Source: Planctomycetaceae bacterium (lineage in GTDB: Bacteria; Planctomycetota; Planctomycetia; Pirellulales; Pirellulaceae). Taken from it: a stretch of 64,000 nt of DNA. Positions 1 through 64,000 of this stretch are shown here, piece after piece (position 1 is the first letter of the stretch; every line of letters begins with the position of its first letter). Both the position numbers and the translations under genes were made by a program. The notes under the pieces were generated by a model. The model made no database searches. It was not told the origin of the DNA and saw nothing but the letters and a program-made list of their open reading frames with translations. The stretch lies in the NCBI GenBank assembly GCA_002709045.1, contig PAPJ01000029.1:1057-65056 (forward strand), in the 5' to 3' direction.

Positions 1-27
1 TTTATCTGCCTGTAGTCATCTCTGGCC

Positions 28-717
28 TTAGTCATCTCTGGGAATGATTGGTGCAGGTGGCACTGGTTGTCTAATCGGGGGTTGTTTTTCTGACCCTAAT
101 TTAGATTTGGAAGATGTCGTCCCGCTGGAAATGTGAGAGAACAATTCAGGCGTGGGCTGAGCCGGTATTTTGATTTCCACTCCAATAGGTAAAAGTTCAG
201 GCTTTGGAATCAATTCGCGATTCTGATGATAAATCCAATCTGCCAGATTGGCCTGCCCTAAAAAGTGCTCGGCAATTCCTGTAAGTGTGTCTCCATTTTG
301 AATGGTATAAACTGATAAGATCTCAGGTTTGATTTTGGAGAGATTGAGCCGGGCAACTTGTAACGAGGTACGTTCATCGTCGGCTGCTTGAGGGTAAGCG
401 TCACTGATTTCAGGTGGACGTGCCGGTATGAGTGATATGGTGGGAGGAGCGAGTGGAGCTCTAGCTTCCCGTTCCCGCTGTTGCGATTCGGTTTGATAAA
501 GTTTCCTAGTCGGAGATTCCAGCTTATCATCAGGAATAGGCTGAGCGGCTTCGACCGGGTCGAAAGGAAAAGACTGAACGATTGATTGGTGTATAGGCAC
601 GGACAGATTCTGATGCGTGTGTTCACCGTCCGTGGCATGTCGCTGAAATGGGATTGCTCCCAAACTTCCAGCAACCAGAATGCCCGTACCCACAACCCAA
701 TGTTTGTGGATAAGCAT
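28..717 (-). CDS. LysM domain-containing protein with N-terminal membrane anchor
   Basis: 229-aa ORF. It has an N-terminal hydrophobic helix (HWVVGTGILVAGSLGAIPF) and a Pro-rich linker. The C-terminal block is LysM-like: YTIQNGDTLTGIAEHFLG...IYHQNRELI...LPIGVEIKIP. Confidence 0.75.
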   Translation of the reverse strand: MLIHKHWVVGTGILVAGSLGAIPFQRHATDGEHTHQNLSVPIHQSIVQSFPFDPVEAAQPIPDDKLESPTRKLYQTESQQREREARAPLAPPTISLIPARPPEISDAYPQAADDERTSLQVARLNLSKIKPEILSVYTIQNGDTLTGIAEHFLGQANLADWIYHQNRELIPKPELLPIGVEIKIPAQPTPELFSHISSGTTSSKSKLGSEKQPPIRQPVPPAPIIPRDD

Positions 718-880
718 TTCTGTACCTTTATCATTTAATTAAGTGTCGGAAATATTCCTTACCCTTTTGAGGGTATCCAACACTTTCTCCATCGACAGAC
801 AAAGGCTTTAACACTTAACACAATCCACGTTTTTTTGCACAGCCCGCTGTGAGCTGTTCGGTCTGCATCGATCGTATTGA

Positions 881-1873
881 TTATAGCGCATTTGGATCGC
901 GACTGGACCACTCGAGCGTCTCATCTTTTTCCAGGCGATTGACCAGGAAATTATAGAACAAGGCATTTGGGTGTGGTTCCAGATTTGCCACATTAAGAAT
1001 CCCTGACCCTTGGGCACTAGTATTTAATCCAAATAGGAACAGTTTTGTTCCATCCCAATTAATCGTCCCGTCATTATTTTCCTGATCTTTGTGGAAACGG
1101 GTCAGTTGATTATGGATCCGTTTACTCTCTGAGAAATACTGAGAGTTCTGGGCGCCGGCGATGATCATGATATTCAGCTTTTGCTTCACCGTCGGGTGGG
1201 CCAGTCCCAGTTGAGGCGTTAGTCCTTTATGAGACTGTAAAGGCGTGAATAAAATCAATGCTTTCACATCCTGACCATTACGAATCAGGCCTTTCCCAGG
1301 TTTATTCCAGTCCAAGGCGGCCCAGTTCAGGGCTATCACAGCGGTAACATCGGAACCAACAACGGTCAGCTTCTCCAGGTTTAACTCACCTTTATCATTC
1401 CTCGTACGCAGGAATGTTTTGCAGGCTTCAATGTCTTGTACCACACTAACAAACTCTGCTTTGGAAAATTTTTCACGGTCGATCTCCAGACGGTCGTTGA
1501 TATCGCGGGGATTGCGGCGTTGAACCGATTTACCGTGCCCACGTAAGTCCGGGATAATCACGGCGTGCCCCATGTGTTCCTGAATCGCGCTAGCTAGCTT
1601 GGTGTAAACAGCACTGTTGGCTGACACATTGAGCATACTGTGAAGCATGATGATAGGGATGGAGTCCTTGCCTTTGGTTCCGGGATAGAACTTTACGTTC
1701 AGAAAGACCCCGTCTTTGGTTTCCAATACATGGGATTCAACCGGAGGCAGCTTTTTTTCCGGCTTATCCTCATCCTGCGCCATCATCAGTGAGTTCAAAC
1801 TGAATGTCATCAGCATTACCCAGACAAATTGAGTAGACAATCGTAAGTTCATACGAATTCGAGAACGGAACAT
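881..1873 (-). CDS. secreted alpha/beta-hydrolase fold protein
   Basis: 330-aa ORF with a signal peptide (VWVMLMTFSLNSLMMAQ). Hydrolase-like blocks are IIMLHS, DLRGHGKS and an elbow-like VVGSDVTAV. The family was not identified further. Confidence 0.6.
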   Translation of the reverse strand: MFRSRIRMNLRLSTQFVWVMLMTFSLNSLMMAQDEDKPEKKLPPVESHVLETKDGVFLNVKFYPGTKGKDSIPIIMLHSMLNVSANSAVYTKLASAIQEHMGHAVIIPDLRGHGKSVQRRNPRDINDRLEIDREKFSKAEFVSVVQDIEACKTFLRTRNDKGELNLEKLTVVGSDVTAVIALNWAALDWNKPGKGLIRNGQDVKALILFTPLQSHKGLTPQLGLAHPTVKQKLNIMIIAGAQNSQYFSESKRIHNQLTRFHKDQENNDGTINWDGTKLFLFGLNTSAQGSGILNVANLEPHPNALFYNFLVNRLEKDETLEWSSRDPNAL

Positions 1874-2272
1874 AACCTACAGGACTCCTCAGTGGTCGGT
1901 TAACAGCAGGGGGTTACTATTTGATACGAGCAAAAGGTACATAAAAAAGGGTGCTTTCTGCAAGAGGAAGCCAACCCTTCTTCACTTTTTCAATACTAGA
2001 GCCGAATCGGTTGTGCGTCAAATTAATCTTGATCTCGGCCGGCACCTGGTGAATGTTTGGGTTGGATGAGTACATTCGGGTACCTGCAAGCGTTCTAATT
2101 GGTGTAGTCACAGCAGTGGATTCACTATTAGAATCTCTCAATTGGCTTGCTTTTTAGTGCTTTCACGTAAAAAATAGAGATAGACAGCTCGCCTATTGGT
2201 GTCGATATTTCCAATAGGTTTCAGGCAAATGCAATACGGATGATTAGTCTGTGTAAATAGCGGAGAAATAAA

Positions 2273-4282
2273 GTGGTAAAACGGTCAAAACTGGTCCAGT
2301 GGTGGCAGGCCCGTACAGGCGAAGAGGAAACTCCGTTTGATTCAGATTCCTCAGCTTTTCTGCTCTCGGTCTTGGTGCATGTTGCGATCTTAGTTGCTCT
2401 GGGTTTGTGGCCTCTTCTGGCTGGTCAGGATGAGGATTCTTTGATGATCACGACCACCAAGGTTGATGTTCAGGAGATCACCGAACCTACGCCTCCTGAA
2501 CAGATTCATTTCAGTGAGCAGGAGATGGCAGAGGTTGGCGCTAACAGTGATCTAGGTACACAAATGGCATTGTCAGAGGCTCCTGTGATTGCTGAAATTT
2601 CAGAGATCCCAAGTCCCGCAGATCCTTCCGATCGGGAAGTTGCCGAAATTTTACTTAATAATCAGGTTGTTCAGGCAACAGGTCTTCACTTCAATGAAAA
2701 TTTGGCTGTTCGTGGTGCTGTGGGAACCGGCACAACGGGGGCCAGTGGTGCTGTTGATCGCATCACCAATGAAATTCTTTTATCGCTTGAAGAACGGCGT
2801 ACACTTGTGATCTGGTTGTTTGATCAGTCCGGAAGCTTGGCTCGTCAGCGTGAGAGGATCCATGACCGCTTTGGTCGTATTTACGAAGAGTTAGGGATTC
2901 TTGAAGCAGCAGAAAACGAGGCATTTAAAGGAAAAGAACCATTGCTGACGCAGGTCATGGCTTTCGGGAAATCGATTTCCAAAATGATGAAGCAGCCGAC
3001 CGCAAATCTGGCCGAAATCAAAGAAGCCGTCAAAGCGATCCCACAGGATGACACAGGGGTCGAGTTGACATTTGAAGCCGTAGTCCGAGCGGTAAACGGG
3101 CATGTGGAATATCGCCGGCCAGATGCCAATGGTGATCCTAAACGTAATGTGATGATTATCGTTGTTTCTGATGAAGCAGGTGAAGATCAGGCTAATGTTG
3201 ATTTAGCGGTTAAAACTTGTCAGAAACTGGCAGTCCCGGTTTATGTGATCGGAGTTCCGGCTCCGTTTGGTCGTCAGGAAACACTTGTGAAGTGGGTAGA
3301 CCCGGATCCGATGTATGATCAGACGCCGCAATGGGGACGAGTAAATCAGGGTCCTGAATCGGTCATGGCTGAACGTGTTAAACTAAATTTTATTGGCAGT
3401 GGGGAGGAAGATATTCCTATCGACTCAGGTTTCGGGCCATGGGCTTTAACACGCCTTTGTTATGAAACCGGCGGAATTTATTTTGCCGTACATCCAAACC
3501 GAAATGTTAATCAGTCGGTATCCCGTAAACAGGTTACGGCATACTCGTCACACCTGCAGCAGTTCTTTGACCCAACAATCATGCGGGACTATCGCCCCGA
3601 TTATGTGAATTATCGAGAGTATGAACGTCGGCTGAAGGAATCGAAGATGCGAACAGCTTTGGTGCAGGCAGCTCAGATGTCCTGGAGTACTCCGATGCGT
3701 GACCCTCAGACCAGATTTGTTAAGCGAGATGAAGCGGCCTTTAGTAATGAATTATCAGAATCTCAAAAGCAGGCAGCGCAGCTTGAGCCACAACTGGAGA
3801 ATCTGTATCAGTTTCTGCTGATTGGTGAAGCGGATCGTGATCAGGAGAAGTCGATGCGTTGGAAAGCTGGCTATGATCTTGCCTTAGGACGCGTACTGGC
3901 AACTAAAGTACGCACTGAGACATATAACGCGATGTTGGCGGTAGCCAAGCGTGGTCTGAAACTGGAGGATCCGAAGTCAAATACGTTTACGCTCGTACCG
4001 GCCGATAGTGTTACGGTGGGAAGTCAATATAAAAAGAACGCCGACAAAGCGAAGGCTCTGCTTGAAGGTGTGATTCGTGATCACGAAAGTACACCATGGG
4101 CCTATCTGGCTAAAAAGGAGCTATCGACGCCGATTGGATGGGAATGGAAAGAGTCCTACACGGACCTTGCACCTCCTCCCCGCCCCGGAGTAGGTAACGG
4201 TGGTAATCCTCCACCAGCTCAAAATGATGCTGCTAATATGATCAAGAAACCGCCACCAAAGCGTCGCCCTCCAAAATTGTAA
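2273..4282 (+). CDS. membrane-anchored von Willebrand factor type A (VWA) domain protein
   Basis: 669-aa ORF with an N-terminal TM helix (FLLSVLVHVAILVALGLWPLL). It has a MIDAS-like DxSxS motif (LFDQSGSL), a later VVSDEAGED block, and a Pro/Lys-rich C-terminus. Confidence 0.75.
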   Translation: MVKRSKLVQWWQARTGEEETPFDSDSSAFLLSVLVHVAILVALGLWPLLAGQDEDSLMITTTKVDVQEITEPTPPEQIHFSEQEMAEVGANSDLGTQMALSEAPVIAEISEIPSPADPSDREVAEILLNNQVVQATGLHFNENLAVRGAVGTGTTGASGAVDRITNEILLSLEERRTLVIWLFDQSGSLARQRERIHDRFGRIYEELGILEAAENEAFKGKEPLLTQVMAFGKSISKMMKQPTANLAEIKEAVKAIPQDDTGVELTFEAVVRAVNGHVEYRRPDANGDPKRNVMIIVVSDEAGEDQANVDLAVKTCQKLAVPVYVIGVPAPFGRQETLVKWVDPDPMYDQTPQWGRVNQGPESVMAERVKLNFIGSGEEDIPIDSGFGPWALTRLCYETGGIYFAVHPNRNVNQSVSRKQVTAYSSHLQQFFDPTIMRDYRPDYVNYREYERRLKESKMRTALVQAAQMSWSTPMRDPQTRFVKRDEAAFSNELSESQKQAAQLEPQLENLYQFLLIGEADRDQEKSMRWKAGYDLALGRVLATKVRTETYNAMLAVAKRGLKLEDPKSNTFTLVPADSVTVGSQYKKNADKAKALLEGVIRDHESTPWAYLAKKELSTPIGWEWKESYTDLAPPPRPGVGNGGNPPPAQNDAANMIKKPPPKRRPPKL

Positions 4283-4376
4283 TAATTCGTTCAGATAACT
4301 ATTTAGTTTTACGAATGCAAAAGGGTGCAAAATCCCCGAGTCTTTCGGGTACTGCTTAGCCGCGAAGGGAAATAAG

Positions 4377-4796
4377 TTGCACGAGATCCCCTGGTTTTTT
4401 CGGTACATTCTTGGGGTTATGAGTCTTGTGATGGCCGCTGTTCTGGTAACTGCAGCCGTATTGGAACCGTCAGCTGAAGGGATGGGAACCCACGAACAAC
4501 TTGGGCTAAGTCCTTGTTTCTTTCCGGAGAAGTTAGGGTATCCCTGTCCGGCCTGCGGCATGACAACTTCCTGGGCTCATTTGATGGATGGTAATGTTCA
4601 CGCGTCGGCCGAAGTGAATTTAGGCGGATTTCTGCTCGCTGTCACATGTCTGTTCTGCGTGCCCTGGTTTATGATTTCGGCGATAAAAGGTCGCTGGATT
4701 TTTATGAGAATGACCGACGGGAGGATATTGGTATTCTTAGTAAGCTGGCTTTTAGTTACTATGGCCGACTGGGTGATACGCCGTTTACTAATATGA
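4377..4796 (+). CDS. DUF2752-like small membrane protein
   Basis: 139-aa ORF with several hydrophobic segments and the CPxCG motif (YPCPACGMTTSW) remembered from the DUF2752 family. Confidence 0.6.
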   Translation: MHEIPWFFRYILGVMSLVMAAVLVTAAVLEPSAEGMGTHEQLGLSPCFFPEKLGYPCPACGMTTSWAHLMDGNVHASAEVNLGGFLLAVTCLFCVPWFMISAIKGRWIFMRMTDGRILVFLVSWLLVTMADWVIRRLLI

Positions 4797-4815
4797 ATGC
4801 AGGACGCAGAAACTA

Positions 4816-5466
4816 ATGTCACGGACTCGACGGAATTTCTTCATTTTACTAGCTCTCACTTCTTTGGCTCCGCTTTCCGGTTGTGCCGGTTTGCTCGCCT
4901 ATCCACTGTACGTGATTAAGGGAGATAGTGTGCCTGCTAATTACGATAAACTGGCTGGAAAACGTGTTGCTGTCATTTGTAAGTCAGCCTCAGCAGCTTC
5001 AGGTCCTAATTCACCGGAGTCTCTGATCAGTCGTCAGTTTAGTCAACTTCTTCAGGAACGCGTTTCCAAGGTTGAAATCGTACCTGTCGAAGAAGTCGCA
5101 GACTGGATTGATCGTAATAACTGGAATGAAATTGATTGTATTGAAGTGGGACGAGGAGTGAACGCTGACGCTGTTGTACTACTGGCAGTGGAGTCGTTTA
5201 GTTTGAAAGACAGTCCCACGTTGTTTAAAGGACGTTCTACGGTGACCACCAAGGTCTATGACATCATTCAGGATGGTAAGGTGGACTATCAGGCCAATAC
5301 CTTCGATTTTACCTACCCGGAGAACGGCGGCCGTCATACAACCGAACTTAGTGACGCAGCCTTCCAGCGTCAGTTTACCAAGGCTCTCAGTCGTCATCTG
5401 GCAAAAGATTTCTTCAAGTATGACAAGTCAGAAGATTATGCTCAGGATGCCACTCTGATTCAGTAG
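4816..5466 (+). CDS. putative lipoprotein, function unknown
   Basis: 216-aa ORF. The signal peptide ends in a lipobox-like LAPLSGC. No catalytic motif was recognised. Confidence 0.65.
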   Translation: MSRTRRNFFILLALTSLAPLSGCAGLLAYPLYVIKGDSVPANYDKLAGKRVAVICKSASAASGPNSPESLISRQFSQLLQERVSKVEIVPVEEVADWIDRNNWNEIDCIEVGRGVNADAVVLLAVESFSLKDSPTLFKGRSTVTTKVYDIIQDGKVDYQANTFDFTYPENGGRHTTELSDAAFQRQFTKALSRHLAKDFFKYDKSEDYAQDATLIQ

Positions 5467-5520
5467 TCGCGGATGATCTGAAGTACTGAAAATGCTGCCA
5501 GCAGAACTCCTTGCCTTTGC

Positions 5521-6309
5521 TTAAAACTGATCTGCTCTGATGCAGATTCGTTCAATACTCTTAGCCTTTCCTGTATGGATGTTCACATCCAGAATAGCTC
5601 CACCCATCCGAACGTCTTCGGTGGCAACTCGGAACTGTGTTGGCCGAAACGTAGTGGTTGCTTCGGTGACAGCTGATATTTTGCGGCCGAGGATGCTTTC
5701 ATAGGGCCCAGTCATGCCGACATCACACTGGAATGCTGTTCCACCGGGAAGGATACATTCATCGGCAGTGGGCACATGCGTATGTGTTCCCAGCACCGCT
5801 GTTACTCGACCATCGAGATATCTGCCCATCAGTTGTTTGTCACTGGTTGCTTCGGCGTGAAAGTCAATCAGAATAACTCTGACTGTGGATGGAATCTGAC
5901 TGAGGATTTTATCAGCAGCCTTGAAAGGACAGTCTACCGGTTTCATAAAGACTCGCCCGATCAGGCTGATAATAGCAATCTGTTCTCCGGCCGCTTCACC
6001 GATGATGGCCAGTTTTTTCCCGGGAGCATCCTCTGGAAAGTTGGCCGGTTTTACGATATTCGACTGACTTTCCAGCGTGGTGTAGATCTCTTTACGTCGA
6101 TAAATATGATCGCCCAGAGTGATCGCGTCGATACCGGCGGCCACTAGCTTTTCGTAGATTTGGGGAGTCAGCCCTGAGCCATCCGCCGAATTTTCGGCAT
6201 TGGCAATTACCACATCTATATTATGTCTGGTTCGAATAGCATTGAGGTTATTACAAACCATGGTATATCCAGGTTTGCCGACAATGTCTCCGATAAATAA
6301 GATCCGCAC
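5521..6309 (-). CDS. ymdB: YmdB-family metallophosphoesterase (2',3'-cyclic-nucleotide phosphodiesterase, TIGR00282-like)
   Basis: 262 aa. Motifs are MRILFIGDIVGKPG, ANAENSADGSG, LGDH, DFHAEATSDK and GTHTHV. It lies 39 nt downstream of rny on the same strand. Confidence 0.9.
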   Translation of the reverse strand: MRILFIGDIVGKPGYTMVCNNLNAIRTRHNIDVVIANAENSADGSGLTPQIYEKLVAAGIDAITLGDHIYRRKEIYTTLESQSNIVKPANFPEDAPGKKLAIIGEAAGEQIAIISLIGRVFMKPVDCPFKAADKILSQIPSTVRVILIDFHAEATSDKQLMGRYLDGRVTAVLGTHTHVPTADECILPGGTAFQCDVGMTGPYESILGRKISAVTEATTTFRPTQFRVATEDVRMGGAILDVNIHTGKAKSIERICIRADQF

Positions 6310-6348
6310 GACTTTGATCTCCGCGGTTGTAAGTGAGTCAACAAAAAC

Positions 6349-7926
6349 CTAACGAGCAAATTCTGTAAAGCGACTTTCACGAATGACAGTCACTTTAATT
6401 TCACCCGGATAGGTGAGTTGTTCTTCAAACTGTTTTGCAATACCGCGAGCAACCTTTGCGGCCGACGCGTCATCAGCTTTCTCGGAACTAATAATCACTC
6501 GTAGTTCACGTCCTGCCTGAATCGCATAAGCCTGTTGTACACCATTGTGCTCCCGAGCAATAGATTCCAGTTCTTCCATTCGTTTGATATATCGGTCCAG
6601 TGATTCCCGGCGGGCACCCGGGCGTGAGGCTGAACATGCATCTCCCGTGGCGGTTAGAACGGTATATGGATATTCGGAAACGATTTCGTCATGGTGTCCA
6701 AAGGCTGCATGGACAACTTCAGGCGATTCGCCATGGCGTTTTAGCAGGTCCGCTCCGATTTGCGGATGTCCCCCTTCAAGTTCATGGTCAGCAGCCTTTC
6801 CGATGTCATGCAGCAAGCCTGCTCGGCGGCCTATATCTGCATCGAGTCCCACCATCTCAGCCAGCATCCCGGCCATAAAAGCGACTTCGATACTGTGTCG
6901 TAGCACGTTTTGGCTATAACTGGTTCTGAAATGCAGTCGCCCTAACATATAGATGATGCGTTCGTGAAGTCCCGTCACATTGACCTCCATTGCCGCCTCT
7001 TCGCCCTTTTTGATGATGAATTTTTCAATGGTTTTCTCTGTTTCTTGTACTACTTCTTCGATACGCGAGGGGTGAATACGACCGTCGGTAATGAGGTCGC
7101 TAAGAGAGCGTCGGGCGATTTCACGGCGAACAGGATCAAAGCTGGAAACGATCACGACACCGGGTGTATCGTCAATAATTACGTCGACTCCAGTCGCCTT
7201 TTCAAAGGCTCGGATATTACGCCCTTCACGCCCAATAATCCTGCCTTTCATTTCATCACTAGGGATATCAATTGTACTTGTTGTACTGTCAGCGGTATGT
7301 GTAGATGCATAACGCTGCATTGTCATGATCAGCATTTCACGAGATTTCTCTTGGCAGACTTCCTGGAGGCTCTTCTCGTGCTTTAGAATGACCGCACCCA
7401 TTTCCTGCTCAAGTTCATCTTCCAGAAGCTCCAGCAGCCGTGTGGTGGCCTCTGCCTTGGTCAGGCTGGTAAGCTCCATTAGCGATGAACAATGTTTCTC
7501 GAGTTGTCTGTCGAGTTCTTTTTGACGTTGTTCAGCGACCAGCAGTTTGTCCGTTAGTCGTTGCTGATTCGCCTGTACCATCTTCTCCTGTTTTCGTAGT
7601 GAGTCTTCGCGTTGGCTGATCTGATTCTCCTGTACGTTGAGCTGGTCTTCTTGCTCACGTAAATGTTCTCTGGACTGACGAAGTTCTTTTTCAGCTTCTG
7701 ATTTGTACTGAATCTCCGCTTCTTTGGCTGCGATCTTAGCCTCTGAAATGATCTGTTTGGCCTCCAGTTCGTGTTCCTTGAGTTTTGTCGCCCGGTTTTT
7801 CTTTTGTAGAGTATTAGTAAGGATCAGTGCGATGATGACTCCGGTAATGACACCCGAAAGGCCGAAAACGCCTTCGGTTGCCGTGATTGCGATAATCAGG
7901 CACGGAAATATTAAGGATATGGACAT
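6349..7926 (-). CDS. rny: ribonuclease Y
   Basis: 525 aa. It has an N-terminal TM anchor and a long E/K/Q-rich coiled coil. The KH domain ([15 protein letters not shown]) and HD domain ([11 protein letters not shown]) are both present. Confidence 0.95.
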
Positions 7927-8565
7927 AAGGATTTTCCCGTTCGATATATCGAGCGACCGTTACAAGCGTGGTGACGTCCGCTGTAATCCAAATGCCCATT
8001 AGCTACTGTAATGAAAATGTAGTTTGAGATAAATGTAAGGTCGATTACATGAATAGTCGCTTGTCAGTACATTGCAAAGCGGCCTGTTTTATGGACGCGT
8101 CTTGCCTTTTTGAAGTGTCGGGGAAATTGACAAAAATCTTGTGTACTGATGATTTCGAGCAATCCCACCGGAGTGGAAAAACCAGAACTGCAGGCGTGAT
8201 TGGCATCTTATAGTCAGACTTCACTAATGTAACACGCATCGGCTGTGTTGAAGGTGTGACTAGCAGCAAGGAATCATTGCTCAAGCAATTCTTAACGGCT
8301 GATAATAGTACCGTTAATATGCTTAAATCGAAAGCAGCGATCGCTTTACTAAAGACAATCGAAATGTAATCCGAAAACCGAATCATAAAAAATCTCAAAC
8401 AAACATCTTCGCAGTAGGGGCTTTCTTCAGAATACGGCGCTCTACAAAGTGTTTTAAGTTTGGTTTATTGGGTTTACCATTGATAAGTCGCTTTTTTAAG
8501 ACTCACGTTCGTCATAAAATGCGACAAGACCAATTTACCAGACAGAGAGTCCGCTCTGCAACTTT

Positions 8566-9612
8566 TTGAGCCCCCAGTCAAAGCGGTTAATGGCCCGGAA
8601 TTATTTGAGAGTGTCAGAATTTAGCGAACAGGCAGACTATCACGACTTTGAAGTGATTCTTCAACAGGAATTTGCGACCTCCAAATGGCATGATGTCCGT
8701 GTAATTCTGGCAGTTTCAGGTGGAGCTGACAGTGTGGCACTGCTACGAGGGCTTTATGCTCTAAGAGCTAAGCAGAGCCACGGTGAACTGCATGTTGTTC
8801 ATGTGAATCATCGATGGCGTGGAGAGCAATCCGATGCTGATGAGCAATTCGTTGCTGATTTATGTGTCCATTTGGAGGTTAAATGTCATCGACTTCGAAT
8901 TCAGGCAGAGAACAAAACAGAAGAAGAAGCGCGTAATCAGCGTTATCAGATTTTTCTGGAAAAAGCTCGTGAATTAGGTGCTCGTTATGTACTCACCGCA
9001 CATACACAGGACGATCAGATCGAGACTTTAATTGACCGGATCTTTCGCGGTACAGGATTGACGGGTTTACAGGGTATTCCCCGTACAAGAATCCTGGATC
9101 ATGGTATTACGCTTCTGCGGCCTATGTTGACGCATACGCGTACACAGGTACTCAACTACCTTCACAAGTTAGATCAGGACTACCGAGAGGATAGTTCAAA
9201 TCAAAGCCTTGACTATACACGCAACAGAATTCGTAATGAATTGTTACCGCTATTGAAATCACAATATCACAGTGATGCTGATCAGGCCGTACTGCGATTA
9301 AGAGAAACGGCATTGGAGTTGTCTGATTATCTGGCCGCAGAAGCTGGGCAGGTAGCCGAGAAAGTTTTACAGGTGTGTAGTCATGAGCAAGTCGTATTAG
9401 AGTGTACGGCTTTTCAAGGTGTTGCCTCGGTTATTGTGCGTGAGGTCTTAGTACAGCTTTGGCAGCAAGCTGATTGGCCGCGTCAGGCGATGACGCGTGG
9501 TCATTGGTTGCAGCTTGAGACTATGGTGTTAGGAGCCAGTGATCCGCTAATGTTTCCTGGTAGTATCCGCGCAGAAAAAAACGGCGAGTTGCTTTCGCTA
9601 ACTCGCCGTTAA
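8566..9612 (+). CDS. tilS: tRNA(Ile)-lysidine synthetase
   Basis: 348 aa with the PP-loop SGGADSVAL and HVNHRWRG. The ORF starts at TTG 8566; an in-frame ATG at 8593 is an alternative start. Confidence 0.85.
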   Translation: MSPQSKRLMARNYLRVSEFSEQADYHDFEVILQQEFATSKWHDVRVILAVSGGADSVALLRGLYALRAKQSHGELHVVHVNHRWRGEQSDADEQFVADLCVHLEVKCHRLRIQAENKTEEEARNQRYQIFLEKARELGARYVLTAHTQDDQIETLIDRIFRGTGLTGLQGIPRTRILDHGITLLRPMLTHTRTQVLNYLHKLDQDYREDSSNQSLDYTRNRIRNELLPLLKSQYHSDADQAVLRLRETALELSDYLAAEAGQVAEKVLQVCSHEQVVLECTAFQGVASVIVREVLVQLWQQADWPRQAMTRGHWLQLETMVLGASDPLMFPGSIRAEKNGELLSLTRR

Positions 9613-9641
9613 TCTCAATCTATAAGAGATGGGACAAGAGT

Positions 9642-11234
9642 CTATTCTTCTCCATCACCCTCACTAGGCTCTTCAGTTGACGTCTCTTGTTCGGCCGTAG
9701 TCTCCTCTACTGGAGGAGCATCCTCTGTTACGGCATCTTCAGCAGGCGATTCGTCTTGGGCTGCTGCTTCTGTCGAAGATTGTTCAGTGGGATAGTCATC
9801 ACTGTCTTCATCTCCCCCACTGAGAGTAATTACTTTGTAACCACCCTGTGATTTGTAGTAAAGTAACAGAGCAAGGAAGCCAACTCCCATTAACACAGGT
9901 ACGATAGCTGTTAATCGCAAGGCTTGACGAGAACCGTGATTATATGAATTTAGGATAGCTGTATGATTAACATTATCCTCGTTGTCAAGAGCATCCTGTT
10001 GCTTCACAGGATCGATCTCGCTGTAACTGTAGCCTAAAAATGAACTTGTCTTATCAAGAACATATTCAGTTGCTACTTCTGGTGCAGTGTCCTGCAGGTG
10101 TTTTGTCATTTCATTACTTTGTTGAGCACCAATCATTGTTGTTGCGCCAAGTCCCACGGTTAGCATCCCTGCGGCTCCTAGAGCACTCATGGCGACGGCA
10201 CCGCTTTGCGGGTAACGTTCTCCTGCTACAGCAAGCATGGTGGGCCATAAGAAGGCTTTACCAAGACTGTAAAGTGTTGCAGCCGCAAAAATTACTAATA
10301 CGCTTGTGGTATCCATACTCAACCAGAAAAGCCCCAAAACGGCAATCACGGAACTGGCTAATAACAATCCGATTGGGTTCAGTTTATGAGCAATTGGCCC
10401 GGCAAAGAATCTAAGTATAAACATGAGAATAGATGTGTAGATTAAAACGGTAACTGAGTTTTCTACAAGCCCTTCCATTAATCGTGTTTGCCAGCTATCA
10501 ACCCCAAGTTCCATATAACCGATCATGCCGTGAATAACGATCAACACGAGAAATGGAATTGAGGCAAAACAACTAAACAACACCGCAACGGACATATTAC
10601 TTTTACTGGTAACCGTTTCTGGAAAATTCTCTTTGAGACTCATCAGCAAAATGACGATCAGAACCAATGAATAGGATGAAAGTGCAATTTCCCAAGGGAC
10701 TTCAGCAATCCAGGCATCCTTGTTTTGGAAACAAGCAGCTAGCAAGCCGCCAAGCGCCATACCACCAGGCCATCCAGCATGCAGAATATTAAGGTAATGG
10801 GTTTGATTTTCGGGGTAAAGCTGACCCACAAGCGGGTTGATTACCGCTTCATATAGTCCGTTGCAGATAGAAAATATAAAAACACTTGCGGTCAACAAGG
10901 AAATGACTTTGTTTGTAGCATCCTCTTGTCCTAAATCCGCTAGCCATCCCTCATAAAGTGAAGGCGCGAGAAAAAGCATGATCGCACTGACAATGTGCAG
11001 GACAACAGAAAGTAGCATAACGGGCTTATAACCCAATAACTCAACAATGAAACCACCAACAAGAATGACAACTCCAAATCCCACAAAACCGGCACCCATA
11101 ATACCGCCAAATGCAGTTTGACTTATGCCCATTTCGGCCCAGGCGGAACCAGCAGCACCACGAGTTGCGAAACCAACACCAGCCGCCACTAGCGTCAGAA
11201 AACTCGCGATTAATAGTTTTTTACGATTGTCCAT
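9642..11234 (-). CDS. MFS-type transporter with acidic C-terminal tail
   Basis: 530 aa with about 12 hydrophobic helices. A roughly 60-aa D/E/T-rich cytoplasmic tail follows (…DEDSDDYPTEQSSTEAAAQDES…EGDGEE). The substrate is unknown. Confidence 0.75.
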   Translation of the reverse strand: MDNRKKLLIASFLTLVAAGVGFATRGAAGSAWAEMGISQTAFGGIMGAGFVGFGVVILVGGFIVELLGYKPVMLLSVVLHIVSAIMLFLAPSLYEGWLADLGQEDATNKVISLLTASVFIFSICNGLYEAVINPLVGQLYPENQTHYLNILHAGWPGGMALGGLLAACFQNKDAWIAEVPWEIALSSYSLVLIVILLMSLKENFPETVTSKSNMSVAVLFSCFASIPFLVLIVIHGMIGYMELGVDSWQTRLMEGLVENSVTVLIYTSILMFILRFFAGPIAHKLNPIGLLLASSVIAVLGLFWLSMDTTSVLVIFAAATLYSLGKAFLWPTMLAVAGERYPQSGAVAMSALGAAGMLTVGLGATTMIGAQQSNEMTKHLQDTAPEVATEYVLDKTSSFLGYSYSEIDPVKQQDALDNEDNVNHTAILNSYNHGSRQALRLTAIVPVLMGVGFLALLLYYKSQGGYKVITLSGGDEDSDDYPTEQSSTEAAAQDESPAEDAVTEDAPPVEETTAEQETSTEEPSEGDGEE

Positions 11235-11555
11235 TTTTTTACTTCCGAAAAGTATATCGAGATTCCTACAAACATACGACTTAGTAAGCCTACAAAATTT
11301 TTAATTGCTAGCATATAGCAATCATGAAAAACTGAGTTCCTGGTTTTTTATGTAGATTGACGCTCAATTGGTCTTTTTTGCTGGATGGAATATCATGGTT
11401 GACCTGAAATGATGGTTTGACATAGATTAACTGTTCTGCGGGAGAGATAACCGTGTGTTGTGCTTTTGGCTGAGGCAAGCCAGAGCATCGAATCAACAGC
11501 ACATTGCGTTTGCCTCTCATGATAAAAACGAAGGCTGACCGGTGAGTTCCCATGG

Positions 11556-12938
11556 ATGGGTTTGCACTTGCTGTGTCATGCAATGGAAACACCAATGAGG
11601 CAGTTAGGAAGGCCAGTGGTTGTTGCTTGGATCGTAATATTTGCGATTGCGCTCGCTTTGCGTTGTGGTGCCAGTGTCTATTGGCAGCAGCAGCAAGTGG
11701 ATCAAAATGCGTTTGCTTTTGGTGATTCATTTTCCTACTGGGTTTTGGGCCATCAAATCTATGAAGGCAATGAATATAAGTTCGGGGGCGATAATGCCAG
11801 AATTTCACGGGCTCCGGGATTCCCTATTTTGATTGCCGGTTGGCACTGGCTCTGCGACGGAAAGCCCTCGGTACTTTCCGTCCGCATCATGAATTCAATT
11901 TTGGGTGCTTTCACTGTTCTGGCGGTTGGTTGGTTGGCTACACTGCTCTTCAATCAACGTGTCGGACTTTATGCTGGCGTGCTTGCGGCTTCCTATCCAG
12001 GGGCTATTGCCATGAGTATTCTCATACTCAGCGAAGGCCCTTTTTGTTTGTTCATGTCACTGGAATTAGTGGCCCTGTATTACTGTTTTCTGTGGTCGGA
12101 TGGAAAGAAATCATCCAAAATGTGGGCGGCGATCTTTGTTGGTGTTAATGCGGCGATTGCAGTACTGATTCGTCCTAGTTGGTTGCTTTATACCCCTGCT
12201 CTTTTGGCTGTCATTTGTTTGACTGGAAAACAGCGTCTTCGCAATTTCGGATTTGCCGTTATCGGAGTTTTGGGATTTGTCGTGGTAATGATGCCCTGGT
12301 GGATTCGCAATCATCAGGTGACGGGGCGTTTTGTGCCAACGACATTACAGGTGGGCGCCAGTCTTTATGACGGACTTCGTCCTGATGCTGATGGTGCAAG
12401 TGACATGTCTTTTATGCAGGACTTTTATCATCAGCAAACTCTGCAAGATACTTTGGCTGAAGCGCCACCAATGGATACATACGAATATCGTTTGAACGCC
12501 CGTCTGCGTGACGCTTCGCTTCAGTGGGCGCGTGAGAATCCATCAGAAGTATTTCGTCTGGCGGGTGTGAAGTTCATTCGAATGTGGAATATCTTTCCTA
12601 ATTCCGATTCTGTTGGCTCAGGTGTCAGCCGCCTGGTCATCTCCCTTGGTTATTTTGGCATTATGTCGCTCACTTTGTTGGCTGTGATTTCAAAGATTCG
12701 TAAGAAATCACAGTCAACCGAAGGAACGAAGCAGGCATCATGGCACAGTGTTGTTCTTTGTAGCTCTCCCGCAGTCTACTTCACAGCCTTGCATATGGTG
12801 TTTGTTAGTTCCATTCGCTATCGCCAGCCAGCCGTGCTGATTCTGTCAGTACTGGCTGGTGCTGGTGTGGCCTATTGTGTTTCACGTTTTACTTTAAGTA
12901 CAACTGAGCCTGTGCCAGAAGGAGGGCGTGATGGATAA
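11556..12938 (+). CDS. GT39/PMT_2 (ArnT-like) polytopic membrane glycosyltransferase
   Basis: 460 aa with many TM helices. The first periplasmic loop has FGDSFSYW and RAPGFPILIAGW, resembling the ArnT/PMT_2 family. The start may be an internal Met (METPMRQ). Confidence 0.7.
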   Translation: MGLHLLCHAMETPMRQLGRPVVVAWIVIFAIALALRCGASVYWQQQQVDQNAFAFGDSFSYWVLGHQIYEGNEYKFGGDNARISRAPGFPILIAGWHWLCDGKPSVLSVRIMNSILGAFTVLAVGWLATLLFNQRVGLYAGVLAASYPGAIAMSILILSEGPFCLFMSLELVALYYCFLWSDGKKSSKMWAAIFVGVNAAIAVLIRPSWLLYTPALLAVICLTGKQRLRNFGFAVIGVLGFVVVMMPWWIRNHQVTGRFVPTTLQVGASLYDGLRPDADGASDMSFMQDFYHQQTLQDTLAEAPPMDTYEYRLNARLRDASLQWARENPSEVFRLAGVKFIRMWNIFPNSDSVGSGVSRLVISLGYFGIMSLTLLAVISKIRKKSQSTEGTKQASWHSVVLCSSPAVYFTALHMVFVSSIRYRQPAVLILSVLAGAGVAYCVSRFTLSTTEPVPEGGRDG

Positions 12939-15900
12939 ACCAAAACGAACTCCTGTTAACCTCACGCCTAAGGGTGGTGGTTTTCTACATCGCTGGATTC
13001 GAAAATTTGCAGTTTTGGTATCGTTGTTAGCAGCATTGCTGGTTGTTGGTCACCCCTGGATCGGGTCTCGTGTTGATGAAGAGATTCATGCTCAGTTGCT
13101 GGCCGCAGTAAAGAAGGCGATGCCGACAGCGATTGTTAATGTGGATTCCGTTGTTCGCCGTGGTAACAGTGGAATTGTAGTGACTGGTTTGGAGGTGCTA
13201 TTGCCTTCAGGTCCGGAGGCAATAGCACCTGCTATGCAAGACAACCGCAAGGCGGATGGTGCAGCCAGATCATTTACCCGACTTCCGGTCATTGAGCTTG
13301 ACCGGCTGGAACTAATTGGCAGAACTGACTATGGCACTCTGTTAACAGATAAACCTGTCTTTAGTGAAGTGAAGTTGACAGGCGGTAAACTGCGTGTTGT
13401 ACGTGCATCTGACGGTAATTTGAACCTGCTACGGTTGCTTGAAGGCTTTGGCATTACTGAATTTACTCCGAAAGAAATTCCAACGGTTAGATTGTCAGCG
13501 ATGGAGGTGTTGTTGGCGGATGCTCAGCAACTGGGTTCGCAGGAATTATCGCTTATGCTGACTGACGGAGTTATTGTGCAAAAGCCAAGGGAACAGGTGT
13601 TTCAGAATGACGATGTGGCAGTACGAGCCTTAAATTTATTGGAAGTGCGCCTGCAGTTTGAAACAGAATTGGCATCAGGCTTACAGATTGAGGGAGCGAT
13701 TTCGTTGGACAATCACCCTTCTCTGCTAAACGCTCGAGTAGACGGGTTGGTACTGGATGAACGGCTGCTGGAGTATTTGCCGGTTGATGTTCTTGATCAG
13801 CTACCGGCAGGTATGGGGTTCCGGGGAGAAGCTCAATTTGCTATGCAGTTGCGCACGCAGATTGATTTGGATGAGAGCGGCCGGTCAAACTGGTCTTACG
13901 ACTGGGTTGCAGCGGGGGTCTTAAGTAATGGATTTTATTCAGACCGACGTTTGCCTACTCCGATTACGGACATCTCTGGTACGGTGACTTGGCAGGGAGA
14001 TGAAATTCGTTGTGAAAGGCTCAACGGGCGTTTGGCCAATTCGCCGTTAACCGGCAGTATTCGGATTCAGAGGTTGAGTTCAGAACCGGCCGTCAAAGCT
14101 ACACTACGCGCAGAGAACTTGCAGGTTGATGAGACACTTGCTCAGGGACTGACGGGCAATGGAAAACTTGAATCAGTATCACGCATCTTTGAGATGTATT
14201 CGCCCAGAGGTACCACAGGTTTACACTTGACGTATGATTCGGCAGGTTTACATCCACAAACCGATATTGTTCTGGATGTTCATGATATGGACATTACCTA
14301 TTGGAAATTTCCATACCCCTTTCATAAAGTTTCCGGTCGTATTCTGGTTTCGAACAAAGACGTCGAATTACAGCAAGTCGAAGCTTATACTCATGGACAG
14401 CGATTCGAGATTCAGGGAAACCTGAAAGATGCTATTGATTTTCCCAAAGGATGGATCCAGGTAACCGCTGATGGTGCAGTCCCTCTGGACACGGAGTTGA
14501 TTCAGGCTTTGGATTCTAAAACGCGGCGCACGATTGATGTGCTTCGACCGACAGGACTTGTCTGGCTAAAGCGACTTCGAAATGAATATTCCGGAGATAA
14601 ATATAACCCGCAGCGTGAAATCGATATTGAAGTTAAGTCCGGCACAGTTAGTTATGCGCAGTTTCCCTATCCGATTCACCGCGTAGAGGGTGAACTTCAT
14701 CTTCGCTCAGGGGTCTGGAGATTTGAAGATTTCAGCGGTTACAAAGGAAACTCATATATCCAGTTGCATGGTTCGCTGACCCCTTTGGCCGATGGCGACA
14801 GCAAGTTGAATTTGGAGCTGACCGGTACGGATGTGGATCTGGATGAAGAACTACGCACCGCCTTTTCTGTAAAGAACAGAAATGTGACAGAGCTTTGGGA
14901 TCAACTGCAACCGCAGGGAGCACTGGATCATCTGACGATGAAAATTGAAAAATATAAATCTCGTGAGAAACCGAGTTTATATATTCGCGGGAAGAAATGG
15001 GTGCCGGATGAAAGTTTCGCCACTTCCCGAGTACAGATCAACCCGGCCTGGTTCCCATATGCAGTGGATGAATTGACTGGCGAGTTCGTCATTCATGACG
15101 GTCATGTTCAATTGTTAGATGTTCGCGGTAAGCATGATGAAACAGAATTTGTGTTTGATGCTGTTAGTCACTTTAACCCGGATGGTGGCTGGGATCTGGC
15201 AATTGAACACCTGAGTATCGATCGTTTGGCATTCGATAAGGATCTGCTTAGTGCTTTACCGGAGTCACTTTCTAAAGGTCTTAAGTCATTGGATTTGGTA
15301 GGTCAACTGCAGATCGCCGGGGGTATGAAATTTGTAAAACCGATTGGTGGTCAATTGCAGTCTAATTGGGATGTGCGAGTAGGCGCAGCCGGCGCGGCAT
15401 TTACATGCGGTCCCCGATTTAACGGAGTCTATGGTTCCGTCTTATTAAACGGCATGAGCGATCGACAGGGTTTTCGTTCGAAGGCATGGTTGGATATCGA
15501 TTCGATGATGTGGGGGGACGAGCAGCTGACCAAGTTGTCGGGTCCGGTCTGGGTGGATTCTAAACAATTGTTAGTTGGACGTTGGGCCAGTATTGCACAG
15601 TCCAGGTATGAAGCTGCCGATCAGCAGCAGGACTTGCAAGTTGTGCGTCAGCCACGTCAGGACGCACAAAGTATTCTGGCTAGAACTGCCGGTGGATTGC
15701 TGGGAGTCGACCTGCAACTGCAGTTCGTAAATAAGTTGCGAATTGAGTCTGGCGTCGATCGCGTGGTTAGTCGATCAGCGGACCGTTTTCTGCTACAGGC
15801 ATCATTGTCGGGAGCGGATTTGGGATACTTGATGCGGCAGCATGATGTAAAAGAAAAGGCCGGTGGGCGAATCAACGGTGCTGCGCGTTTGCGAGGTGAG

Positions 15901-16392
15901 GTTGGAGATCGCTCAACTTGGTCCGGCGAAGGCCGAATTCGCCTGGTCGACGCCGATATTTATCAGTTACCACTGATGGTGGCCTTGTTAAGTAATTTGG
16001 GAGGAAATAAGGAGCGGGGAGCGTTTTCCTCGAGTGAAGTTGATTTCAGGATTAAGTCGGAACGGTTTATAATGGATCGCATTGCTCTGGAGGGTGATGC
16101 GGTGAGTCTCTATGGCGATGGCTGGATGTCTTTTGATAAAGAAATCAATATGGATTTCTACTCCATAGTGGGACGCCAGCGTATTGCGATTCCACTGATT
16201 AATCAGGTGGTTGCAGAGGCAAGTAAGGGACTGCTCAGAATTGATGTGGCCGGTTCACTGGACAAGCCTCAGGTCAACGGCACAGCTTTCCCTGAACTCG
16301 ACGGTACTATGGAGCGTATTCTGCATGACTTGAATACGCGTATTGCCCGACCGCTACCCAACGGCCAGCAACCGCTCATACAACTAAGGTAA
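12931..16392 (+). CDS. large membrane-anchored AsmA/TamB-like protein (putative envelope lipid-transfer or assembly factor)
   Basis: About 1153 aa. AGGAGG lies 6 nt upstream of ATG 12931, and an in-frame GTG lies at 12928. The gene overlaps the stop of the upstream GT39 gene. It has a single N-terminal TM helix and a long beta-rich body. The C-terminal block (…IALEGDAVSLYGDGWMSFDKEINMDFY…RIDVAGSLDKPQV) resembles AsmA-like C-termini. Confidence 0.55.
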   Translation: MDKPKRTPVNLTPKGGGFLHRWIRKFAVLVSLLAALLVVGHPWIGSRVDEEIHAQLLAAVKKAMPTAIVNVDSVVRRGNSGIVVTGLEVLLPSGPEAIAPAMQDNRKADGAARSFTRLPVIELDRLELIGRTDYGTLLTDKPVFSEVKLTGGKLRVVRASDGNLNLLRLLEGFGITEFTPKEIPTVRLSAMEVLLADAQQLGSQELSLMLTDGVIVQKPREQVFQNDDVAVRALNLLEVRLQFETELASGLQIEGAISLDNHPSLLNARVDGLVLDERLLEYLPVDVLDQLPAGMGFRGEAQFAMQLRTQIDLDESGRSNWSYDWVAAGVLSNGFYSDRRLPTPITDISGTVTWQGDEIRCERLNGRLANSPLTGSIRIQRLSSEPAVKATLRAENLQVDETLAQGLTGNGKLESVSRIFEMYSPRGTTGLHLTYDSAGLHPQTDIVLDVHDMDITYWKFPYPFHKVSGRILVSNKDVELQQVEAYTHGQRFEIQGNLKDAIDFPKGWIQVTADGAVPLDTELIQALDSKTRRTIDVLRPTGLVWLKRLRNEYSGDKYNPQREIDIEVKSGTVSYAQFPYPIHRVEGELHLRSGVWRFEDFSGYKGNSYIQLHGSLTPLADGDSKLNLELTGTDVDLDEELRTAFSVKNRNVTELWDQLQPQGALDHLTMKIEKYKSREKPSLYIRGKKWVPDESFATSRVQINPAWFPYAVDELTGEFVIHDGHVQLLDVRGKHDETEFVFDAVSHFNPDGGWDLAIEHLSIDRLAFDKDLLSALPESLSKGLKSLDLVGQLQIAGGMKFVKPIGGQLQSNWDVRVGAAGAAFTCGPRFNGVYGSVLLNGMSDRQGFRSKAWLDIDSMMWGDEQLTKLSGPVWVDSKQLLVGRWASIAQSRYEAADQQQDLQVVRQPRQDAQSILARTAGGLLGVDLQLQFVNKLRIESGVDRVVSRSADRFLLQASLSGADLGYLMRQHDVKEKAGGRINGAARLRGEVGDRSTWSGEGRIRLVDADIYQLPLMVALLSNLGGNKERGAFSSSEVDFRIKSERFIMDRIALEGDAVSLYGDGWMSFDKEINMDFYSIVGRQRIAIPLINQVVAEASKGLLRIDVAGSLDKPQVNGTAFPELDGTMERILHDLNTRIARPLPNGQQPLIQLR

Positions 16393-16413
16393 GACGCAAC
16401 AGGATTAAGGAAA

Positions 16414-17250
16414 ATGAAGTTTACAAAAATGCATGGTGCCGGAAATGACTATGTTTACATTAATGCATTTGAAGAATCGCTGCCGGCTGATTTGTCTGCT
16501 TTAGCCGTTGCCATGTCGCATCGGCATTTTGGTATTGGTGCGGATGGGCTGATCGTGATTCATTCTTCTGATATCGCGGATGCTCGAATGCAAATGTTTA
16601 ATGCAGACGGCAGTGAATCGGAAATGTGTGGTAATGGGATTCGTTGCGTAGCCAAATATGTTTACGATCATGGAATTTGTCGGAAAGAATCGCTGACTAT
16701 TGAAACCGGAGCCGGTGTGTTATCACTGGAAGTGGAAGCTGTCGAGGGAAAAGTAGAGCGTGTTCGCGTGGATATGGGCGAGCCGGTTCTGGAAGCGGCA
16801 CAGATTCCAACAACCTTTGACAGAACACCGGTCGCCGACCAGACATTGGAAGTTGACGGGCAGTCCTTTCAGGTAACTTGTGTATCGATGGGCAATCCAC
16901 ACTGCGTGATTTATGTGCAAGAGGCAACGGACGATTTAGTATTGGGAGTAGGACCGAAAATAGAAAATCATCCGGCCTTTCCTGCCCGTGTGAATGTTGA
17001 ATTCATTGAAGTCAAGTCGTCCGCTAAAGTAAGCCAGCGAACCTGGGAGCGTGGCTCAGGCGAAACCTGGGCATGTGGTACCGGAGCCAGCGCTGTATGC
17101 GTTGCCGGAGTACTGACCGGGAGAACAGATAGACGGATTCTAAATCATCTGCTTGGCGGTGATCTGGAGTTGTATTGGGACGAAGAAACAAACCATGTCT
17201 TTATGACCGGACCGGCGACAGAAGTTTATAGCGGTCAATGGCCTTTGTGA
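16414..17250 (+). CDS. dapF: diaminopimelate epimerase
   Basis: 278 aa with [11 protein letters not shown] and both catalytic Cys motifs (MCGNGIRC and WACGTGAS). Confidence 0.95.
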
Positions 17251-17306
17251 AACTGATCTTAAACTGGAAATTGGAAAAATAGTGTGTCGCAAGGATGTAA
17301 CACGAA

Positions 17307-18032
17307 ATGAAAATTGATGCTCCCTGGATAATGCGACTTGGCGGGTTTGGTCTAACCCGACTTATGCGCAGTTGGATGGGGACACTGAAATATCAAATGC
17401 ATCGAGAGGAGCCTTTGGTCGATCCAGTTGTTGATGGATTTGAAGGCCCGAATATCTATTTATTCTGGCATGAATACATTCCCATCCCGTTCTATCTGCG
17501 CGGACGATGTAACATCACCATGTTGTTAAGTCGGCATCGGGATGCAGAATGGTTATCGCATGCGGCACGCTACATGGGATTCGGCACAGTACGAGGAAGT
17601 TCATCACGCGGTGGCGTGGCCAGCCTGAAAAAACTGCTGAAGGTCGGCCGGGAGATGAATCTAACGATGACTCCCGATGGTCCGCGAGGTCCACGTCGCG
17701 TTTTGGCTCCGGGATGTATTTATTTGGCATCACGTTTGCAAATCCCTCTGGTGTGCCTCGGTTTTGGCTATAAATCCTGCTGGCGAATGGAAAAAGCCTG
17801 GGATCGTTTTGCCATTCCCAAACCCTTTACACAGACACGGATGATGATTGGTCGTCGTATTCATGTCCCGGAAAAATTAGATCGTGATGGTATCGAACAT
17901 TATCGTCAGTTAGTCCAGGATGTTCTTGAGCAAAAGACGGCCTGTGCTGAGCACTGGGCTAAAACCGGATCCTTTCTTGAAGGACAGCAAGTTTTGCTGC
18001 CGAAGCCCGGAAGCTTCCGTCGGGCAGCCTAA
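17307..18032 (+). CDS. DUF374-type lysophospholipid acyltransferase family protein
   Basis: 241 aa. The blocks YLFWHEYI…, SRHRDAEW and TPDGPRGP are as remembered for DUF374/LPLAT-like proteins. Confidence 0.65.
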   Translation: MKIDAPWIMRLGGFGLTRLMRSWMGTLKYQMHREEPLVDPVVDGFEGPNIYLFWHEYIPIPFYLRGRCNITMLLSRHRDAEWLSHAARYMGFGTVRGSSSRGGVASLKKLLKVGREMNLTMTPDGPRGPRRVLAPGCIYLASRLQIPLVCLGFGYKSCWRMEKAWDRFAIPKPFTQTRMMIGRRIHVPEKLDRDGIEHYRQLVQDVLEQKTACAEHWAKTGSFLEGQQVLLPKPGSFRRAA

Positions 18033-18076
18033 TCAACATGCATTGGGTCACAGTTTTAGTATATTGAAGGTACGAG

Positions 18077-19405
18077 TTGTCGAGATCATCGGGATACTCT
18101 GTACAAGCCGGCATGAAAGGCTCGCCTTCGACAATGAATGACCAATTTTTATATCGCGATATCGATCAGCAGGATAATCCGGAGCCCGATCCGCCTCAGA
18201 TTTTGTCCGTCAGTGAATTGAATACAGCAGCCAAAGACTTGCTGGGCACTGCTTTTGGTGATATTTGGGTTGCTGGTGAGGTTTCAGATTTATCCAGACC
18301 CAGTTCAGGCCATCTTTACTTCAGCCTGAAAGATGAGGATGCTACGATTCGTGCGGTTGTCTGGCGTAGTACCGCTGCGCGGCTCCCGTTTCAAATAGAA
18401 GATGGTCAACAGTTGATTTGTCGTGGCAAGATTGATTTATACGTTGTTCGCGGTAGTTATCAGTTGGTCGTTAAGCAAGCTGAACCCCAGGGGCTTGGCA
18501 ACCTGCAGTTAGCATTTGAGCAAATTAAGCGTCAGTTAGCTACAGAAGGACTTTTTGATGAAGAACATAAACAGCCAATTCCCTGGCTGCCTCGAAAAAT
18601 TGCCTTTGTAACCAGTCCTTCCGGTGCCGCGATACGTGATTTTCTGGAGGTTCTTCGGCGGCGTTGGAGTAATGTACAAGTCATGGTGATTCCGACTCGT
18701 GTTCAGGGAGCAGGAGCCTCGGCTGAAATCGCAGCTGGTATTCGGACTGTCAATGCTCTGACAGATGCTCCGGATCTTCTGGTTATAGGTCGTGGTGGAG
18801 GTAGTATGGAAGATCTCTGGTGTTTCAACGAAGAAGAGGTAGTGCGAGCAGTTTTTGCCAGCGAAATTCCGGTAATTTCCGCTGTTGGACATGAGATCGA
18901 TGTGACGCTTTCAGATTTAGTTGCAGACCGCCGTGCGTTGACTCCTTCTGAGGCAGCTGAATTAGCGGTGCCATCCGAGTCCGATGTACGCAGGCTACTT
19001 GAAACCGCTCAGCAAAGACTGGTGACAACTTTACAAAGTCGTGTGGTACAGGCTCGGCAACAGTTAATTACTCTGGCTTCTCGCCCGGTATTGAAACGTC
19101 CACATGATTTGACAGAGCAAAGAGCTCGCCTGGTAGATGACTGGGAACAACGTCTTACACGAGTTATTTACGATCGTCTTGACCACGGCAAAGAAAGAAT
19201 CTCATTAGCCACAGCAGGCTTAAATGCTTTAAATCCGCTTGGCGTTTTACATCGTGGTTACAGTGTCACTCAGGATGCATCAGGAAGTATTATTCATAAT
19301 GTTTCCGACGTCGAGAACGGTGAGGAACTTGTGACACGTGTCATTGGTGGGAAAATATACAGTACGATCCATTCAAGTGAAGTAATCAAAGAGACTGAAT
19401 CTTAA
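18077..19405 (+). CDS. xseA: exodeoxyribonuclease VII large subunit
   Basis: OB-fold N-terminus (LSVSELNTAAKDLL…VWVAGEVSDLSRPSSGHLYFSLKD) and catalytic core GRGGGSMEDLWCFNEE. The true start may be a later Met (for example 18134). Confidence 0.9.
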   Translation: MSRSSGYSVQAGMKGSPSTMNDQFLYRDIDQQDNPEPDPPQILSVSELNTAAKDLLGTAFGDIWVAGEVSDLSRPSSGHLYFSLKDEDATIRAVVWRSTAARLPFQIEDGQQLICRGKIDLYVVRGSYQLVVKQAEPQGLGNLQLAFEQIKRQLATEGLFDEEHKQPIPWLPRKIAFVTSPSGAAIRDFLEVLRRRWSNVQVMVIPTRVQGAGASAEIAAGIRTVNALTDAPDLLVIGRGGGSMEDLWCFNEEEVVRAVFASEIPVISAVGHEIDVTLSDLVADRRALTPSEAAELAVPSESDVRRLLETAQQRLVTTLQSRVVQARQQLITLASRPVLKRPHDLTEQRARLVDDWEQRLTRVIYDRLDHGKERISLATAGLNALNPLGVLHRGYSVTQDASGSIIHNVSDVENGEELVTRVIGGKIYSTIHSSEVIKETES

Positions 19406-19770
19406 TGGATAGCAATCCAGCAGGGGGAAAGGGGCAACCCATGGGAAAAAAGAAACCGCAGCAGGAATTAACGTTTGAGCAGGCTCTGGAAGGACTTGAA
19501 GAGATCGTGGCTCAACTGGAAAATGGCCAGTTGGGCCTGTCGGAAGCTCTCGAATGCTATCAGCAGGGCGTTGGCTTATTAAAGCATTGTCACGAAGCAT
19601 TAGCTGGTGCAGAGCGAAAGATCGAGTTGCTGACAGGAGTGGATACCGATGGGAATCCGATTACCGAAGAATTTGAAGATGAACAGTCGACATTGCAGGA
19701 AAAACAGGCTTCCCGATCCCGCCGCCGGTCTGCCGGTGAGGATATAGACGAGTCTGGAGACCTGTTTTAG
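19405..19770 (+). CDS. xseB: exodeoxyribonuclease VII small subunit
   Basis: Core LTFEQALEGLEEIVAQLENGQLGLSEALECYQQG. The start overlaps the xseA stop (TAATG). It is longer than typical because of N- and C-terminal charged extensions. Confidence 0.9.
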   Translation: MDSNPAGGKGQPMGKKKPQQELTFEQALEGLEEIVAQLENGQLGLSEALECYQQGVGLLKHCHEALAGAERKIELLTGVDTDGNPITEEFEDEQSTLQEKQASRSRRRSAGEDIDESGDLF

Positions 19771-19842
19771 ATTAAGGGTTTGTTCTTACGTTAATTTACA
19801 ACGTGTGCCGGCGTTAATATTTCAACAGAATTCGAGTTTCCT

Positions 19843-20739
19843 ATGACAACAAGCGGAGAAGTTCTGCTTTCACAGTACATGGCAGAACTACGTCAGGAGG
19901 TGGATCAGGCGTTAGCAGAAGTCACGACATATGCGGCCGGTTGTCCGCAGGTATTAGCAGACGCCATACGCCACATATTATTGGCTCCGGGAAAACGCCT
20001 GCGTCCAATGCTGGTGTTAATGGCCTCGGATGCTTGCGGTCATAGAAGTAATGCTACCATTGCTTCTGCATGTGCTGTTGAGATGATTCACACCTACTCC
20101 CTAATTCATGACGATTTGCCTGCTATGGATGATGACGAACTTCGTCGGGGTCTGCCGACCGTTCACGTTGTTTATGGTGAAGCTAATGCGATTCTGGCCG
20201 GTGATGCTCTGCTTGCTCAGGCATTCGAAGTCGTTGCCTGTTGTGATGCGTCAGCGGATCAGGTTGTGAGGTGTTTGCAGGTATTAACCGAGGCGGCAGG
20301 ACCTTGTCAGCTTGTTGGGGGGCAGGTTGATGACTTGCGGGCTGAAAATACAGTAGGTAATGTTGAACAGTTGCAGAAAATTCACGAACGGAAGACCGGA
20401 GCGATGTTTCGGGTATCATTGCGATTAGGTGGGATTGCTGCCGGAGCGACGGATGAACAAATTGTACGCCTCGATACGTATGGTAGATATCTGGGCCTGG
20501 CATTTCAAATTGTTGATGATCTGCTGGACGAACAGGGAGACGTGGAACAGCTTGGAAAACAAACCGGAAAAGACACAGAACATGGTAAACTGACCTACCC
20601 TGCGTTGATGGGAGCAAAGGAAAGTCAGGATTTGGCTGCAGATCTGATACGTCAGGCCTGTGAACAACTGGAGCCGTTCGGTGAAACTGCCGAATCTTTA
20701 AGACAGTTGGCATATTTCGTTTTGGAACGGAATAACTAA
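19843..20739 (+). CDS. ispA: (2E,6E)-farnesyl/geranylgeranyl diphosphate synthase (polyprenyl synthetase)
   Basis: 298 aa with the first Asp-rich motif DDLPAMDDDELRRG and the second, VDDLLD. Confidence 0.9.
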   Translation: MTTSGEVLLSQYMAELRQEVDQALAEVTTYAAGCPQVLADAIRHILLAPGKRLRPMLVLMASDACGHRSNATIASACAVEMIHTYSLIHDDLPAMDDDELRRGLPTVHVVYGEANAILAGDALLAQAFEVVACCDASADQVVRCLQVLTEAAGPCQLVGGQVDDLRAENTVGNVEQLQKIHERKTGAMFRVSLRLGGIAAGATDEQIVRLDTYGRYLGLAFQIVDDLLDEQGDVEQLGKQTGKDTEHGKLTYPALMGAKESQDLAADLIRQACEQLEPFGETAESLRQLAYFVLERNN

Positions 20740-20788
20740 ATTAAAAGAAGAGACTATACATCTCCACCTTTAATTGACTGAACCGTTT

Positions 20789-22690
20789 ATGGAACATCCG
20801 ATTCTTTCTAAATTGCAATCGCCATTGGAATTGCATGAGATGTCGGCGGCTGAACTAGACCAAACAGCTGCCGAAATCTGTGATGTGATGTGCGAGTTGC
20901 TGAGTGAACGATCTGCGCACTTCGCCTCCAATCTTGGAGTGGTCGAGCTGTGTCTGGCTTTGCATAGTGTTTTTGATTTTCTTCAGGACCGCTTAATTTG
21001 GGATACGGGGCATCAAATCTACCCCCATAAACTTATTACCGGTCGATATCAACAATTCAAATCTATTCGTACGAAAAAAGGTTTGATGGGATATCCGAAT
21101 CCGTCTGAGAGCGATTACGATCTGTTTATGACAGGTCATGCCGGTGCCAGTGTTTCCACTGTACAGGGGTTGCACAGCGGAGATGCTCTGACAGGTAACG
21201 CTGAACGTAAAGCAGTGGCAGTGATTGGTGACGGAGCATTTCCATCCGGCATCGTCTATGAAGCGATGAACAATGCCAATGGCAATCTGTTGGTCGTGCT
21301 TAATGACAATGAAATGTCGATTTGTCCGCGAGTGGGTGGTGTGGCATCCTATCTGGATCGACTGCGAAACTCGATCTATCCGTCGTTAAAAGCCGGAGTA
21401 CAAAAAGTGCTGGGACGTGTTCCGGTTGTCGGCGATCCGGCCGAACGGTTTTTGGCTCAGATGAAAGAAGCGGTCAAAGCCGGCTTTCACGGAGGCATGC
21501 TTTTTGCAGAGATGGGATTTCAGTACCTGGGTCCGATTGATGGTCATGATATTGGCTTGATGCGAAAGTATCTAAAAATGGCAAAGGAAATTCATGAGCC
21601 GGTTCTGCTACACGTCGTTACGCAGAAAGGTCATGGGTTTAAGCCCGCAGAAGAAGATCCGCGAACCTTCCACGCTCCGCCAGTTTTTGAGCGTGTGGAA
21701 GGTAAAGCAGTGTTTCAACAGAAAGGAGCCGGTGGATCGGGATTACTTAATTATACGAATCACGCTCGTGATGCTATTTTGGAACAAATGGCCAAGCACG
21801 AGCGTGTTACCTGTATGACCGCAGCGATGTGTCAGGGGAATAAACTCGAACCGGTTCGTGACTTATACCCTGACCGCTTCTTTGATGTTGGAATTTGCGA
21901 AGGCCATGCCGTCGCATTTGCCGGAGGTCAGTGTAAGGCGGGTATCCGTCCAGTTGTGGCAATCTACAGTACATTTTTACAACGAAGTTATGACCATATA
22001 TTTCAGGAAGTTTGTCTGCAGGATTTGCCGGTCACATTCATGCTGGATCGAGCCGGATTGGCTGGTCCTGACGGCCCCACTCACCATGGAGTGTTTGATT
22101 TGGGATATCTGCGTGTTTTTCCAAATATCTCGATTATGGCACCGGCTGATGAACATGATTTGAAGGCGATGCTGGATTTTTCATTAACTCATGATTCAGC
22201 AACCGCCATTCGTTATCCTAAAGGTGCTTCACCTGAATTAGATCGGGAGCCCAAGCCGGTTGAGTTTGGCAGGGCTGAGGTTTTGTCGACAGGTAAAGAT
22301 GGAACAATACTGGCATTAGGTGCGATGGTAGAGCCGAGTTTGCGTGCTGCAGCCAAACTACAGGATGCCGGTCTCGAGGTTGGCGTGGTAAACGCTCGTT
22401 TCGTCAAACCACTCGATGAGCACGTGATTGGAGAAGTGCTGCGTAACAGTCCTTTTGTGGTGACCGTTGAAGAAGCAGCATTGATCGGTGGGTTTGGTTC
22501 CGCAGTATTGGAATTTGCGGCTGAACGCCGATTGAATACCGCTCATGTTTGCCGTTTGGGGATTCCTGATATCTTTGTAGAACATGGCGAACGAGGAGAA
22601 CTGTTAAGTGACCTTGGATTAGATGACGAAGGTGTTTACCGGGCCTGCAAAGATATGGCACAGGATACAGCAAATATGGAGACTGTTTAG
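20789..22690 (+). CDS. dxs: 1-deoxy-D-xylulose-5-phosphate synthase
   Basis: Motifs are WDTGHQIYPHK, GHAGASVS, IGDGAFPSG…EAMNNA and the transketolase C-terminal domains. The ORF opens at TTG 20774. ATG 20789 was chosen because MEHPILSKL aligns with typical Dxs N-termini. Confidence 0.93.
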   Translation: MEHPILSKLQSPLELHEMSAAELDQTAAEICDVMCELLSERSAHFASNLGVVELCLALHSVFDFLQDRLIWDTGHQIYPHKLITGRYQQFKSIRTKKGLMGYPNPSESDYDLFMTGHAGASVSTVQGLHSGDALTGNAERKAVAVIGDGAFPSGIVYEAMNNANGNLLVVLNDNEMSICPRVGGVASYLDRLRNSIYPSLKAGVQKVLGRVPVVGDPAERFLAQMKEAVKAGFHGGMLFAEMGFQYLGPIDGHDIGLMRKYLKMAKEIHEPVLLHVVTQKGHGFKPAEEDPRTFHAPPVFERVEGKAVFQQKGAGGSGLLNYTNHARDAILEQMAKHERVTCMTAAMCQGNKLEPVRDLYPDRFFDVGICEGHAVAFAGGQCKAGIRPVVAIYSTFLQRSYDHIFQEVCLQDLPVTFMLDRAGLAGPDGPTHHGVFDLGYLRVFPNISIMAPADEHDLKAMLDFSLTHDSATAIRYPKGASPELDREPKPVEFGRAEVLSTGKDGTILALGAMVEPSLRAAAKLQDAGLEVGVVNARFVKPLDEHVIGEVLRNSPFVVTVEEAALIGGFGSAVLEFAAERRLNTAHVCRLGIPDIFVEHGERGELLSDLGLDDEGVYRACKDMAQDTANMETV

Positions 22691-22728
22691 CTTCAGATTC
22701 TTCTCACGAGGCTGCAAAACATCATAAA

Positions 22729-23583
22729 ATGTCACTTTCAAATTTAGCAAATTGGGTTGAGGCTGATGGCAAGCCCCGTGTGATGGTTTACGGAGGTGCC
22801 TCTAATGCTGGAAGTTTCGATGCTGAAACTCAGGTTCGACAATCGATTGACGACTGTTTTCAGGTTGTTGATGATGCCGCAGCTGCAGATTTGGCAATTG
22901 TACTCGGTGGTGATGGTTCGATTCTGCGCGCATCCCGGGAACTTAGCAGATTGGGAATCCCTGCCGTCGGGGTAAATCTGGGCCGACTCGGCTTTCTAGC
23001 CTCAGTTTCTCCAGGTGAAGTTGCACAGGCATTTGGTGATGTTGTTGCAGGTAATTGCCGTATTGTTGAACATCTGATGTTAGAGTGTTCCGTTTTTCGC
23101 GATGGCGAAGTGGTGGCATCGACAATAGGTCTTAACGAGGCTGCACTATTACGCGGGGCTCCCTTCTCAATCCTCGACATTGATTTGCATGTTGATGGTG
23201 AATTGGCAACGACTTTCAGTTGTGATGGGCTTATTATTTCGACGCCTGCAGGTTCGACCGCTCACAGTCTTTCAGCCGGCGGACCTATTCTTCGTAAAAC
23301 ACTGGATGCCTTCGTGATTTCCGCGATTAGCCCTCATACCCTCACGGTACGTCCCGTGGTGGACTCATCAAGTCGCATTTATGAGATGACTTTACGTGAA
23401 ACCACCGCAGAAACTGCTGTCGCTGTGGATGGCAAAGTGATTGCCAGCGTAACTCAAGAGGATGTAATACAAGTGAAGAAAGCGGAGCGACCGTTTTTGA
23501 TGATTGAAGTTGATGGCCAAAATGATTATCGAAGTTTGCGTGAGAAGCTAGATTGGGGTGGCCGTATTCGCCATAAAAAATAA
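22729..23583 (+). CDS. nadK: NAD(+) kinase
   Basis: 284 aa with GGDGSILRA and VNLGRLGFLA motifs. Confidence 0.9.
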   Translation: MSLSNLANWVEADGKPRVMVYGGASNAGSFDAETQVRQSIDDCFQVVDDAAAADLAIVLGGDGSILRASRELSRLGIPAVGVNLGRLGFLASVSPGEVAQAFGDVVAGNCRIVEHLMLECSVFRDGEVVASTIGLNEAALLRGAPFSILDIDLHVDGELATTFSCDGLIISTPAGSTAHSLSAGGPILRKTLDAFVISAISPHTLTVRPVVDSSSRIYEMTLRETTAETAVAVDGKVIASVTQEDVIQVKKAERPFLMIEVDGQNDYRSLREKLDWGGRIRHKK

Positions 23584-23649
23584 CAATAAAGCTACTCGAA
23601 TGGATTCGAGCAATCATGCGTAATTCAACAGTGTGCAGGGAGGCATGCG

Positions 23650-24591
23650 ATGACGTTGGCGAAATTCCGTTTTTGGACCGTTGTTTTTTCTCTTATCATT
23701 CCGGGACTCATTTCCCCGCTGGCCAATGCTCAGGATGTTAATCTTGAACAACAGCTGCAAAAGGCTGCTTTGAAGGCAACGCAGGATGCTCAGGTTACCA
23801 AGAAATATCAGTTGCAGTATCACTTAGAAGAAGGTGAATTGATTCGTTCACGTGTCGTGCATCTGGTTTCAATGGACACCAAGATTGATGGCGAATTTGA
23901 AAACTTAAAGTCTCGTAGTGTTTCTACCCGGGTCTTTCAGGTCAACGAAGTTGATACTCAGGGAAATATCACGCTTCTGCACCGAGTGGAAGATGCGCAA
24001 TTGTGGCAGAAAGTTACGGGGCAGGACGAGGTTCGCTACAACAGCAAAACGGATCAAGTCGTACCGGAAAACTACGAACGGATTGCTGCATCCATTGGCA
24101 AACCACTAGCTGTTATTACTGTCAGTCCAAGCGGAGCCATCATTTCGCGAAAAGATAAAGTTGCTCAATTCAATCCCGGAATCGGAGTTTTGATGCCTCG
24201 GCTTCCGGATTATCCGATTGCCATTGGGCAGAAATGGTACACACCACAAGAGGTTCGTATTCGCACTAAAGATAACCGGATAAAGACAATCAAACTGAGG
24301 AAATTATATACACTCAGTAAGGTCGCAAATGAGTTGGCAACGATTACGGTGAGAACTCAGGTAATCACTCCCGTTCACGATGCTAAAGTTAAGAGTCAAC
24401 TGATGCAACGAATGCAGCACGGCGAGTTTCAATTTGATTTGGTAAAAGGCAGAATCTACTCGTCTCGGATGGAACTTGATGAACGCGTTGTCGGTTTCAA
24501 TGGTGCTGCCAGTATGATCCATTACCTGTCTCGCATGACAGAACAGCTTGTTAAGCCCGCTCCATCTACCAAGGATGTTTCTGTACGCTAA
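23650..24591 (+). CDS. secreted hypothetical protein
   Basis: 313-aa ORF. GGGAGG lies upstream of the ATG, and the signal peptide is FWTVVFSLIIPGLISPLANAQ. No known motif was recognised. Confidence 0.7.
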   Translation: MTLAKFRFWTVVFSLIIPGLISPLANAQDVNLEQQLQKAALKATQDAQVTKKYQLQYHLEEGELIRSRVVHLVSMDTKIDGEFENLKSRSVSTRVFQVNEVDTQGNITLLHRVEDAQLWQKVTGQDEVRYNSKTDQVVPENYERIAASIGKPLAVITVSPSGAIISRKDKVAQFNPGIGVLMPRLPDYPIAIGQKWYTPQEVRIRTKDNRIKTIKLRKLYTLSKVANELATITVRTQVITPVHDAKVKSQLMQRMQHGEFQFDLVKGRIYSSRMELDERVVGFNGAASMIHYLSRMTEQLVKPAPSTKDVSVR

Positions 24592-24611
24592 AGCAGTCAG
24601 GGAATACTAGC

Positions 24612-25805
24612 TTGCTTGCTCGATATTTTCAGCGGTTTTTTATTACCGGCCCATTAGGGCTGTGGATTCTGAGCGCTGTATTTTTAGTTGATTTATCGAA
24701 GGTCAGTGCTGTTGATCGGTTGCAGGTGCATCTTCGGGGGGAGACAGTAATTCTTCGCGGACGCCTGCTCGATTCCGGGGATCCGGATACTTTGTTGCTG
24801 CTGCACGAAGATAATCAGCTGCAAAAGATTTCCGGACAAAACGTTTTGAAACGTGAAAACGATAAGACAGATTTCAAATTTGCTTCGCGCGAAAAAATAA
24901 TAGAGTCCCTGCGTCTTGAATTTGGTAAAAATTTCAATATCCATCAGACGGCACACTACATCGTGTGTTTCAATACGGTGCCGGAATATGCCAAGTGGGT
25001 GGGAACACTTCTTGAGCGTTTGCATCGTGCTTATTATGCCTATTGGGGAAAAAGACGGGGTGATTTGCAATCTGTCGCTGATCCGTTAGTCGTGATCGTA
25101 CACAAGAATCAATCGTCGTTCAGTAGATATGTGGAAGGGGATCTTGGCGTTTCTTCTGAATTCATACCCGGTTATTACAATCAGGAGTCCAATCGTATCA
25201 ATCTCTATGATCTTTCCCGGCTTACGGAACGTCAGGAGAAGATGAAGGCTCAGGGTAGCCGGCCGGGAACTTCCGCTCAGCAGATTCGACGTGTGCTGAA
25301 TCATCCCACCGCCGAAAGGAATGTAGCGACGATTATTCATGAAGGAACGCATCAACTCAGTTTTAATTCAGGTATGATACGCCGTTTGTCATATACGCCG
25401 CTATGGCTTAGTGAGGGTATGGCGATTTATTTCGAAGCGCCGGATTTGAGCCATGCCGTTGGCTGGTCTGCAATCGGGAGTGTCAATCAATATCATTTGA
25501 AGCAGTTTCAGCAACTGGTAAAAACCGGCCGGTTGCTGGAACTTGAAGATTTACTCAGTTCCGATGAAGTGTTCAGGTCGAGCGAGACGGTGCGGGCTGC
25601 CTATGCTCAGTCCTGGGCGTTGAATTATTTTTTACAGAAAACCCGCCCAGAACAGTATCGTAGTTTCGTAAAAATGCAACGTCTTCATGCTCCGTTGTCC
25701 GAAGTTCCCGCAAAGCAACGATTGTCTATGTTTATTTCAGCCTTTGGTAGTGGTTTATCAGAGTTGGAGAAGGACTTGCTTAACTATGTGCAGCGCTTAA
25801 AGTGA
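24612..25805 (+). CDS. DUF1570-like secreted protein with HExxH motif (putative metallopeptidase)
   Basis: 397 aa with a TTG start and a signal/anchor (LGLWILSAVFLVDLSKVSA). IIHEGTHQL is an HExxH motif. The overall layout is as remembered for planctomycete DUF1570. Confidence 0.65.
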   Translation: MLARYFQRFFITGPLGLWILSAVFLVDLSKVSAVDRLQVHLRGETVILRGRLLDSGDPDTLLLLHEDNQLQKISGQNVLKRENDKTDFKFASREKIIESLRLEFGKNFNIHQTAHYIVCFNTVPEYAKWVGTLLERLHRAYYAYWGKRRGDLQSVADPLVVIVHKNQSSFSRYVEGDLGVSSEFIPGYYNQESNRINLYDLSRLTERQEKMKAQGSRPGTSAQQIRRVLNHPTAERNVATIIHEGTHQLSFNSGMIRRLSYTPLWLSEGMAIYFEAPDLSHAVGWSAIGSVNQYHLKQFQQLVKTGRLLELEDLLSSDEVFRSSETVRAAYAQSWALNYFLQKTRPEQYRSFVKMQRLHAPLSEVPAKQRLSMFISAFGSGLSELEKDLLNYVQRLK

Positions 25806-25922
25806 TGTTCAACTGGTGTATTAGTTATGACCTGTTTGCTTGTATCTGAGAGGCTCGATATTTAAGATATAGCATTAACCGAAATAACAGCTAATAAGAG
25901 TTGTTTGATTTATAAGGAGAGT

Positions 25923-27221
25923 ATGATGTCGTCAAAAGACACCATTGGTAATACAGATAAAAGTCGTCGCGACTTCTTAAAAACATCAGTTGCCGCAGGC
26001 GGTGCTGTTGCCACCACTTTTACAGCTGCCAATGCGGTACACGCTCAGGGCTCAGATATTCTCAAGATCGGCCTGATCGGGTGCGGTGGTCGAGGTACCG
26101 GTGCTGCTGTGAATGCGATGCGTGCTGAGGATAACCTTCGCCTGACGGCTATGGCCGACGTGTTTGCTGATCGTCTGGAGCATTCGCGAAATATTTTGGA
26201 ACGTCAGATTGGCGATAAATTCGCTGTCACCGAAGAGGCCAGTTATACAGGATTTGATGGCTACAAGGAACTGATGGCCGGCGATGTTGACGTTGTACTT
26301 CTTTGTACTCCACCTCATTTTCGCCCAGCCCATATTGAAGAGGCTGTAAAGCAGAATAAACATGTCTTTTGTGAAAAACCTGTGGCAACCGATGCAGTTG
26401 GTGTGCGCCAGGTTATGGATGCTGTCCGTGTTGCTAAAGAAAAAGATCTGAATGTGGTATCTGGCCTTTGCTGGCGATATGACTACGGCGTACGAGCCGT
26501 GATGGAACAAATCAAGAGCGGAGTCATTGGTGATATTACCTCGATTCAGGAAAATTATCTGACCGGTACATTGTGGCATCGTGGTCGCAAACCGGACTGG
26601 AGTGAAATGGAATATCAGGTACGCAACTGGTTGTACTTTACCTGGTTGTCTGGTGACCATATTGTAGAACAACATATTCACAGCCTCGATAAAGCGATGT
26701 GGTTGATGGATGATATACCACCGGTAAAGGCAACGGGACTCGGTGGTCGTCAACAGCGCGTAGACGAACAATGGGGACATGGGTATGACCACTTTGCCGT
26801 TTGCTATGAGTGGGAAAATGGTGTGAAAACTTATGCCTATACGCGTCAACAGGCAGGTTGTTCGAACAATGTGGAAGACTATGTCACGGGCACCAAAGGG
26901 TCTGCCAAGATTCTACGCCACGCGGTTGAAGTTGGTGGGGAAGAAATCTTCCGCTATCGTGGGCCCAAACCAAGTATGTATGATGTTGAACACAAAGAAT
27001 TGTTTGCAGCCATTCGTAGTGGTGAAACCATTAACAATGGCGACTATATGTGCAAAAGTACATTGATGGCGATTCTTGGACGTGAAGTTTGCTATACAGG
27101 GCAAACGATTACTTGGGATCAGATGCTTAATTCTGAAAAGGACCTCTCTCCGGCTGTTTATCAGTGGGGGGATGTTGATATCCCGAAAGTTGCTATTCCA
27201 GGTAAGACAAAATTTGTCTAA
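25923..27221 (+). CDS. Gfo/Idh/MocA-family oxidoreductase with twin-arginine signal
   Basis: Tat motif SRRDFLKTSVAAGGA, Rossmann fold IGLIGCGGRGTG, and EKP motif FCEKPVA. AAGGAG lies just upstream of ATG 25923/25926, whereas the ORF track opens at TTG 25905. Confidence 0.85.
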   Translation: MMSSKDTIGNTDKSRRDFLKTSVAAGGAVATTFTAANAVHAQGSDILKIGLIGCGGRGTGAAVNAMRAEDNLRLTAMADVFADRLEHSRNILERQIGDKFAVTEEASYTGFDGYKELMAGDVDVVLLCTPPHFRPAHIEEAVKQNKHVFCEKPVATDAVGVRQVMDAVRVAKEKDLNVVSGLCWRYDYGVRAVMEQIKSGVIGDITSIQENYLTGTLWHRGRKPDWSEMEYQVRNWLYFTWLSGDHIVEQHIHSLDKAMWLMDDIPPVKATGLGGRQQRVDEQWGHGYDHFAVCYEWENGVKTYAYTRQQAGCSNNVEDYVTGTKGSAKILRHAVEVGGEEIFRYRGPKPSMYDVEHKELFAAIRSGETINNGDYMCKSTLMAILGREVCYTGQTITWDQMLNSEKDLSPAVYQWGDVDIPKVAIPGKTKFV

Positions 27222-27250
27222 CCCGTTAGCTCTTTTAACCCGGCTGAAAT

Positions 27251-27287
27251 AAAAGAACCTCACTGTCAAAGATAGTGAGGTTCTTTT
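27251..27287. terminator. bidirectional intrinsic terminator hairpin between convergent genes
   Basis: Perfect 14-nt arms: aaaagaacctcact (27251-27264) and agtgaggttctttt (27274-27287), with a 9-nt loop. A/T runs flank both sides. It lies between the oxidoreductase (+) and dnaA (-) 3' ends. Confidence 0.8.
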
Positions 27288-27317
27288 ATGGGCTTAAATG
27301 ATTCTCGACTCGGTCTT

Positions 27318-28739
27318 CTAAGTTCCAAACTGGGCTTCACAACGCCTGAGAGCATCTGTCACGCGACATTGGCCATGAGGGATAGTTACCAATGATTCGG
27401 TTTCAATCCAGTCTGTGACGCGTTGCTGAGCCGATATGACGGTATTGTGAGCTCGTTTACCAAAGTAGTCACCGATTTCAGAATAAGCAGCACGCGTGTA
27501 CTTGCGAGCGAGCCACATCGCCAGCATTCGAGGCTGACTGATACTTTTAGCTTTGGCAGTAGATTTTAATTGCTTGCGATCTACCCCAAATACTTCGCAG
27601 ACAGCCTTTTCAATATCGGAAATGCGAATATTGCGTTGTGGACGATTAAACAGGTCAGCTAATTGTCGGTCGGCATCTTCGTAAGATAATAATTCGCCGG
27701 TGAGTTGCTGTAATACACTAACGCGGTTGATTGCCCCCTGAATATGGCGAGCATCAGGATAGACGCGTTCGACAAGCATATTGATAACGCCTGAATCGAC
27801 TGTGATTCCTAAATGCTGACAGTATTGGTGGGCTATTTCCAGCCGCATCCCAAAGTCCGGAGCTTCTACTCCACAGACTAGTCCACTAGCCATCCGGGCA
27901 ACCAGATCAGAGCCAAGTCCATGGATCTCGGTGGGAGAAATTTTGGCCGAAAATATAAGCTGTTTACCACTGCGAAGCAGAGTATCGACAGTATAGTGAA
28001 ACTCAATCATCGTCGCCTGCTTGCCAACGAAAAATTCGATGTCGTCGATGATCAGAACGTCTACGTCGCGATGTTTGCGGCGGAAATTGGGGAGTCCGTT
28101 GCCTTGTAGTGATTCCAGAAAGTGAGTGGTGAATTGTTCTGCCGTTAGGTATACAGCCCGGCCCGCTTTTACCCGGCTACGGAATTTATTCCAGATGGCC
28201 TGCAGCAGATGTGACTTACCGCTGCCTGATGGACCATGCACGAATAGCGGCGAGATTGTTCCGGGGCGATCCAACATTGATTTAGCTGCACTAACAGCGA
28301 TGTGGTTGGATTGACCTATAACCAGATTAAGCAGCCCTGCAGTTGGTCGATGCGTAGCAATAGATTGTGTGGCCGGGGCAAGTGAAATTTTCTCAGCCTG
28401 AGGTAGTGTTGCTTGTCCTGTAGAATCGCGATGTTGCTGTACGGCGGGCTGTTCGCTGGCAACTTGGAATGAGAGCTCGAGATGGCTGTGGGACAGATAT
28501 GAAAGGATGTCGCGCAGTTTTGGCTGATAAATGCGCTTTAATCGTTCAGCGCTAAAGCTGTTGGGAGCGTAGAGATAGAGCGTCGAGCCTGTCAGGTTCC
28601 AGGTTACAGATCGATCGAACCAGACATCGAATTTGTCCGGTCCAATTTCATTGACCAGTCGATTCCTGATGGCCGAGACAATTGTCATTTCATCCTTGGT
28701 CACGTTTTTATATTCCTTTAAGCGTTTTTCAGCTTCCAA
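27318..28739 (-). CDS. dnaA: chromosomal replication initiator protein DnaA
   Basis: 473 aa. It has an N-terminal DnaA_N-like block, AAA+ Walker A (GPSGSGKSHLL) and Walker B (LIIDDIEFF). The C-terminal DNA-binding domain reads ISQPRMLAMWLARKYT…SEIGDYFGKRAHNTVISA. Confidence 0.9.
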   Translation of the reverse strand: MEAEKRLKEYKNVTKDEMTIVSAIRNRLVNEIGPDKFDVWFDRSVTWNLTGSTLYLYAPNSFSAERLKRIYQPKLRDILSYLSHSHLELSFQVASEQPAVQQHRDSTGQATLPQAEKISLAPATQSIATHRPTAGLLNLVIGQSNHIAVSAAKSMLDRPGTISPLFVHGPSGSGKSHLLQAIWNKFRSRVKAGRAVYLTAEQFTTHFLESLQGNGLPNFRRKHRDVDVLIIDDIEFFVGKQATMIEFHYTVDTLLRSGKQLIFSAKISPTEIHGLGSDLVARMASGLVCGVEAPDFGMRLEIAHQYCQHLGITVDSGVINMLVERVYPDARHIQGAINRVSVLQQLTGELLSYEDADRQLADLFNRPQRNIRISDIEKAVCEVFGVDRKQLKSTAKAKSISQPRMLAMWLARKYTRAAYSEIGDYFGKRAHNTVISAQQRVTDWIETESLVTIPHGQCRVTDALRRCEAQFGT

Positions 28740-29096
28740 TAAAACCTTCTTGGTTCTAACGCCTTTGGAAACCGCCTCTGGGCGATTTCGCCAGCAATGC
28801 TGAAGTACGCGTAATTGCCGAATCTACAAGTGAAACCGAGTGAAATCATGATCCCATTAAGGGTTCATTTCAATCTTCCGCTACTCACATGTCGGCAAGT
28901 TAGCATTCTTGCTGATTGATAAGTGGGAACCGATTGTAATGCTGCTAGCACTCGAATCAAAGTGTTTTAAAAACAAAGAGCAAAATAGCTCTCTATTGAC
29001 GGAAAATACAGTACTTTTGTCGTCTTAAAAATCGTTTGTCTGACGGTGGAAAACCTGTCGACAAGATGACGATAACTGTCAAATCCCGTCAAGTGT

Positions 29097-29194
29097 GACG
29101 TCCGTTTCTGGATTATTCGGGCCTCGTGCCCTACAGACGGTTTGAGAAGACTCAAAAATAATCCCCGAAGGATCGATGTCCGCTTCTGAATTAT
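29097..29194. repeat. two copies of a 20-nt direct repeat GAyGTCCGyTTCTGrATTAT upstream of dnaA (DnaA-box-like core)
   Basis: Copy 1 is 29097-29116 (gacgtccgtttctggattat). Copy 2 is 29175-29194 (gatgtccgcttctgaattat). They match at 17/20 positions, and all three differences are transitions. The core TCTGGATTA matches TGTGGATAA at 7/9 positions. Confidence 0.4.
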
Positions 29195-29279
29195 AATGCA
29201 ATTGAAATTGCATAGGAGACATGGGACGGTCGGAAATTATAGAATTTTAACATTTACCGAATTCTTAGTTTCCGGATGC

Positions 29280-30035
29280 TTAGATTTTCAAACCGTTTTT
29301 GTCCGTGGCAAGAAGTTGACGAAATACGTCACTTAAGATTGCTCCAAAATGAAGTCGGTTTAATTCGAATCGAACTTCTAGTGACGGTGATTCGGCTGCC
29401 GCATTTATGACATCAGATTTGGAAATCCTTAAGGCACTAACAGGGAGTTTGTTGCGGCTCTTTACATAGAGTGCTTCACGTGGACTAGGTCGTCGGGTCA
29501 TGCGGAACTTCTGTTTCATCACATTAATCAAAGTGGAAGCGTCCTTAGTGTATCCTAGAAATTCTATGCGTTGCAGTTGTTCTTGTTCGTCAAACAGATA
29601 AGTAAGGGCTCCGGCCAGATCGTCTTGTTTTTCGCCTGTTACAACCGGAACCCGATAGCTACGTAAGCCGTCATCTTTGACATGGAAGGATACCAGAGCC
29701 CAACGATTAGCGATATCTGTAGGAGTGGTATTGAAACTTAGAATTTGATCGATGCCGGAAAAAAGACCTCCGTCTAGGTGAGGTGACTGTCCATCCGGGT
29801 CAGGTGTGGTCATGGCTGCATTTTTAATTGTCCCCACTTCGGTGTCATCTTCACTGAAGAGCGAGCTAATAGAATTGCCCGCTTCTTCGAACCAGCTACT
29901 GACTGAAGCCAGAAACCCTGCGTCATCGGTCCCCTCGGATTTATCCTTGGTTGGATCAGTCAAAATTAACAGAGGGATAAACAGGACACCGCCAAAGATC
30001 ACCAGATAAATGAGTCGCTTAACAATCCACTTCAT
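29280..30035 (-). CDS. membrane-anchored hypothetical protein
   Basis: 251-aa ORF with an N-terminal TM helix (LIYLVIFGGVLFIPLLIL). No known motif was recognised. Confidence 0.65.
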   Translation of the reverse strand: MKWIVKRLIYLVIFGGVLFIPLLILTDPTKDKSEGTDDAGFLASVSSWFEEAGNSISSLFSEDDTEVGTIKNAAMTTPDPDGQSPHLDGGLFSGIDQILSFNTTPTDIANRWALVSFHVKDDGLRSYRVPVVTGEKQDDLAGALTYLFDEQEQLQRIEFLGYTKDASTLINVMKQKFRMTRRPSPREALYVKSRNKLPVSALRISKSDVINAAAESPSLEVRFELNRLHFGAILSDVFRQLLATDKNGLKI

Positions 30036-30162
30036 GTTTTGCTCCGGGCAAAGTAATGGTTTTCAAACAAAAGTACCACTTAGAGACCGTTCACCGGGAA
30101 ATCACTTTGCGTCGAAGGTCTGGAGAATCCTGATTCGGTAAATCAGCAAACGGTTATGCTGG

Positions 30163-31383
30163 TTATAGGTATTTTGCAATGTAGGCTCTGGCCGGTTTTT
30201 CGGAATGGGGATTGCCGGCAATAATTAGCGTAGCTCCGTTTTTCCCCCTTGGCTTGAGTTTTTTTCTGAGTTGTTCGGGTGTGGTATCGACACCGCGTTT
30301 TTTAATTTCCAGTCGTCCGATGTCATGTTGCTTGAGGTGTCGTTTTATCTTCTTTAGGTCAAAGGGCAACTCTTCAAGAATTTCGTAGCATGTACCGCCA
30401 GAGAGTTTACTTGCAAAATCAGATGTGAAGTAAGCGACTCCTGAATGGATATATTGCAGATCGTGAGATAATGCCCAGGACGGAGCCAGTTGACCGGCAA
30501 GAATAGCTGGTTTGGGTTCGTATAGGAACTTGTCAACGGATCCTTTGAGAGGCACATCACGACTGTTGCGTAAGCCTTCATTCGGATAAGAGAACTCCCA
30601 TTTCGGCGTCGCCGATTGGTCGATGGCTAATGCTGTTCGGTAATTCTGCCTGGCATTGTCACATGTAAAAACAGCCAGTTGCTGACGACATTCGTTGCGG
30701 GATTGTATCCAGTATAACTGACATTGAGATTGCCAGTGTTGTGCAATAATGCTTGCGGGTGCGAGTTTTACCGAGAGGCCCTGGAGCGAATTTCCAACCT
30801 GTCGGATCAACTGCTCTAATGTTTCGCCCCCCGGTTGTAATGAGTTTACATCGGTGTGACGCAAACCATCGTAACGTCTGTCAGGATCAATATGTACCCA
30901 GTCAGTATTTAACCGTGACTGTGACGCATCGCCTGTGATGATCTCAACAGTATTCAGATTATTGAGTGTCGCGTTATGTTTTGCGAGGTGACAGAGTTGA
31001 GGATCCAGCTCAACGCCTGTTACGTTATAGCGTGCAGCAAGAGCTTGAAGGTCCCCCCCCATTCCGCAGCACAAGTCGGTTACATGTTTTACTTGAGGGG
31101 CGAGTTTGCTGATCAGAGACGCCTTGAACGCTGCGATTGCTCCATCGGTAGTTTGCTGCAGGCTACGGTCTGTGAATAGCATTTCTGCCGCCAGAGCAAA
31201 GCGTGTTGTGGCCTGTATTCGTAGCCCGATCTGACTGGCAATGAAATGCGTTTGTTCAGAGGAAAACTGCTTGCGCAATCTCATTAGTGTTTTTGCGCGG
31301 ATATTTGCCCCCGTTGTTTCGGCAGAAAGCCCGGCGATTGCATTAAGGGCCTCATCAGAGGTTAACCAGTTGTGATCAAGCAT
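30163..31383 (-). CDS. class I SAM-dependent methyltransferase with C-terminal THUMP-like domain
   Basis: 406 aa with a SAM motif I-like DLCCGMGGD and a following acidic loop (VTGVELD). The domain order is as remembered for THUMP-like methyltransferases. The substrate is unknown. Confidence 0.6.
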   Translation of the reverse strand: MLDHNWLTSDEALNAIAGLSAETTGANIRAKTLMRLRKQFSSEQTHFIASQIGLRIQATTRFALAAEMLFTDRSLQQTTDGAIAAFKASLISKLAPQVKHVTDLCCGMGGDLQALAARYNVTGVELDPQLCHLAKHNATLNNLNTVEIITGDASQSRLNTDWVHIDPDRRYDGLRHTDVNSLQPGGETLEQLIRQVGNSLQGLSVKLAPASIIAQHWQSQCQLYWIQSRNECRQQLAVFTCDNARQNYRTALAIDQSATPKWEFSYPNEGLRNSRDVPLKGSVDKFLYEPKPAILAGQLAPSWALSHDLQYIHSGVAYFTSDFASKLSGGTCYEILEELPFDLKKIKRHLKQHDIGRLEIKKRGVDTTPEQLRKKLKPRGKNGATLIIAGNPHSEKPARAYIAKYL

Positions 31384-31531
31384 TTGCCTAGTATGAAAAC
31401 CAGACAGTCTTTAGACAATATCCCCCAACCTGACTCTTGGTTCGGGTTGACCTGATTTTCCGTGATTTGTTACATTTCTTGGACGCTTCTTTGCGATCAG
31501 GCATACGTCAAACGTGGGTTTTTATATAAAT

Positions 31532-32248
31532 ATGAGTTCAATGCGTTTTTTTATTGTTTTGCTAATTGGCATCTTGATACAGTCAATTGGTTGTAAAAGC
31601 CGCCCAATTGTGAATTGGAATTGGGTAAATGACCGAGCCTGGTCCGAGTGGCGGGATGATGATCGTTATATGACAACGTGGCACGAGAAAGAAAGTTTTC
31701 TGGAAGAGTTGCGTGAAGATGCTGATTCCCTACCAATTCTTGAGCAGCGACGTCATGCGACGGCTTTATCAAAACAAATCAGTCAGGAGCAAGTGCCGGT
31801 TGTGCGTCGGGAACTCGTACGTACATTAGCCCATTTTCATATTGTTGAATCAGAAGCAGGACTGAAGACTGCCATGCAAGACAGTGATTCGGATATTCGA
31901 CTTGTGGCATGCAAAGCCTGGGGAACCAGACCAGGCGATGTTGCCAAAACGGTTTTGTTGACGGCGGTACGCAGCGATGAAGATACTGACGTTCAGTCAG
32001 CTGCATTGAGGGTGCTGGGTAATTTTCAGGGGCAGGATGTATTTGACGAATTGAAGAAGGCGTTGAAAAGCCGTGATCCAGCCGTGCAATATGCAGGAAT
32101 TCAGGGATTGAGGATTTTCACCGGTGAAGATTGGGGAGAAGATCCTGAGACTTGGGTTGCAGGCTTGGAGGGTAAATCTCCAGAGATTATTCATGATGGA
32201 AGTGAATCATTGATCGATGCCTTGCACCCTCGTAATCTGATTCGATAA
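31532..32248 (+). CDS. HEAT-repeat lipoprotein
   Basis: Lipobox-like signal (LIGILIQSIGC). Repeated HEAT-like units include RRELVRTLAHF, DSDIRLVACKAWG, DTDVQSAALRVLG and DPAVQYAGIQGL. The ORF track opens at GTG 31514; Met 31532 was chosen. Confidence 0.65.
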   Translation: MSSMRFFIVLLIGILIQSIGCKSRPIVNWNWVNDRAWSEWRDDDRYMTTWHEKESFLEELREDADSLPILEQRRHATALSKQISQEQVPVVRRELVRTLAHFHIVESEAGLKTAMQDSDSDIRLVACKAWGTRPGDVAKTVLLTAVRSDEDTDVQSAALRVLGNFQGQDVFDELKKALKSRDPAVQYAGIQGLRIFTGEDWGEDPETWVAGLEGKSPEIIHDGSESLIDALHPRNLIR

Positions 32249-32445
32249 TGGCAGGGACTCCGGTAATAGAAACAATGGGAATCTCATCCAACTGCCATTG
32301 CTGAAAAGGATCGGAGGCCTTACTATTGAGCCTGTTTTACTGCTTTTGCTCGTGTTTTGTCTTGATCGGTGATACTCAGGTGAAAGTAGGCATCCTGCCG
32401 GAGGAGTCCTCCTCGTAAATATTTATTTATAGATTATCGAACATC

Positions 32446-33378
32446 GTGCCCAGCAAGTTTCGAGAACCATTCGCAACACTATATAAACAGGCGGCTAAGT
32501 TGCGTCAGGCCTCTGCTGCCGATGCGCTGTTGTTGTTACTTGATACAACAGCAGACTGGGCAGCATTGCGAAAGGCGGGACGGCATAATCTGATTCTCTG
32601 CGTCGCTCAGCAGGCGGAGTACCTAGAAGGTGCAGAGGAGCACGGTCTTACTCCTGTGCTTCTTGAAGCAGATGATATTCCAGTACAGGAATTAATGGAA
32701 ACAGCTCTGCTCGAGTGTGTTGCTAACGACATACTGGAAGCAGGTTCTCAGGTGGTTGCCGTATATTCGGGTTTCCATAGTGATATGCATGATAGTATCT
32801 CACTCATTCGGCTGGATGAGCATTTAGGAAGATTGACTGCTAAGGATCTCAGAAAATTAGAAACACGGGTGCCTCTTGAAACCTTAAAGTCGGTTGTGGA
32901 TCTGGCTGTGGAAATCGGTTTTGAAGGTCGTGAGGGAAAACCTGTAGGTACTTTGTTTGTCGTAGGCGATGCCCGCAATGTGCTGGAGCATTGTCACCCG
33001 GCAGGTTTTGATCCGGTACGTGGATATAAGAAGAACGATCGAAACATTAAAGATGCGCGGATACGTGATGCGGTCAAGGAAATTGCTCAGCTTGATGGAG
33101 CGATGGTGATTGGGAGTGATGGCGCTATAGAACGCTCTTGTCAAATCATTCAGGTCAACGCGACAAGTTTAACCTTGTCAAAAGGATTAGGGGCAAGACA
33201 CTGGGCTGCAGCTTCGATCTCCAAAGTCACTAAAGCGATTTCCGTCGTTGTGAGCGAATCCAACGGAACCGTTCGTTTGTTTCAGGATGGTGAAGTGGTA
33301 CTGCGTATCGAACCGATGCGGCGTGCTATGAAATGGCGTGAATTTGATTTTGACCCACCGATTTCCTCTTCAGAATAA
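32446..33378 (+). CDS. DAC (DisA_N) domain protein, putative diadenylate cyclase with uncharacterised N-terminal domain
   Basis: 310 aa with a GTG start. The C-terminal half reads GTLFVVGD…LDGAMVIGSDGAI…LGARHWAAASIS…AISVVVSESNGTVRLFQDG. This matches the DGA and (G/T)RHR…VVSE…G blocks of DisA_N, with RHW in place of RHR. Confidence 0.7.
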   Translation: MPSKFREPFATLYKQAAKLRQASAADALLLLLDTTADWAALRKAGRHNLILCVAQQAEYLEGAEEHGLTPVLLEADDIPVQELMETALLECVANDILEAGSQVVAVYSGFHSDMHDSISLIRLDEHLGRLTAKDLRKLETRVPLETLKSVVDLAVEIGFEGREGKPVGTLFVVGDARNVLEHCHPAGFDPVRGYKKNDRNIKDARIRDAVKEIAQLDGAMVIGSDGAIERSCQIIQVNATSLTLSKGLGARHWAAASISKVTKAISVVVSESNGTVRLFQDGEVVLRIEPMRRAMKWREFDFDPPISSSE

Positions 33379-34044
33379 TCAGCTGATTGCATGGATTGCC
33401 GACAGCGGTATGCCAATATCAAGTACGATGACATCGCCCGTATAATTACGGGCATTTTTTTTAAAAAATCCTGTTTTCGCAGCAACCATCGTGAGTGTTT
33501 GCTGAGCATGAAACGTCGGTGAGGCAGCTTCTCCGGTATCGCAATCTAATCCTGAGGGAATATCGATTGCGACTTTGTAGGCAGGTTGTTTATTAGCCCA
33601 CTCGATAGCCTCAGCAAACGGCGTTCGAGGTATACCCCGCCCTCCGGTTCCAATCAGACAGTCTGCAATTGCCGTTTCTTCAGAGACGTTCAGGGTATTG
33701 AGTGTTTTAGTGAGATTATCCGCGTTGCCAAACTGGATTATGGAAGGCAGTTTGGTTAGGATTTCGAAATTGATTTTAGCATCCCCGGTTAAGGTTACAG
33801 GATCAACCAGAAGAATCGTGATGGCAGGGATCTCCCGAGTTAGCAGGTGTCGGGCAATGACGAATCCGTCACCGCCATTATTACCCTTACCGCAGAGAAG
33901 AATTACCGAGTCGAAGTTATGTGTTTCAAGAACATCAGTGCAGGCCCGACCGGCGTTTTCCATTAGCGTTAGACCGCTAATGCCGAGTTGTTCGGTTGCC
34001 AGATGGTCGACGTTACGGCTTTGCTGTCGATTGAGAGTTGTCAT
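33379..34044 (-). CDS. nnrE: NAD(P)H-hydrate epimerase (YjeF N-terminal domain only)
   Basis: 221 aa with LCGKGNNGGDGFV and DCLIGTGGRG motifs. There is no fused carbohydrate-kinase (NnrD) domain. Confidence 0.85.
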   Translation of the reverse strand: MTTLNRQQSRNVDHLATEQLGISGLTLMENAGRACTDVLETHNFDSVILLCGKGNNGGDGFVIARHLLTREIPAITILLVDPVTLTGDAKINFEILTKLPSIIQFGNADNLTKTLNTLNVSEETAIADCLIGTGGRGIPRTPFAEAIEWANKQPAYKVAIDIPSGLDCDTGEAASPTFHAQQTLTMVAAKTGFFKKNARNYTGDVIVLDIGIPLSAIHAIS

Positions 34045-34097
34045 GTGAATTTATAATTGACTTGCTGTTTTTATTAAATTGTATATATCAAGGAAAT

Positions 34098-34128
34098 GAG
34101 GCGTTACGATTTAGGATCGTAACGCCTC
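34098..34128 (-). terminator. intrinsic terminator-like hairpin after the 454-aa secreted protein gene
   Basis: Perfect 13-bp arms: gaggcgttacgat (34098-34110) and atcgtaacgcctc (34116-34128), with a 5-nt loop. It lies about 100 nt downstream of the stop at 34231 and upstream of nnrE. Confidence 0.6.
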
Positions 34129-34230
34129 AGCCAATCGCTCCCAGACGCTTCATCAAAGCTGTTATTGACCCGTCGAGTTAACCCTGACGATTTTTGTTCT
34201 GGAAGGCGAGTTTATTTTTTAGGGGTTTTC

Positions 34231-35595
34231 TTAAGGGATGATGAACACTCCTCCCAGTATTGATCCGGCCTGAATCAAAGCTGCTTTTTTGCTGATGGGG
34301 AATGCTGGCCTGATTCGCGGAGCAGGACTTCCGGGACGGTGGTAACCAAGTGCATACCGGCATTCATTCCAGGGGTGAATACCCATGTGGTACGGTAAAA
34401 TAGCAATATTCGTGAAGAAATGGGCTCCGGATCGCATCGGTTGTAACCATGGCCCAAGTGTGTGGCCATGTCGTTCTAACTGAGCGTCTTCAAAGTAGAT
34501 TGGTTTGTGTACTGCGGCTGCAGCTCGCCAATGAAAATTTAATGACTCCCAGGCTCGTTGCTCATAAGGGCTATTGTCGATACGGCACTGTTTTGGAAAT
34601 CCCCAGGCATCAGCAATGTAACATATGTCATCCACGCTAAGCTCATTGATAGGCAGAGCCGTTAGTTTACCGTCGCTGCCTTTGATGTGTACGTTGCTGT
34701 ATGCATAGTCCGCAAGTTGTCCTTCTGCTAATACTTGTCCGCTTCGGTTCCGCCACTTGCGTACTTCCTGCTGGAGTTTAGGTGGTTTTTGATCGAGATT
34801 TGGTTTGTAGCTGGGGGAAATGTCCAGAGAGATTTCACTGATAGGCTTGGCGCTAATCAATGTGGCAGCTTTTTCACAATCAGGAGTTCCACAGTTTCTG
34901 GGGTTCAGTGGAGCAACGCCTTTAATCGCAGCACCTGCAGGTGCTGCCAGTGGGTCTAAAACACCTTGTTGCGGAATCGGAACATTGGGTAATGCCGGAC
35001 CGTCTTCGGTAGCTTCCGCCGGTTGTGTTTCATTAAGTTTGACAGGCTCTGCTTGTTCCGCTTCGACTGGTTGTTTCTGCTCAGTAGTGTCCTGACCAAG
35101 CAAAAAGACGGGAGGACTGTTAACCGAAGGTGCCGGATCAGAAATCTGAGGCTGGAATCTATCCGTGTCTTCCACAGCTGACTGAGTATTTGATTGTTGT
35201 TGTGAATTCTGATTAGCCTTGATTTCAATGATTGGCGGGAAACTGTCAGTTTCTTCGGTCTGTCCTGAAGTCACCGCATTGTTTGCTGATCCCTGAAGTG
35301 TCGCTGTTTGGACTATCAAAGGATTTGTACCAGCAGTGACTTCTTTGATTGAAGAAATCCGAGTGGTAACTTCCGATGATGTGACACGCAGTCGAGTCGT
35401 GGATGGATTTCGCATCGTCCCCGGGGTGGTTCTTGTCGTCCTGATACGGATCGGAGTGTCTGCCGACGCAGGGGATTGAATTGCAATTAATAGAAATAAG
35501 ACGCCTGCTGCGGCGGTTAGCAAACTAGCTATTGTCACTGCCGGCAGATTGGTCCGGACTGTAATTTGGAGATTCCTGAGTAATTGCGATGTCAT
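34231..35595 (-). CDS. secreted hypothetical protein with SHD1-like module and conserved C-terminal domain
   Basis: 454 aa with a signal/anchor ([29 protein letters not shown]) and a long T/P/Q-rich spacer. The SHD1-like stretch reads [45 protein letters not shown]. The C-terminal block is [13 protein letters not shown]. Confidence 0.7.
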
Positions 35596-36997
35596 GAGGA
35601 TGGCTTTCCCGAATACTGGCCGCTGTTACTCGGATAAACCGAGCATCATTGCGCAGGCCTTCTATGGTGAACGCGCCACAGTATCCCATACCTGCACGTA
35701 GTCCACCGACCAATTGGTATACAAAGTCTGCCAGATCGCCTTTGAAAGGAACACGTCCTTCCACACCTTCCGGAACAAGCTTGCCGTTTCCACTCTGGCG
35801 GTAACGCTCACTCGAACCTTTGACCATCGCGCCCATGGATCCCATGCCGCGATAGGCCTTGAAGGTACGACCTTGGTAGAGGATTAATCGTCCAGGACTT
35901 TCAGAAAGTCCTGCAAAAAGTCCTCCAATCATGACAGAATTTGCTCCGGCAACAATTGCTTTGGCAATATCGCCGGAAAACCGAATGCCACCATCCGCAA
36001 TAATCGGTATGCCGGCATCTTTAGCTGCTTTCGCAGCCTCATAAATGGCTGTGACCTGTGGAACACCAACACCTGAAACGACACGAGTCGTACAGATCGA
36101 ACCTGGGCCAATTCCAACCTTGACGGCATCTGCTCCGGCATCGATCAGATCTTTAGCACCTGTCTGTGTGGCAACGTTTCCAGCTACCACATCGATATTC
36201 CACTGTTTTTTTATTTCTTTGACCGTCTGAATGACGTTCTTCGAATGGCCATGAGCACTATCGACAATTAAAACGTCAACACCTTTATTGATCAGACTTT
36301 CGGCTCTTTCAAAACCAAAAACGCCGATCGCCGCTCCAACACGCAGACGACCAAGATGGTCTTTGCACGCGTCCGGGAACTGTTTCATCATGTCGATGTC
36401 TTTGATCGTAATCAGTCCGGTCAGTTTGAATGAATCGTCCACAAGAAGCAGTTTCTCCACTTTTTTTGCAGTTAAAATCTGCTCCGCTTCTTCTAGAGTG
36501 ACAGCACCTTTGGCAGTCACCAGATTTTCCTTTGTCATGACCCCGGAAACCGCCTGAGATGTGTCTTCGAGGAACCGCAGGTCTCGACGAGTTAGGATAC
36601 CTACAAGCTTCCCATCGGCTTCAGTAATAGGGACGCCGGAAACATTATGTTGTTCCATTAGTTGACGAGCATCACCGACGTTAGCCGTCGGTTCCAGTGT
36701 TACCGGATCAACAATGATACCGTTGGCACTTCTTTTTACTTTATTGACTTCGTCAGTCTGACCTTCGACGGACATATTCTTGTGAATAACACCAATTCCC
36801 CCCATCTTGGCCAGTGCGATTGCCATCGCATGCTCTGTGACGGTATCCATCGGAGAACTAATAAGAGGTATATTTAGCTGGATGTTTCTGGTTAGCTTAG
36901 TCCGCACGTCAGCATCAGATGGTACTATTTCACTGTAAGCTGGTTCCAATAGGACATCATCAAAAGTGATTGCCGTTAATCTGATTTTATCTTCCAT
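35525..36997 (-). CDS. guaB: IMP dehydrogenase
   Basis: 490 aa with a TIM barrel carrying a CBS pair. The catalytic loop is [19 protein letters not shown] and GSMGAM are also present. Confidence 0.95.
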
Positions 36998-37197
36998 TGT
37001 GGTACTAAATCCTGCTGATTGGCCTGTGTTTCAAACTGAATAAATAAGTTGAAATTTAGGCTGTGAGTGCCTCCATTAGGAAAAATGTGATGACAAATTA
37101 TGGTCGCATTAAGAGCTTTTGACAACGTAATGAATGCAAAAATGTTTTAAATAGCGACAGATTCCACTGGTGAACGCCGGGAATCGGACAAATTCTC

Positions 37198-38013
37198 TTA
37201 CTGAGCGTCAGAATTTTTATCTTCTTTACCACGAATTGTGGTTGCTGAGCCAATGCCGTAGTCCAGCAAGGAAAGGATGGTTTTGGAGGTTATGACATCC
37301 TCAGCATTGGTTTGTGTGATTTCCTGAGCAATTATCCCCCCCGGCACATCTCCACAGAAGAGTTCGTCAGTTCGAATCCGACTGCCGTTTTGCTCATGAA
37401 CCGTTACGACTCGACTTACTTGCATTTGTTTTCCCAGAATCTCTTTGGTCAATCCGTATTCAACGACATTGGAGGTTGTCTTGTACTCAACTTCTCCTTT
37501 TTTGTTGGTAAACAACGTTTCCCGACGCAAAACGCTCGGCATGGTTTCCTTGGAGACAAAGACTTTACTAACACGCTTACCTTTTTTTGTGGAATATTGC
37601 ACGCTGAAGACTTCCACAGGCATTTCATAATCACCAATTTTGATTGTCGCTTTTTCAACGGCTTCAGAAAATCCTTCCCCTTTCGTGTTGATTTCACGTT
37701 TAATACGATCTTTCGACTGGTTAACGCGTTGCTCACCAATTTTCACCGTAGATTCGACGCTGAGCGTATATTGATTACGATTGGATTCAAGTAATTCCGT
37801 TGTTGTCAGGGAGATTACTTCGGATGTGACTTTTCCTGTCACATCAAGCAAACTTTGAGAAACGCGGACCGACTTCCAACTTTCCGGTTGGAAGCGAGCC
37901 CAGGCATGATTATCTTTTGAGCGCAGCCATTCCTGAGCATTTCCCGTGGTCGGAAAACTGCAGTTCATTGCCAGAAGCAATGACGTAAACCAGGTAAAGC
38001 TCTTTTTGTTCAT
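37198..38013 (-). CDS. secreted hypothetical protein
   Basis: The start is set at Met45 of the 315-aa ORF (MNKKSFTWFTSLLLAMNCSFPTTGNAQE is a signal peptide). The longer ORF would overlap the selA 3' end. Confidence 0.65.
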   Translation of the reverse strand: MNKKSFTWFTSLLLAMNCSFPTTGNAQEWLRSKDNHAWARFQPESWKSVRVSQSLLDVTGKVTSEVISLTTTELLESNRNQYTLSVESTVKIGEQRVNQSKDRIKREINTKGEGFSEAVEKATIKIGDYEMPVEVFSVQYSTKKGKRVSKVFVSKETMPSVLRRETLFTNKKGEVEYKTTSNVVEYGLTKEILGKQMQVSRVVTVHEQNGSRIRTDELFCGDVPGGIIAQEITQTNAEDVITSKTILSLLDYGIGSATTIRGKEDKNSDAQ

Positions 38014-38126
38014 GCGTAAAATAGATTGTATTCTAAAATATGATTTTCGGATGACCTGTGCGAGCAAGATCAGAGATCTTTCTTCATTGTTCCATAGTAC
38101 GGTTGGAAGAGACCAAATGCCATAGA

Positions 38127-39563
38127 TTAATTGCGATTGAGGCAATCGAAAGTTTGAACTATTTGTTCATCCTGAGCGGCAAAAACGCTTCGCAGATCCA
38201 GACGAAATTCATCCTGTTTAATTCTTCCCAGAATAGCGGTGTCCGCGGTCCTAAGGGCCTCTGATAATCCGTCATGTGATAGTTTCTTGTGCTTAACTGA
38301 AATCGTCCATGTTTTGATTTCCTGCGTTGGTACACTCCCTCCACCAAAATAGGTCACATCTTCGGCCGTTGCTGCATGAAAATCCGATAACTGATTTAAT
38401 CTGGCGGCCAAAACTTCTGCTCGCTTATGTAGATTGTCTAAAGGTTCACTAAGTAACTGGAGAACCGGAATTCGTTCGGTTGGATTTGACGAAAGGTACA
38501 GATCCAGAGTGGCGTTGAGTGCTGCCAGAATGGTTTTGTCCAGTCGTAGAGCGCGCATCATGGGGTGTCTGCTGATTTTGCTGACAGCCTCACGGTTACC
38601 AATAATGATTCCACATTGTGGACCACCCAATAGCTTGTCCCCGCTAAACAATACGATGTCTGCCCCTGCTTTCAGGCTTTGAGCAGCCAAAGGTTCGTCT
38701 TTGATTCCAAGTTTCGCAAAGTCGTAAAGGGCTCCTGAACCAATATCATCGACGACGCTGACATGATCGTGTCTGGATGCTACTTTGACCAGTTCTTCAA
38801 TCGGCGTTGCCTGGCTGAAACCGGTAATCTGGTAGTTGCTGCAGTGAACTTTCATTAGGACGGCAGTTTGCTCACTGATGGCATTTTCATAGTCGGCGGC
38901 ACGTGTTTTGTTTGTTGTTCCAACTTCACAAAGCGTGGCCTGACTCATTTTCATAACATCAGGCATGCGAAAACTACCGCCGATTTCCACCAGTTCCCCA
39001 CGTGAAACGACAGTTTCTTTACCACCCGAGAGAGCTGCCAGGGTAAGCATCGTAGCACCAGCATTGTTGTTAACTACTGCGGCGGCGGAGCCTCCAAAGA
39101 GTGTCAGTAGTTTTTGCTCAACGGCTTCAACCCGTTCGGATCTTTTGCCTGTATTCAAATTGATTTCCAGACTGGAATACCCCTGACCTGTTTCAACCAT
39201 TGCCTGGACCGCTTCGGTGGCCAGCGGTGCCCGCCCAAGCCCCGTGTGCAGAATAATGCCGGTGGCATTAATGCAGTACTGCAACGATGTACCGTAAACT
39301 AATTTAACCTTTTCAGCGATTATCTGAATCAGGTGATTCTGATTAACATCATGCGTGTTGTGAGCAAGGATGTTGCTACGCAACTGTTCAATTGCGGCGC
39401 GAGTTGCCTCGACAACGACACGATTATGTGTCGCCGCGAGCAGATCTTTAATTGCCGGAGTATCCAGCAATTCGCTGACAGACGGGATGTTTCGTAATAG
39501 ATCATTCATGACTTTTGGGGATTTAGATTCCTTTATTTTCAATCCCATGGACGGATAGGACAA
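38127..39563 (-). CDS. selA: L-seryl-tRNA(Sec) selenium transferase
   Basis: 478 aa. Motifs are GSFRMPDVM, EVGTTNKTR and the PLP-lysine block FSGDKLLGGPQCGIIIG, which compares closely with E. coli SelA. Confidence 0.92.
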   Translation of the reverse strand: MSYPSMGLKIKESKSPKVMNDLLRNIPSVSELLDTPAIKDLLAATHNRVVVEATRAAIEQLRSNILAHNTHDVNQNHLIQIIAEKVKLVYGTSLQYCINATGIILHTGLGRAPLATEAVQAMVETGQGYSSLEINLNTGKRSERVEAVEQKLLTLFGGSAAAVVNNNAGATMLTLAALSGGKETVVSRGELVEIGGSFRMPDVMKMSQATLCEVGTTNKTRAADYENAISEQTAVLMKVHCSNYQITGFSQATPIEELVKVASRHDHVSVVDDIGSGALYDFAKLGIKDEPLAAQSLKAGADIVLFSGDKLLGGPQCGIIIGNREAVSKISRHPMMRALRLDKTILAALNATLDLYLSSNPTERIPVLQLLSEPLDNLHKRAEVLAARLNQLSDFHAATAEDVTYFGGGSVPTQEIKTWTISVKHKKLSHDGLSEALRTADTAILGRIKQDEFRLDLRSVFAAQDEQIVQTFDCLNRN

Positions 39564-39569
39564 GGGGAT

Positions 39570-41537
39570 TCATGAGCCAAGGAATCGGAGATCGCCTTTT
39601 CGGACGGTAAAACCGTTACGATCCAAATATTCGCACAACGGCACAGCGTATTTCCTGGTGGTGCCTAAGACATCACGTATTTCGGCCATTGTTTTACCAT
39701 TTCCGTCAGCCATCAATGAACTAATTTTTTTCTGCACATCGTCGACTGTTTGCATAGATAAATAGAGTTGGTCAGAGATTTTCCTGATCGTGCCGCCTGA
39801 CTCTGCAATCTTCAGCAATTGCACGACGGCATCGGCCTGTTTATCTGCTTGATGCTGAAGCTCTTTGACGAAGGGGACCTCTAGCCCGTTCTGCTTCAGT
39901 ATTCTCTGCAGTTGTTCGAGGAGTTTGGCTTCATTCTTGGTTAATTTAGGGCCTCGTTCTTTTAACCCTAGACGTCCCATCGAGACCTGAATTATCCCCT
40001 CTTTTTGTAATAGAGAAAAGACTCTGTTTAGTATCGCGTCAACACCTAGAAACCGCAGGCGTTCGCGTACCGGAGCGATATCGAAATTGACATTTAACGG
40101 ATTTTCGTCATGCAGCCTGTTTAGAATTCGTGTGACATGCGTACCGGCGGCGGCTAGTGTCCGGGCATGGATCAATTGCGAAACGGAATTACTGAGTTCG
40201 ACCTCTAGTATATTCTCTTGCTTGATGAGCTCTTGAATGTAGCTGTCAGGATCGTCAATACCTGTCATGCGTGTCAAATCTGTATGAGAAGGATTTTTAA
40301 AACCACGTACTCCGATGGCCGATTGGATTCTTGTCCGATCGTCATTCCCATTGATTAGTCCCCGTACAAATTCCAGTTGCAGGCTATCCTGAAAACCGAT
40401 TTTATGAGCACAAGGATCCAGAATTCTTCCGCCCGCAATTGTGATAGCCGGAGATTCCATGCGAAGTACAAACGGTTGATTCCAGCAACAGACGACGGGG
40501 GAATCGGTGCTAAGTTGGGCAATCCCCTGCTCACCCGGAAAAAGTTCATCCTGTTCAAGTAGCTTGAGTGATGCAACGTGGTTAGCTGTGCCAAGATGCA
40601 ATCTGACAGACATATGGTTTGTTAGTGGAAAACGTGAGTTGGGAGCTACGGTAATGTTGACCGTCAGCATTTTGCTGGGCACCAGAAATCCGGCAGTTGC
40701 CAGTTCCATCCCTTTTCGGGTTTGATCGGGATGAATGCCAGCCAGATTAATTGCAGCCCGCTCACCTCGCATCACTGTATTCACTGACCGATCGTGATTT
40801 TGCAGGCTTCTGACGCGTACCTCGTGTTTGCCTGGCTCAAGCATAACGTGTTGATCAATACTTAGCTGGCCACTTGTCACACTGCCCGTGATAACAGTTC
40901 CGTGGCCATCTACCGAAAAACAACGATCGATGGCCAGTCTGAACGGGGCATCCTGGAGGTCAGGCAATACATGACGAATCGACTCACCCTGTCGGCAAAT
41001 AGCCTCTTTCAGCTCTTCAATCCCCTGCCCGGTTTCAGAACTGGTATGGATGCATGGAGCATTTTCAAAGAATGTACCGACACAGACTTCTCGGATCTCT
41101 GCTTCCACGAGTTCGGTGAGTTCCGAATCGACTAAATCACATTTAGTGATCGCAATAATACCTGCCTGAACATCCAGATATCTCAGGATATCCAGGTGTT
41201 CTCGGGTTTGAGGCTTTACCGAGTCATCAGCAGCAACGACTAGCATGACAAGATCCATGCCGGTTGCACCTGAGAGCATGTTACGTACAAATCGTTCATG
41301 ACCTGGAACGTCGACAATCCCCAGTTTAAAGGGAGGGAGAATGAGCTGGGCGAAACCGGGCTCAATGGTAATACCTCGTTTCTTTTCCTCCGGAAGTCGA
41401 TCGGTATTAATTCCTGTCAGTCTTCGTATCAGGGCAGTTTTCCCATGGTCGATATGACCGGCTGTACCAAGGATGAGAGGGGTTAGCTGAGATGTGTTGC
41501 TACCGGTGGAATCGTTGTCATTGGAGCCGCTGTTCAT
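39570..41537 (-). CDS. selB: selenocysteine-specific translation elongation factor
   Basis: 655 aa. The GTPase has G1 (GTAGHIDHGKTAL), G3 (DVPGHERF) and G4 (TKCD). Beta-barrel domains follow, then a long C-terminal winged-helix region typical of SelB. It sits 6 nt upstream of selA. Confidence 0.92.
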   Translation of the reverse strand: MNSGSNDNDSTGSNTSQLTPLILGTAGHIDHGKTALIRRLTGINTDRLPEEKKRGITIEPGFAQLILPPFKLGIVDVPGHERFVRNMLSGATGMDLVMLVVAADDSVKPQTREHLDILRYLDVQAGIIAITKCDLVDSELTELVEAEIREVCVGTFFENAPCIHTSSETGQGIEELKEAICRQGESIRHVLPDLQDAPFRLAIDRCFSVDGHGTVITGSVTSGQLSIDQHVMLEPGKHEVRVRSLQNHDRSVNTVMRGERAAINLAGIHPDQTRKGMELATAGFLVPSKMLTVNITVAPNSRFPLTNHMSVRLHLGTANHVASLKLLEQDELFPGEQGIAQLSTDSPVVCCWNQPFVLRMESPAITIAGGRILDPCAHKIGFQDSLQLEFVRGLINGNDDRTRIQSAIGVRGFKNPSHTDLTRMTGIDDPDSYIQELIKQENILEVELSNSVSQLIHARTLAAAGTHVTRILNRLHDENPLNVNFDIAPVRERLRFLGVDAILNRVFSLLQKEGIIQVSMGRLGLKERGPKLTKNEAKLLEQLQRILKQNGLEVPFVKELQHQADKQADAVVQLLKIAESGGTIRKISDQLYLSMQTVDDVQKKISSLMADGNGKTMAEIRDVLGTTRKYAVPLCEYLDRNGFTVRKGDLRFLGS

Positions 41538-41645
41538 AGTTTTATTTTAGCCGCTTTCGGTATAGACACAAATCATCGTTTTTGGGACAGTTTGAGCTTG
41601 ATTATCTGATGTCCCGATTAAGATTAGATTTTCCTTTATCGATAT

Positions 41646-42080
41646 ATGAAGAAATTCTCAAAATTCTCGTTTGCGGTTATTGCAGTGTTTGCTTTAGAGT
41701 TGGTTTATCCGCCTCTCACTGTAAGTGCTGCTGATGGCTGGACACGGTTGAATCCATTTAATGCACTGCCGGCCCCTAAATGGCCGGAATGGGCAAGCGT
41801 CAAAATGCCGGATGTTGGTGAGATTCCCAGTCAACTTGCTCGTATGCATCATCGTAATATGAATGCGTTGGGAAAGGCTGTTGATTACTTAAATCCATTT
41901 AAATCCAAAACAGCGGTTCAGCCACCGCCACCACCACCGACCGGCTCAAAAAAAACACGATCTATATCGAATTCGACGAATAGCCGTTTCTGGTTTCCGT
42001 CATTTATGAAAGAAGAGCGTAAGCCGATTGGACCGAGTCGATCGGTATCTGAGTTTCTTGATCGGCCGCGCATTCGGTAA
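41646..42080 (+). CDS. small secreted Pro-rich hypothetical protein
   Basis: 144 aa with a signal peptide (FAVIAVFALELVYPPLTVSAA) and a PPPPPP tract. Confidence 0.6.
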   Translation: MKKFSKFSFAVIAVFALELVYPPLTVSAADGWTRLNPFNALPAPKWPEWASVKMPDVGEIPSQLARMHHRNMNALGKAVDYLNPFKSKTAVQPPPPPPTGSKKTRSISNSTNSRFWFPSFMKEERKPIGPSRSVSEFLDRPRIR

Positions 42081-42174
42081 TAACCGCTTATTCCGATCAG
42101 ATTACTCCTTTCTTCTTGCTGCGTTTGCGTTTCCAAGCATTTATCAAATACCAATTTTGACTTAGCATGAACAT

Positions 42175-43035
42175 TTGGTGCATTTGCACGTTGTGAATAT
42201 TAAGTCGTTATTAGCGAAGAGACGAATCGTGTCAAAACGAATTGGATTTATCGGTGCCGGCCAAATGGCTTCCGCCTTAGCTTCGGGATTCGCTGCGGCC
42301 GACGAGTCGATTGCTCCCGAGGTGATTTCCTTTTTTGATCCTGCTGAGTCGTCCCGTCAGCGTTTTAGTAATCGCGTCGCGGGAGCACAGGCACTGGAGT
42401 CAGCGGAGAGTGTGATTGCAGAATCCGACATTATCTTCTTAGCTGTTAAACCTCAGATTATGCCAGTTGTTTTGCCTCCGATTGCCGAGGCCATTGACGA
42501 AAATGTGCTTGTCGTTTCGATTGCTGCCGGAGTTTCCCTGGCTACCATTTCTACGATGTTGGGCTCGACTCGAATTATCCGCGTGATGCCAAACACACCT
42601 TGCCTGGTGGGCACATCAGCCGCTGTTTACAGTCCGGCAGAAGGTGCCACGCAGAGCGATTGTGACGAGTTGGGACAGTTACTTAATAGTACGGGTATTG
42701 CTTATCAGCTTGCAGAGAGTTATTTGGATGCGGTTACCGGATTAAGCGGGTCAGGCCCAGCTTATGTATACAATATTATCGAGGCTCTGAGTGACGGTGG
42801 TGTTGCGATGGGGTTGCCACGGGATATCGCTACCCGCCTCGCTGCTCAGACTGTTAAAGGAGCGGCCGAGATGGTTCTTGAGACGGGGCTTCATCCGGGT
42901 ACATTGAAAGATCAGGTTACCAGTCCAGGTGGTACAACGATTGCCGGGTTACGTGCTATGCAAGACCGTGGTGTTTCAGGCGCTATGATGGCAGCTGTCG
43001 AAGCTGCCACAAAGCGGTCGCGTGAATTAGGCTAA
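42175..43035 (+). CDS. proC: pyrroline-5-carboxylate reductase
   Basis: Rossmann fold IGFIGAGQMASAL, plus VMPNTP and SPGGTT blocks. The ORF opens at TTG 42175. GTG 42232 (VSKRIGFIGAG) is the more likely start. Confidence 0.9.
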   Translation: MVHLHVVNIKSLLAKRRIVSKRIGFIGAGQMASALASGFAAADESIAPEVISFFDPAESSRQRFSNRVAGAQALESAESVIAESDIIFLAVKPQIMPVVLPPIAEAIDENVLVVSIAAGVSLATISTMLGSTRIIRVMPNTPCLVGTSAAVYSPAEGATQSDCDELGQLLNSTGIAYQLAESYLDAVTGLSGSGPAYVYNIIEALSDGGVAMGLPRDIATRLAAQTVKGAAEMVLETGLHPGTLKDQVTSPGGTTIAGLRAMQDRGVSGAMMAAVEAATKRSRELG

Positions 43036-43054
43036 TAACAAAAGGACGAACAGA

Positions 43055-43540
43055 ATGTCATTATTTGGAGATCCGCTGTTTCGCTGGCGCGAAACCTTCA
43101 TGGTTTTGTTTGTTGAAGCGAAGCGGCCCACGGTAGATGATGTGGAAAAAGCCCTCGCTCGAGTCGGTAAATTCGATTCAGAACAAGTTAATGAAATAGA
43201 AAACGGACTGATTGAATCATTGACTGTGACCAACCAGATCGATTGTATTGGTTTGGATATCGTTTACGTCGATGGTGAAGAAACGTTGGAGCAGCTTGAA
43301 GAACTTCAAGGACAAATTTCCCCGGAAGATTTATTGCCGGGGCAGGAAGAGCTTTTAGAAAAACTGCCGGCCTGTACAGCGCGGCTGGATATTCTTCACT
43401 TCGAACAACTGACCGCTTCCATGACCGAAGATGATGCCGAGGAATTTTTGGATCCGGGAGCATTGCTTGGAGTTGCAGAGGCGTTAGCTCAGCTGGTCGA
43501 TGGAGTTGCTGTTGATCCGGGGACAGGTACTTTTGTTTGA
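43055..43540 (+). CDS. acidic cytoplasmic hypothetical protein
   Basis: 161-aa ORF, strongly D/E-rich, with no signal peptide and no recognised motif. It lies between proC and efp on the same strand. Confidence 0.6.
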   Translation: MSLFGDPLFRWRETFMVLFVEAKRPTVDDVEKALARVGKFDSEQVNEIENGLIESLTVTNQIDCIGLDIVYVDGEETLEQLEELQGQISPEDLLPGQEELLEKLPACTARLDILHFEQLTASMTEDDAEEFLDPGALLGVAEALAQLVDGVAVDPGTGTFV

Positions 43541-43603
43541 TGTCGTTTCTTTTTTAGGTCCATTAGAAATATAAACGTGATTAACCGATAAGGAATCGAC
43601 TGC

Positions 43604-44170
43604 ATGCAAGCTAAAGAAATTAAGAACGGATCTGTGCTGAATTATGATGAGGCTCCCACCATCATTGAGAGTATCAGCGTTCAGAGTCCGTCAGCCAGGG
43701 GTGCCGCGACGCTTTATAAATTTCGTGGGCGCAATCTGATTACCCGACAAAAAGTCGATATCACGCTTAAAGGTGGCGAGTCATTAGATGAGGCGGATTT
43801 TGAACGCCGAGCCGTGACGTTAATGTATTCGGATGGTACAGACATCTATTTTCTGGATTCAGCGGACTATAATCAGTATTCAATTGCCGCAGAAGATGTT
43901 ACTCAGCAGATGCAGTATGTGACAGAAGGCCTGGAAGGTATTCTTGCGTTGATCTACAACGATCAGTGTATTGGTATTCAAATTCCACACACCGTCGAAA
44001 TGAAGATCACTCAGACTGATCCCGGCGCAAAAGGCAATTCAGCGACAGGTCGTACTAAACCGGCGATACTTGCATCGGGTGTGCAGATTCAAGTCCCTGA
44101 ATATCTGAAAGAAGGCGAAATTGTGAAAGTGGACACCCGTACGAATGAATTTCTGGGACGTGCTAACTAA
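43604..44170 (+). CDS. efp: elongation factor P, Arg-type loop
   Basis: 188 aa with a three-domain EF-P layout. The modified-loop region reads QSPSARGAATLYKF, compared with E. coli KPGKGQAFARVK. Arg occupies the position of Lys34. Confidence 0.85.
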   Translation: MQAKEIKNGSVLNYDEAPTIIESISVQSPSARGAATLYKFRGRNLITRQKVDITLKGGESLDEADFERRAVTLMYSDGTDIYFLDSADYNQYSIAAEDVTQQMQYVTEGLEGILALIYNDQCIGIQIPHTVEMKITQTDPGAKGNSATGRTKPAILASGVQIQVPEYLKEGEIVKVDTRTNEFLGRAN

Positions 44171-44270
44171 ACAATACTTCTTCACAGTATTTAATTAGCA
44201 GACCAGTAAAAAAGACTTGTCAAGCAAAGATGCTGTAAGCCTTTTTGAATGTGGTAGGGGGTATCGAGAT

Positions 44271-44294
44271 GGATAAAAAGCTGTATTTTTATCC
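44271..44294. terminator. AT-rich hairpin between convergent efp and SelW-like gene
   Basis: Arms ggataaaaa (44271-44279) and tttttatcc (44286-44294) form a 9-bp stem with a 6-nt loop. It overlaps the SelW-like terminal stop. The stem is weak (7 A-T pairs). Confidence 0.3.
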
Positions 44295-44528
44295 ATGAAT
44301 TCGTCGACCAACCTGACTGATCACATGATCTTCTTCGGGGAAAACGCCTGTTTCCAATTTGGAGTAAATCAACTCACCGCCTACGTTCAATTAGAAACAG
44401 TCTCCCGTGCTTGGCTTAAGTTCGAATCCACTAATTTGACGTTTGTACTGAACGAGCAATTTTGCTGCCAGATTGACAGCTTTTGGTTCGTAATTTCAGC
44501 TACTACAGTATCGCAAGTGTATTTTCAC
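44289..44528 (-). pseudogene. SelW-like (Rdx family) selenoprotein gene: UGA-Sec at codon 11, interrupted as sequenced by an in-frame TAA at codon 46
   Basis: Hand translation of the minus strand, from GTG 44528 with AGAGG 5 nt upstream. It reads VKIHLRYCSS-U(TGA 44498-44496)-NYEPKAVNLAAKLLVQYKRQISGFELKPSTGDCF-*(TAA 44393-44391)-LNVGGELIYSKLETGVFPEEDHVISQVGRRIHG-*(44291-44289). It has a CxxU redox motif and a C-terminal G-x-x-F-(E)-x-x-V-x-G-E-L-I-Y-S-K…G-x-F-P pattern. The ORF track shows only an antisense shadow ORF here. Confidence 0.7.
44464..44480 (-). promoter_or_regulatory. candidate bacterial SECIS hairpin downstream of the SelW-like UGA
   Basis: Minus-strand RNA GCUGUC-AAUCU-GGCAGC has a 6-bp stem (including one G-U pair) and a 5-nt loop. 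It begins 15 nt after the UGA. It was not folded computationally. Confidence 0.35.
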
Positions 44529-44551
44529 AATAACCTCTAGGGTTAAAAGAA

Positions 44552-44689
44552 TTAGGACTTCTTAGAAGTCTTCTTTTTGGAGGCTTTCTTTTTTGCACTT
44601 GCTTTGGAGGAACTCTTTTTTTTGCCGCCAAAAGCTTTATCGAAGTTTGATGCGTATCTAGGTGTCGAGCCAACTCGCAGAATTGTCAC
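44552..44689 (-). CDS. small lysine/serine-rich protein (45 aa), function unknown
   Basis: The only available start is GTG 44689, because an in-frame TAA lies 4 codons upstream; AAGGA/TAAGG lies upstream. It translates to (M)TILRVGSTPRYASNFDKAFGGKKKSSSKASAKKKASKKKTSKKS. It is below the ORF-track size cutoff. The plus-strand ORF 44577..44822 is its shadow. Confidence 0.4.
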   Translation of the reverse strand: MTILRVGSTPRYASNFDKAFGGKKKSSSKASAKKKASKKKTSKKS

Positions 44690-44818
44690 CGCCTTATTTC
44701 CTTATAATTTTAGTTCAATGTTTAACATATCTATAAATGAATATTGTATGAACAACCGCTGCCGTCAAGTCAGATGTCTGTCAGCTAGAGAGATTCCTTC
44801 GTTCTCACCGCCGCTTAT

Positions 44819-46489
44819 TTAGACTAATTTCTTGTATTTGAACCGGTGAGGCTCGTCCGGATTAATGCCCAGACGTTCGCGTCGCTGACGTTCATAGGTT
44901 TGGTAGTTCCCTTCACACCAGTGTATATAGCCGTTACCTTCGAAGGCTAAAATGTGAGTGGTAAGTCGATCCAGGAACCAGCGATCGTGGCTGGTGACAA
45001 CCACACAGCCGGCATAATTTTGTATTGCCTCTTCTAAGGCGCGTAGAGTATCCACATCAAGATCATTTGTTGGTTCGTCTAAAAGCAGGACATTAGATCC
45101 TTGCCGCAGTAGCTTAGCCAAATGGACGCGGTTTCGTTCACCACCGGATAGTGTTCCGACCTTCTTTTCCTGATCGGGACCTTTGAAATTAAACCGGGAT
45201 ACATAACCCCGCGAGTTAATCTGACGCCCGCCCATGTCGAGATGCTCGTAGCCGCCTGAGATTTCTTCATACACAGTTGCATCGGCATTGAGCTCATCAC
45301 GGTTCTGATCGACATAGCCCATTTCAACGGTTGGACCTACCCGTAATTCTCCCGAGTCGGGCCTATCTTGTCCGGTTAGCATCCGAAACAGCGTAGTCTT
45401 CCCTGCTCCGTTTGGACCAATGACTCCCACAATGCCCCCGGCAGGCAGTGAAAACGAAAGGTTGTCCATCAGGATGTTATCTCCAAATCCTTTAGAGAGA
45501 TTCTCGGCCTGAATAACTAAATCGCCGAGATGTGTTCCGGGAGGAATTTGAATTTCAAATTCGGTGATTTGATCTTCAAACTGTTGTGCCACCATGCGGT
45601 CATAGGCAGCCAGTCGTGCCTTGCTTTTACTTTGTCGTGCTTTGGGAGACGAACGAACCCATTCTAACTCACGGGCAATTGTTTTCTGTCTTGCCAGAGA
45701 TTGTTTTTCTTCTACTTTAAGGCGTGATTCTTTCTGTTCGAGCCAGGCCGTGTAGTTGCCTTCAAATGGATATCCTTTTCCCCGATCCAGTTCAAGGATC
45801 CATTGCGCGACGTTGTCCAGAAAATACCGGTCGTGAGTGACAGCGACGATTGTACCTGGGTATTCAGCCAGATGGCGTTCCAGCCAGGCTACTGAATCAG
45901 CATCAAGATGATTGGTTGGCTCGTCCAGTAGTAATAGATCGGGACGTTCCAGTAGTAATTTACAGAGAGCTACCCGGCGACGTTCACCACCTGAAAGCGT
46001 GGTCACATCAGCGTCACGAGGAGGAAGATTCATGACATCAAAAGCCACCTCGATTTCTCGATCAAGATTCCATGTGTTGGACGTTTCAATTTCGTCCTGA
46101 AGGCGGGCCATTTCGTCACAGAGCTTCATCATCTGATCATCTTCCATCGGCTCGGCTAATTCGACACTGATCTGATTGTAACGATCGAGCATGGCTCGTC
46201 GGGAGGTAACTGCTTCTTCCACATTTCCCCAGACATCTTTTTCCGGATTGAGTTGAGGTTCCTGAGGTAGGTATCCGCAGGTGAAACCATCCGTTAGCTG
46301 TGCCGCCCCGTCAAATTCATGGTCTTCTCCAGCCATAATTCTCAGGAGGGTACTTTTGCCTGTACCGTTACGCCCCAAAACACCGATTTTTGCGCCCGGA
46401 TAAAAGGAGAGATAGATTTCTTTGAGTACTTCACGGGGACCATGTTTTTTAGTGAGGTCGGTGATTGTATAGATGTATTGTTTGCTCAT
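44819..46489 (-). CDS. ettA: energy-dependent translational throttle protein EttA (ABC-F ATPase)
   Basis: 556 aa with two ABC cassettes. Walker A motifs are GRNGTGKST and GPNGAGKTT, and signature motifs are LSGGERRR and LSGGERNR. There is an inter-domain linker and no TM domain. Confidence 0.9.
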   Translation of the reverse strand: MSKQYIYTITDLTKKHGPREVLKEIYLSFYPGAKIGVLGRNGTGKSTLLRIMAGEDHEFDGAAQLTDGFTCGYLPQEPQLNPEKDVWGNVEEAVTSRRAMLDRYNQISVELAEPMEDDQMMKLCDEMARLQDEIETSNTWNLDREIEVAFDVMNLPPRDADVTTLSGGERRRVALCKLLLERPDLLLLDEPTNHLDADSVAWLERHLAEYPGTIVAVTHDRYFLDNVAQWILELDRGKGYPFEGNYTAWLEQKESRLKVEEKQSLARQKTIARELEWVRSSPKARQSKSKARLAAYDRMVAQQFEDQITEFEIQIPPGTHLGDLVIQAENLSKGFGDNILMDNLSFSLPAGGIVGVIGPNGAGKTTLFRMLTGQDRPDSGELRVGPTVEMGYVDQNRDELNADATVYEEISGGYEHLDMGGRQINSRGYVSRFNFKGPDQEKKVGTLSGGERNRVHLAKLLRQGSNVLLLDEPTNDLDVDTLRALEEAIQNYAGCVVVTSHDRWFLDRLTTHILAFEGNGYIHWCEGNYQTYERQRRERLGINPDEPHRFKYKKLV

Positions 46490-46789
46490 ATCAGTGATTA
46501 CTGGTTAACTTAGTGACCGGTTGCACGGTCGGTGACAATTGTTCGGGTTATATTACTTCGGCGTGTTTATTGGATTGTCAGAGTTCCTGAAAGGATTGAA
46601 AGCGAAAATTAGCAGAAACGATGTATACACGAACGTAGCATCGGCATTGTACGGTTCGATACTTATTAATACCTGTCGCTTCTGAGACTGACCAAACACG
46701 AGTTCCCCTCCCCTCTCGAATGTTGGTCGGTACTTACTCAGGAGCCCATTACAATGGGCCTGGCCACCATGCAGTGGTCAGGCCTGTTC

Positions 46790-48340
46790 TTATTCCCATT
46801 CGATAGTTGCCGGTGGCTTACTGCTGATATCATAGCAGACCCGATTAACCCCTTTGACTTCGTTGATCACGCGAGTCGAAATTGTGGCTAACAGTTCATA
46901 GGGAAGCCGTGACCAGTCTGCTGTCATAAAGTCGTCTGTGTTGACACAGCGAATAGCCACGGCATCTTCGTACGTGCGGGCGTCGCCCATGACGCCGACA
47001 CTCTGAACAGGTAATAACACGGCAAAGGCCTGAGAAGTCTCACGGTACAATCCGGCATTTTGGATTTCTTCAATTGCAATGGCATCCGCTTCGCGGAGAA
47101 TATCAAGTCGCTCCTTCGTGATTTCTCCTAAACAACGGACAGCCAGTCCGGGACCCGGGAACGGATGCCGCCAGACCAGTTGTTCCGGCAGCCCAAGCTC
47201 AATACCAAGTTTGCGGACTTCGTCTTTAAATAAATCCCGTAAAGGTTCAATCAGCTCAAAACCAAGTTCCTCGGGGAGACCACCGACGTTGTGATGGAGT
47301 TTGATAGTGGCCGCCGGACCGTCAGTTGCAGCACCACTTTCAATTACATCCGGGTAGAGTGTTCCCTGAGCCAGAAAGTGAGCATCCTCAATGCTGTTGG
47401 CTTCTTGCTTGAAACACTCGATAAATTCATAACCGATACGCTTGCGTTTTTCTTGAGGCTCGGAGATTCCCGCCAGTTGATTTAGAAACCGTTGTTCACC
47501 CTGGACAACGCGTAGGTCAGTTTTGAAGTGATCGGTAAATGCTTCGATGACTGTGGTTTGTTCGTTCTTGCGTAACAGTCCGTTGTCGACAAGAATGCAG
47601 GCCAACTGATTGCCGATGGCTTTGTATAGCAGGGCGGCTACGACCGAACTGTCGACTCCACCGGATAAGCCACAGATGACGCGTTTGCTCCCGACCTGTT
47701 CCCGAATTCTGGCGATAGTTTCATCAGCAAAGTCACCTAGCTTCCAGGTTCCTGTCAGGCCGCAAATATTGAGGAGGAAGTTTTTTAGTAATCGCCCGCC
47801 TTCGGGTGAATGCGTTACTTCCGGGTGAAACTGGATTCCATAGACCGGTAGTGTATTGTGTTTGACGGCAGCAAATGGGCATGTGTCAGTGCTTGCCAGT
47901 GCAGTGAAATCATCAGAGATATTTGAAACCTGATCGCCGTGGCTCATCCAGACCTGCTGTTCAGCCGAAGTGTTTTCAAAGAGGCTACTGCCAGTATCGA
48001 CCGTTAACATCGCCCGGCCGTATTCACGTGTTGAAGTACTTTGAACTTGTCCGCCGAAGGCCTCAGTTGTTAGCTGCATCCCATAGCAGATTCCCAGGAC
48101 CGGCAAGCCTATTTTGAAAATTTCCGGATCACATCGAGGAGCATCGTCTTCATAGACACTGGACGGACTGCCGGAAAGGATGAGGCCCTGTGGATTGTGT
48201 TCTTTGATTCGTTCGACAGAGATGTCATGTCTTACGATTTCACAGTAAACATTTTGTTCGCGGACTCTGCGTGCGATCAACTGGGCATACTGAGAGCCGA
48301 AGTCCAGAACGAGAACGCGTTCCCTTGAAATGCTGGTCAT
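46790..48340 (-). CDS. guaA: GMP synthase (glutamine-hydrolysing)
   Basis: 516 aa. It has a GATase domain (ICYGMQL, HPE), the PP-loop LSGGVDSSV, and the conserved C-terminus …KPPATIEWE. Confidence 0.95.
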
Positions 48341-48519
48341 AACCGTACGGTCTTCCTTGTGTGCGGATTAAACTCAAAATTCGATTATATGACCTTTGGG
48401 GAAAAATCAACAGTCAGAGGGAGATTGGTTTTTAGCCCGGTTGTCAGTTTTTCCCCCAATGGAGTTTAATAGGACTGACGGAAGTTTACTCATTAAGGTA
48501 AATGAGGACTAATTAAAAC

Positions 48520-49293
48520 ATGCATGTTTTGCTAACAAATGACGATGGAGTTCATGCTCAAGGGCTGTGGGCAGTCGCCGAAGAAATTCAAAAAGATAGT
48601 CGGATAAGTCGTCTGGATATTATCGCTCCGGCAATGCAGCAATCCGGAGTGAGTCATAGCATCACTTATCTCACACCCCTGACACCCAAGCGTACAGTCG
48701 TTAAAAATCGGGAAGTTTGGGTCGTGGACGGAACGCCTGCTGACTGCGTTAAACTGGGGATTATGAGTCTGCTTGAACAGCCTCCGGATCTCGTAATAAG
48801 TGGTATCAATGAAGGGCTTAATAGCGGAATGAATGCGATCTATTCCGGTACAGTAGCAGCAGCTCGTGAAGCCACATTCTTCAATATTCCCGCTGCAGCT
48901 TTGTCACTGGAATATGAGAGTGAACTGGATTTTCAACATGCTGCGTTGTTGAGTATTTCACGAATATTAGACTTGTTGCAGAACTTGTTGTCACAAGAAG
49001 CCGGAAAAACCTTGTTGAATGTCAATATTCCGGCCAGTGCTTTATCATCAGACCAAGACAACGAACCCGTTTGTTGGAAAGTCGTTCCCATGAAGCTGAC
49101 CCGACATAAAGACCCTTACATTGTCGGCCGCGATCCCAAGCAACGAACTTATTACTGGTCTACAGATCAGCCGTTCGTTGAGGTTCCAGGAGCCGGTACT
49201 GATGTAGATTCGATTGCATCAGGCGCTATCACCATAACCCCGATGAGTTTTGATTTGACAGATTATGATTTGCTCAAAAACTTAAAGCTTTAG
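48520..49293 (+). CDS. surE: 5'/3'-nucleotidase SurE
   Basis: 257 aa with MHVLLTNDDGVHAQGL, SGINEGLN and YSGTVAAAREA. Confidence 0.9.
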   Translation: MHVLLTNDDGVHAQGLWAVAEEIQKDSRISRLDIIAPAMQQSGVSHSITYLTPLTPKRTVVKNREVWVVDGTPADCVKLGIMSLLEQPPDLVISGINEGLNSGMNAIYSGTVAAAREATFFNIPAAALSLEYESELDFQHAALLSISRILDLLQNLLSQEAGKTLLNVNIPASALSSDQDNEPVCWKVVPMKLTRHKDPYIVGRDPKQRTYYWSTDQPFVEVPGAGTDVDSIASGAITITPMSFDLTDYDLLKNLKL

Positions 49294-49868
49294 TTGTCTC
49301 TCTGCTCTCGTAATCTCTTTTCAATCTGAATGCCTTCCCGGATGTCGGTATGACCGTATGATTTCACATACCAGGCATCATTGGTTGCATGATATTGAAA
49401 GGTCACTTCTAAATATCTGGGCACGGTTTGATTGTTGATACCAAGCTGTCGCGCGGAACCTTTTACCACAACATTGAAACCGGTACGGGCCGTTAGAGGC
49501 GCAGTAGAATTATCAAACACCACGACCAGATTGTTTTTCACGCTGATCGATGAGATCTCGTATTTATTGAGTTCGTTGAGTGCCTGGCTGCGAACAATTT
49601 CCGATTCCGGAGATACGTAACCGACAGCAGTCTCAAAATCTTCTTTTTCAACGGCATCGGCGATGGCAAAGATTGTTTCGTAAATCCGTTCGCGAGGAGT
49701 CTTCACAGCACTTTCCATGAAGACTAAGCCGATAGTGACTGTAGCGACCGCCAGCGTTGCGATCAGAAGTTTATGAGTTCCAGTCTGGAACCAGATGGCA
49801 ACCAGAATCACACAAAGCGGAACCCCTGCAGCAAGAGCATATAATGGTGATTCGTAAAAAAGTTCCAT
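49290..49868 (-). CDS. membrane hypothetical protein
   Basis: 192 aa with two N-terminal TM helices and then a soluble domain. Its stop overlaps the surE stop (TTAG). Confidence 0.6.
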   Translation of the reverse strand: MELFYESPLYALAAGVPLCVILVAIWFQTGTHKLLIATLAVATVTIGLVFMESAVKTPRERIYETIFAIADAVEKEDFETAVGYVSPESEIVRSQALNELNKYEISSISVKNNLVVVFDNSTAPLTARTGFNVVVKGSARQLGINNQTVPRYLEVTFQYHATNDAWYVKSYGHTDIREGIQIEKRLREQRDN

Positions 49869-49870
49869 GA

Positions 49871-50254
49871 CTAATGATTTATAGATAGAGGCGGGTCACT
49901 ATTTGTCGAAGACTGTTCGTCAGATTGATTTTCAGCCGATTTGCGAAGAATATGCTGTTTCCAGAGTACGACCCAGGAGACGATAAAAATCAGACCAAAG
50001 AGGATATAGAGTGGTGTCAGTGTAACAATCTGCTCATTCGTAAATTCATCCGTGGTTCGTGTCGGCATGTCTGTTGCGCTGTTACCAGTATCATCTTCGT
50101 AGGTTTGCATCCGGGCTCGAAAGTTTATTTCTTCCAGATCCTGCCGGGTATCAAATTTACCCTGCAGGATGACCAGACTGATCAATCCAGCAGTACTGAA
50201 CAGATAAATCCAGAACCAAACCGACTCAGATAATTTTTTGCGTTGCTGCTGCAC
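49871..50254 (-). CDS. small two-TM membrane hypothetical protein
   Basis: The ORF track gives 49871..50407, but codons 1-33 of that ORF are the tRNA-Sec gene. GTG 50254 (VQQQRKKLSESVWFWIYLF…) was chosen as the first plausible start downstream of the tRNA. The start remains uncertain. Confidence 0.5.
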   Translation of the reverse strand: MQQQRKKLSESVWFWIYLFSTAGLISLVILQGKFDTRQDLEEINFRARMQTYEDDTGNSATDMPTRTTDEFTNEQIVTLTPLYILFGLIFIVSWVVLWKQHILRKSAENQSDEQSSTNSDPPLSINH

Positions 50255-50308
50255 TTTCGGTTCTTTCAGTACCGCTGTTTTGTGGCTTCCGCGAGGTATG
50301 ACGAAAAG

Positions 50309-50405
50309 CGGAAGTGTATGGGAATCGAACCCACCAACCGGACGGTTCACGCCCGGTTCAGCGGTTTTGAAGACCGTGGCCATCACCAGATGTGCTTCCA
50401 CTTCC
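50309..50405 (-). tRNA. selC: tRNA-Sec (anticodon UCA)
   Basis: Hand fold of the minus strand: GGAAGTGGAAGCACATCTGGTGATGGCCACGGTCTTCAAAACCGCTGAACCGGGCGTGAACCGTCCGGTTGGTGGGTTCGATTCCCATACACTTCCG. The acceptor GGAAGUG pairs with CACUUCC, with discriminator G. The D arm has about 6 bp with one bulge and a 4-nt loop UGGU. The anticodon loop is CU-UCA-AA (anticodon 50370-50368). The variable arm has 9 bp (AACCGGGCG/CGUCCGGUU). The T loop is UUCGAUU. The 5' GGAAG and 3' CUUCCG ends resemble E. coli selC. CCA is not encoded. Confidence 0.85.
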
Positions 50406-50446
50406 AAATGAAATTAAATTCATTACGAATGATTATGGCTTAAAAA

Positions 50447-50674
50447 CTAAGCCCATTCCATGCCCGTTATGCCACGGATACGTTCTTCGTAGTTGCCTAG
50501 CAGGCCGCCCACAAGTTCCCATTGTGTCGGGCGGCGGACTTCAATGTCCCCCTGCTCGTTTATGCGGATGATCGACTGCGGGGTGACTCCGGCCGTAGCG
50601 AGGTCATCAGCATGGATTTCATCATCGTTGATAATTTGTGCCAAACTCTGGCCGGTAATTTCTACAAACTTCAT
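50447..50674 (-). CDS. small conserved-looking hypothetical protein (75 aa)
   Basis: The ATG overlaps the rsmA stop (ATGA), which suggests translational coupling. It is acidic and has no TM segment. The function is unknown. Confidence 0.55.
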   Translation of the reverse strand: MKFVEITGQSLAQIINDDEIHADDLATAGVTPQSIIRINEQGDIEVRRPTQWELVGGLLGNYEERIRGITGMEWA

Positions 50675-51588
50675 AGGGCTTTGTCTTCCTGTTGCTGGAT
50701 TTCGCGAAAACGTTCACAGAGTTCAAACACGACGGGCACGGCCAGTTGCTCGGCACGCAACTTGCCGGTTAGGTTTAGTCCTTCCAGAACATTATCAATT
50801 TGCTGCTTGCTTAGTTCATTTTTAAAAACACTGACAAGTACCCCTCGTAGCAGCTTGCGGCGGTGAATAAATAAATTGCGGACAAAACGATGGTAATAAG
50901 CAAGATCCGGAATACGTCGGCGCTTATTGAAATCTGTCTCAAGGTGAATGATAGCCGAATCCACCTTAGGGCGTGGCCAAAAGACCTGAGGACTCATGAT
51001 ACGCACGATCTCAGGACTGCACTGAGCCTGAATCCACAGACTCAAGGCACCGTAATCTTTTGTGCCCGGACGAGCAACGATCCGATCAGCAAGTTCCTTT
51101 TGGATCGTAACGGTCATTGAGGTTGGCACAATATCGTCGAGTGTGAGTAGGTTTGTAATCAATGGAGTCGCAATGTTGTATGGCAGGTTTGCGACAAGCT
51201 TTAAACGTGCCCCATCGACCCCGGCCATTTCTTCACGGATCGTCTCGATTAATAAAGAAGATAGGTTGTTTTTATTGCGTAGTGCGTCCTGTTGCAGAAA
51301 GATGATGTTGTCAAACGACGCGAGTTCTTCTTGAGCAAGCTGACTGAGATTTTGATCGATTTCAACGGTGATCACTCGACCTGCTTTTTGTGCGATAAGT
51401 CCTGTCAGGCTGCCGGTGCCGGTGCCAACTTCAACCGCAATATCCTGCTTGGTGAGGTTCGCCGAGTCAGCGATCATATTGACGAGGTTAAGATCAATGA
51501 GAAAGTTCTGCCCGAATTTAGAAACCGGACGAATTCCGGCTTCCTCCATACGTTGTTTCAGGAATGTAGTAGTTTGACGATTGACCAT
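50671..51588 (-). CDS. rsmA: 16S rRNA (adenine1518-N6/adenine1519-N6)-dimethyltransferase
   Basis: FGQNFLID and VEVGTGTGSLT (SAM motif). The start is set at Met40 (ATG 51588), because the longer ORF would overlap ribE. Confidence 0.9.
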   Translation of the reverse strand: MVNRQTTTFLKQRMEEAGIRPVSKFGQNFLIDLNLVNMIADSANLTKQDIAVEVGTGTGSLTGLIAQKAGRVITVEIDQNLSQLAQEELASFDNIIFLQQDALRNKNNLSSLLIETIREEMAGVDGARLKLVANLPYNIATPLITNLLTLDDIVPTSMTVTIQKELADRIVARPGTKDYGALSLWIQAQCSPEIVRIMSPQVFWPRPKVDSAIIHLETDFNKRRRIPDLAYYHRFVRNLFIHRRKLLRGVLVSVFKNELSKQQIDNVLEGLNLTGKLRAEQLAVPVVFELCERFREIQQQEDKAL

Positions 51589-51601
51589 GAATAACCTGTC
51601 G

Positions 51602-52210
51602 TTAAGATTCCGTATTGGCCGACCAGGCGGACATTTGTTGTTCGACATACTTGGCCAGTAAATCAGTTTCCAGATTAACGATACTTCCCGGCTGTAATTT
51701 GCCAAGCGTTGTTACTTCAAGTGTATGAGGGATCAGGGCAACGCTAAAGCGTTCTGCTTCAACGTCTACCAGTGTCAGGCTGACACCTTCCACGGTAATC
51801 GACCCTTTAGGAGCCATTTGACGCGTGAGTTGTTGAGGAACCTTAAACCAGAAAGTAGACCATTGTTCATCGTCCAGACGTTCATCCAGAATCCCAGCGG
51901 CATCCACATGTCCGGTGACTAGATGGCCACCAAGACGGTTTCCAACCTGCAGTGATCGTTCCAGATTAAGCAAGTCACCGACCTGTTTACCCCCGAGGCT
52001 GGTTTTTGCCAGTGTTTCGGGACCCGCTTCAAATGCCAGACAGGTACCATCGATTGCGATGACCGTTAGGCAGCAACCGTTATTGGCAATACTATCACCA
52101 ATGTTGACTCCATCGGCCAGTCCACCGGCATCCACGACAATCCGCATACCCGGGCCCTGAGGCTCGAGGGCAGTGATTTTGCCGGTAGATTCGACCAGGC
52201 CAGTAAACAT
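51602..52210 (-). CDS. ribE: riboflavin synthase (alpha chain)
   Basis: 202 aa with MFTGLVE… and two lumazine-binding repeats (GDSIANNGCCLTV and GSITVEGVSLTL). Confidence 0.9.
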   Translation of the reverse strand: MFTGLVESTGKITALEPQGPGMRIVVDAGGLADGVNIGDSIANNGCCLTVIAIDGTCLAFEAGPETLAKTSLGGKQVGDLLNLERSLQVGNRLGGHLVTGHVDAAGILDERLDDEQWSTFWFKVPQQLTRQMAPKGSITVEGVSLTLVDVEAERFSVALIPHTLEVTTLGKLQPGSIVNLETDLLAKYVEQQMSAWSANTES

Positions 52211-52498
52211 ATTTGGTTTCCTCGGTGTTGTGCCGTTTACTAAAACGACCGGCTGTGCCCACGTTTTTTGTGGGCTGGTTAACCTCTCTCTTATTTTACT
52301 TCGATAGGCTTTATTGGAAACCGCAAAACCTTACACACCTATTGCTGGGTGAAGTTCAGGATTACGCGATGATGCTTGCCAATCAACGATGCTATGAGTT
52401 AAGCAGGGCTTGGTGTACTCACGCCTTCTGACAAGTCTCACCTAGTCAAAAGCTGTGACTTGGGACACAATACTATTTACAGATCTCGGTCGTTGTAA

Positions 52499-53833
<1,335 letters not shown>

Positions 53834-53994
53834 TCCAGCAGGTTCGTGGAAAATAAAGAACAGAAGAGCTATGAATAAGGTGCCCACGGCTCTTTTTGGT
53901 TAAACAGCCGTTAGATAACCCATCGTTCCGGTCAATCTGCCAGATTGAGTAATATTGCGTTGTTATTTGGATAGGTATTCCCGATAATAAAGTT

Positions 53995-55434
53995 ATGAGT
54001 GACCATCTTTACAATAAGGATATTACCGTTACACGGCGAGGCATGCTGAAAGTCGGTGCCTTTACCTTAGGGGCGACCGCTTCTGCCTTTAGTCCGTGGG
54101 AGACACAGTTACAGGCGTTCGCAATGCAGCCTGCCCTGGGTAAGGGTAAAGCTGAAAGCGTGCTGGTTCTGTGGATGGCCGGAGGTGTCACTCAGTATGA
54201 ATCCTTCGATCCTAAGATGGATGCTCCCTTAGAGATTCGAGGGAAATTGCAGGATATCCAAACGAGTTTGCCCGGTGTGCGATTTGGCGACACGATGACC
54301 GAGCTGTCTAAGATTGCTCACAAGCTCTCAGTGATACGCAGTTTTTCCCATCATAGCAATGATCATTTGATCAGCCAGGTGATGACTTTAAGTGGTCGTG
54401 TGGTTGGACGGAATGAGTTATTTAGTGAGCCGAATATTGGTTCCATCGTTTCGCATCTGCAGGGATCCCGAAACGGGTTGCCCGGATATATTTGCCTGCC
54501 CGGAATCACTCGCCCCGGACCACCTCCGTACAACTTCTTTAAGAGTGGCTGGATGGGCACTCAGTATCTTCCTTATTGTATTGGTGGACTGCCGGAAGAA
54601 CCCGACTTCACCGTTGGTGATAAGCTGGATGACCCTCCGGCCGAAATGGAAGAAGATCTGATTCCGAAATCGTTAGCTTTGACTGAAGATGTACCGTTGG
54701 CCAGACTAACTCGGAGAGCCTCGCTTCGCCAACAGTTTGATCAGGCCTTGAAACGCCTCGACGGGGACCAGCAGTTACTTGCTGCTGAAACGAAGTACAA
54801 GGGAGCCCTGCGGATGTTGTCGACCAGTGCTCTGCGTGAGGCGTTTGATATCAATCAGGAAGAGAGCGTTGTGCGTGAAACGTACGGCAAGACCAAGTTG
54901 GGGGGACGCTGCTTAATGGCTCGTCGTCTTATTGAAGCTGGCGCACCGTTTATCGTGCTCGACTATGGCTATGATTCTGACTATGGAAATATCTGGGATA
55001 ATCATAATGCAGCGAGCCAGAACCATCCTCCGATTCAGGAAATGGTAAAGCGTGGTTATCATCTGGCGGGAATGGATAAAGCATTTGCGGCATTGATTAA
55101 TGATATGGAGCAACGTGGATTGCTTGAAAAAACATTAGTTGTCTTCCTGACCGAATTTGGTCGGACGCCCAAGATTAATGCAAATGGAGGACGTGACCAC
55201 TGGGGAGCAGCTGGTTCGTTGTTTGTAACCGGTGGTGGTGTGAAAACCGGTCAGGTGATCGGTTCAACGGATAAGACCGGTGCTGAAGTAACGACGCATC
55301 CCTATTCGCCATCGGATATCGCAGCCACGATGTTCGCTTCATTAGGTATCGATCATCACGCCTTTGTGAACGATTTTCAGGGCCGTCCGCGTCCTATTCT
55401 TGAGCAAGGCGAACCAGTCGCAGAACTATTCTAA
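53995..55434 (+). CDS. DUF1501 domain protein (sulfatase-fold, Tat-signal)
   Basis: 479 aa with a Tat-like RRGMLKVGAFTLGATASAF signal. The blocks EFGRTP…GGRDHWG are as remembered for planctomycete DUF1501. Confidence 0.8.
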   Translation: MSDHLYNKDITVTRRGMLKVGAFTLGATASAFSPWETQLQAFAMQPALGKGKAESVLVLWMAGGVTQYESFDPKMDAPLEIRGKLQDIQTSLPGVRFGDTMTELSKIAHKLSVIRSFSHHSNDHLISQVMTLSGRVVGRNELFSEPNIGSIVSHLQGSRNGLPGYICLPGITRPGPPPYNFFKSGWMGTQYLPYCIGGLPEEPDFTVGDKLDDPPAEMEEDLIPKSLALTEDVPLARLTRRASLRQQFDQALKRLDGDQQLLAAETKYKGALRMLSTSALREAFDINQEESVVRETYGKTKLGGRCLMARRLIEAGAPFIVLDYGYDSDYGNIWDNHNAASQNHPPIQEMVKRGYHLAGMDKAFAALINDMEQRGLLEKTLVVFLTEFGRTPKINANGGRDHWGAAGSLFVTGGGVKTGQVIGSTDKTGAEVTTHPYSPSDIAATMFASLGIDHHAFVNDFQGRPRPILEQGEPVAELF

Positions 55435-55449
55435 CAGTCAGCAAACGGC

Positions 55450-55848
55450 TTATTCTACATGGATAATACGAGTGTTTATCATTGAGGCCCGCAGTTCACG
55501 GACTTTTTCCTGAGTAACCTTGCTGCCAGTCAGGCTAAGTACGATCAGATGGTGCATCGTGCCAAGTGTCTCGAGAGCTTTATCGGTGACGGCTGTTGCT
55601 GACAAATCGAGCGTTTCCAGAGAAGTTAACGTGCTGAGAACTTCCAAAGCCTGATCGGTGATTGCCGTACCCTGTAGATTGAGCTCCACCAGTTTGGCTT
55701 GCCCCCGCAGATTTTGCAACCATTGATCATTGATGATCCTTCCGGACGCTCCCAGATCTATCGTGTGCAATAGGCCACTCTTAAAACGACGAGTTTGTCC
55801 GCCTATGGATTCGATTTGTTTGCTGGTGATCAAATTTGAGTCGCTCAT
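55450..55848 (-). CDS. small leucine-rich repeat protein
   Basis: 132 aa with three to four LxxLxLxxTxVTDxxL repeats (LVELNLQGTAITDQALEVL, LETLDLSATAVTDKALETL, LIVLSLTGSKVT). There is no signal peptide. Confidence 0.7.
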   Translation of the reverse strand: MSDSNLITSKQIESIGGQTRRFKSGLLHTIDLGASGRIINDQWLQNLRGQAKLVELNLQGTAITDQALEVLSTLTSLETLDLSATAVTDKALETLGTMHHLIVLSLTGSKVTQEKVRELRASMINTRIIHVE

Positions 55849-56347
55849 ACTTTCCTAAACTAGCCTGCATAAGATTAATCGGCAACGGCTGCTTGGATTT
55901 TGGTAGTTGTTAAGATGTAACGCCTGAACACATTTTACATCGTGTACAACTTCTAGCGGGCACTGTAGTAAACATTGTTTCTTACAGGTATCCTTGCCGA
56001 AAGAAAAGAAGCAGGCAGTAGTTCTCTGGATGTAAACAGCATTGGAATGTGTTTTTGCACTGTCGAGGGTGTCTTTTGTCTGCGGTGTTTTACCAGGGAT
56101 TGGTTGAGAAACATTTCAATTGTCGTATTTCGTGCAGGGACAGGCACGGATACATAGTGGGTTCTACTGGTTATAACGGTTACAATTTGTCAAAACATCG
56201 GAAAAGAGGAATGTTTGACAGGGCTGTTTGCCAGATTTAAGACCTCGTGTTAATCTGAAATCTCGGGAACTGATGGAGTAGTTAGTAGTTTCTGGAATGG
56301 AATTCTAAGAACCGAGACAGACAAATATTGGTGTTGGAGTTGATGCG

Positions 56348-59300
56348 GTGAATTTAGATCGCTTATTTGCCCCGTACAAGCCCATCGAAACCCATCTGGT
56401 CGATTCCCTGGAGTATTGGGGAAAAGAACGTCCGGATCAGATAGCATATACGTTTCTGGTTGATGGTGAAGAAGATGAGTTGCAGATCACTTATGCAGAA
56501 TTGAGAGATTCGGCTCGAGCTATTGCTGCGCAATTGCAGGAATCGGGCTCGGTCAAAGGTGAACGGGTATTACTTCTTTATCATCCCGGAATGGAATTCA
56601 TCAAAGGATTTCTGGGCTGTTTGTTTGCCGGAGCTATCGCTGTACCGGCCTATCCTCCGCGACGAAATCGCAAGATGAATCGTATCGATTCGATCTCTGA
56701 CGATGCAAAACCAAAGTTTGTTTTTGCGACTCGTGATGTGATCGATCGTGGTGAGCATATACTGGAAGATAGTCCGCGATTACAGTCGGCAAAATGGATT
56801 GCGACTGAAGAAGTTCCGGTCGAAAAGAGTACCGATTGGAAGAATCCGGATATCGAAAAAGATGATTTAGCATTTCTCCAATACACATCCGGTTCAACCG
56901 GAACTCCCAAAGGCGTAATGATCTCGCATGGTAACATGCTCGCTAATCTACAGATGATTACTTATGCTTTTGATCTGAGTTGGAAGTCCCGTGGTTTGAG
57001 CTGGTTGCCGGCTTACCATGATATGGGACTCATCGGAGGCCTTTTGGCTCCGCTTTATACCAGTTGTTTCTGCGTCTTTATGTCCCCCATGGCATTCTTA
57101 CAGAAACCGATTCGCTGGCTAAAGGCGATTTCCAGATATAAGATCACTATTTCAGGTGGTCCAAACTTTGCCTATGACCTTTGTTCTCAGCAAATCACTG
57201 AAGAACAGATGGAGGGTTTGAATCTTAGTCGTTGGCGGTTGGCATATAACGGCGCTGAACCAATTCGTTCTTCAACGCTCAATGACTTCTCTAGAAAGTT
57301 TGAAGAAGTTGGTTTTAATTCACAGGTCTTTTATCCTTGTTATGGCATGGCCGAAGCCACGTTGATCGTGACTGGTAAAGTCTCGACTGAAAAACCAACT
57401 CTAAAGTCATTTGATAACGATTCGCTGCATGAACATCATGTGGTGCCGGTCAGCCCGGACACTCGTGGTGCCCGAACCTTAGTTGGCTGTGGATGTGTAT
57501 TTCCCAACGAAGATGTTGCCATTGTTGATTCACAAACCTATAAACGGCTGCCGTCAGGTGAAGTGGGTGAGATTTGGGTGAACAGTCCAAGTGTTGGCCG
57601 GGGCTATTGGGATAAGCCGGCATTATCACAGCAGACGTTCGAAGCTAAATTGGCAGATTCGCAAACCGGTCCTTATCTGAGAACCGGGGATCTGGGCTTT
57701 GTTCAGGGTGACGATCTTTTTGTCACGGGTCGTTTAAAAGATCTGATCATTATTCGCGGTGTAAATCGTTATCCGCAGGATATCGAACTGACGGTGGAAC
57801 GTGCTAGTAACCGGTTGCAAAACGGTGCCGTTGGCTGCTTTGCTGTGGATATAGAAGGTCGGGAACGACTTATTGTCGTGGCGGAAGTTGAACGTAAACG
57901 ACGAGAAGACTGGAGTGATGTGATTCAGGCAATTCGGCATGATGTGACAGCTGAACATGATGTTCCGCCAGATGGAATTGTACTTGTACGATTTGGTTCG
58001 ATTCCTAAGACTTCAAGCGGAAAGATTCAGCGACACGCATGTCGAAACAGTTTCCTCGATGGCTCGCTAAAAACAATCGCTTCCTGGTTGGCATGGGAAG
58101 ATACCGTTGCTCAAGAGGTGGTAATAACGGCAACGGCCGCTGATAAGAATTTAGCGGTTGGAGATCTGCCAACCGGTCTTCTTGAGTTGGTCATGGAAAA
58201 AGTTCGTGACGTTGCACGAGAACGTGCGGGAAGCATCAATGCGGAAACAAATATCGTGACTGACCTTGGACTGGACTCACTCGAACGGCTTCAAATTGCT
58301 AATTCGATTGAAGAAGTCTTTGGTCAACGTTTTCCTGAGGATGTGCTGCAGGAAATTGAAACCATTTCACAAGTTGCTTCGGCCGTTAAGGATCATTTCA
58401 AAGATATCGATGCTCAGTTAGGTCAGGTGGCGAAGAAGCCTAAGAGCATACGCAGTGCCCAGATCGAAATCCCTGAATCAGATTATAACTTTGCATTGAT
58501 GCCGGAATATGTACGCCTGCAAAAGACGAAGAAGCTTCTGGCTTCAACAGGTTTACCTAATCCGTATTTTAGTGTTCATGAAGAATTAACCAATGATACG
58601 ACAACGATTAACGGTCGTGAACTTTTAAGTTGGTCTAGCTATAACTATCTGGGAATGTCCGGTGACCCTGCCGTCGTGAAGGCTTCTCAGGAAGCGGTTG
58701 AAAAATATGGGACCAGTGTTTCGGCCAGTCGCTTGGTTTCTGGTGAAAAGCCGATCCATCGTGAACTGGAACAGGGGATCGCGGACTTTATCGGTGTCGA
58801 GGACGCGATTACCTATGTTGGCGGTCACTCGACCAATGAATCGACGATCGGTCACCTTTTTGGCTCTGGTGATCTGATTGTTCATGACAGTTTGTCACAT
58901 AACAGTATTATTCAGGGATCAATCCTATCCGGTGCTCGTCGTCGGCCGTTTAAGCACAATGACTGGCGTGAACTGGATGAGATTTTAAGCGAAGTCCGCC
59001 ACGAGTACCGACGCGTGTTGGTCGTGGTGGAAGGTGTCTATAGTATGGACGGTGACTTCCCTGACCTGCCTAAGTTTATTGAGATTAAGAAGCGACATCA
59101 TTGCTTTCTGATGGTTGACGAAGCTCACTCCATCGGTACGATGGGCGAACATGGTCGCGGTATTAGCGAACACTTCGGGGTAGATGCTCGTGAAGTTGAC
59201 ATCTGGATGGGTACGTTAAGCAAGACCTTTGGAAGCTGTGGTGGTTACATTGCAGGAACCAAGGAACTTGTAGAATATCTCAAATACACTTCACCCGGTT

Positions 59301-59761
59301 TTGTGTACAGCGTTGGGCTTTCTCCAGCTAATGCCGCAGCCGCTTTAGCGGCATTGCGAGTGTTGGAAGATGAACCTGAACGTGTTGCCCGAAGTCAGCA
59401 CAATAGTCGATTCTTCCTGCAGGAAGCACGTAAACGTGGTCTCGATACCGGGTTAGGTAATAATACACCGGTGGTTCCTGTGATTATCGGTAACTCGCTG
59501 CATGCTTTGCAACTATCGCATCAGCTATTTGAACGTGGTATCAATGTACAGCCAATTCTTTATCCCGCTGTAGAAGAAGCAGCAGCACGATTGCGTTTCT
59601 TTATCTCGTCAACTCACACGGAAGAGCAGATTATTCAAACCTGTCAGGCTGTTGCCGAAGAAGTTGAAAAAATCGATCCGACCTATCTGAAGTTTGAAAA
59701 TGGCCCGACCAAGGAAGCCAATAGCGTTCAGAGAACCAAAATGTATGATTCGGAAGGTTAG
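56348..59761 (+). CDS. tri-domain fatty-acyl-AMP ligase / acyl carrier protein / alpha-oxoamine synthase (AONS/SPT/CqsA-like, PLP-dependent)
   Basis: 1137 aa; GTG start with GGAG 8 nt upstream. The adenylation domain has LQYTSGSTGTPKGVMISH, YLRTGDLGF and PKTSSGKIQR. The ACP motif is LGLDSLERL (Ser644, nt 58277-58279). The AONS domain has SYNYLGM, HDSLSHNSIIQG, VDEAHSIGTMGEHGRG and GTLSKTFGSCGGY (Lys959, nt 59222-59224). Confidence 0.9.
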   Translation: MNLDRLFAPYKPIETHLVDSLEYWGKERPDQIAYTFLVDGEEDELQITYAELRDSARAIAAQLQESGSVKGERVLLLYHPGMEFIKGFLGCLFAGAIAVPAYPPRRNRKMNRIDSISDDAKPKFVFATRDVIDRGEHILEDSPRLQSAKWIATEEVPVEKSTDWKNPDIEKDDLAFLQYTSGSTGTPKGVMISHGNMLANLQMITYAFDLSWKSRGLSWLPAYHDMGLIGGLLAPLYTSCFCVFMSPMAFLQKPIRWLKAISRYKITISGGPNFAYDLCSQQITEEQMEGLNLSRWRLAYNGAEPIRSSTLNDFSRKFEEVGFNSQVFYPCYGMAEATLIVTGKVSTEKPTLKSFDNDSLHEHHVVPVSPDTRGARTLVGCGCVFPNEDVAIVDSQTYKRLPSGEVGEIWVNSPSVGRGYWDKPALSQQTFEAKLADSQTGPYLRTGDLGFVQGDDLFVTGRLKDLIIIRGVNRYPQDIELTVERASNRLQNGAVGCFAVDIEGRERLIVVAEVERKRREDWSDVIQAIRHDVTAEHDVPPDGIVLVRFGSIPKTSSGKIQRHACRNSFLDGSLKTIASWLAWEDTVAQEVVITATAADKNLAVGDLPTGLLELVMEKVRDVARERAGSINAETNIVTDLGLDSLERLQIANSIEEVFGQRFPEDVLQEIETISQVASAVKDHFKDIDAQLGQVAKKPKSIRSAQIEIPESDYNFALMPEYVRLQKTKKLLASTGLPNPYFSVHEELTNDTTTINGRELLSWSSYNYLGMSGDPAVVKASQEAVEKYGTSVSASRLVSGEKPIHRELEQGIADFIGVEDAITYVGGHSTNESTIGHLFGSGDLIVHDSLSHNSIIQGSILSGARRRPFKHNDWRELDEILSEVRHEYRRVLVVVEGVYSMDGDFPDLPKFIEIKKRHHCFLMVDEAHSIGTMGEHGRGISEHFGVDAREVDIWMGTLSKTFGSCGGYIAGTKELVEYLKYTSPGFVYSVGLSPANAAAALAALRVLEDEPERVARSQHNSRFFLQEARKRGLDTGLGNNTPVVPVIIGNSLHALQLSHQLFERGINVQPILYPAVEEAAARLRFFISSTHTEEQIIQTCQAVAEEVEKIDPTYLKFENGPTKEANSVQRTKMYDSEG

Positions 59762-59774
59762 AAGTTACGAAAAA

Positions 59775-59798
59775 AGGGCCGTCATTTCTGACGGCCCT
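59775..59798. terminator. bidirectional intrinsic terminator hairpin
   Basis: Arms agggccgtca (59775-59784) and tgacggccct (59789-59798) form a 10-bp GC-rich perfect stem with a 4-nt loop. An A-run precedes it. It lies between the convergent megasynthase (+) and beta-barrel (-) genes. Confidence 0.75.
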
Positions 59799-59819
59799 CT
59801 CGTTATTCCCAGCCGATTT

Positions 59820-60986
59820 TTATCGGTTCAGCGTGATTCCAAAGTTGAAACCATAGGTCAGGAATCTGTCTCCGTAGTTCTCACCTCGTCCAATACCTTT
59901 GCCATAGTTGATGACGTTAAACCCAAAGCGAGCTGTTAAATCGCGTGTAATTGTGTAGGCTGCTTCACCGCGATATTCACCGCCCCAGACAAACGAGTTA
60001 TCAGTATCCCAGGTAATAGTTTGCTCACGAGTTTGTGATTCGGGTTCCTCGCCGGTACCTACTTCTACCTGAGTTACTTCTCGCAACTGATCTTTACGAA
60101 TGCTTTGATTGTTATTCATCGCGAAAAAGCGAAGCTCATTAGATAGTAACCATCGACTCTGCTTACGATACCACCTCAGTCCCAACTGACCGCCAAACAT
60201 GTCATTATTGTGTATCCCCTGATTGAGGATATATTCTTCTATCTCAGCGTCATCCGGAGCCGGCGAATCGGGATTGTTCGGATTGGGAATCTGAGGCACT
60301 GGCAGACCGTCCTCATCATATCGATTGTACTCAGCACTTTCAAAGTAATCTCTAAAATTACTGTACCGGATACCCACGAGTGGCTCCCAAATTCGTCCCT
60401 TGTCATTTTCTTTAAGACGCCAGGTACGATTCAGTTCCCAACTGCTGTAAGTAACAGCGTTAATTGAGTCTCGTAGGATATAGTCACGCTGACCGGTGAT
60501 CGGATTATTATCATCCTGATTTGGCGTTGGTTGTTCGTCACCACCACCACCACCACCACCGTCACCGCCCTCTTCTTCGGCAACTCGGTTATTACGTTCT
60601 ACAATTAGCTCCTGATAGGTGTTAGGGCCGCCAAGAGTCGTGGTACTTAGATTCCATCCCAGATTGTCGGGGCGCATGAATCCTAAGCTGATACGCTTTC
60701 CGCTTCCCCTGTCAAACGATCCATAGGACTCTTCTTGACGAGGCCTGGCTGTCTTGGTGAACAGCTTATCCCAGGTAAAGAACCACCCGAAGTTTGGTGT
60801 AAAATCACCAAAGTGAGTATTATCTAACGGAGCGAAGAACTGATAATCCGGGTTGAACTCGTCAAAGTCAACAAATGGACCGGAATACTGGCGTTGGCCG
60901 TAATTCTGAGCTTCAACACTCGTTGCTACCAGTGTCATAATGGCTAGAACGCCGAGTAATGTTTGAATTCGGGGGAATCTCATCAC
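59820..60986 (-). CDS. putative outer-membrane beta-barrel protein with Gly-run loop
   Basis: 388 aa with signal peptide LLGVLAIMTLVATSVEAQ. It is rich in aromatic residues and Gly, with alternating-hydrophobicity strands toward the C-terminus (FGFNVINYG…LTYGFNFGITLNR). It is possibly of the planctomycete porin-like (BBP7/DUF1551) type, but this was not verified. Confidence 0.55.
   Translation of the reverse strand: MMRFPRIQTLLGVLAIMTLVATSVEAQNYGQRQYSGPFVDFDEFNPDYQFFAPLDNTHFGDFTPNFGWFFTWDKLFTKTARPRQEESYGSFDRGSGKRISLGFMRPDNLGWNLSTTTLGGPNTYQELIVERNNRVAEEEGGDGGGGGGGDEQPTPNQDDNNPITGQRDYILRDSINAVTYSSWELNRTWRLKENDKGRIWEPLVGIRYSNFRDYFESAEYNRYDEDGLPVPQIPNPNNPDSPAPDDAEIEEYILNQGIHNNDMFGGQLGLRWYRKQSRWLLSNELRFFAMNNNQSIRKDQLREVTQVEVGTGEEPESQTREQTITWDTDNSFVWGGEYRGEAAYTITRDLTARFGFNVINYGKGIGRGENYGDRFLTYGFNFGITLNR
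60540..60560 (-). repeat. (GGT)7 trinucleotide repeat encoding Gly7 inside the beta-barrel gene
   Basis: The plus strand has (acc)7 at 60540-60560. The minus-strand codons are GGC GGT GAC (GGT)7 GAC, giving GGDGGGGGGGD. Confidence 0.9.
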
Positions 60987-61020
60987 TTGATACCACTAAT
61001 CTGTGAATCTCGGTTTCCCA

Positions 61021-61036
61021 ATGCGTACGTACGCAT
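61021..61036. promoter_or_regulatory. perfect 16-nt palindrome ATGCGTACGTACGCAT upstream of the beta-barrel gene
   Basis: The sequence at 61021-61036 is self-complementary. It lies 35-50 nt upstream of ATG 60986, in the 325-nt divergent intergenic region. Confidence 0.35.
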
Positions 61037-61311
61037 CGGCAGAACCTGTTAGTTGTTAATGGTCGTATCGTCAGTGATGGTCGTAAGAGTTAAGTAACTC
61101 TGGTAATCTATGACGATTTTTCCAGATATTCACACGAAATATGGGAAACTGGAGTAGATACATAGAATAGGAACGACCATAGAGGCCGCCTGTCTCGAAT
61201 ATTCATTGAATACCGTTATAATGACAAGCCATGGCCTTTAACGATTGACTGCCCTGCTAATCGTCTGAAATGGCCTGTTCTATTAGCAATCTTGATTAAT
61301 ACCCCGAGTAA

Positions 61312-62229
61312 GTGATGTATAAGTCCTCGAAAATCACATTTTCAAAACCTTTGCTACTGATGGCACTCGTGTTGGCCGTCTGTTCAGCTAATTTTGCAGA
61401 TGAGACGGTTAAAAAGAAGCCGCCGGCGAAGACCCAGAATCGATCGTATGTGAGGATTGATCGAGATGATAATAAGCAAGCTTTGGCTTTGCAAACGTCC
61501 GTGGTAAAGATGCGTGGTACCAAGGGAACTCAGCGAAAAGTTCAGGTGGACTTAATTGGAGCGATTCATATCGGTGAAAAAGAATATTACGCTCAACTCA
61601 ATGAATTATTTGAAGACTACGATGTAGTCCTGTATGAGTTAGTTGCTCCGGAAGGAACGGTTATTGAAAAAGGCCACAAGCAAGGCATTAGTCTGGACGT
61701 TGTTTCCGGATCGCAGTCGGGCATGCAAAAAATCCTGGGACTGACCCACCAACTGGAACAGATCGACTACACCGTGGATAACTTTGTTCATGCCGACATG
61801 AGTCCGGGAGAATTCTCCAAGCAGATGAAAGAACGCGATGAGAGTTTTATGAAAATGTATTTTCGATCAATCGGTCAGGGTTTAGCAATGCAGGGAACAC
61901 CTGGACAGACCAGCGACTTCAGTCTGCTGGTTGCTCTTTTTTCCAAGGATCGTGAGCGAAAGATCAAGACAATAATGGCTCAGCAATTCGAGCAAATGGA
62001 TGGTTTGCCGGATGTGATGAGCGGGCCGGAGGGGTCGACTATTATTCACTTGCGAAACGACAAAGCTTTAGATGTACTCGAAACACAACTCAAAGATTCG
62101 TCCAAGAAGAAGATAGGTATCTTTTATGGTGCCGGTCATTTTGATGATATGGAAGAAAAGATGATGGAACGATTCAGATTCAAACGAACCGGAGAAGAAT
62201 GGCTAGATGCCTGGAATTTACGTGAGTAG
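61312..62229 (+). CDS. secreted hypothetical protein (possibly TraB/GumN-like)
   Basis: 305 aa with signal peptide LLLMALVLAVCSANFA. The block DLIGAIHIGEKEYY is reminiscent of the TraB/GumN family. The functional assignment is weak. Confidence 0.5.
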   Translation: MMYKSSKITFSKPLLLMALVLAVCSANFADETVKKKPPAKTQNRSYVRIDRDDNKQALALQTSVVKMRGTKGTQRKVQVDLIGAIHIGEKEYYAQLNELFEDYDVVLYELVAPEGTVIEKGHKQGISLDVVSGSQSGMQKILGLTHQLEQIDYTVDNFVHADMSPGEFSKQMKERDESFMKMYFRSIGQGLAMQGTPGQTSDFSLLVALFSKDRERKIKTIMAQQFEQMDGLPDVMSGPEGSTIIHLRNDKALDVLETQLKDSSKKKIGIFYGAGHFDDMEEKMMERFRFKRTGEEWLDAWNLRE

Positions 62230-62320
62230 TTTACGTCGAGATACCATCTTGGATTTAAAGTCGTTATGATATAAGTATCTCACGTCTCCAAAAGCTCCAC
62301 TTATCCATCTCCATTTTGAC

Positions 62321-63139
62321 ATGCCACGTCTCTCCATAAGCGAAGTTACGACTTATAGCTGGTCATTTCAAAGTGATGTTCGCACTTTCGCACGCTATGG
62401 TGTGCCAGCCATGGGAATCTGGCGGCAGAAACTTGCTGACTATGGCGAGGAAAAGGGTGCGGAGCTATTAGCTGAAACCGGAATGGATGTAAGTACTGTC
62501 TACTTTGCTGGCGGCTTTACCGGGCATGACGGGCGCAGTTTTCAGGAAGCTGTTGATGATGCTGAACAGGCGATAGAAACGGCGTCGCTGCTACAGGCTG
62601 AGTGCCTGACGATCTATACAGGTGCCAGAGCCGGCCATACCAAGAGTCATGCTCAAAGACTTATGCAAATGGCTTTTGAGCAGTTATTGCCGGTTGCTGA
62701 AGTTAATGATGTCGTCCTGGCCCTGGAACCGATGCATCCGCGTGCCGGAACCGATTGGACTTTTATGACCGATCTTGAGGCGACTTTAAGGTATGTCGAG
62801 TCGATGGGTAGCCATTATTTCAAAATGGCGATCGATACCTATCATTGGGGTCGTAGTCGTAAGTTCTATTCCCTGATTCGACAACTGGTACCGCAGTTGG
62901 CAGTTGTCTTTCTGGGCGATGCTTCAGGAAGTCCTGACGAAGAACAAAACCGTTGCCTGTTAGGCGACGGTAGTATTTCACTTGAGCGAATGGTTACGGC
63001 TTTGCTGGAGAATGGTTACGACGGGTGCTTTGATGTTCGCCTGACGGGGGAAGAACTGGAGTCTTTGACGTATTCTCAGATCATTGAACATAGCTGCCGG
63101 TTTTATGAGGATTTGATCGCGGCAGTCAAAGTTGATTAA
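62321..63139 (+). CDS. sugar phosphate isomerase/epimerase (xylose-isomerase-like TIM barrel)
   Basis: 272 aa. The pattern of conserved E/H/D positions (LALEPMH, IDTYHW, LGDGSI) is typical of AP_endonuc_2/TIM-barrel proteins. Confidence 0.6.
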   Translation: MPRLSISEVTTYSWSFQSDVRTFARYGVPAMGIWRQKLADYGEEKGAELLAETGMDVSTVYFAGGFTGHDGRSFQEAVDDAEQAIETASLLQAECLTIYTGARAGHTKSHAQRLMQMAFEQLLPVAEVNDVVLALEPMHPRAGTDWTFMTDLEATLRYVESMGSHYFKMAIDTYHWGRSRKFYSLIRQLVPQLAVVFLGDASGSPDEEQNRCLLGDGSISLERMVTALLENGYDGCFDVRLTGEELESLTYSQIIEHSCRFYEDLIAAVKVD

Positions 63140-63867
63140 TTCTGACTGAGCTTGTCGCGGATCTCTGCTGCACGTTCATACTGCTCACGTGCAATGGCTT
63201 CGGCCAGTTGTTCATGAAGCGTCTTTCCGACACCATACTCAGTACGTAGTGACTCACGTATATCTCGTAACTGCGTGACTAATTCATCTTCTTCGAAATG
63301 TTCTTCGAGTTCGTGTTCAGCAAAGATACTTCGGATAGTATTGAGTCCCTCGTTAATGCATTCAATGGCAGCCTGAGGAGTTGTTTCATTGAGCTGTTGA
63401 TAAGCGGCCGCCTGAGTTCTGTGAAAGAGTACAAACGGGCGGTATTGTTCATGGACAATGGTCCAGCCGTCGTCTGGAGAATGGCGTTTACAAAAGTCCA
63501 TCAATGCCAGCGTGTGGTCGGCATCACAGATAACACGTTCGTATTCTTTGATCGAAAGCCAGCTAATGCGTCGTTGGTAGAATTGCATAAATTCTCGATC
63601 AACTTCGACGCACTGTTCTTCATCCAGCGTCCATTTATCGCTACGAGTAATCTCTTCCTGAAGGAGAAAATCCAGATAGGTGGCAAAGCCTTCGGGCCGA
63701 TAACCATCGGGTCGTCCTTCGGTCTCCATTTGGATGATTCCCATTTCAACCCGCATTTGTAAAACATCGGCATTGCCATTCTGCCCGGCGACTACACGAG
63801 CTCGGATGGATTGGGAATCATAGCCCCAGTTTTCCAGTATGTCTGTGATGTTGCGGGAATCTGTCAT
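63136..63867 (-). CDS. UVR (UvrB/UvrC motif) domain-containing protein
   Basis: 243 aa with a C-terminal EQYERAAEIRDKL UVR motif. Its stop overlaps the stop of the convergent isomerase gene. Confidence 0.6.
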   Translation of the reverse strand: MTDSRNITDILENWGYDSQSIRARVVAGQNGNADVLQMRVEMGIIQMETEGRPDGYRPEGFATYLDFLLQEEITRSDKWTLDEEQCVEVDREFMQFYQRRISWLSIKEYERVICDADHTLALMDFCKRHSPDDGWTIVHEQYRPFVLFHRTQAAAYQQLNETTPQAAIECINEGLNTIRSIFAEHELEEHFEEDELVTQLRDIRESLRTEYGVGKTLHEQLAEAIAREQYERAAEIRDKLSQN

Positions 63868-64000
63868 GTAGTCAATGTCAGCAAGAGTTTTACAAGTACC
63901 TTATTATCAACGATTTCGATGACTTTGTGTAGCACCGAAACACCGAACAATCTAAAGGCATTTCGATTAATACTCGAAACGCCTTTGGCGCCCCGCTTTT

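Follow-up and report, generated by a model that had tools for sequence, protein, structure and literature searches.

A SelW-like selenoprotein locus in a marine planctomycete, probably a recent pseudogene beside intact selenium machinery

SelW-like selenoproteins (PF10262) are known from bacteria, with examples in an earlier survey (PMC1794560). The loss of selenoproteins in sister lineages, SelW-like proteins included, is a documented bacterial pattern (PMC1794560, Table 4). For the SECIS element, the published bSECIS model describes a loop of 3-9 nt, a stem of at least 4 bp and an MFE of -7.5 kcal/mol or lower (PMC13188914, Fig. 2), with a G within the first two loop positions and a distance of 16-37 nt from the UGA (PMC13188914). 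Some bacterial SECIS elements depart from this consensus (PMC13188914).

The locus described here lies within a stretch of 64,000 nucleotides, referred to as the window. Like the bacterial SelW-like selenoproteins, it has an Rdx domain, an N-terminal CxxU with UGA and a length of about 79 aa; with the planctomycete members it also shares a SECIS hairpin 22 nt after the UGA and an orthologous neighbourhood. In contrast to these proteins, its frame is broken by a TAA at a Glu position, a GG has become GD and the SECIS loop has no G. The locus is very probably a recently pseudogenised ortholog of this known family.

The locus, its family and its neighbourhood

The gene is read on the minus strand and comprises the following elements:

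44289..44528, minus strand: SelW-like/Rdx selenoprotein coding remnant, 79 codons plus a terminal TAA (translation; Pfam PF10262)
44528-44526, minus strand: GTG start codon of the remnant (direct sequence reading)
44534..44538, minus strand: Shine-Dalgarno-like AGAGG with a 5-nt spacer to the GTG start (direct sequence reading)
44496..44498, minus strand: TGA at the Sec position of the CxxU motif, C8-S-S-U11 (homolog codon alignment)

The translation of 44528-44289 is VKIHLRYCSS*NYEPKAVNLAAKLLVQYKRQISGFELKPSTGDCF*LNVGGELIYSKLETGVFPEEDHVISQVGRRIHG*, identical to the one given in the preliminary description of this DNA, and its in-frame stops are the TGA at 44498-44496, the TAA at 44393-44391 and the terminal TAA at 44291-44289. 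The AGAGG motif, spacer and GTG start that had been pointed out are present as described, and GAGG-like motifs occur at similar spacing in some SelW orthologs (e.g. L011, L014, L015). It had also been stated that the ORF track holds only an antisense 81-aa ORF at this place. That ORF is listed (44295-44540, plus strand) and has no Pfam match, but it is not the only one, as a 33-aa remnant starting at a TTG is listed on the minus strand (44289-44390).

Membership of the Rdx/SelW family, proposed from the letters alone, is borne out by a profile search in which U was entered as C and the TAA as E. The stitched product matches Pfam Rdx PF10262 with E=2.7e-17 and 63.1 bits (cutoff 22.6) over profile positions 1-72 of 74, far beyond chance. 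Residues 1-45 alone cover profile positions 1-44 (31.8 bits), and the 33-aa tail alone covers 48-72 (19.8 bits, under the cutoff by itself). The two halves thus align collinearly, and the homology crosses the TAA without an indel. The N-terminal CxxU/CxxC signature of the family is found as C8-S-S-[TGA]11. The frame over the thioredoxin-like domain is interrupted, beyond the UGA for Sec, by the TAA at codon 46, and the G-G-x-F-E motif of the planctomycete subfamily reads G-D-C-F-stop. No second Rdx copy was found within the 64-kb window.

Scanning GTDB species genomes and JGI metagenomes yielded 160 homolog loci, and almost all of them belong to MAGs of Pirellulaceae, Planctomycetaceae or other Planctomycetota; the window's own sequence was not among them. 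They were reduced to 134 distinct coding sequences, 131 distinct proteins and 124 distinct Sec-encoding homologs. A protein search gave full-length relatives of 77-88 aa with 62-82% identity, one of them named 'selenoprotein [Planctomycetaceae bacterium]' by NCBI, and the remnant is 75-83% identical in amino acids to its orthologs in related MAGs and metagenome contigs. When the clade consensus is used, the PDB relatives 3DEX, 2FA8, 2OBK, 2P0G and 2OKA, mouse SelW (2NPB) and MIEN1 (2LJK) are found. The gene belongs to a subfamily of the known bacterial SelW-like selenoproteins that is widespread and well conserved in planctomycetes. Reading the TGA as Sec within a CxxU, as had been proposed, agrees with 156 of the 160 loci; three have TGC, and one is unaligned at this codon. 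Internal stops within the gene body occur in none of the 160 loci.

Several public ENA predictions (P0001-P0003, P0006, P0008-P0011) carry Trp (CSSW) at the Sec position. This is taken to mean that the gene caller translated TGA to Trp, a code-4-type call; if so, it is a database artefact that disguises selenoproteins as apparent Trp proteins. Among close relatives of the same marine clade, TGC (Cys) stands in place of TGA in L091 (2501-2734), L011 (3001-3234) and L092 (176-409), and the proteins P0004, P0005 and P0007 have Cys there as well. The SECIS-like hairpin is still intact in the Cys-type L091 and is degrading in L011. These loci look like recent Sec-to-Cys conversions beside the outright loss in the window, and since close relatives (L091, L011/L092) have replaced Sec with Cys, the SelW-like gene is evolutionarily labile in this clade.

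The genes on either side of the remnant are as follows:

44819..46489, minus strand: ABC-F ATPase gene (two Pfam ABC_tran domains and ABC_tran_Xtn), directly upstream on the same strand; synteny anchor
44552..44689, minus strand: 45-aa Lys-rich small ORF, lying after ABC-F and 23 nt ahead of the SelW start
43604..44170, plus strand: EF-P gene, convergent with the SelW-like remnant; synteny anchor

Past EF-P lie a gene for a 161-aa hypothetical protein and the P5C reductase gene. The same order of ABC-F, small ORF, SelW and convergent EF-P recurs in the closest relatives (L011-L015, L091-L095, L171), whose ABC-F, EF-P and 161-aa proteins are 91-93%, 87-93% and 77-88% identical to those of the window, respectively, and ABC-F also lies upstream of SelW in many more distant homolog loci. 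Given this conserved gene order, the window copy is the ortholog and not a stray fragment.

The small ORF begins VTILRVGSTPRYASNFDKAFGGKKK, and its N-terminus (VTILRVGSTP.YASNFDKAFG) is conserved in the orthologous loci, where the N-terminal 20-30 residues are 85-96% conserved and the ORF always lies 18-81 nt upstream of SelW. It matches no Pfam family and probably encodes a genuine small basic protein, unannotated so far and co-transcribed with SelW. An AT-rich inverted repeat (GGATAAAAA...TTTTTATCC, 44271-44294) overlaps the SelW stop in the space that separates SelW from the convergent EF-P gene. It could be a bidirectional terminator, and was not called in a consensus scan because it has too few G-C pairs.

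The preliminary description had also mentioned selA, selB and selC nearby, and all three are located and intact by Pfam, ARAGORN and Rfam:

38127..39563, minus strand: selA (Pfam SelA, E=3.3e-132)
39570..41537, minus strand: selB (Pfam GTP_EFTU, Beta-barrel_SelB and SelB-wing_3)
50308..50405, minus strand: tRNA-Sec gene (selC), anticodon TCA (ARAGORN; Rfam RF01852, 66.7 bits)

The intact state of these genes indicates that the organism still makes other selenoproteins. The adjacent selA and selB (38127-41537, minus strand) probably form an operon. The tRNA-Sec gene lies about 9 kb from them, with the SelW-like remnant in between, and together they make up a loose selenium-utilisation neighbourhood. 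A 178-aa TTG-initiated ORF (49871-50407, minus strand) overlaps the tRNA-Sec gene (50308-50405) at the 5' end of the ORF; either its start is mis-extended or the ORF is spurious, probably.

Three changes at invariant sites and the SECIS hairpin

Of the first 231 nucleotide columns, 34 do not vary across the 134 distinct homolog coding sequences, and the window departs from them at three. All three changes run from GC to AT:

44473 (CDS nt 56), minus strand: G>A, AGU to AAU, Ser19Asn, with loss of the G of the SECIS apical loop
44400..44402 (changed base 44401, CDS nt 128), minus strand: G>A, GGN to GAC, Gly43Asp in G-G-x-F-E
44391..44393 (changed base 44393, CDS nt 136), minus strand: G>T, GAA to TAA, Glu46 to stop, followed by T (TAAT)

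Such departures are rare in the family. When each homolog is left out in turn, 129 of the 134 have no private change at an invariant nucleotide column, four have one and a single sequence has two, against three in the window. At the protein level the window has two private changes at invariant columns, and 126 of 127 homologs have none. Gly43 and Glu46 are invariant in all 131 distinct homolog proteins, among which the Asn19, Asp43 and Asn48 of the window are never seen. The claim that the TAA falls on a family Glu was checked by comparison of ortholog codons, which are GAA in 94 loci and GAG in 66 (160/160); the single G>T proposed to explain it is the change at 44393 over this invariant residue. 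The other two lesions, at 44473 and 44401, were absent from the preliminary description, and it is these that tip the balance towards a dead gene.

The change at 44473 falls in a bacterial SECIS hairpin, recognised by its fold and by its conservation among homologs:

44464..44480, minus strand: bacterial SECIS hairpin GCUGUCA-AUC-UGGCAGC

In the window the hairpin has an intact 7-bp stem, a 3-nt loop and a folding energy of -9.3 kcal/mol, and its loop (44473-44471) starts 22 nt past the UGA (44498-44496). The homologs share the form GC[C/U]GUCA-GU[U/C]-UG[G/A]C[G/A]GC, the core of which is conserved in the 124 distinct Sec-encoding sequences. RNAalifold gave an uninformative consensus over a 72-nt region, so the hairpin was examined by explicit pair counts. 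Pair 24:36 covaries (C-G 95, U-A 22, U-G 3, G-C 2) and is paired in 122 of 124 sequences, whereas shuffles average 101 and never exceed 106; both of its bases are synonymous third-codon positions. Pair 26:34 alternates between U-G, U-A and C-G and is paired in every homolog. The first loop base is G in 124/124 Sec-encoding homologs and the second is U in 121/124. Moreover, the Ser19 codon is AGU in 128 of the 134 distinct sequences and never UCN, which indicates a constraint at the RNA level.

The homolog hairpin fits the bSECIS model. That of the window agrees with it in loop size, stem, MFE and the 22-nt spacing from the UGA, but its loop, AUC (or AAUCU with the closing A-U pair open), lacks the G that the model places there, where homologs have G-U-Y. 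Rfam found no significant match at the SelW locus to a bacterial SECIS or any other family, only chance-level matches (E 0.5-5). Judged from the bSECIS model and the invariance of the loop G in the family, its loss would impair SelB binding and hence Sec insertion at the UGA. The loop G>A need not be lethal, since bacterial SECIS elements outside the consensus model are known.

The TAA allele, its age and the competing readings

An assembly or sequencing error in the source MAG, with GAA in the true genome, was one of the causes suggested for the TAA, which is a single base away from the ancestral codon. Population data bearing on this come solely from an exact-protein look-up of the neighbouring EF-P, which gathered independent contigs from ENA TARA Oceans scaffolds, the JGI metagenome Ga0211713 and Logan assemblies of several runs. 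Ten independently assembled contigs match the window at 99.87-100% identity along 1.7-6.6 kb, and all ten show zero mismatches over 44289-44560 (272 nt), the TAA and TGA included. The same TAA in ten contigs from different samples and pipelines rules out such an error, the chance of which is practically negligible; the mutations are real. In this population of uncultured marine Planctomycetaceae/Pirellulaceae-like bacteria, which was sampled by TARA Oceans and is geographically widespread, the TAA allele is at or near fixation. The neighbouring 161-aa protein is a 100% match to the NCBI MAG entry CMJ76_08695 (Planctomycetaceae bacterium).

The decay appears to be young. The nearest sampled lineages have about 75-79% DNA identity to the window, with synonymous sites saturated. 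Among homologs of the 161-aa protein, no closer sister lineage is found between 89% and 100% identity; the contig of one of the nearest, whose 161-aa protein is 88% identical (P0017; locus L171), has about 75.6% DNA identity and an intact SelW gene. Pairwise dN/dS against relatives is 0.04-0.11, with saturated synonymous sites. No amino-acid acceleration was detected in comparison with six relatives (private changes in the window vs the relatives: 7 vs 14 for SelW and 14 vs 36 for ABC-F), and the SelW remnant has no indels or frameshifts. The low dN/dS, the lack of excess private changes and the absence of indels point to purifying selection over most of the private branch, with a disabling that is recent relative to that branch. 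This mostly constrained-looking sequence fits a very recent inactivation, and it also fits continued function.

Recent pseudogenisation, one of the causes offered in the preliminary description, is supported by the three private lesions at invariant sites, real in ten assemblies, and the remnant stands at the orthologous position with disabling mutations that are absent from functional relatives. The gene of which this is the orthologous copy encodes a small Rdx-fold CxxU selenoprotein and is widespread in Planctomycetota, where ABC-F and the small basic ORF flank it at one end and EF-P at the opposite end. Three single-base changes in the lineage of the window would then have disabled it: alongside the SECIS loop mutation, Gly43Asp alters the invariant GG-x-F-E motif, and the stop in place of Glu46 would cut the thioredoxin-like fold short after 45 residues. 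From sequence, each lesion would be expected to abolish function. Translation would be expected to end at the UGA after 10 residues or, in the best case, to give a fragment of 45 residues; a full-length product is presumably absent, and no functional protein would result. Counting against a pseudogene, the start codon, the RBS-like motif and the SECIS stem are intact.

Those same intact elements, together with the CxxU motif, would also suit a truncated or split product that still functions, in which the UGA is decoded as Sec and the TAA ends translation, giving a 45-residue CxxU selenopeptide. The TTG immediately after the TAA (44390-44388), from which the 33-aa ORF is listed, might re-initiate translation of a 33-residue C-terminal piece that could associate with the selenopeptide; the C-terminal third is still well conserved. 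This TTG, however, is nothing new, as codon 47 is ancestrally Leu (98 of 131 homologs have L), and none of the 160 homolog loci is split. The selenopeptide would itself depend on a SECIS that has lost its loop G, Gly43Asp harms the N-terminal piece at an invariant site, and the 45-residue fragment, spanning Rdx profile positions 1-44 of 74, would be left without part of the thioredoxin-like sheet. A working split product is thus improbable. The remaining cause that had been suggested was programmed read-through or recoding at the TAA in addition to Sec recoding, which would yield a full-length 79-residue selenoprotein. In its favour, the homology stays in frame without an indel, and the TAA is fixed in all sampled members of the population. 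However, a recoding site should be recognisable by a stop conserved in relatives and by a leaky context or downstream structure. None of the 160 homolog loci has a stop at this position, TAAT terminates 12 of the 45 long ORFs in the window, more than any other context does, and the 80 nt that start just before the TAA fold no better than shuffles (z=0.05). TAA is also the main terminator, ending 30 of the 45 long ORFs in the window, no suppressor tRNA lies within the window, and the co-occurring SECIS-loop and Gly43Asp lesions argue for lost constraint. Read-through of this kind is highly improbable and was disfavoured on these grounds.

Either of these products, read-through or split, is unlikely, and it is hardly to be expected that a 240-nt mRNA undergoes two recoding events, Sec insertion through a G-less SECIS loop and read-through or termination-reinitiation at TAA-TTG. 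Three other routes past the stop were considered and rejected. Genome-wide reassignment of TAA is contradicted by the 30 of 45 long ORFs that it ends, EF-P among them. A suppressor tRNA was not found in the window, whose only tRNA gene is tRNA-Sec. As for a frameshift bypass, the homology stays in frame 0, and a -1 frame entered at UUUC meets a stop within nine codons.

Comparison with known systems and significance

Genes with programmed read-through or dual recoding resemble this locus in having two in-frame stops inside a recognisable coding sequence. They differ from it in that the second stop of the window is unconserved, sits in the strongest local terminator context and has no downstream structure. 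Closer to it are the described cases of selenoprotein loss and Sec-to-Cys replacement (Zhang et al. 2006, PMC1794560), in which, as here, one family is lost while selA, selB and selC are kept, and the neighbouring lineages of the clade that turned Sec to Cys (L091, L011/L092) follow the same pattern. Unlike those cases, which were inferred from presence and absence between genomes, the window preserves the pseudogene stage, with the lesions still readable. As selenoprotein loss and Sec-to-Cys turnover have already been described, no concept is changed: on the favoured reading the locus is an ordinary pseudogene rather than an exotic recoding event, and a disabled new member of a known family.

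The practical value lies in annotation: at this place standard gene callers find either nothing or the antisense ORF, and the appropriate label is SelW-like selenoprotein pseudogene. The homolog set provides a well-supported SECIS for the planctomycete SelW-like subfamily, with about 124 sequences, a covarying hairpin and an invariant GU loop, against which the window constitutes a natural SECIS loop mutant that is testable by a reporter. Biologically, the locus is a clean natural case of a selenoprotein in the course of being lost while selA, selB and tRNA-Sec are retained.

Follow-up and report, generated by a model that had tools for sequence, protein, structure and literature searches.

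Is a single polypeptide sufficient to make a long-chain amino ketone from a free fatty acid and an amino acid? This question is raised by a tri-domain protein encoded in the window, i.e. the whole stretch of 64,000 nucleotides analyzed here from a marine member of the Pirellulaceae. The gene is solitary and lies in a core chromosomal region, in which the housekeeping genes dnaA, guaB, guaA, eno, ksgA, ribE and selAB were found. The locus consists of the following features:

56336-56339, + strand: Shine-Dalgarno-like GGAG, 8 nt 5′ of the GTG, read from the sequence
56348..59761, + strand: tri-domain gene (FAAL-ACP-AOS) with GTG start, 1137 aa, from the ORF list and translation
56393..58087, + strand: fatty acyl-AMP ligase (FAAL) domain, residues 16-580, from Pfam, NCBIfam and PDB comparisons
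58187..58384, + strand: carrier (ACP / PP-binding) domain, residues 614-679, from Pfam
58277-58279, + strand: phosphopantetheine-attachment site Ser644 within LGLDSL
58619..59650, + strand: PLP-dependent alpha-oxoamine synthase (AOS) domain, residues 758-1101, from Pfam, NCBIfam and structure alignment
59222-59224, + strand: AOS Lys959 in TLSKTF
59775..59798, no strand assigned: perfect 10-bp G+C-rich hairpin, AGGGCCGTCA-TTTC-TGACGGCCCT, 14 nt past the tri-domain stop codon and between two convergent genes; terminator-like as judged from its sequence
59820..60986, - strand: convergent gene for a 388-aa secreted beta-barrel protein (BBP7-like), from Pfam matches of homologs, AF2 and Foldseek

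Four Pfam domains were detected in the tri-domain protein, all above their gathering scores: AMP-binding (residues 22-421, 250 bits), AMP-dom_DIP2-like (residues 465-578), PP-binding PF00550 (residues 614-679, 42.5 bits versus a cut-off of 20.8) and Aminotran_1_2 (residues 758-1101, 168 bits). These matches confirm the preliminary description, which had divided the 1137-aa reading frame into FAAL, carrier and AOS domains, and the motifs TSGSTGTPKG, TGDLGF, SSGKIQR and LGLDSL with Ser644 as well as Lys959 were found exactly where it had placed them. No transmembrane segment was predicted in the 1137-aa protein. The search returned more than 8000 homologs, the best 120 of which all span the full length and share the domain set, so that a chance reading frame can be dismissed. 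These 120 proteins share at least 59% identity with the query and, where named, originate from Pirellulaceae, Pirellulales, Planctomycetaceae or Planctomycetota. The tri-domain architecture is widespread in Planctomycetota and occurs in other phyla. It is neither rare nor new and has been catalogued before, since the same arrangement was listed in 2013 as an A-CP-PLP protein of Blastopirellula marina (PMC3870968). Biochemical evidence for any member of the tri-domain family was not found in the literature searched. Logan contigs from a marine metatranscriptome matched positions 56330-56484 and 57694-57855 at low depth, for which DNA carry-over is possible.

The N-terminal domain harbors the FAAL motifs TSGSTGTPKG (180-189), YGMAE (332-336), TGDLGF (446-451) and SSGKIQR (556-562, including Lys559), and at least 163 of 178 homologs with the same architecture retain each FAAL/ANL core motif. 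Alignment to PDB entry 7R7E-G, labeled 'Polyketide synthase' in the PDB, yielded 598 bits. We take this entry to be the FAAL of the Synechococcus PCC 7002 olefin synthase, which loads C18. Gaps of only one to two residues were observed, also in residues 340-385, and the region after YGMAE, the site of the FAAL-specific insertion, aligned without long gaps. The Legionella FAAL 3KXW scored 475 bits and FadD32-type FAALs 347-368 bits. NCBIfam FAAL models reached 405-447 bits (PRK05850 447, FadD32 440) as compared to 196-337 bits for CoA-ligase models, all of these scores lying under each model's own cut-off. Moreover, the C-terminal subdomain of the FAAL matched PF23024 and not the generic AMP-binding_C. 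By these comparisons, the activating domain is of the FAAL type and not an acyl-CoA ligase. Acyl transfer to a carrier instead of CoA would fit the carrier domain that directly follows in cis, and the general FAAL-to-ACP logic has been described (PMC10114076). Ser644 of this carrier (LGLDSL, 640-645) is conserved in 175 of the 178 homologs.

In the C-terminal domain, His851, Asp924, His927, Lys959 (TLSKTF, 956-961) and Arg1083 align with their equivalents in LCB2a, ThAOS and SmSPT, to which the domain is 33-37% identical. The AOS catalytic residues are conserved in 165-176 of the 178 homologs. The catalytic Lys and His and the ACP Ser, whose possible loss in orthologs the preliminary description had raised, are thus kept. 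Taken together, homology shows that the protein consists of these three domains in the given order, that its catalytic residues are intact and that the activating domain is of the FAAL type.

These features make it probable that the protein follows a CoA-independent route, which would lead from a free fatty acid via its own carrier to a long-chain 2-amino-3-ketone of the sphingoid type. The enzyme would be soluble, with the build of a polyketide synthase (PKS) loading module to which an AOS has been added for off-loading. Initially, the FAAL would use ATP to adenylate a free fatty acid, presumably of long chain length, and the acyl group would move to the phosphopantetheine arm on Ser644 of the in-cis ACP, not to CoA. 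The AOS, probably a homodimer as are, to our knowledge, all known AOS, would bind an alpha-amino acid with Lys959 as Schiff base and attack the acyl-S-ACP thioester in a Claisen-type condensation accompanied by loss of CO2. Finally, a long-chain 2-amino-3-ketone of the 3-ketosphinganine type would be released and holo-ACP regenerated. Ser, Ala or Gly are plausible candidates for the amino acid substrate. Judging from relatives, a reductase would most likely act next and turn the 3-keto compound into a sphingoid-type amino alcohol at the expense of NAD(P)H; this reductase would be encoded elsewhere in the genome. FAAL similarity, conserved ACP and AOS residues and the reductases found with relatives all argue for the sequence of activation, loading in cis and decarboxylative condensation that had been proposed from the start.

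To which AOS family does the C-terminal domain belong? The preliminary description had named the AONS/SPT/CqsA family. Membership in the AOS superfamily is borne out, as solved SPTs, ThAOS and KBL scored 216-255 bits (SPT and ThAOS 240-255). In contrast, curated Spt or CqsA membership does not hold, because the domain fell below every curated NCBIfam cut-off, i.e. those for BioF, Kbl, HemA, three Spt models and CqsA. The Spt models SerpalmtaseCFB, BetaP and AlphaP gave 323, 283 and 225 bits versus cut-offs of 640, 500 and 670, respectively. In a rough neighbor-joining tree, built with three reference sequences and without bootstrap, the solved SPTs grouped with other, more distant tri-domain proteins. 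With all three cut-offs missed and no grouping with solved SPTs, the domain was not assigned to the curated bacterial Spt enzymes. Assignment to the glycine-using AOS Kbl (316 bits versus 460 and 260 versus 493) or HemA (257 versus 338.6) was rejected likewise. At SSYNYLG (763-769) and at the Ser preceding the conserved Arg (SASR), the domain looks more like LCB2a and SmSPT than like ThAOS, which is only a hint that the AOS may use serine. As neither the FAAL nor the AOS domain reaches any NCBIfam equivalog cut-off, one cannot simply carry over the specificities of characterised enzymes.

The entry into Caulobacter-type ceramide synthesis comprises the same three activities in the same order, namely an acyl-ACP synthetase, an ACP and Spt: a fatty acid is loaded onto a dedicated carrier protein at the expense of ATP and then condensed, by a decarboxylating PLP enzyme, with an amino acid to a 3-keto long-chain base. 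A four-gene operon with spt as its last gene is known (PMC10411912), and the genes of the pathway have been described (PMC11324152). There, the activities reside on separate proteins, whereas here they form one polypeptide, the activator is a PKS-loading-type FAAL and the AOS fails all three Spt models. Furthermore, bCerS and CerR are not adjacent: neither an SDR nor an acyltransferase was found beside the gene in the window or among the conserved Pirellulaceae neighbors.

The best AOS-type NCBIfam model was TIGR00858 (bioF) with 358 bits, and JGI names homologs '8-amino-7-oxononanoate synthase/acyl carrier protein'. An unusual BioF, in which FAAL-ACP activates pimelate and the AOS makes 8-amino-7-oxononanoate (KAPA), would have a natural parallel in BioW-BioF fusions. 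These join an AOS to an enzyme that activates an acid, as here, and some members have a broad substrate scope (PMC9544090). However, BioW lacks a carrier domain and links pimelate to CoA as a thioester, whereas the partners here are an ACP and a long-chain-type FAAL nearest to PKS-loading FAALs. The TIGR00858 score is below its cut-off of 426, and entries named only BioF reached 85-172 bits (E. coli BioF 172), under SPT, KBL and the dual BioF/Kbl enzyme ThAOS. The tight clustering with BioF that would have pointed to ordinary biotin synthesis was thus not found; the AOS is far from these entries. Moreover, bioA, bioD and bioB are not adjacent in the window or in related loci with scanned neighbors, and KAPA would be destroyed by the ketoreductases to which relatives are coupled. 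We regard a role in biotin synthesis as very unlikely.

A sphingoid-base or a CAI-1-like product had been suggested at the outset. The amino-ketone chemistry is supported, while the CAI-1 option turned out to be the weakest part. Arguments for a CqsA/LqsA-type autoinducer synthase, which would produce an alpha-amino- or alpha-hydroxy-ketone quorum signal, are the shared AOS superfamily and the formal likeness of a long-chain aminoketone to the products of that class. Yet CqsA structures scored only 85 bits, the NCBIfam CqsA model NF005526 163 versus a cut-off of 428, and CqsA/LqsA is the most distant AOS subfamily compared. These enzymes stand alone and are paired with a sensor kinase, and CqsA uses acyl-CoA with neither FAAL nor ACP. 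No CqsS/LqsS-like kinase is encoded within the window. A quorum signal is therefore a very unlikely product. The scan of 47 large ORFs across the window revealed no reductase, acyltransferase or sensor kinase, in agreement with the earlier statement that no reductase, N-acyltransferase or CqsS-like sensor is adjacent.

The closest relatives of the AOS domain, 52-62% identical, are fused to PKSs or encoded just after them. About 40 stand-alone AOS genes of approximately 450 aa in this identity range lie directly 3′ of KS-AT-DH-ER-KR-ACP synthases of approximately 2550 aa. Similarly close are C-terminal AOS domains of multidomain proteins of 1400-2600 aa, which were read for their AOS part only. 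Because the nearest relatives are PKS-fused or PKS-following and all NCBIfam cut-offs were missed, we place the AOS domain, on the evidence of similarity, in a carrier-protein-fed (PKS-linked, WcbT-like) clade and not with Spt, BioF or CqsA. In the WcbR/WcbT-like pairs, where a stand-alone AOS, presumably wcbT, comes after a highly reducing PKS, the donor is likewise a carrier-bound long chain. This chain is made de novo by the PKS, whereas the tri-domain protein would take a free fatty acid via its FAAL. The PKS-AOS loci are flanked by Capsule_synth, SDR, formyltransferase-like, sulfatase-family and ABC genes, and their AOS appear to serve proteobacterial capsule-type loci (PKS + AOS + KpsC/KpsS-like). 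By analogy, the tri-domain protein might provide a surface glycoconjugate with its lipid anchor or primer. Such a role is improbable: the capsule genes are absent here, and in none of the planctomycete loci examined was Capsule_synth, a glycosyltransferase or an export gene found close to the tri-domain gene.

An in-cis carrier feeding a C-terminal AOS is also found in RedL (A-ACP-KS-AT-ACP-AOS), RedN/PigH (ACP-ACP-AOS) and SxtA (MT-GNAT-ACP-AONS), in which the AOS off-loads the chain by condensing it with an amino acid. In contrast to these cluster members, the gene described here is a solitary core gene and its product lacks a KS/AT extension module and tailoring domains, which leaves a minimal set of loading and off-loading. 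The three architectures were catalogued together with the Blastopirellula protein (PMC3870968).

At the loci of relatives, genes for possible subsequent steps were found. In a planctomycete metagenome-assembled genome (MAG), a Zn-ADH gene is located 4 bp 3′ of the tri-domain gene. PAP2_C and an OleD/HpnA-like SDR occur at the locus of a Coxiellaceae MAG, and SDRs at those of Photorhabdus and two other genomes. One relative is a direct FAAL-AOS-SDR fusion with no PP-binding match listed at the E-value used, and FAAL-ACAD-ACP-AOS fusions exist as well. At another locus, FadL and two patatin genes lie upstream of the tri-domain gene in one operon, which by analogy would point to a supply of free fatty acids. 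Within several other phyla, the homolog resides in secondary-metabolism-like clusters with P450, carbamoyltransferase and PhyH genes. In Photorhabdus and in a genome of 8.3 Mb, the surroundings (P450, carbamoyltransferase, PhyH, SDR) resemble a biosynthetic gene cluster. The same chemistry could have another end point, namely a secondary metabolite or other small diffusible molecule. Candidates are the aminoketone as such, an alkyl-pyrazine arising from its spontaneous dimerisation, or a further tailored compound. Alpha-aminoketones are known to self-condense, and no reductase adjoins the gene here. On the other hand, the location is a core housekeeping region close to dnaA, Pirellulaceae synteny is kept down to 53% identity of the tri-domain protein, and no transporter, regulator or tailoring gene is linked. 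We regard such a product as rather unlikely.

The synteny block around the tri-domain gene is kept across Pirellulaceae loci. Besides the window, the BBP7-like gene is the syntenic neighbor in 17 related loci, in which the identity of the tri-domain gene goes down to 53%. Its 388-aa product bears a signal peptide, PF07585 (BBP7) was found in homologs, the AF2 model is an all-beta barrel (pLDDT 72) and the Foldseek matches are outer-membrane barrels. The convergent neighbor is a beta-barrel protein, as previously described. It is not specifically FadL-like.

Since the gene is solitary, located in a core region and at least 59% identical to its best 120 homologs, we weakly favor a role in forming an amino lipid of the cell envelope over that of a secondary metabolite specific to the strain. 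Genes for a reductase, an N-acyltransferase or a head-group transferase were not found linked to it in the window or in related Pirellulaceae loci, and for this reason the product could be left as an aminoketone or might not be a membrane lipid at all. More tentatively, the tri-domain protein might catalyze the committed step of an unrecognised pathway, common to many Pirellulales, that turns recycled or imported free fatty acids into sphingoid-type long-chain bases without CoA or canonical Spt. Sphingolipid-like envelope lipids of Planctomycetota would then have an independent origin of their own, driven by a FAAL. This reading seems possible at best.

As the chemistry is predictable from known modules, the proposal should be only moderately surprising to specialists. 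If true, one gene would suffice to obtain a long-chain base precursor from a free fatty acid and an amino acid. A self-contained FAAL-ACP-AOS protein is attractive for producing aminoketones or amino alcohols from fatty acids without acyl-CoA. Environmental lipidomics has raised the question of sphingoid-type and other amino lipids in Planctomycetota without enzymology; this Black Sea survey flagged 138 Planctomycetota MAGs, and some of the 'Spt-like' matches were part of longer proteins (PMC11334938). A FAAL-driven pathway could account for some of these longer-protein matches and for the 138 MAGs. It would provide a marker gene distinct from canonical Spt, which Spt-based surveys sort by similarity alone, and a simple genetic handle on whether Planctomycetota make sphingoid-type or other amino lipids.

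The tri-domain gene has exactly the position and length given in the preliminary description, and all catalytic motifs quoted there were found at the residues named. Homology shows that the encoded protein combines, in this order, a fatty acyl-AMP ligase (FAAL), a carrier domain (ACP, Ser644) and a PLP-dependent alpha-oxoamine synthase (AOS, Lys959). All four Pfam matches exceeded the gathering score. The features of the gene, its protein and the adjoining region are:

56336-56339 (+): GGAG before the GTG start, read in the sequence
56348-59761 (+): tri-domain open reading frame, GTG start, 1137 codons
Residues 22-421: AMP-binding (Pfam)
Residues 465-578: PF23024, FAAL-type C-terminal subdomain (Pfam)
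Residues 614-679: PP-binding (Pfam)
Residues 758-1101: Aminotran_1_2 (Pfam)
59775-59798: perfect 10-bp G+C-rich hairpin between the tri-domain gene and the convergent barrel gene
59820-60986 (-): convergent 388-aa barrel protein, signal peptide, BBP7-type
61312-62229 (+): 305-aa signal-peptide protein without Pfam or NCBIfam family, adjoining the barrel gene

A Kyte-Doolittle scan revealed no membrane segment in the tri-domain protein. Scanning of 55400-61400 with Rfam, the 500-bp upstream spacer included, gave no match above threshold to a riboswitch or any other RNA, so that the long 5' intergenic region offers no clue to a ligand.

By homology, the ligase is of the FAAL type. The top NCBIfam models for this domain were PRK05850 (447 bits), FadD32 (440 bits) and PRK12476 (437 bits), and acyl-CoA ligase models scored far below the FAAL models. 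As all NCBIfam matches remained below the curated equivalog cut-offs, the domain falls outside any named orthogroup. The best PDB match was 7R7E-G, a 572-aa FAAL (598 bits), which aligned with residues 16-580 with gaps of one or two residues only. Its PDB title reads 'Polyketide synthase' and nothing more; we take it to be the FAAL that loads the olefin synthase of Synechococcus PCC 7002, accepting C18. The Legionella FAAL 3KXW followed with 475 bits, and then FadD32, FadD23 and FadD28.

The AOS domain has an intact active site: Lys959, which binds PLP, and also His851, Asp924, His927 and Arg1083 are matched in alignments by the catalytic residues of LCB2a from Arabidopsis, ThAOS from Thermus and SPT from Sphingobacterium (SmSPT). 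Subfamily placement was based on curated HMM cut-offs, PDB scores and a rough neighbor-joining tree. The highest PDB scores were obtained with LCB2a (255 bits), ThAOS and SmSPT (240 bits each) and human SPTLC2 (235 bits), the identity to the three best references LCB2a, ThAOS and SmSPT being only 33-37%. KBL (204-233 bits), Sphingomonas SPTs (196-216 bits), ALAS (191-196 bits) and cysteate acyltransferases (about 176 bits) ranked in the middle. The NCBIfam models for bioF (358 bits, cut-off 426), Kbl (316, cut-off 460) and HemA (257, cut-off 339) were all missed, and so were the three Spt models (323, 283 and 225 bits with cut-offs of 640, 500 and 670). An intact active site together with the failure to reach any curated model places the AOS domain outside every characterised subfamily. 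A role in biotin synthesis is unlikely, given that the bioF model was missed and PDB entries named only BioF scored no more than 85-172 bits. Synthesis of CAI-1, one of the two product types considered in the preliminary description, is likewise unlikely, since CqsA reached 85 bits in the PDB comparison and 163 bits with a cut-off of 428 in NCBIfam; CqsA was the most remote of the subfamilies compared. The SSYNYLG and SASR segments are closer to LCB2a and SmSPT than to ThAOS, no more than a hint of a long acyl chain and perhaps of serine as the amino acid.

In a neighbor-joining tree of 144 AOS domains, calculated without support values and with LCB2a, ThAOS and SmSPT as its only references, the AOS domain grouped with those of other planctomycete tri-domain proteins. 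This group was nested in a large group of stand-alone AOS proteins and C-terminal AOS domains of proteins of 1400-2600 aa, and the three references were placed elsewhere, alongside more distant tri-domain proteins. This rough tree is taken only to place the domain with carrier-fed AOS, an affinity that homology shows, and to indicate that several AOS lineages include FAAL-ACP-AOS fusions.

The tri-domain family is large and conserved. More than 8000 matches were obtained in a word-indexed search, and the best 120 of these, fragments of the P0009/P0010 type apart, were all about 1100 aa long with the identical domain set. All that carry a name, Pirellula staleyi DSM 6068 for one, belong to Pirellulaceae, Pirellulales, Planctomycetaceae or Planctomycetota; the closest proteins (91-94% identity) derive from marine Pirellulaceae MAGs ('uncultured Rhodopirellula sp.', 'Pirellulaceae bacterium'). 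An exhaustive HMMER search of 50%-identity representatives added dozens of clusters with a single full-length match each at 36-48% identity, the nameable ones being from Photorhabdus and Anaerolineae, and a scan of species genomes yielded one further example each in Vicinamibacteraceae and Coxiellaceae. The catalytic residues are not lost in orthologs: among 178 homologs of 1000-1250 aa, the A10 lysine is kept in 178, Asp924 in 176, the ACP serine in 175, the AOS lysine and His851 in 173 each and His927 in 165.

From these sequence comparisons we conclude that the tri-domain protein would be a minimal assembly line; the feature is real and its preliminary reading correct. A free long-chain fatty acid would be adenylated by the FAAL, and the acyl group would pass to the phosphopantetheine on Ser644. 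The AOS domain would then condense the acyl-S-ACP with an amino acid under decarboxylation and release a long-chain 2-amino-3-ketone. The protein may dimerise through its AOS domain, and the ketone may be reduced later. FAALs are known to put free fatty acids onto pathway-specific carrier proteins (PMC10114076). In its predicted mode of action the protein resembles acyl-ACP synthetase, ACP and Spt of the Caulobacter type acting together (PMC10411912, PMC11324152), and also the AOS domains by which RedL, RedN/PigH and SxtA off-load their chains. None of the curated families Spt, BioF, Kbl, HemA and CqsA includes the AOS domain.

Among the nearest relatives of the AOS domain are stand-alone proteins of about 450 aa, 52-62% identical to it, from about 40 proteobacterial loci (L041-L082; for example L056:2299-11269 and L076:9830-17194) from Desulfopila, Thiothrix, Accumulibacter, Methylococcaceae, Nitrosomonas and Marinobacterium. 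The AOS gene is directly preceded by an open reading frame for a KS-AT-DH-ER-KR-ACP synthase of about 2550 aa. Conserved neighbours of this pair encode a formyltransferase-like protein, an SDR, two Capsule_synth proteins (KpsC/KpsS-type), a sulfatase-family protein and an ABC ATPase. The loci presumably correspond to the stretch with wcbR and wcbT in the capsule locus of Burkholderia pseudomallei, and they look like sites of amino-lipid anchor synthesis for capsule.

Ketoreductases are the recurrent partner of the tri-domain relatives. Such a partner would be expected if a 3-keto amine left the AOS and were then converted to an amino alcohol by reduction, the course taken in sphingoid-base synthesis. 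In a planctomycete MAG (L033) a Zn-dependent alcohol dehydrogenase gene lies 4 bp downstream of the tri-domain gene. A Coxiellaceae MAG (L039) carries PAP2_C and then an NAD-dependent SDR, which is best matched by the models for HpnA and for OleD, a lipid 3-oxo reductase. P0143 is a fusion of FAAL, AOS and an NAD-dependent epimerase/SDR, with no PP-binding match listed at the E-value used. In Photorhabdus (CP199718.1, L087:10001-19908) the tri-domain homolog heads a cluster with a carbamoyltransferase, a P450 and an SDR; a PvcA-like/TauD pair of the isonitrile type comes next. PhyH, P450 and SDR genes accompany the homolog in an 8.3-Mb genome, and one further locus contains an overlapping SDR, an MFS transporter and a second class I/II aminotransferase. 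Other partners include a 2-oxoacid_dh-type acyltransferase upstream of the homolog in a Vicinamibacteraceae MAG (L029). Three further representatives, located on short contigs, showed next to nothing of their surroundings. A metagenomic operon (L083:211-6553) consists of FadL (Toluene_X), two patatin-like lipases and then the tri-domain homolog, which suggests that imported or lipase-released fatty acids are handed to the FAAL. Further fusions have the orders FAAL-acyl-CoA-dehydrogenase-ACP-AOS (P0124, P0148) and FAAL-luciferase-like-ACP-AOS (P0139). In P0121 the tri-domain unit is followed by FAAL-ACP-class III aminotransferase, an order that would extend to a long chain the diamine logic of BioF followed by BioA.

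The window, whose DNA is present in marine metagenomes, represents core chromosome with dnaA, IMP dehydrogenase, GMP synthase, SelA/SelB, proC, efp, surE, ksgA, riboflavin synthase, enolase, dxs and xseA. Cumulative GC skew climbs throughout, dnaA included. Selected genes are:

12928-16392 (+): 1154-aa open reading frame with only a weak C-terminal YhdP (AsmA-like) match
27318-28739 (-): dnaA
32446-33378 (+): DacZ_P-DAC diadenylate cyclase
38127-39563 (-): SelA, selenocysteine machinery, adjoining SelB
39570-41537 (-): SelB, adjoining SelA

The 47 large open reading frames scanned in the 64 kb contained no SDR/MDR ketoreductase, N-acyltransferase, sensor kinase or biotin gene, and the earlier statement that no reductase, N-acyltransferase or sensor is nearby holds among them. 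The tri-domain gene (+) forms a conserved block with the 388-aa barrel gene (-), the 305-aa secreted protein gene (+) and a xylose-isomerase-like TIM-barrel gene (+). Of the related loci, not counting the window, 17 have the barrel gene, 15 have the 305-aa gene and 13 have the TIM-barrel gene. Conservation of the block extends down to 53-60% tri-domain identity, while the genes upstream vary. In the window's own lineage, no gene that might act on the product is linked to the tri-domain gene. Upstream of the P. staleyi ortholog, a 772-aa protein with at least two methyltransferase domains is encoded (L001:7114-9435); no counterpart was present in the other loci examined or in the window.

The convergent neighbour was rightly termed a beta-barrel. 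Only 19 homologs were detected, several with PF07585 (BBP7); only two carry a name, and both of these are planctomycetal. Its AF2 model (pLDDT 72) is an all-beta barrel with a disordered, low-confidence Gly/Asp-rich loop (residues 134-166, EEEGGDGGGGGGGDEQ...). Foldseek found OpcA, OmpT/Pla and a Legionella porin as nearest structures (target-normalised TM 0.5-0.63). A FadL-type fatty-acid channel was rejected, as FadL and TodX gave TM values of only 0.2-0.29 with this model. Beyond synteny, no basis for a functional tie to the tri-domain gene was found.

Logan contigs from one marine metatranscriptome match the tri-domain gene at 56330-56484 (5' end) and 57694-57855 (internal) and the barrel gene towards its 3' end. 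These low-depth contigs, in which DNA carry-over is possible, weakly suggest transcription of the tri-domain gene. At 56446, one of the metatranscriptome contigs (run X16) is two bases short of the window sequence, which would change the reading frame at codon 33; the probable cause is divergence between strains or faulty assembly at low depth.

A catalogue of 2013 lists the A-CP-PLP architecture for A3ZWL3 of Blastopirellula marina and A1ZVW4 of Microscilla marina and enters '?' as their function; its modelling of the Aminotran_1_2 domain made use of B1XHP8, an 'AMP-binding enzyme' of Synechococcus PCC 7002 (PMC3870968). Spt-like proteins have been reported from 138 Planctomycetota MAGs in a paper that mentions 'longer proteins' in passing and is silent on whether the Spt-like proteins are the tri-domain family (PMC11334938). 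Apart from the 2013 catalogue and this remark, the literature searched contained nothing on the FAAL-ACP-AOS architecture and no biochemical study of the family. As far as searched, the family is thus uncharacterised, with its architecture on record since 2013, and the chemistry of the tri-domain protein is predictable. The finding would gain in interest if the product were a sphingoid-type lipid of planctomycetes.
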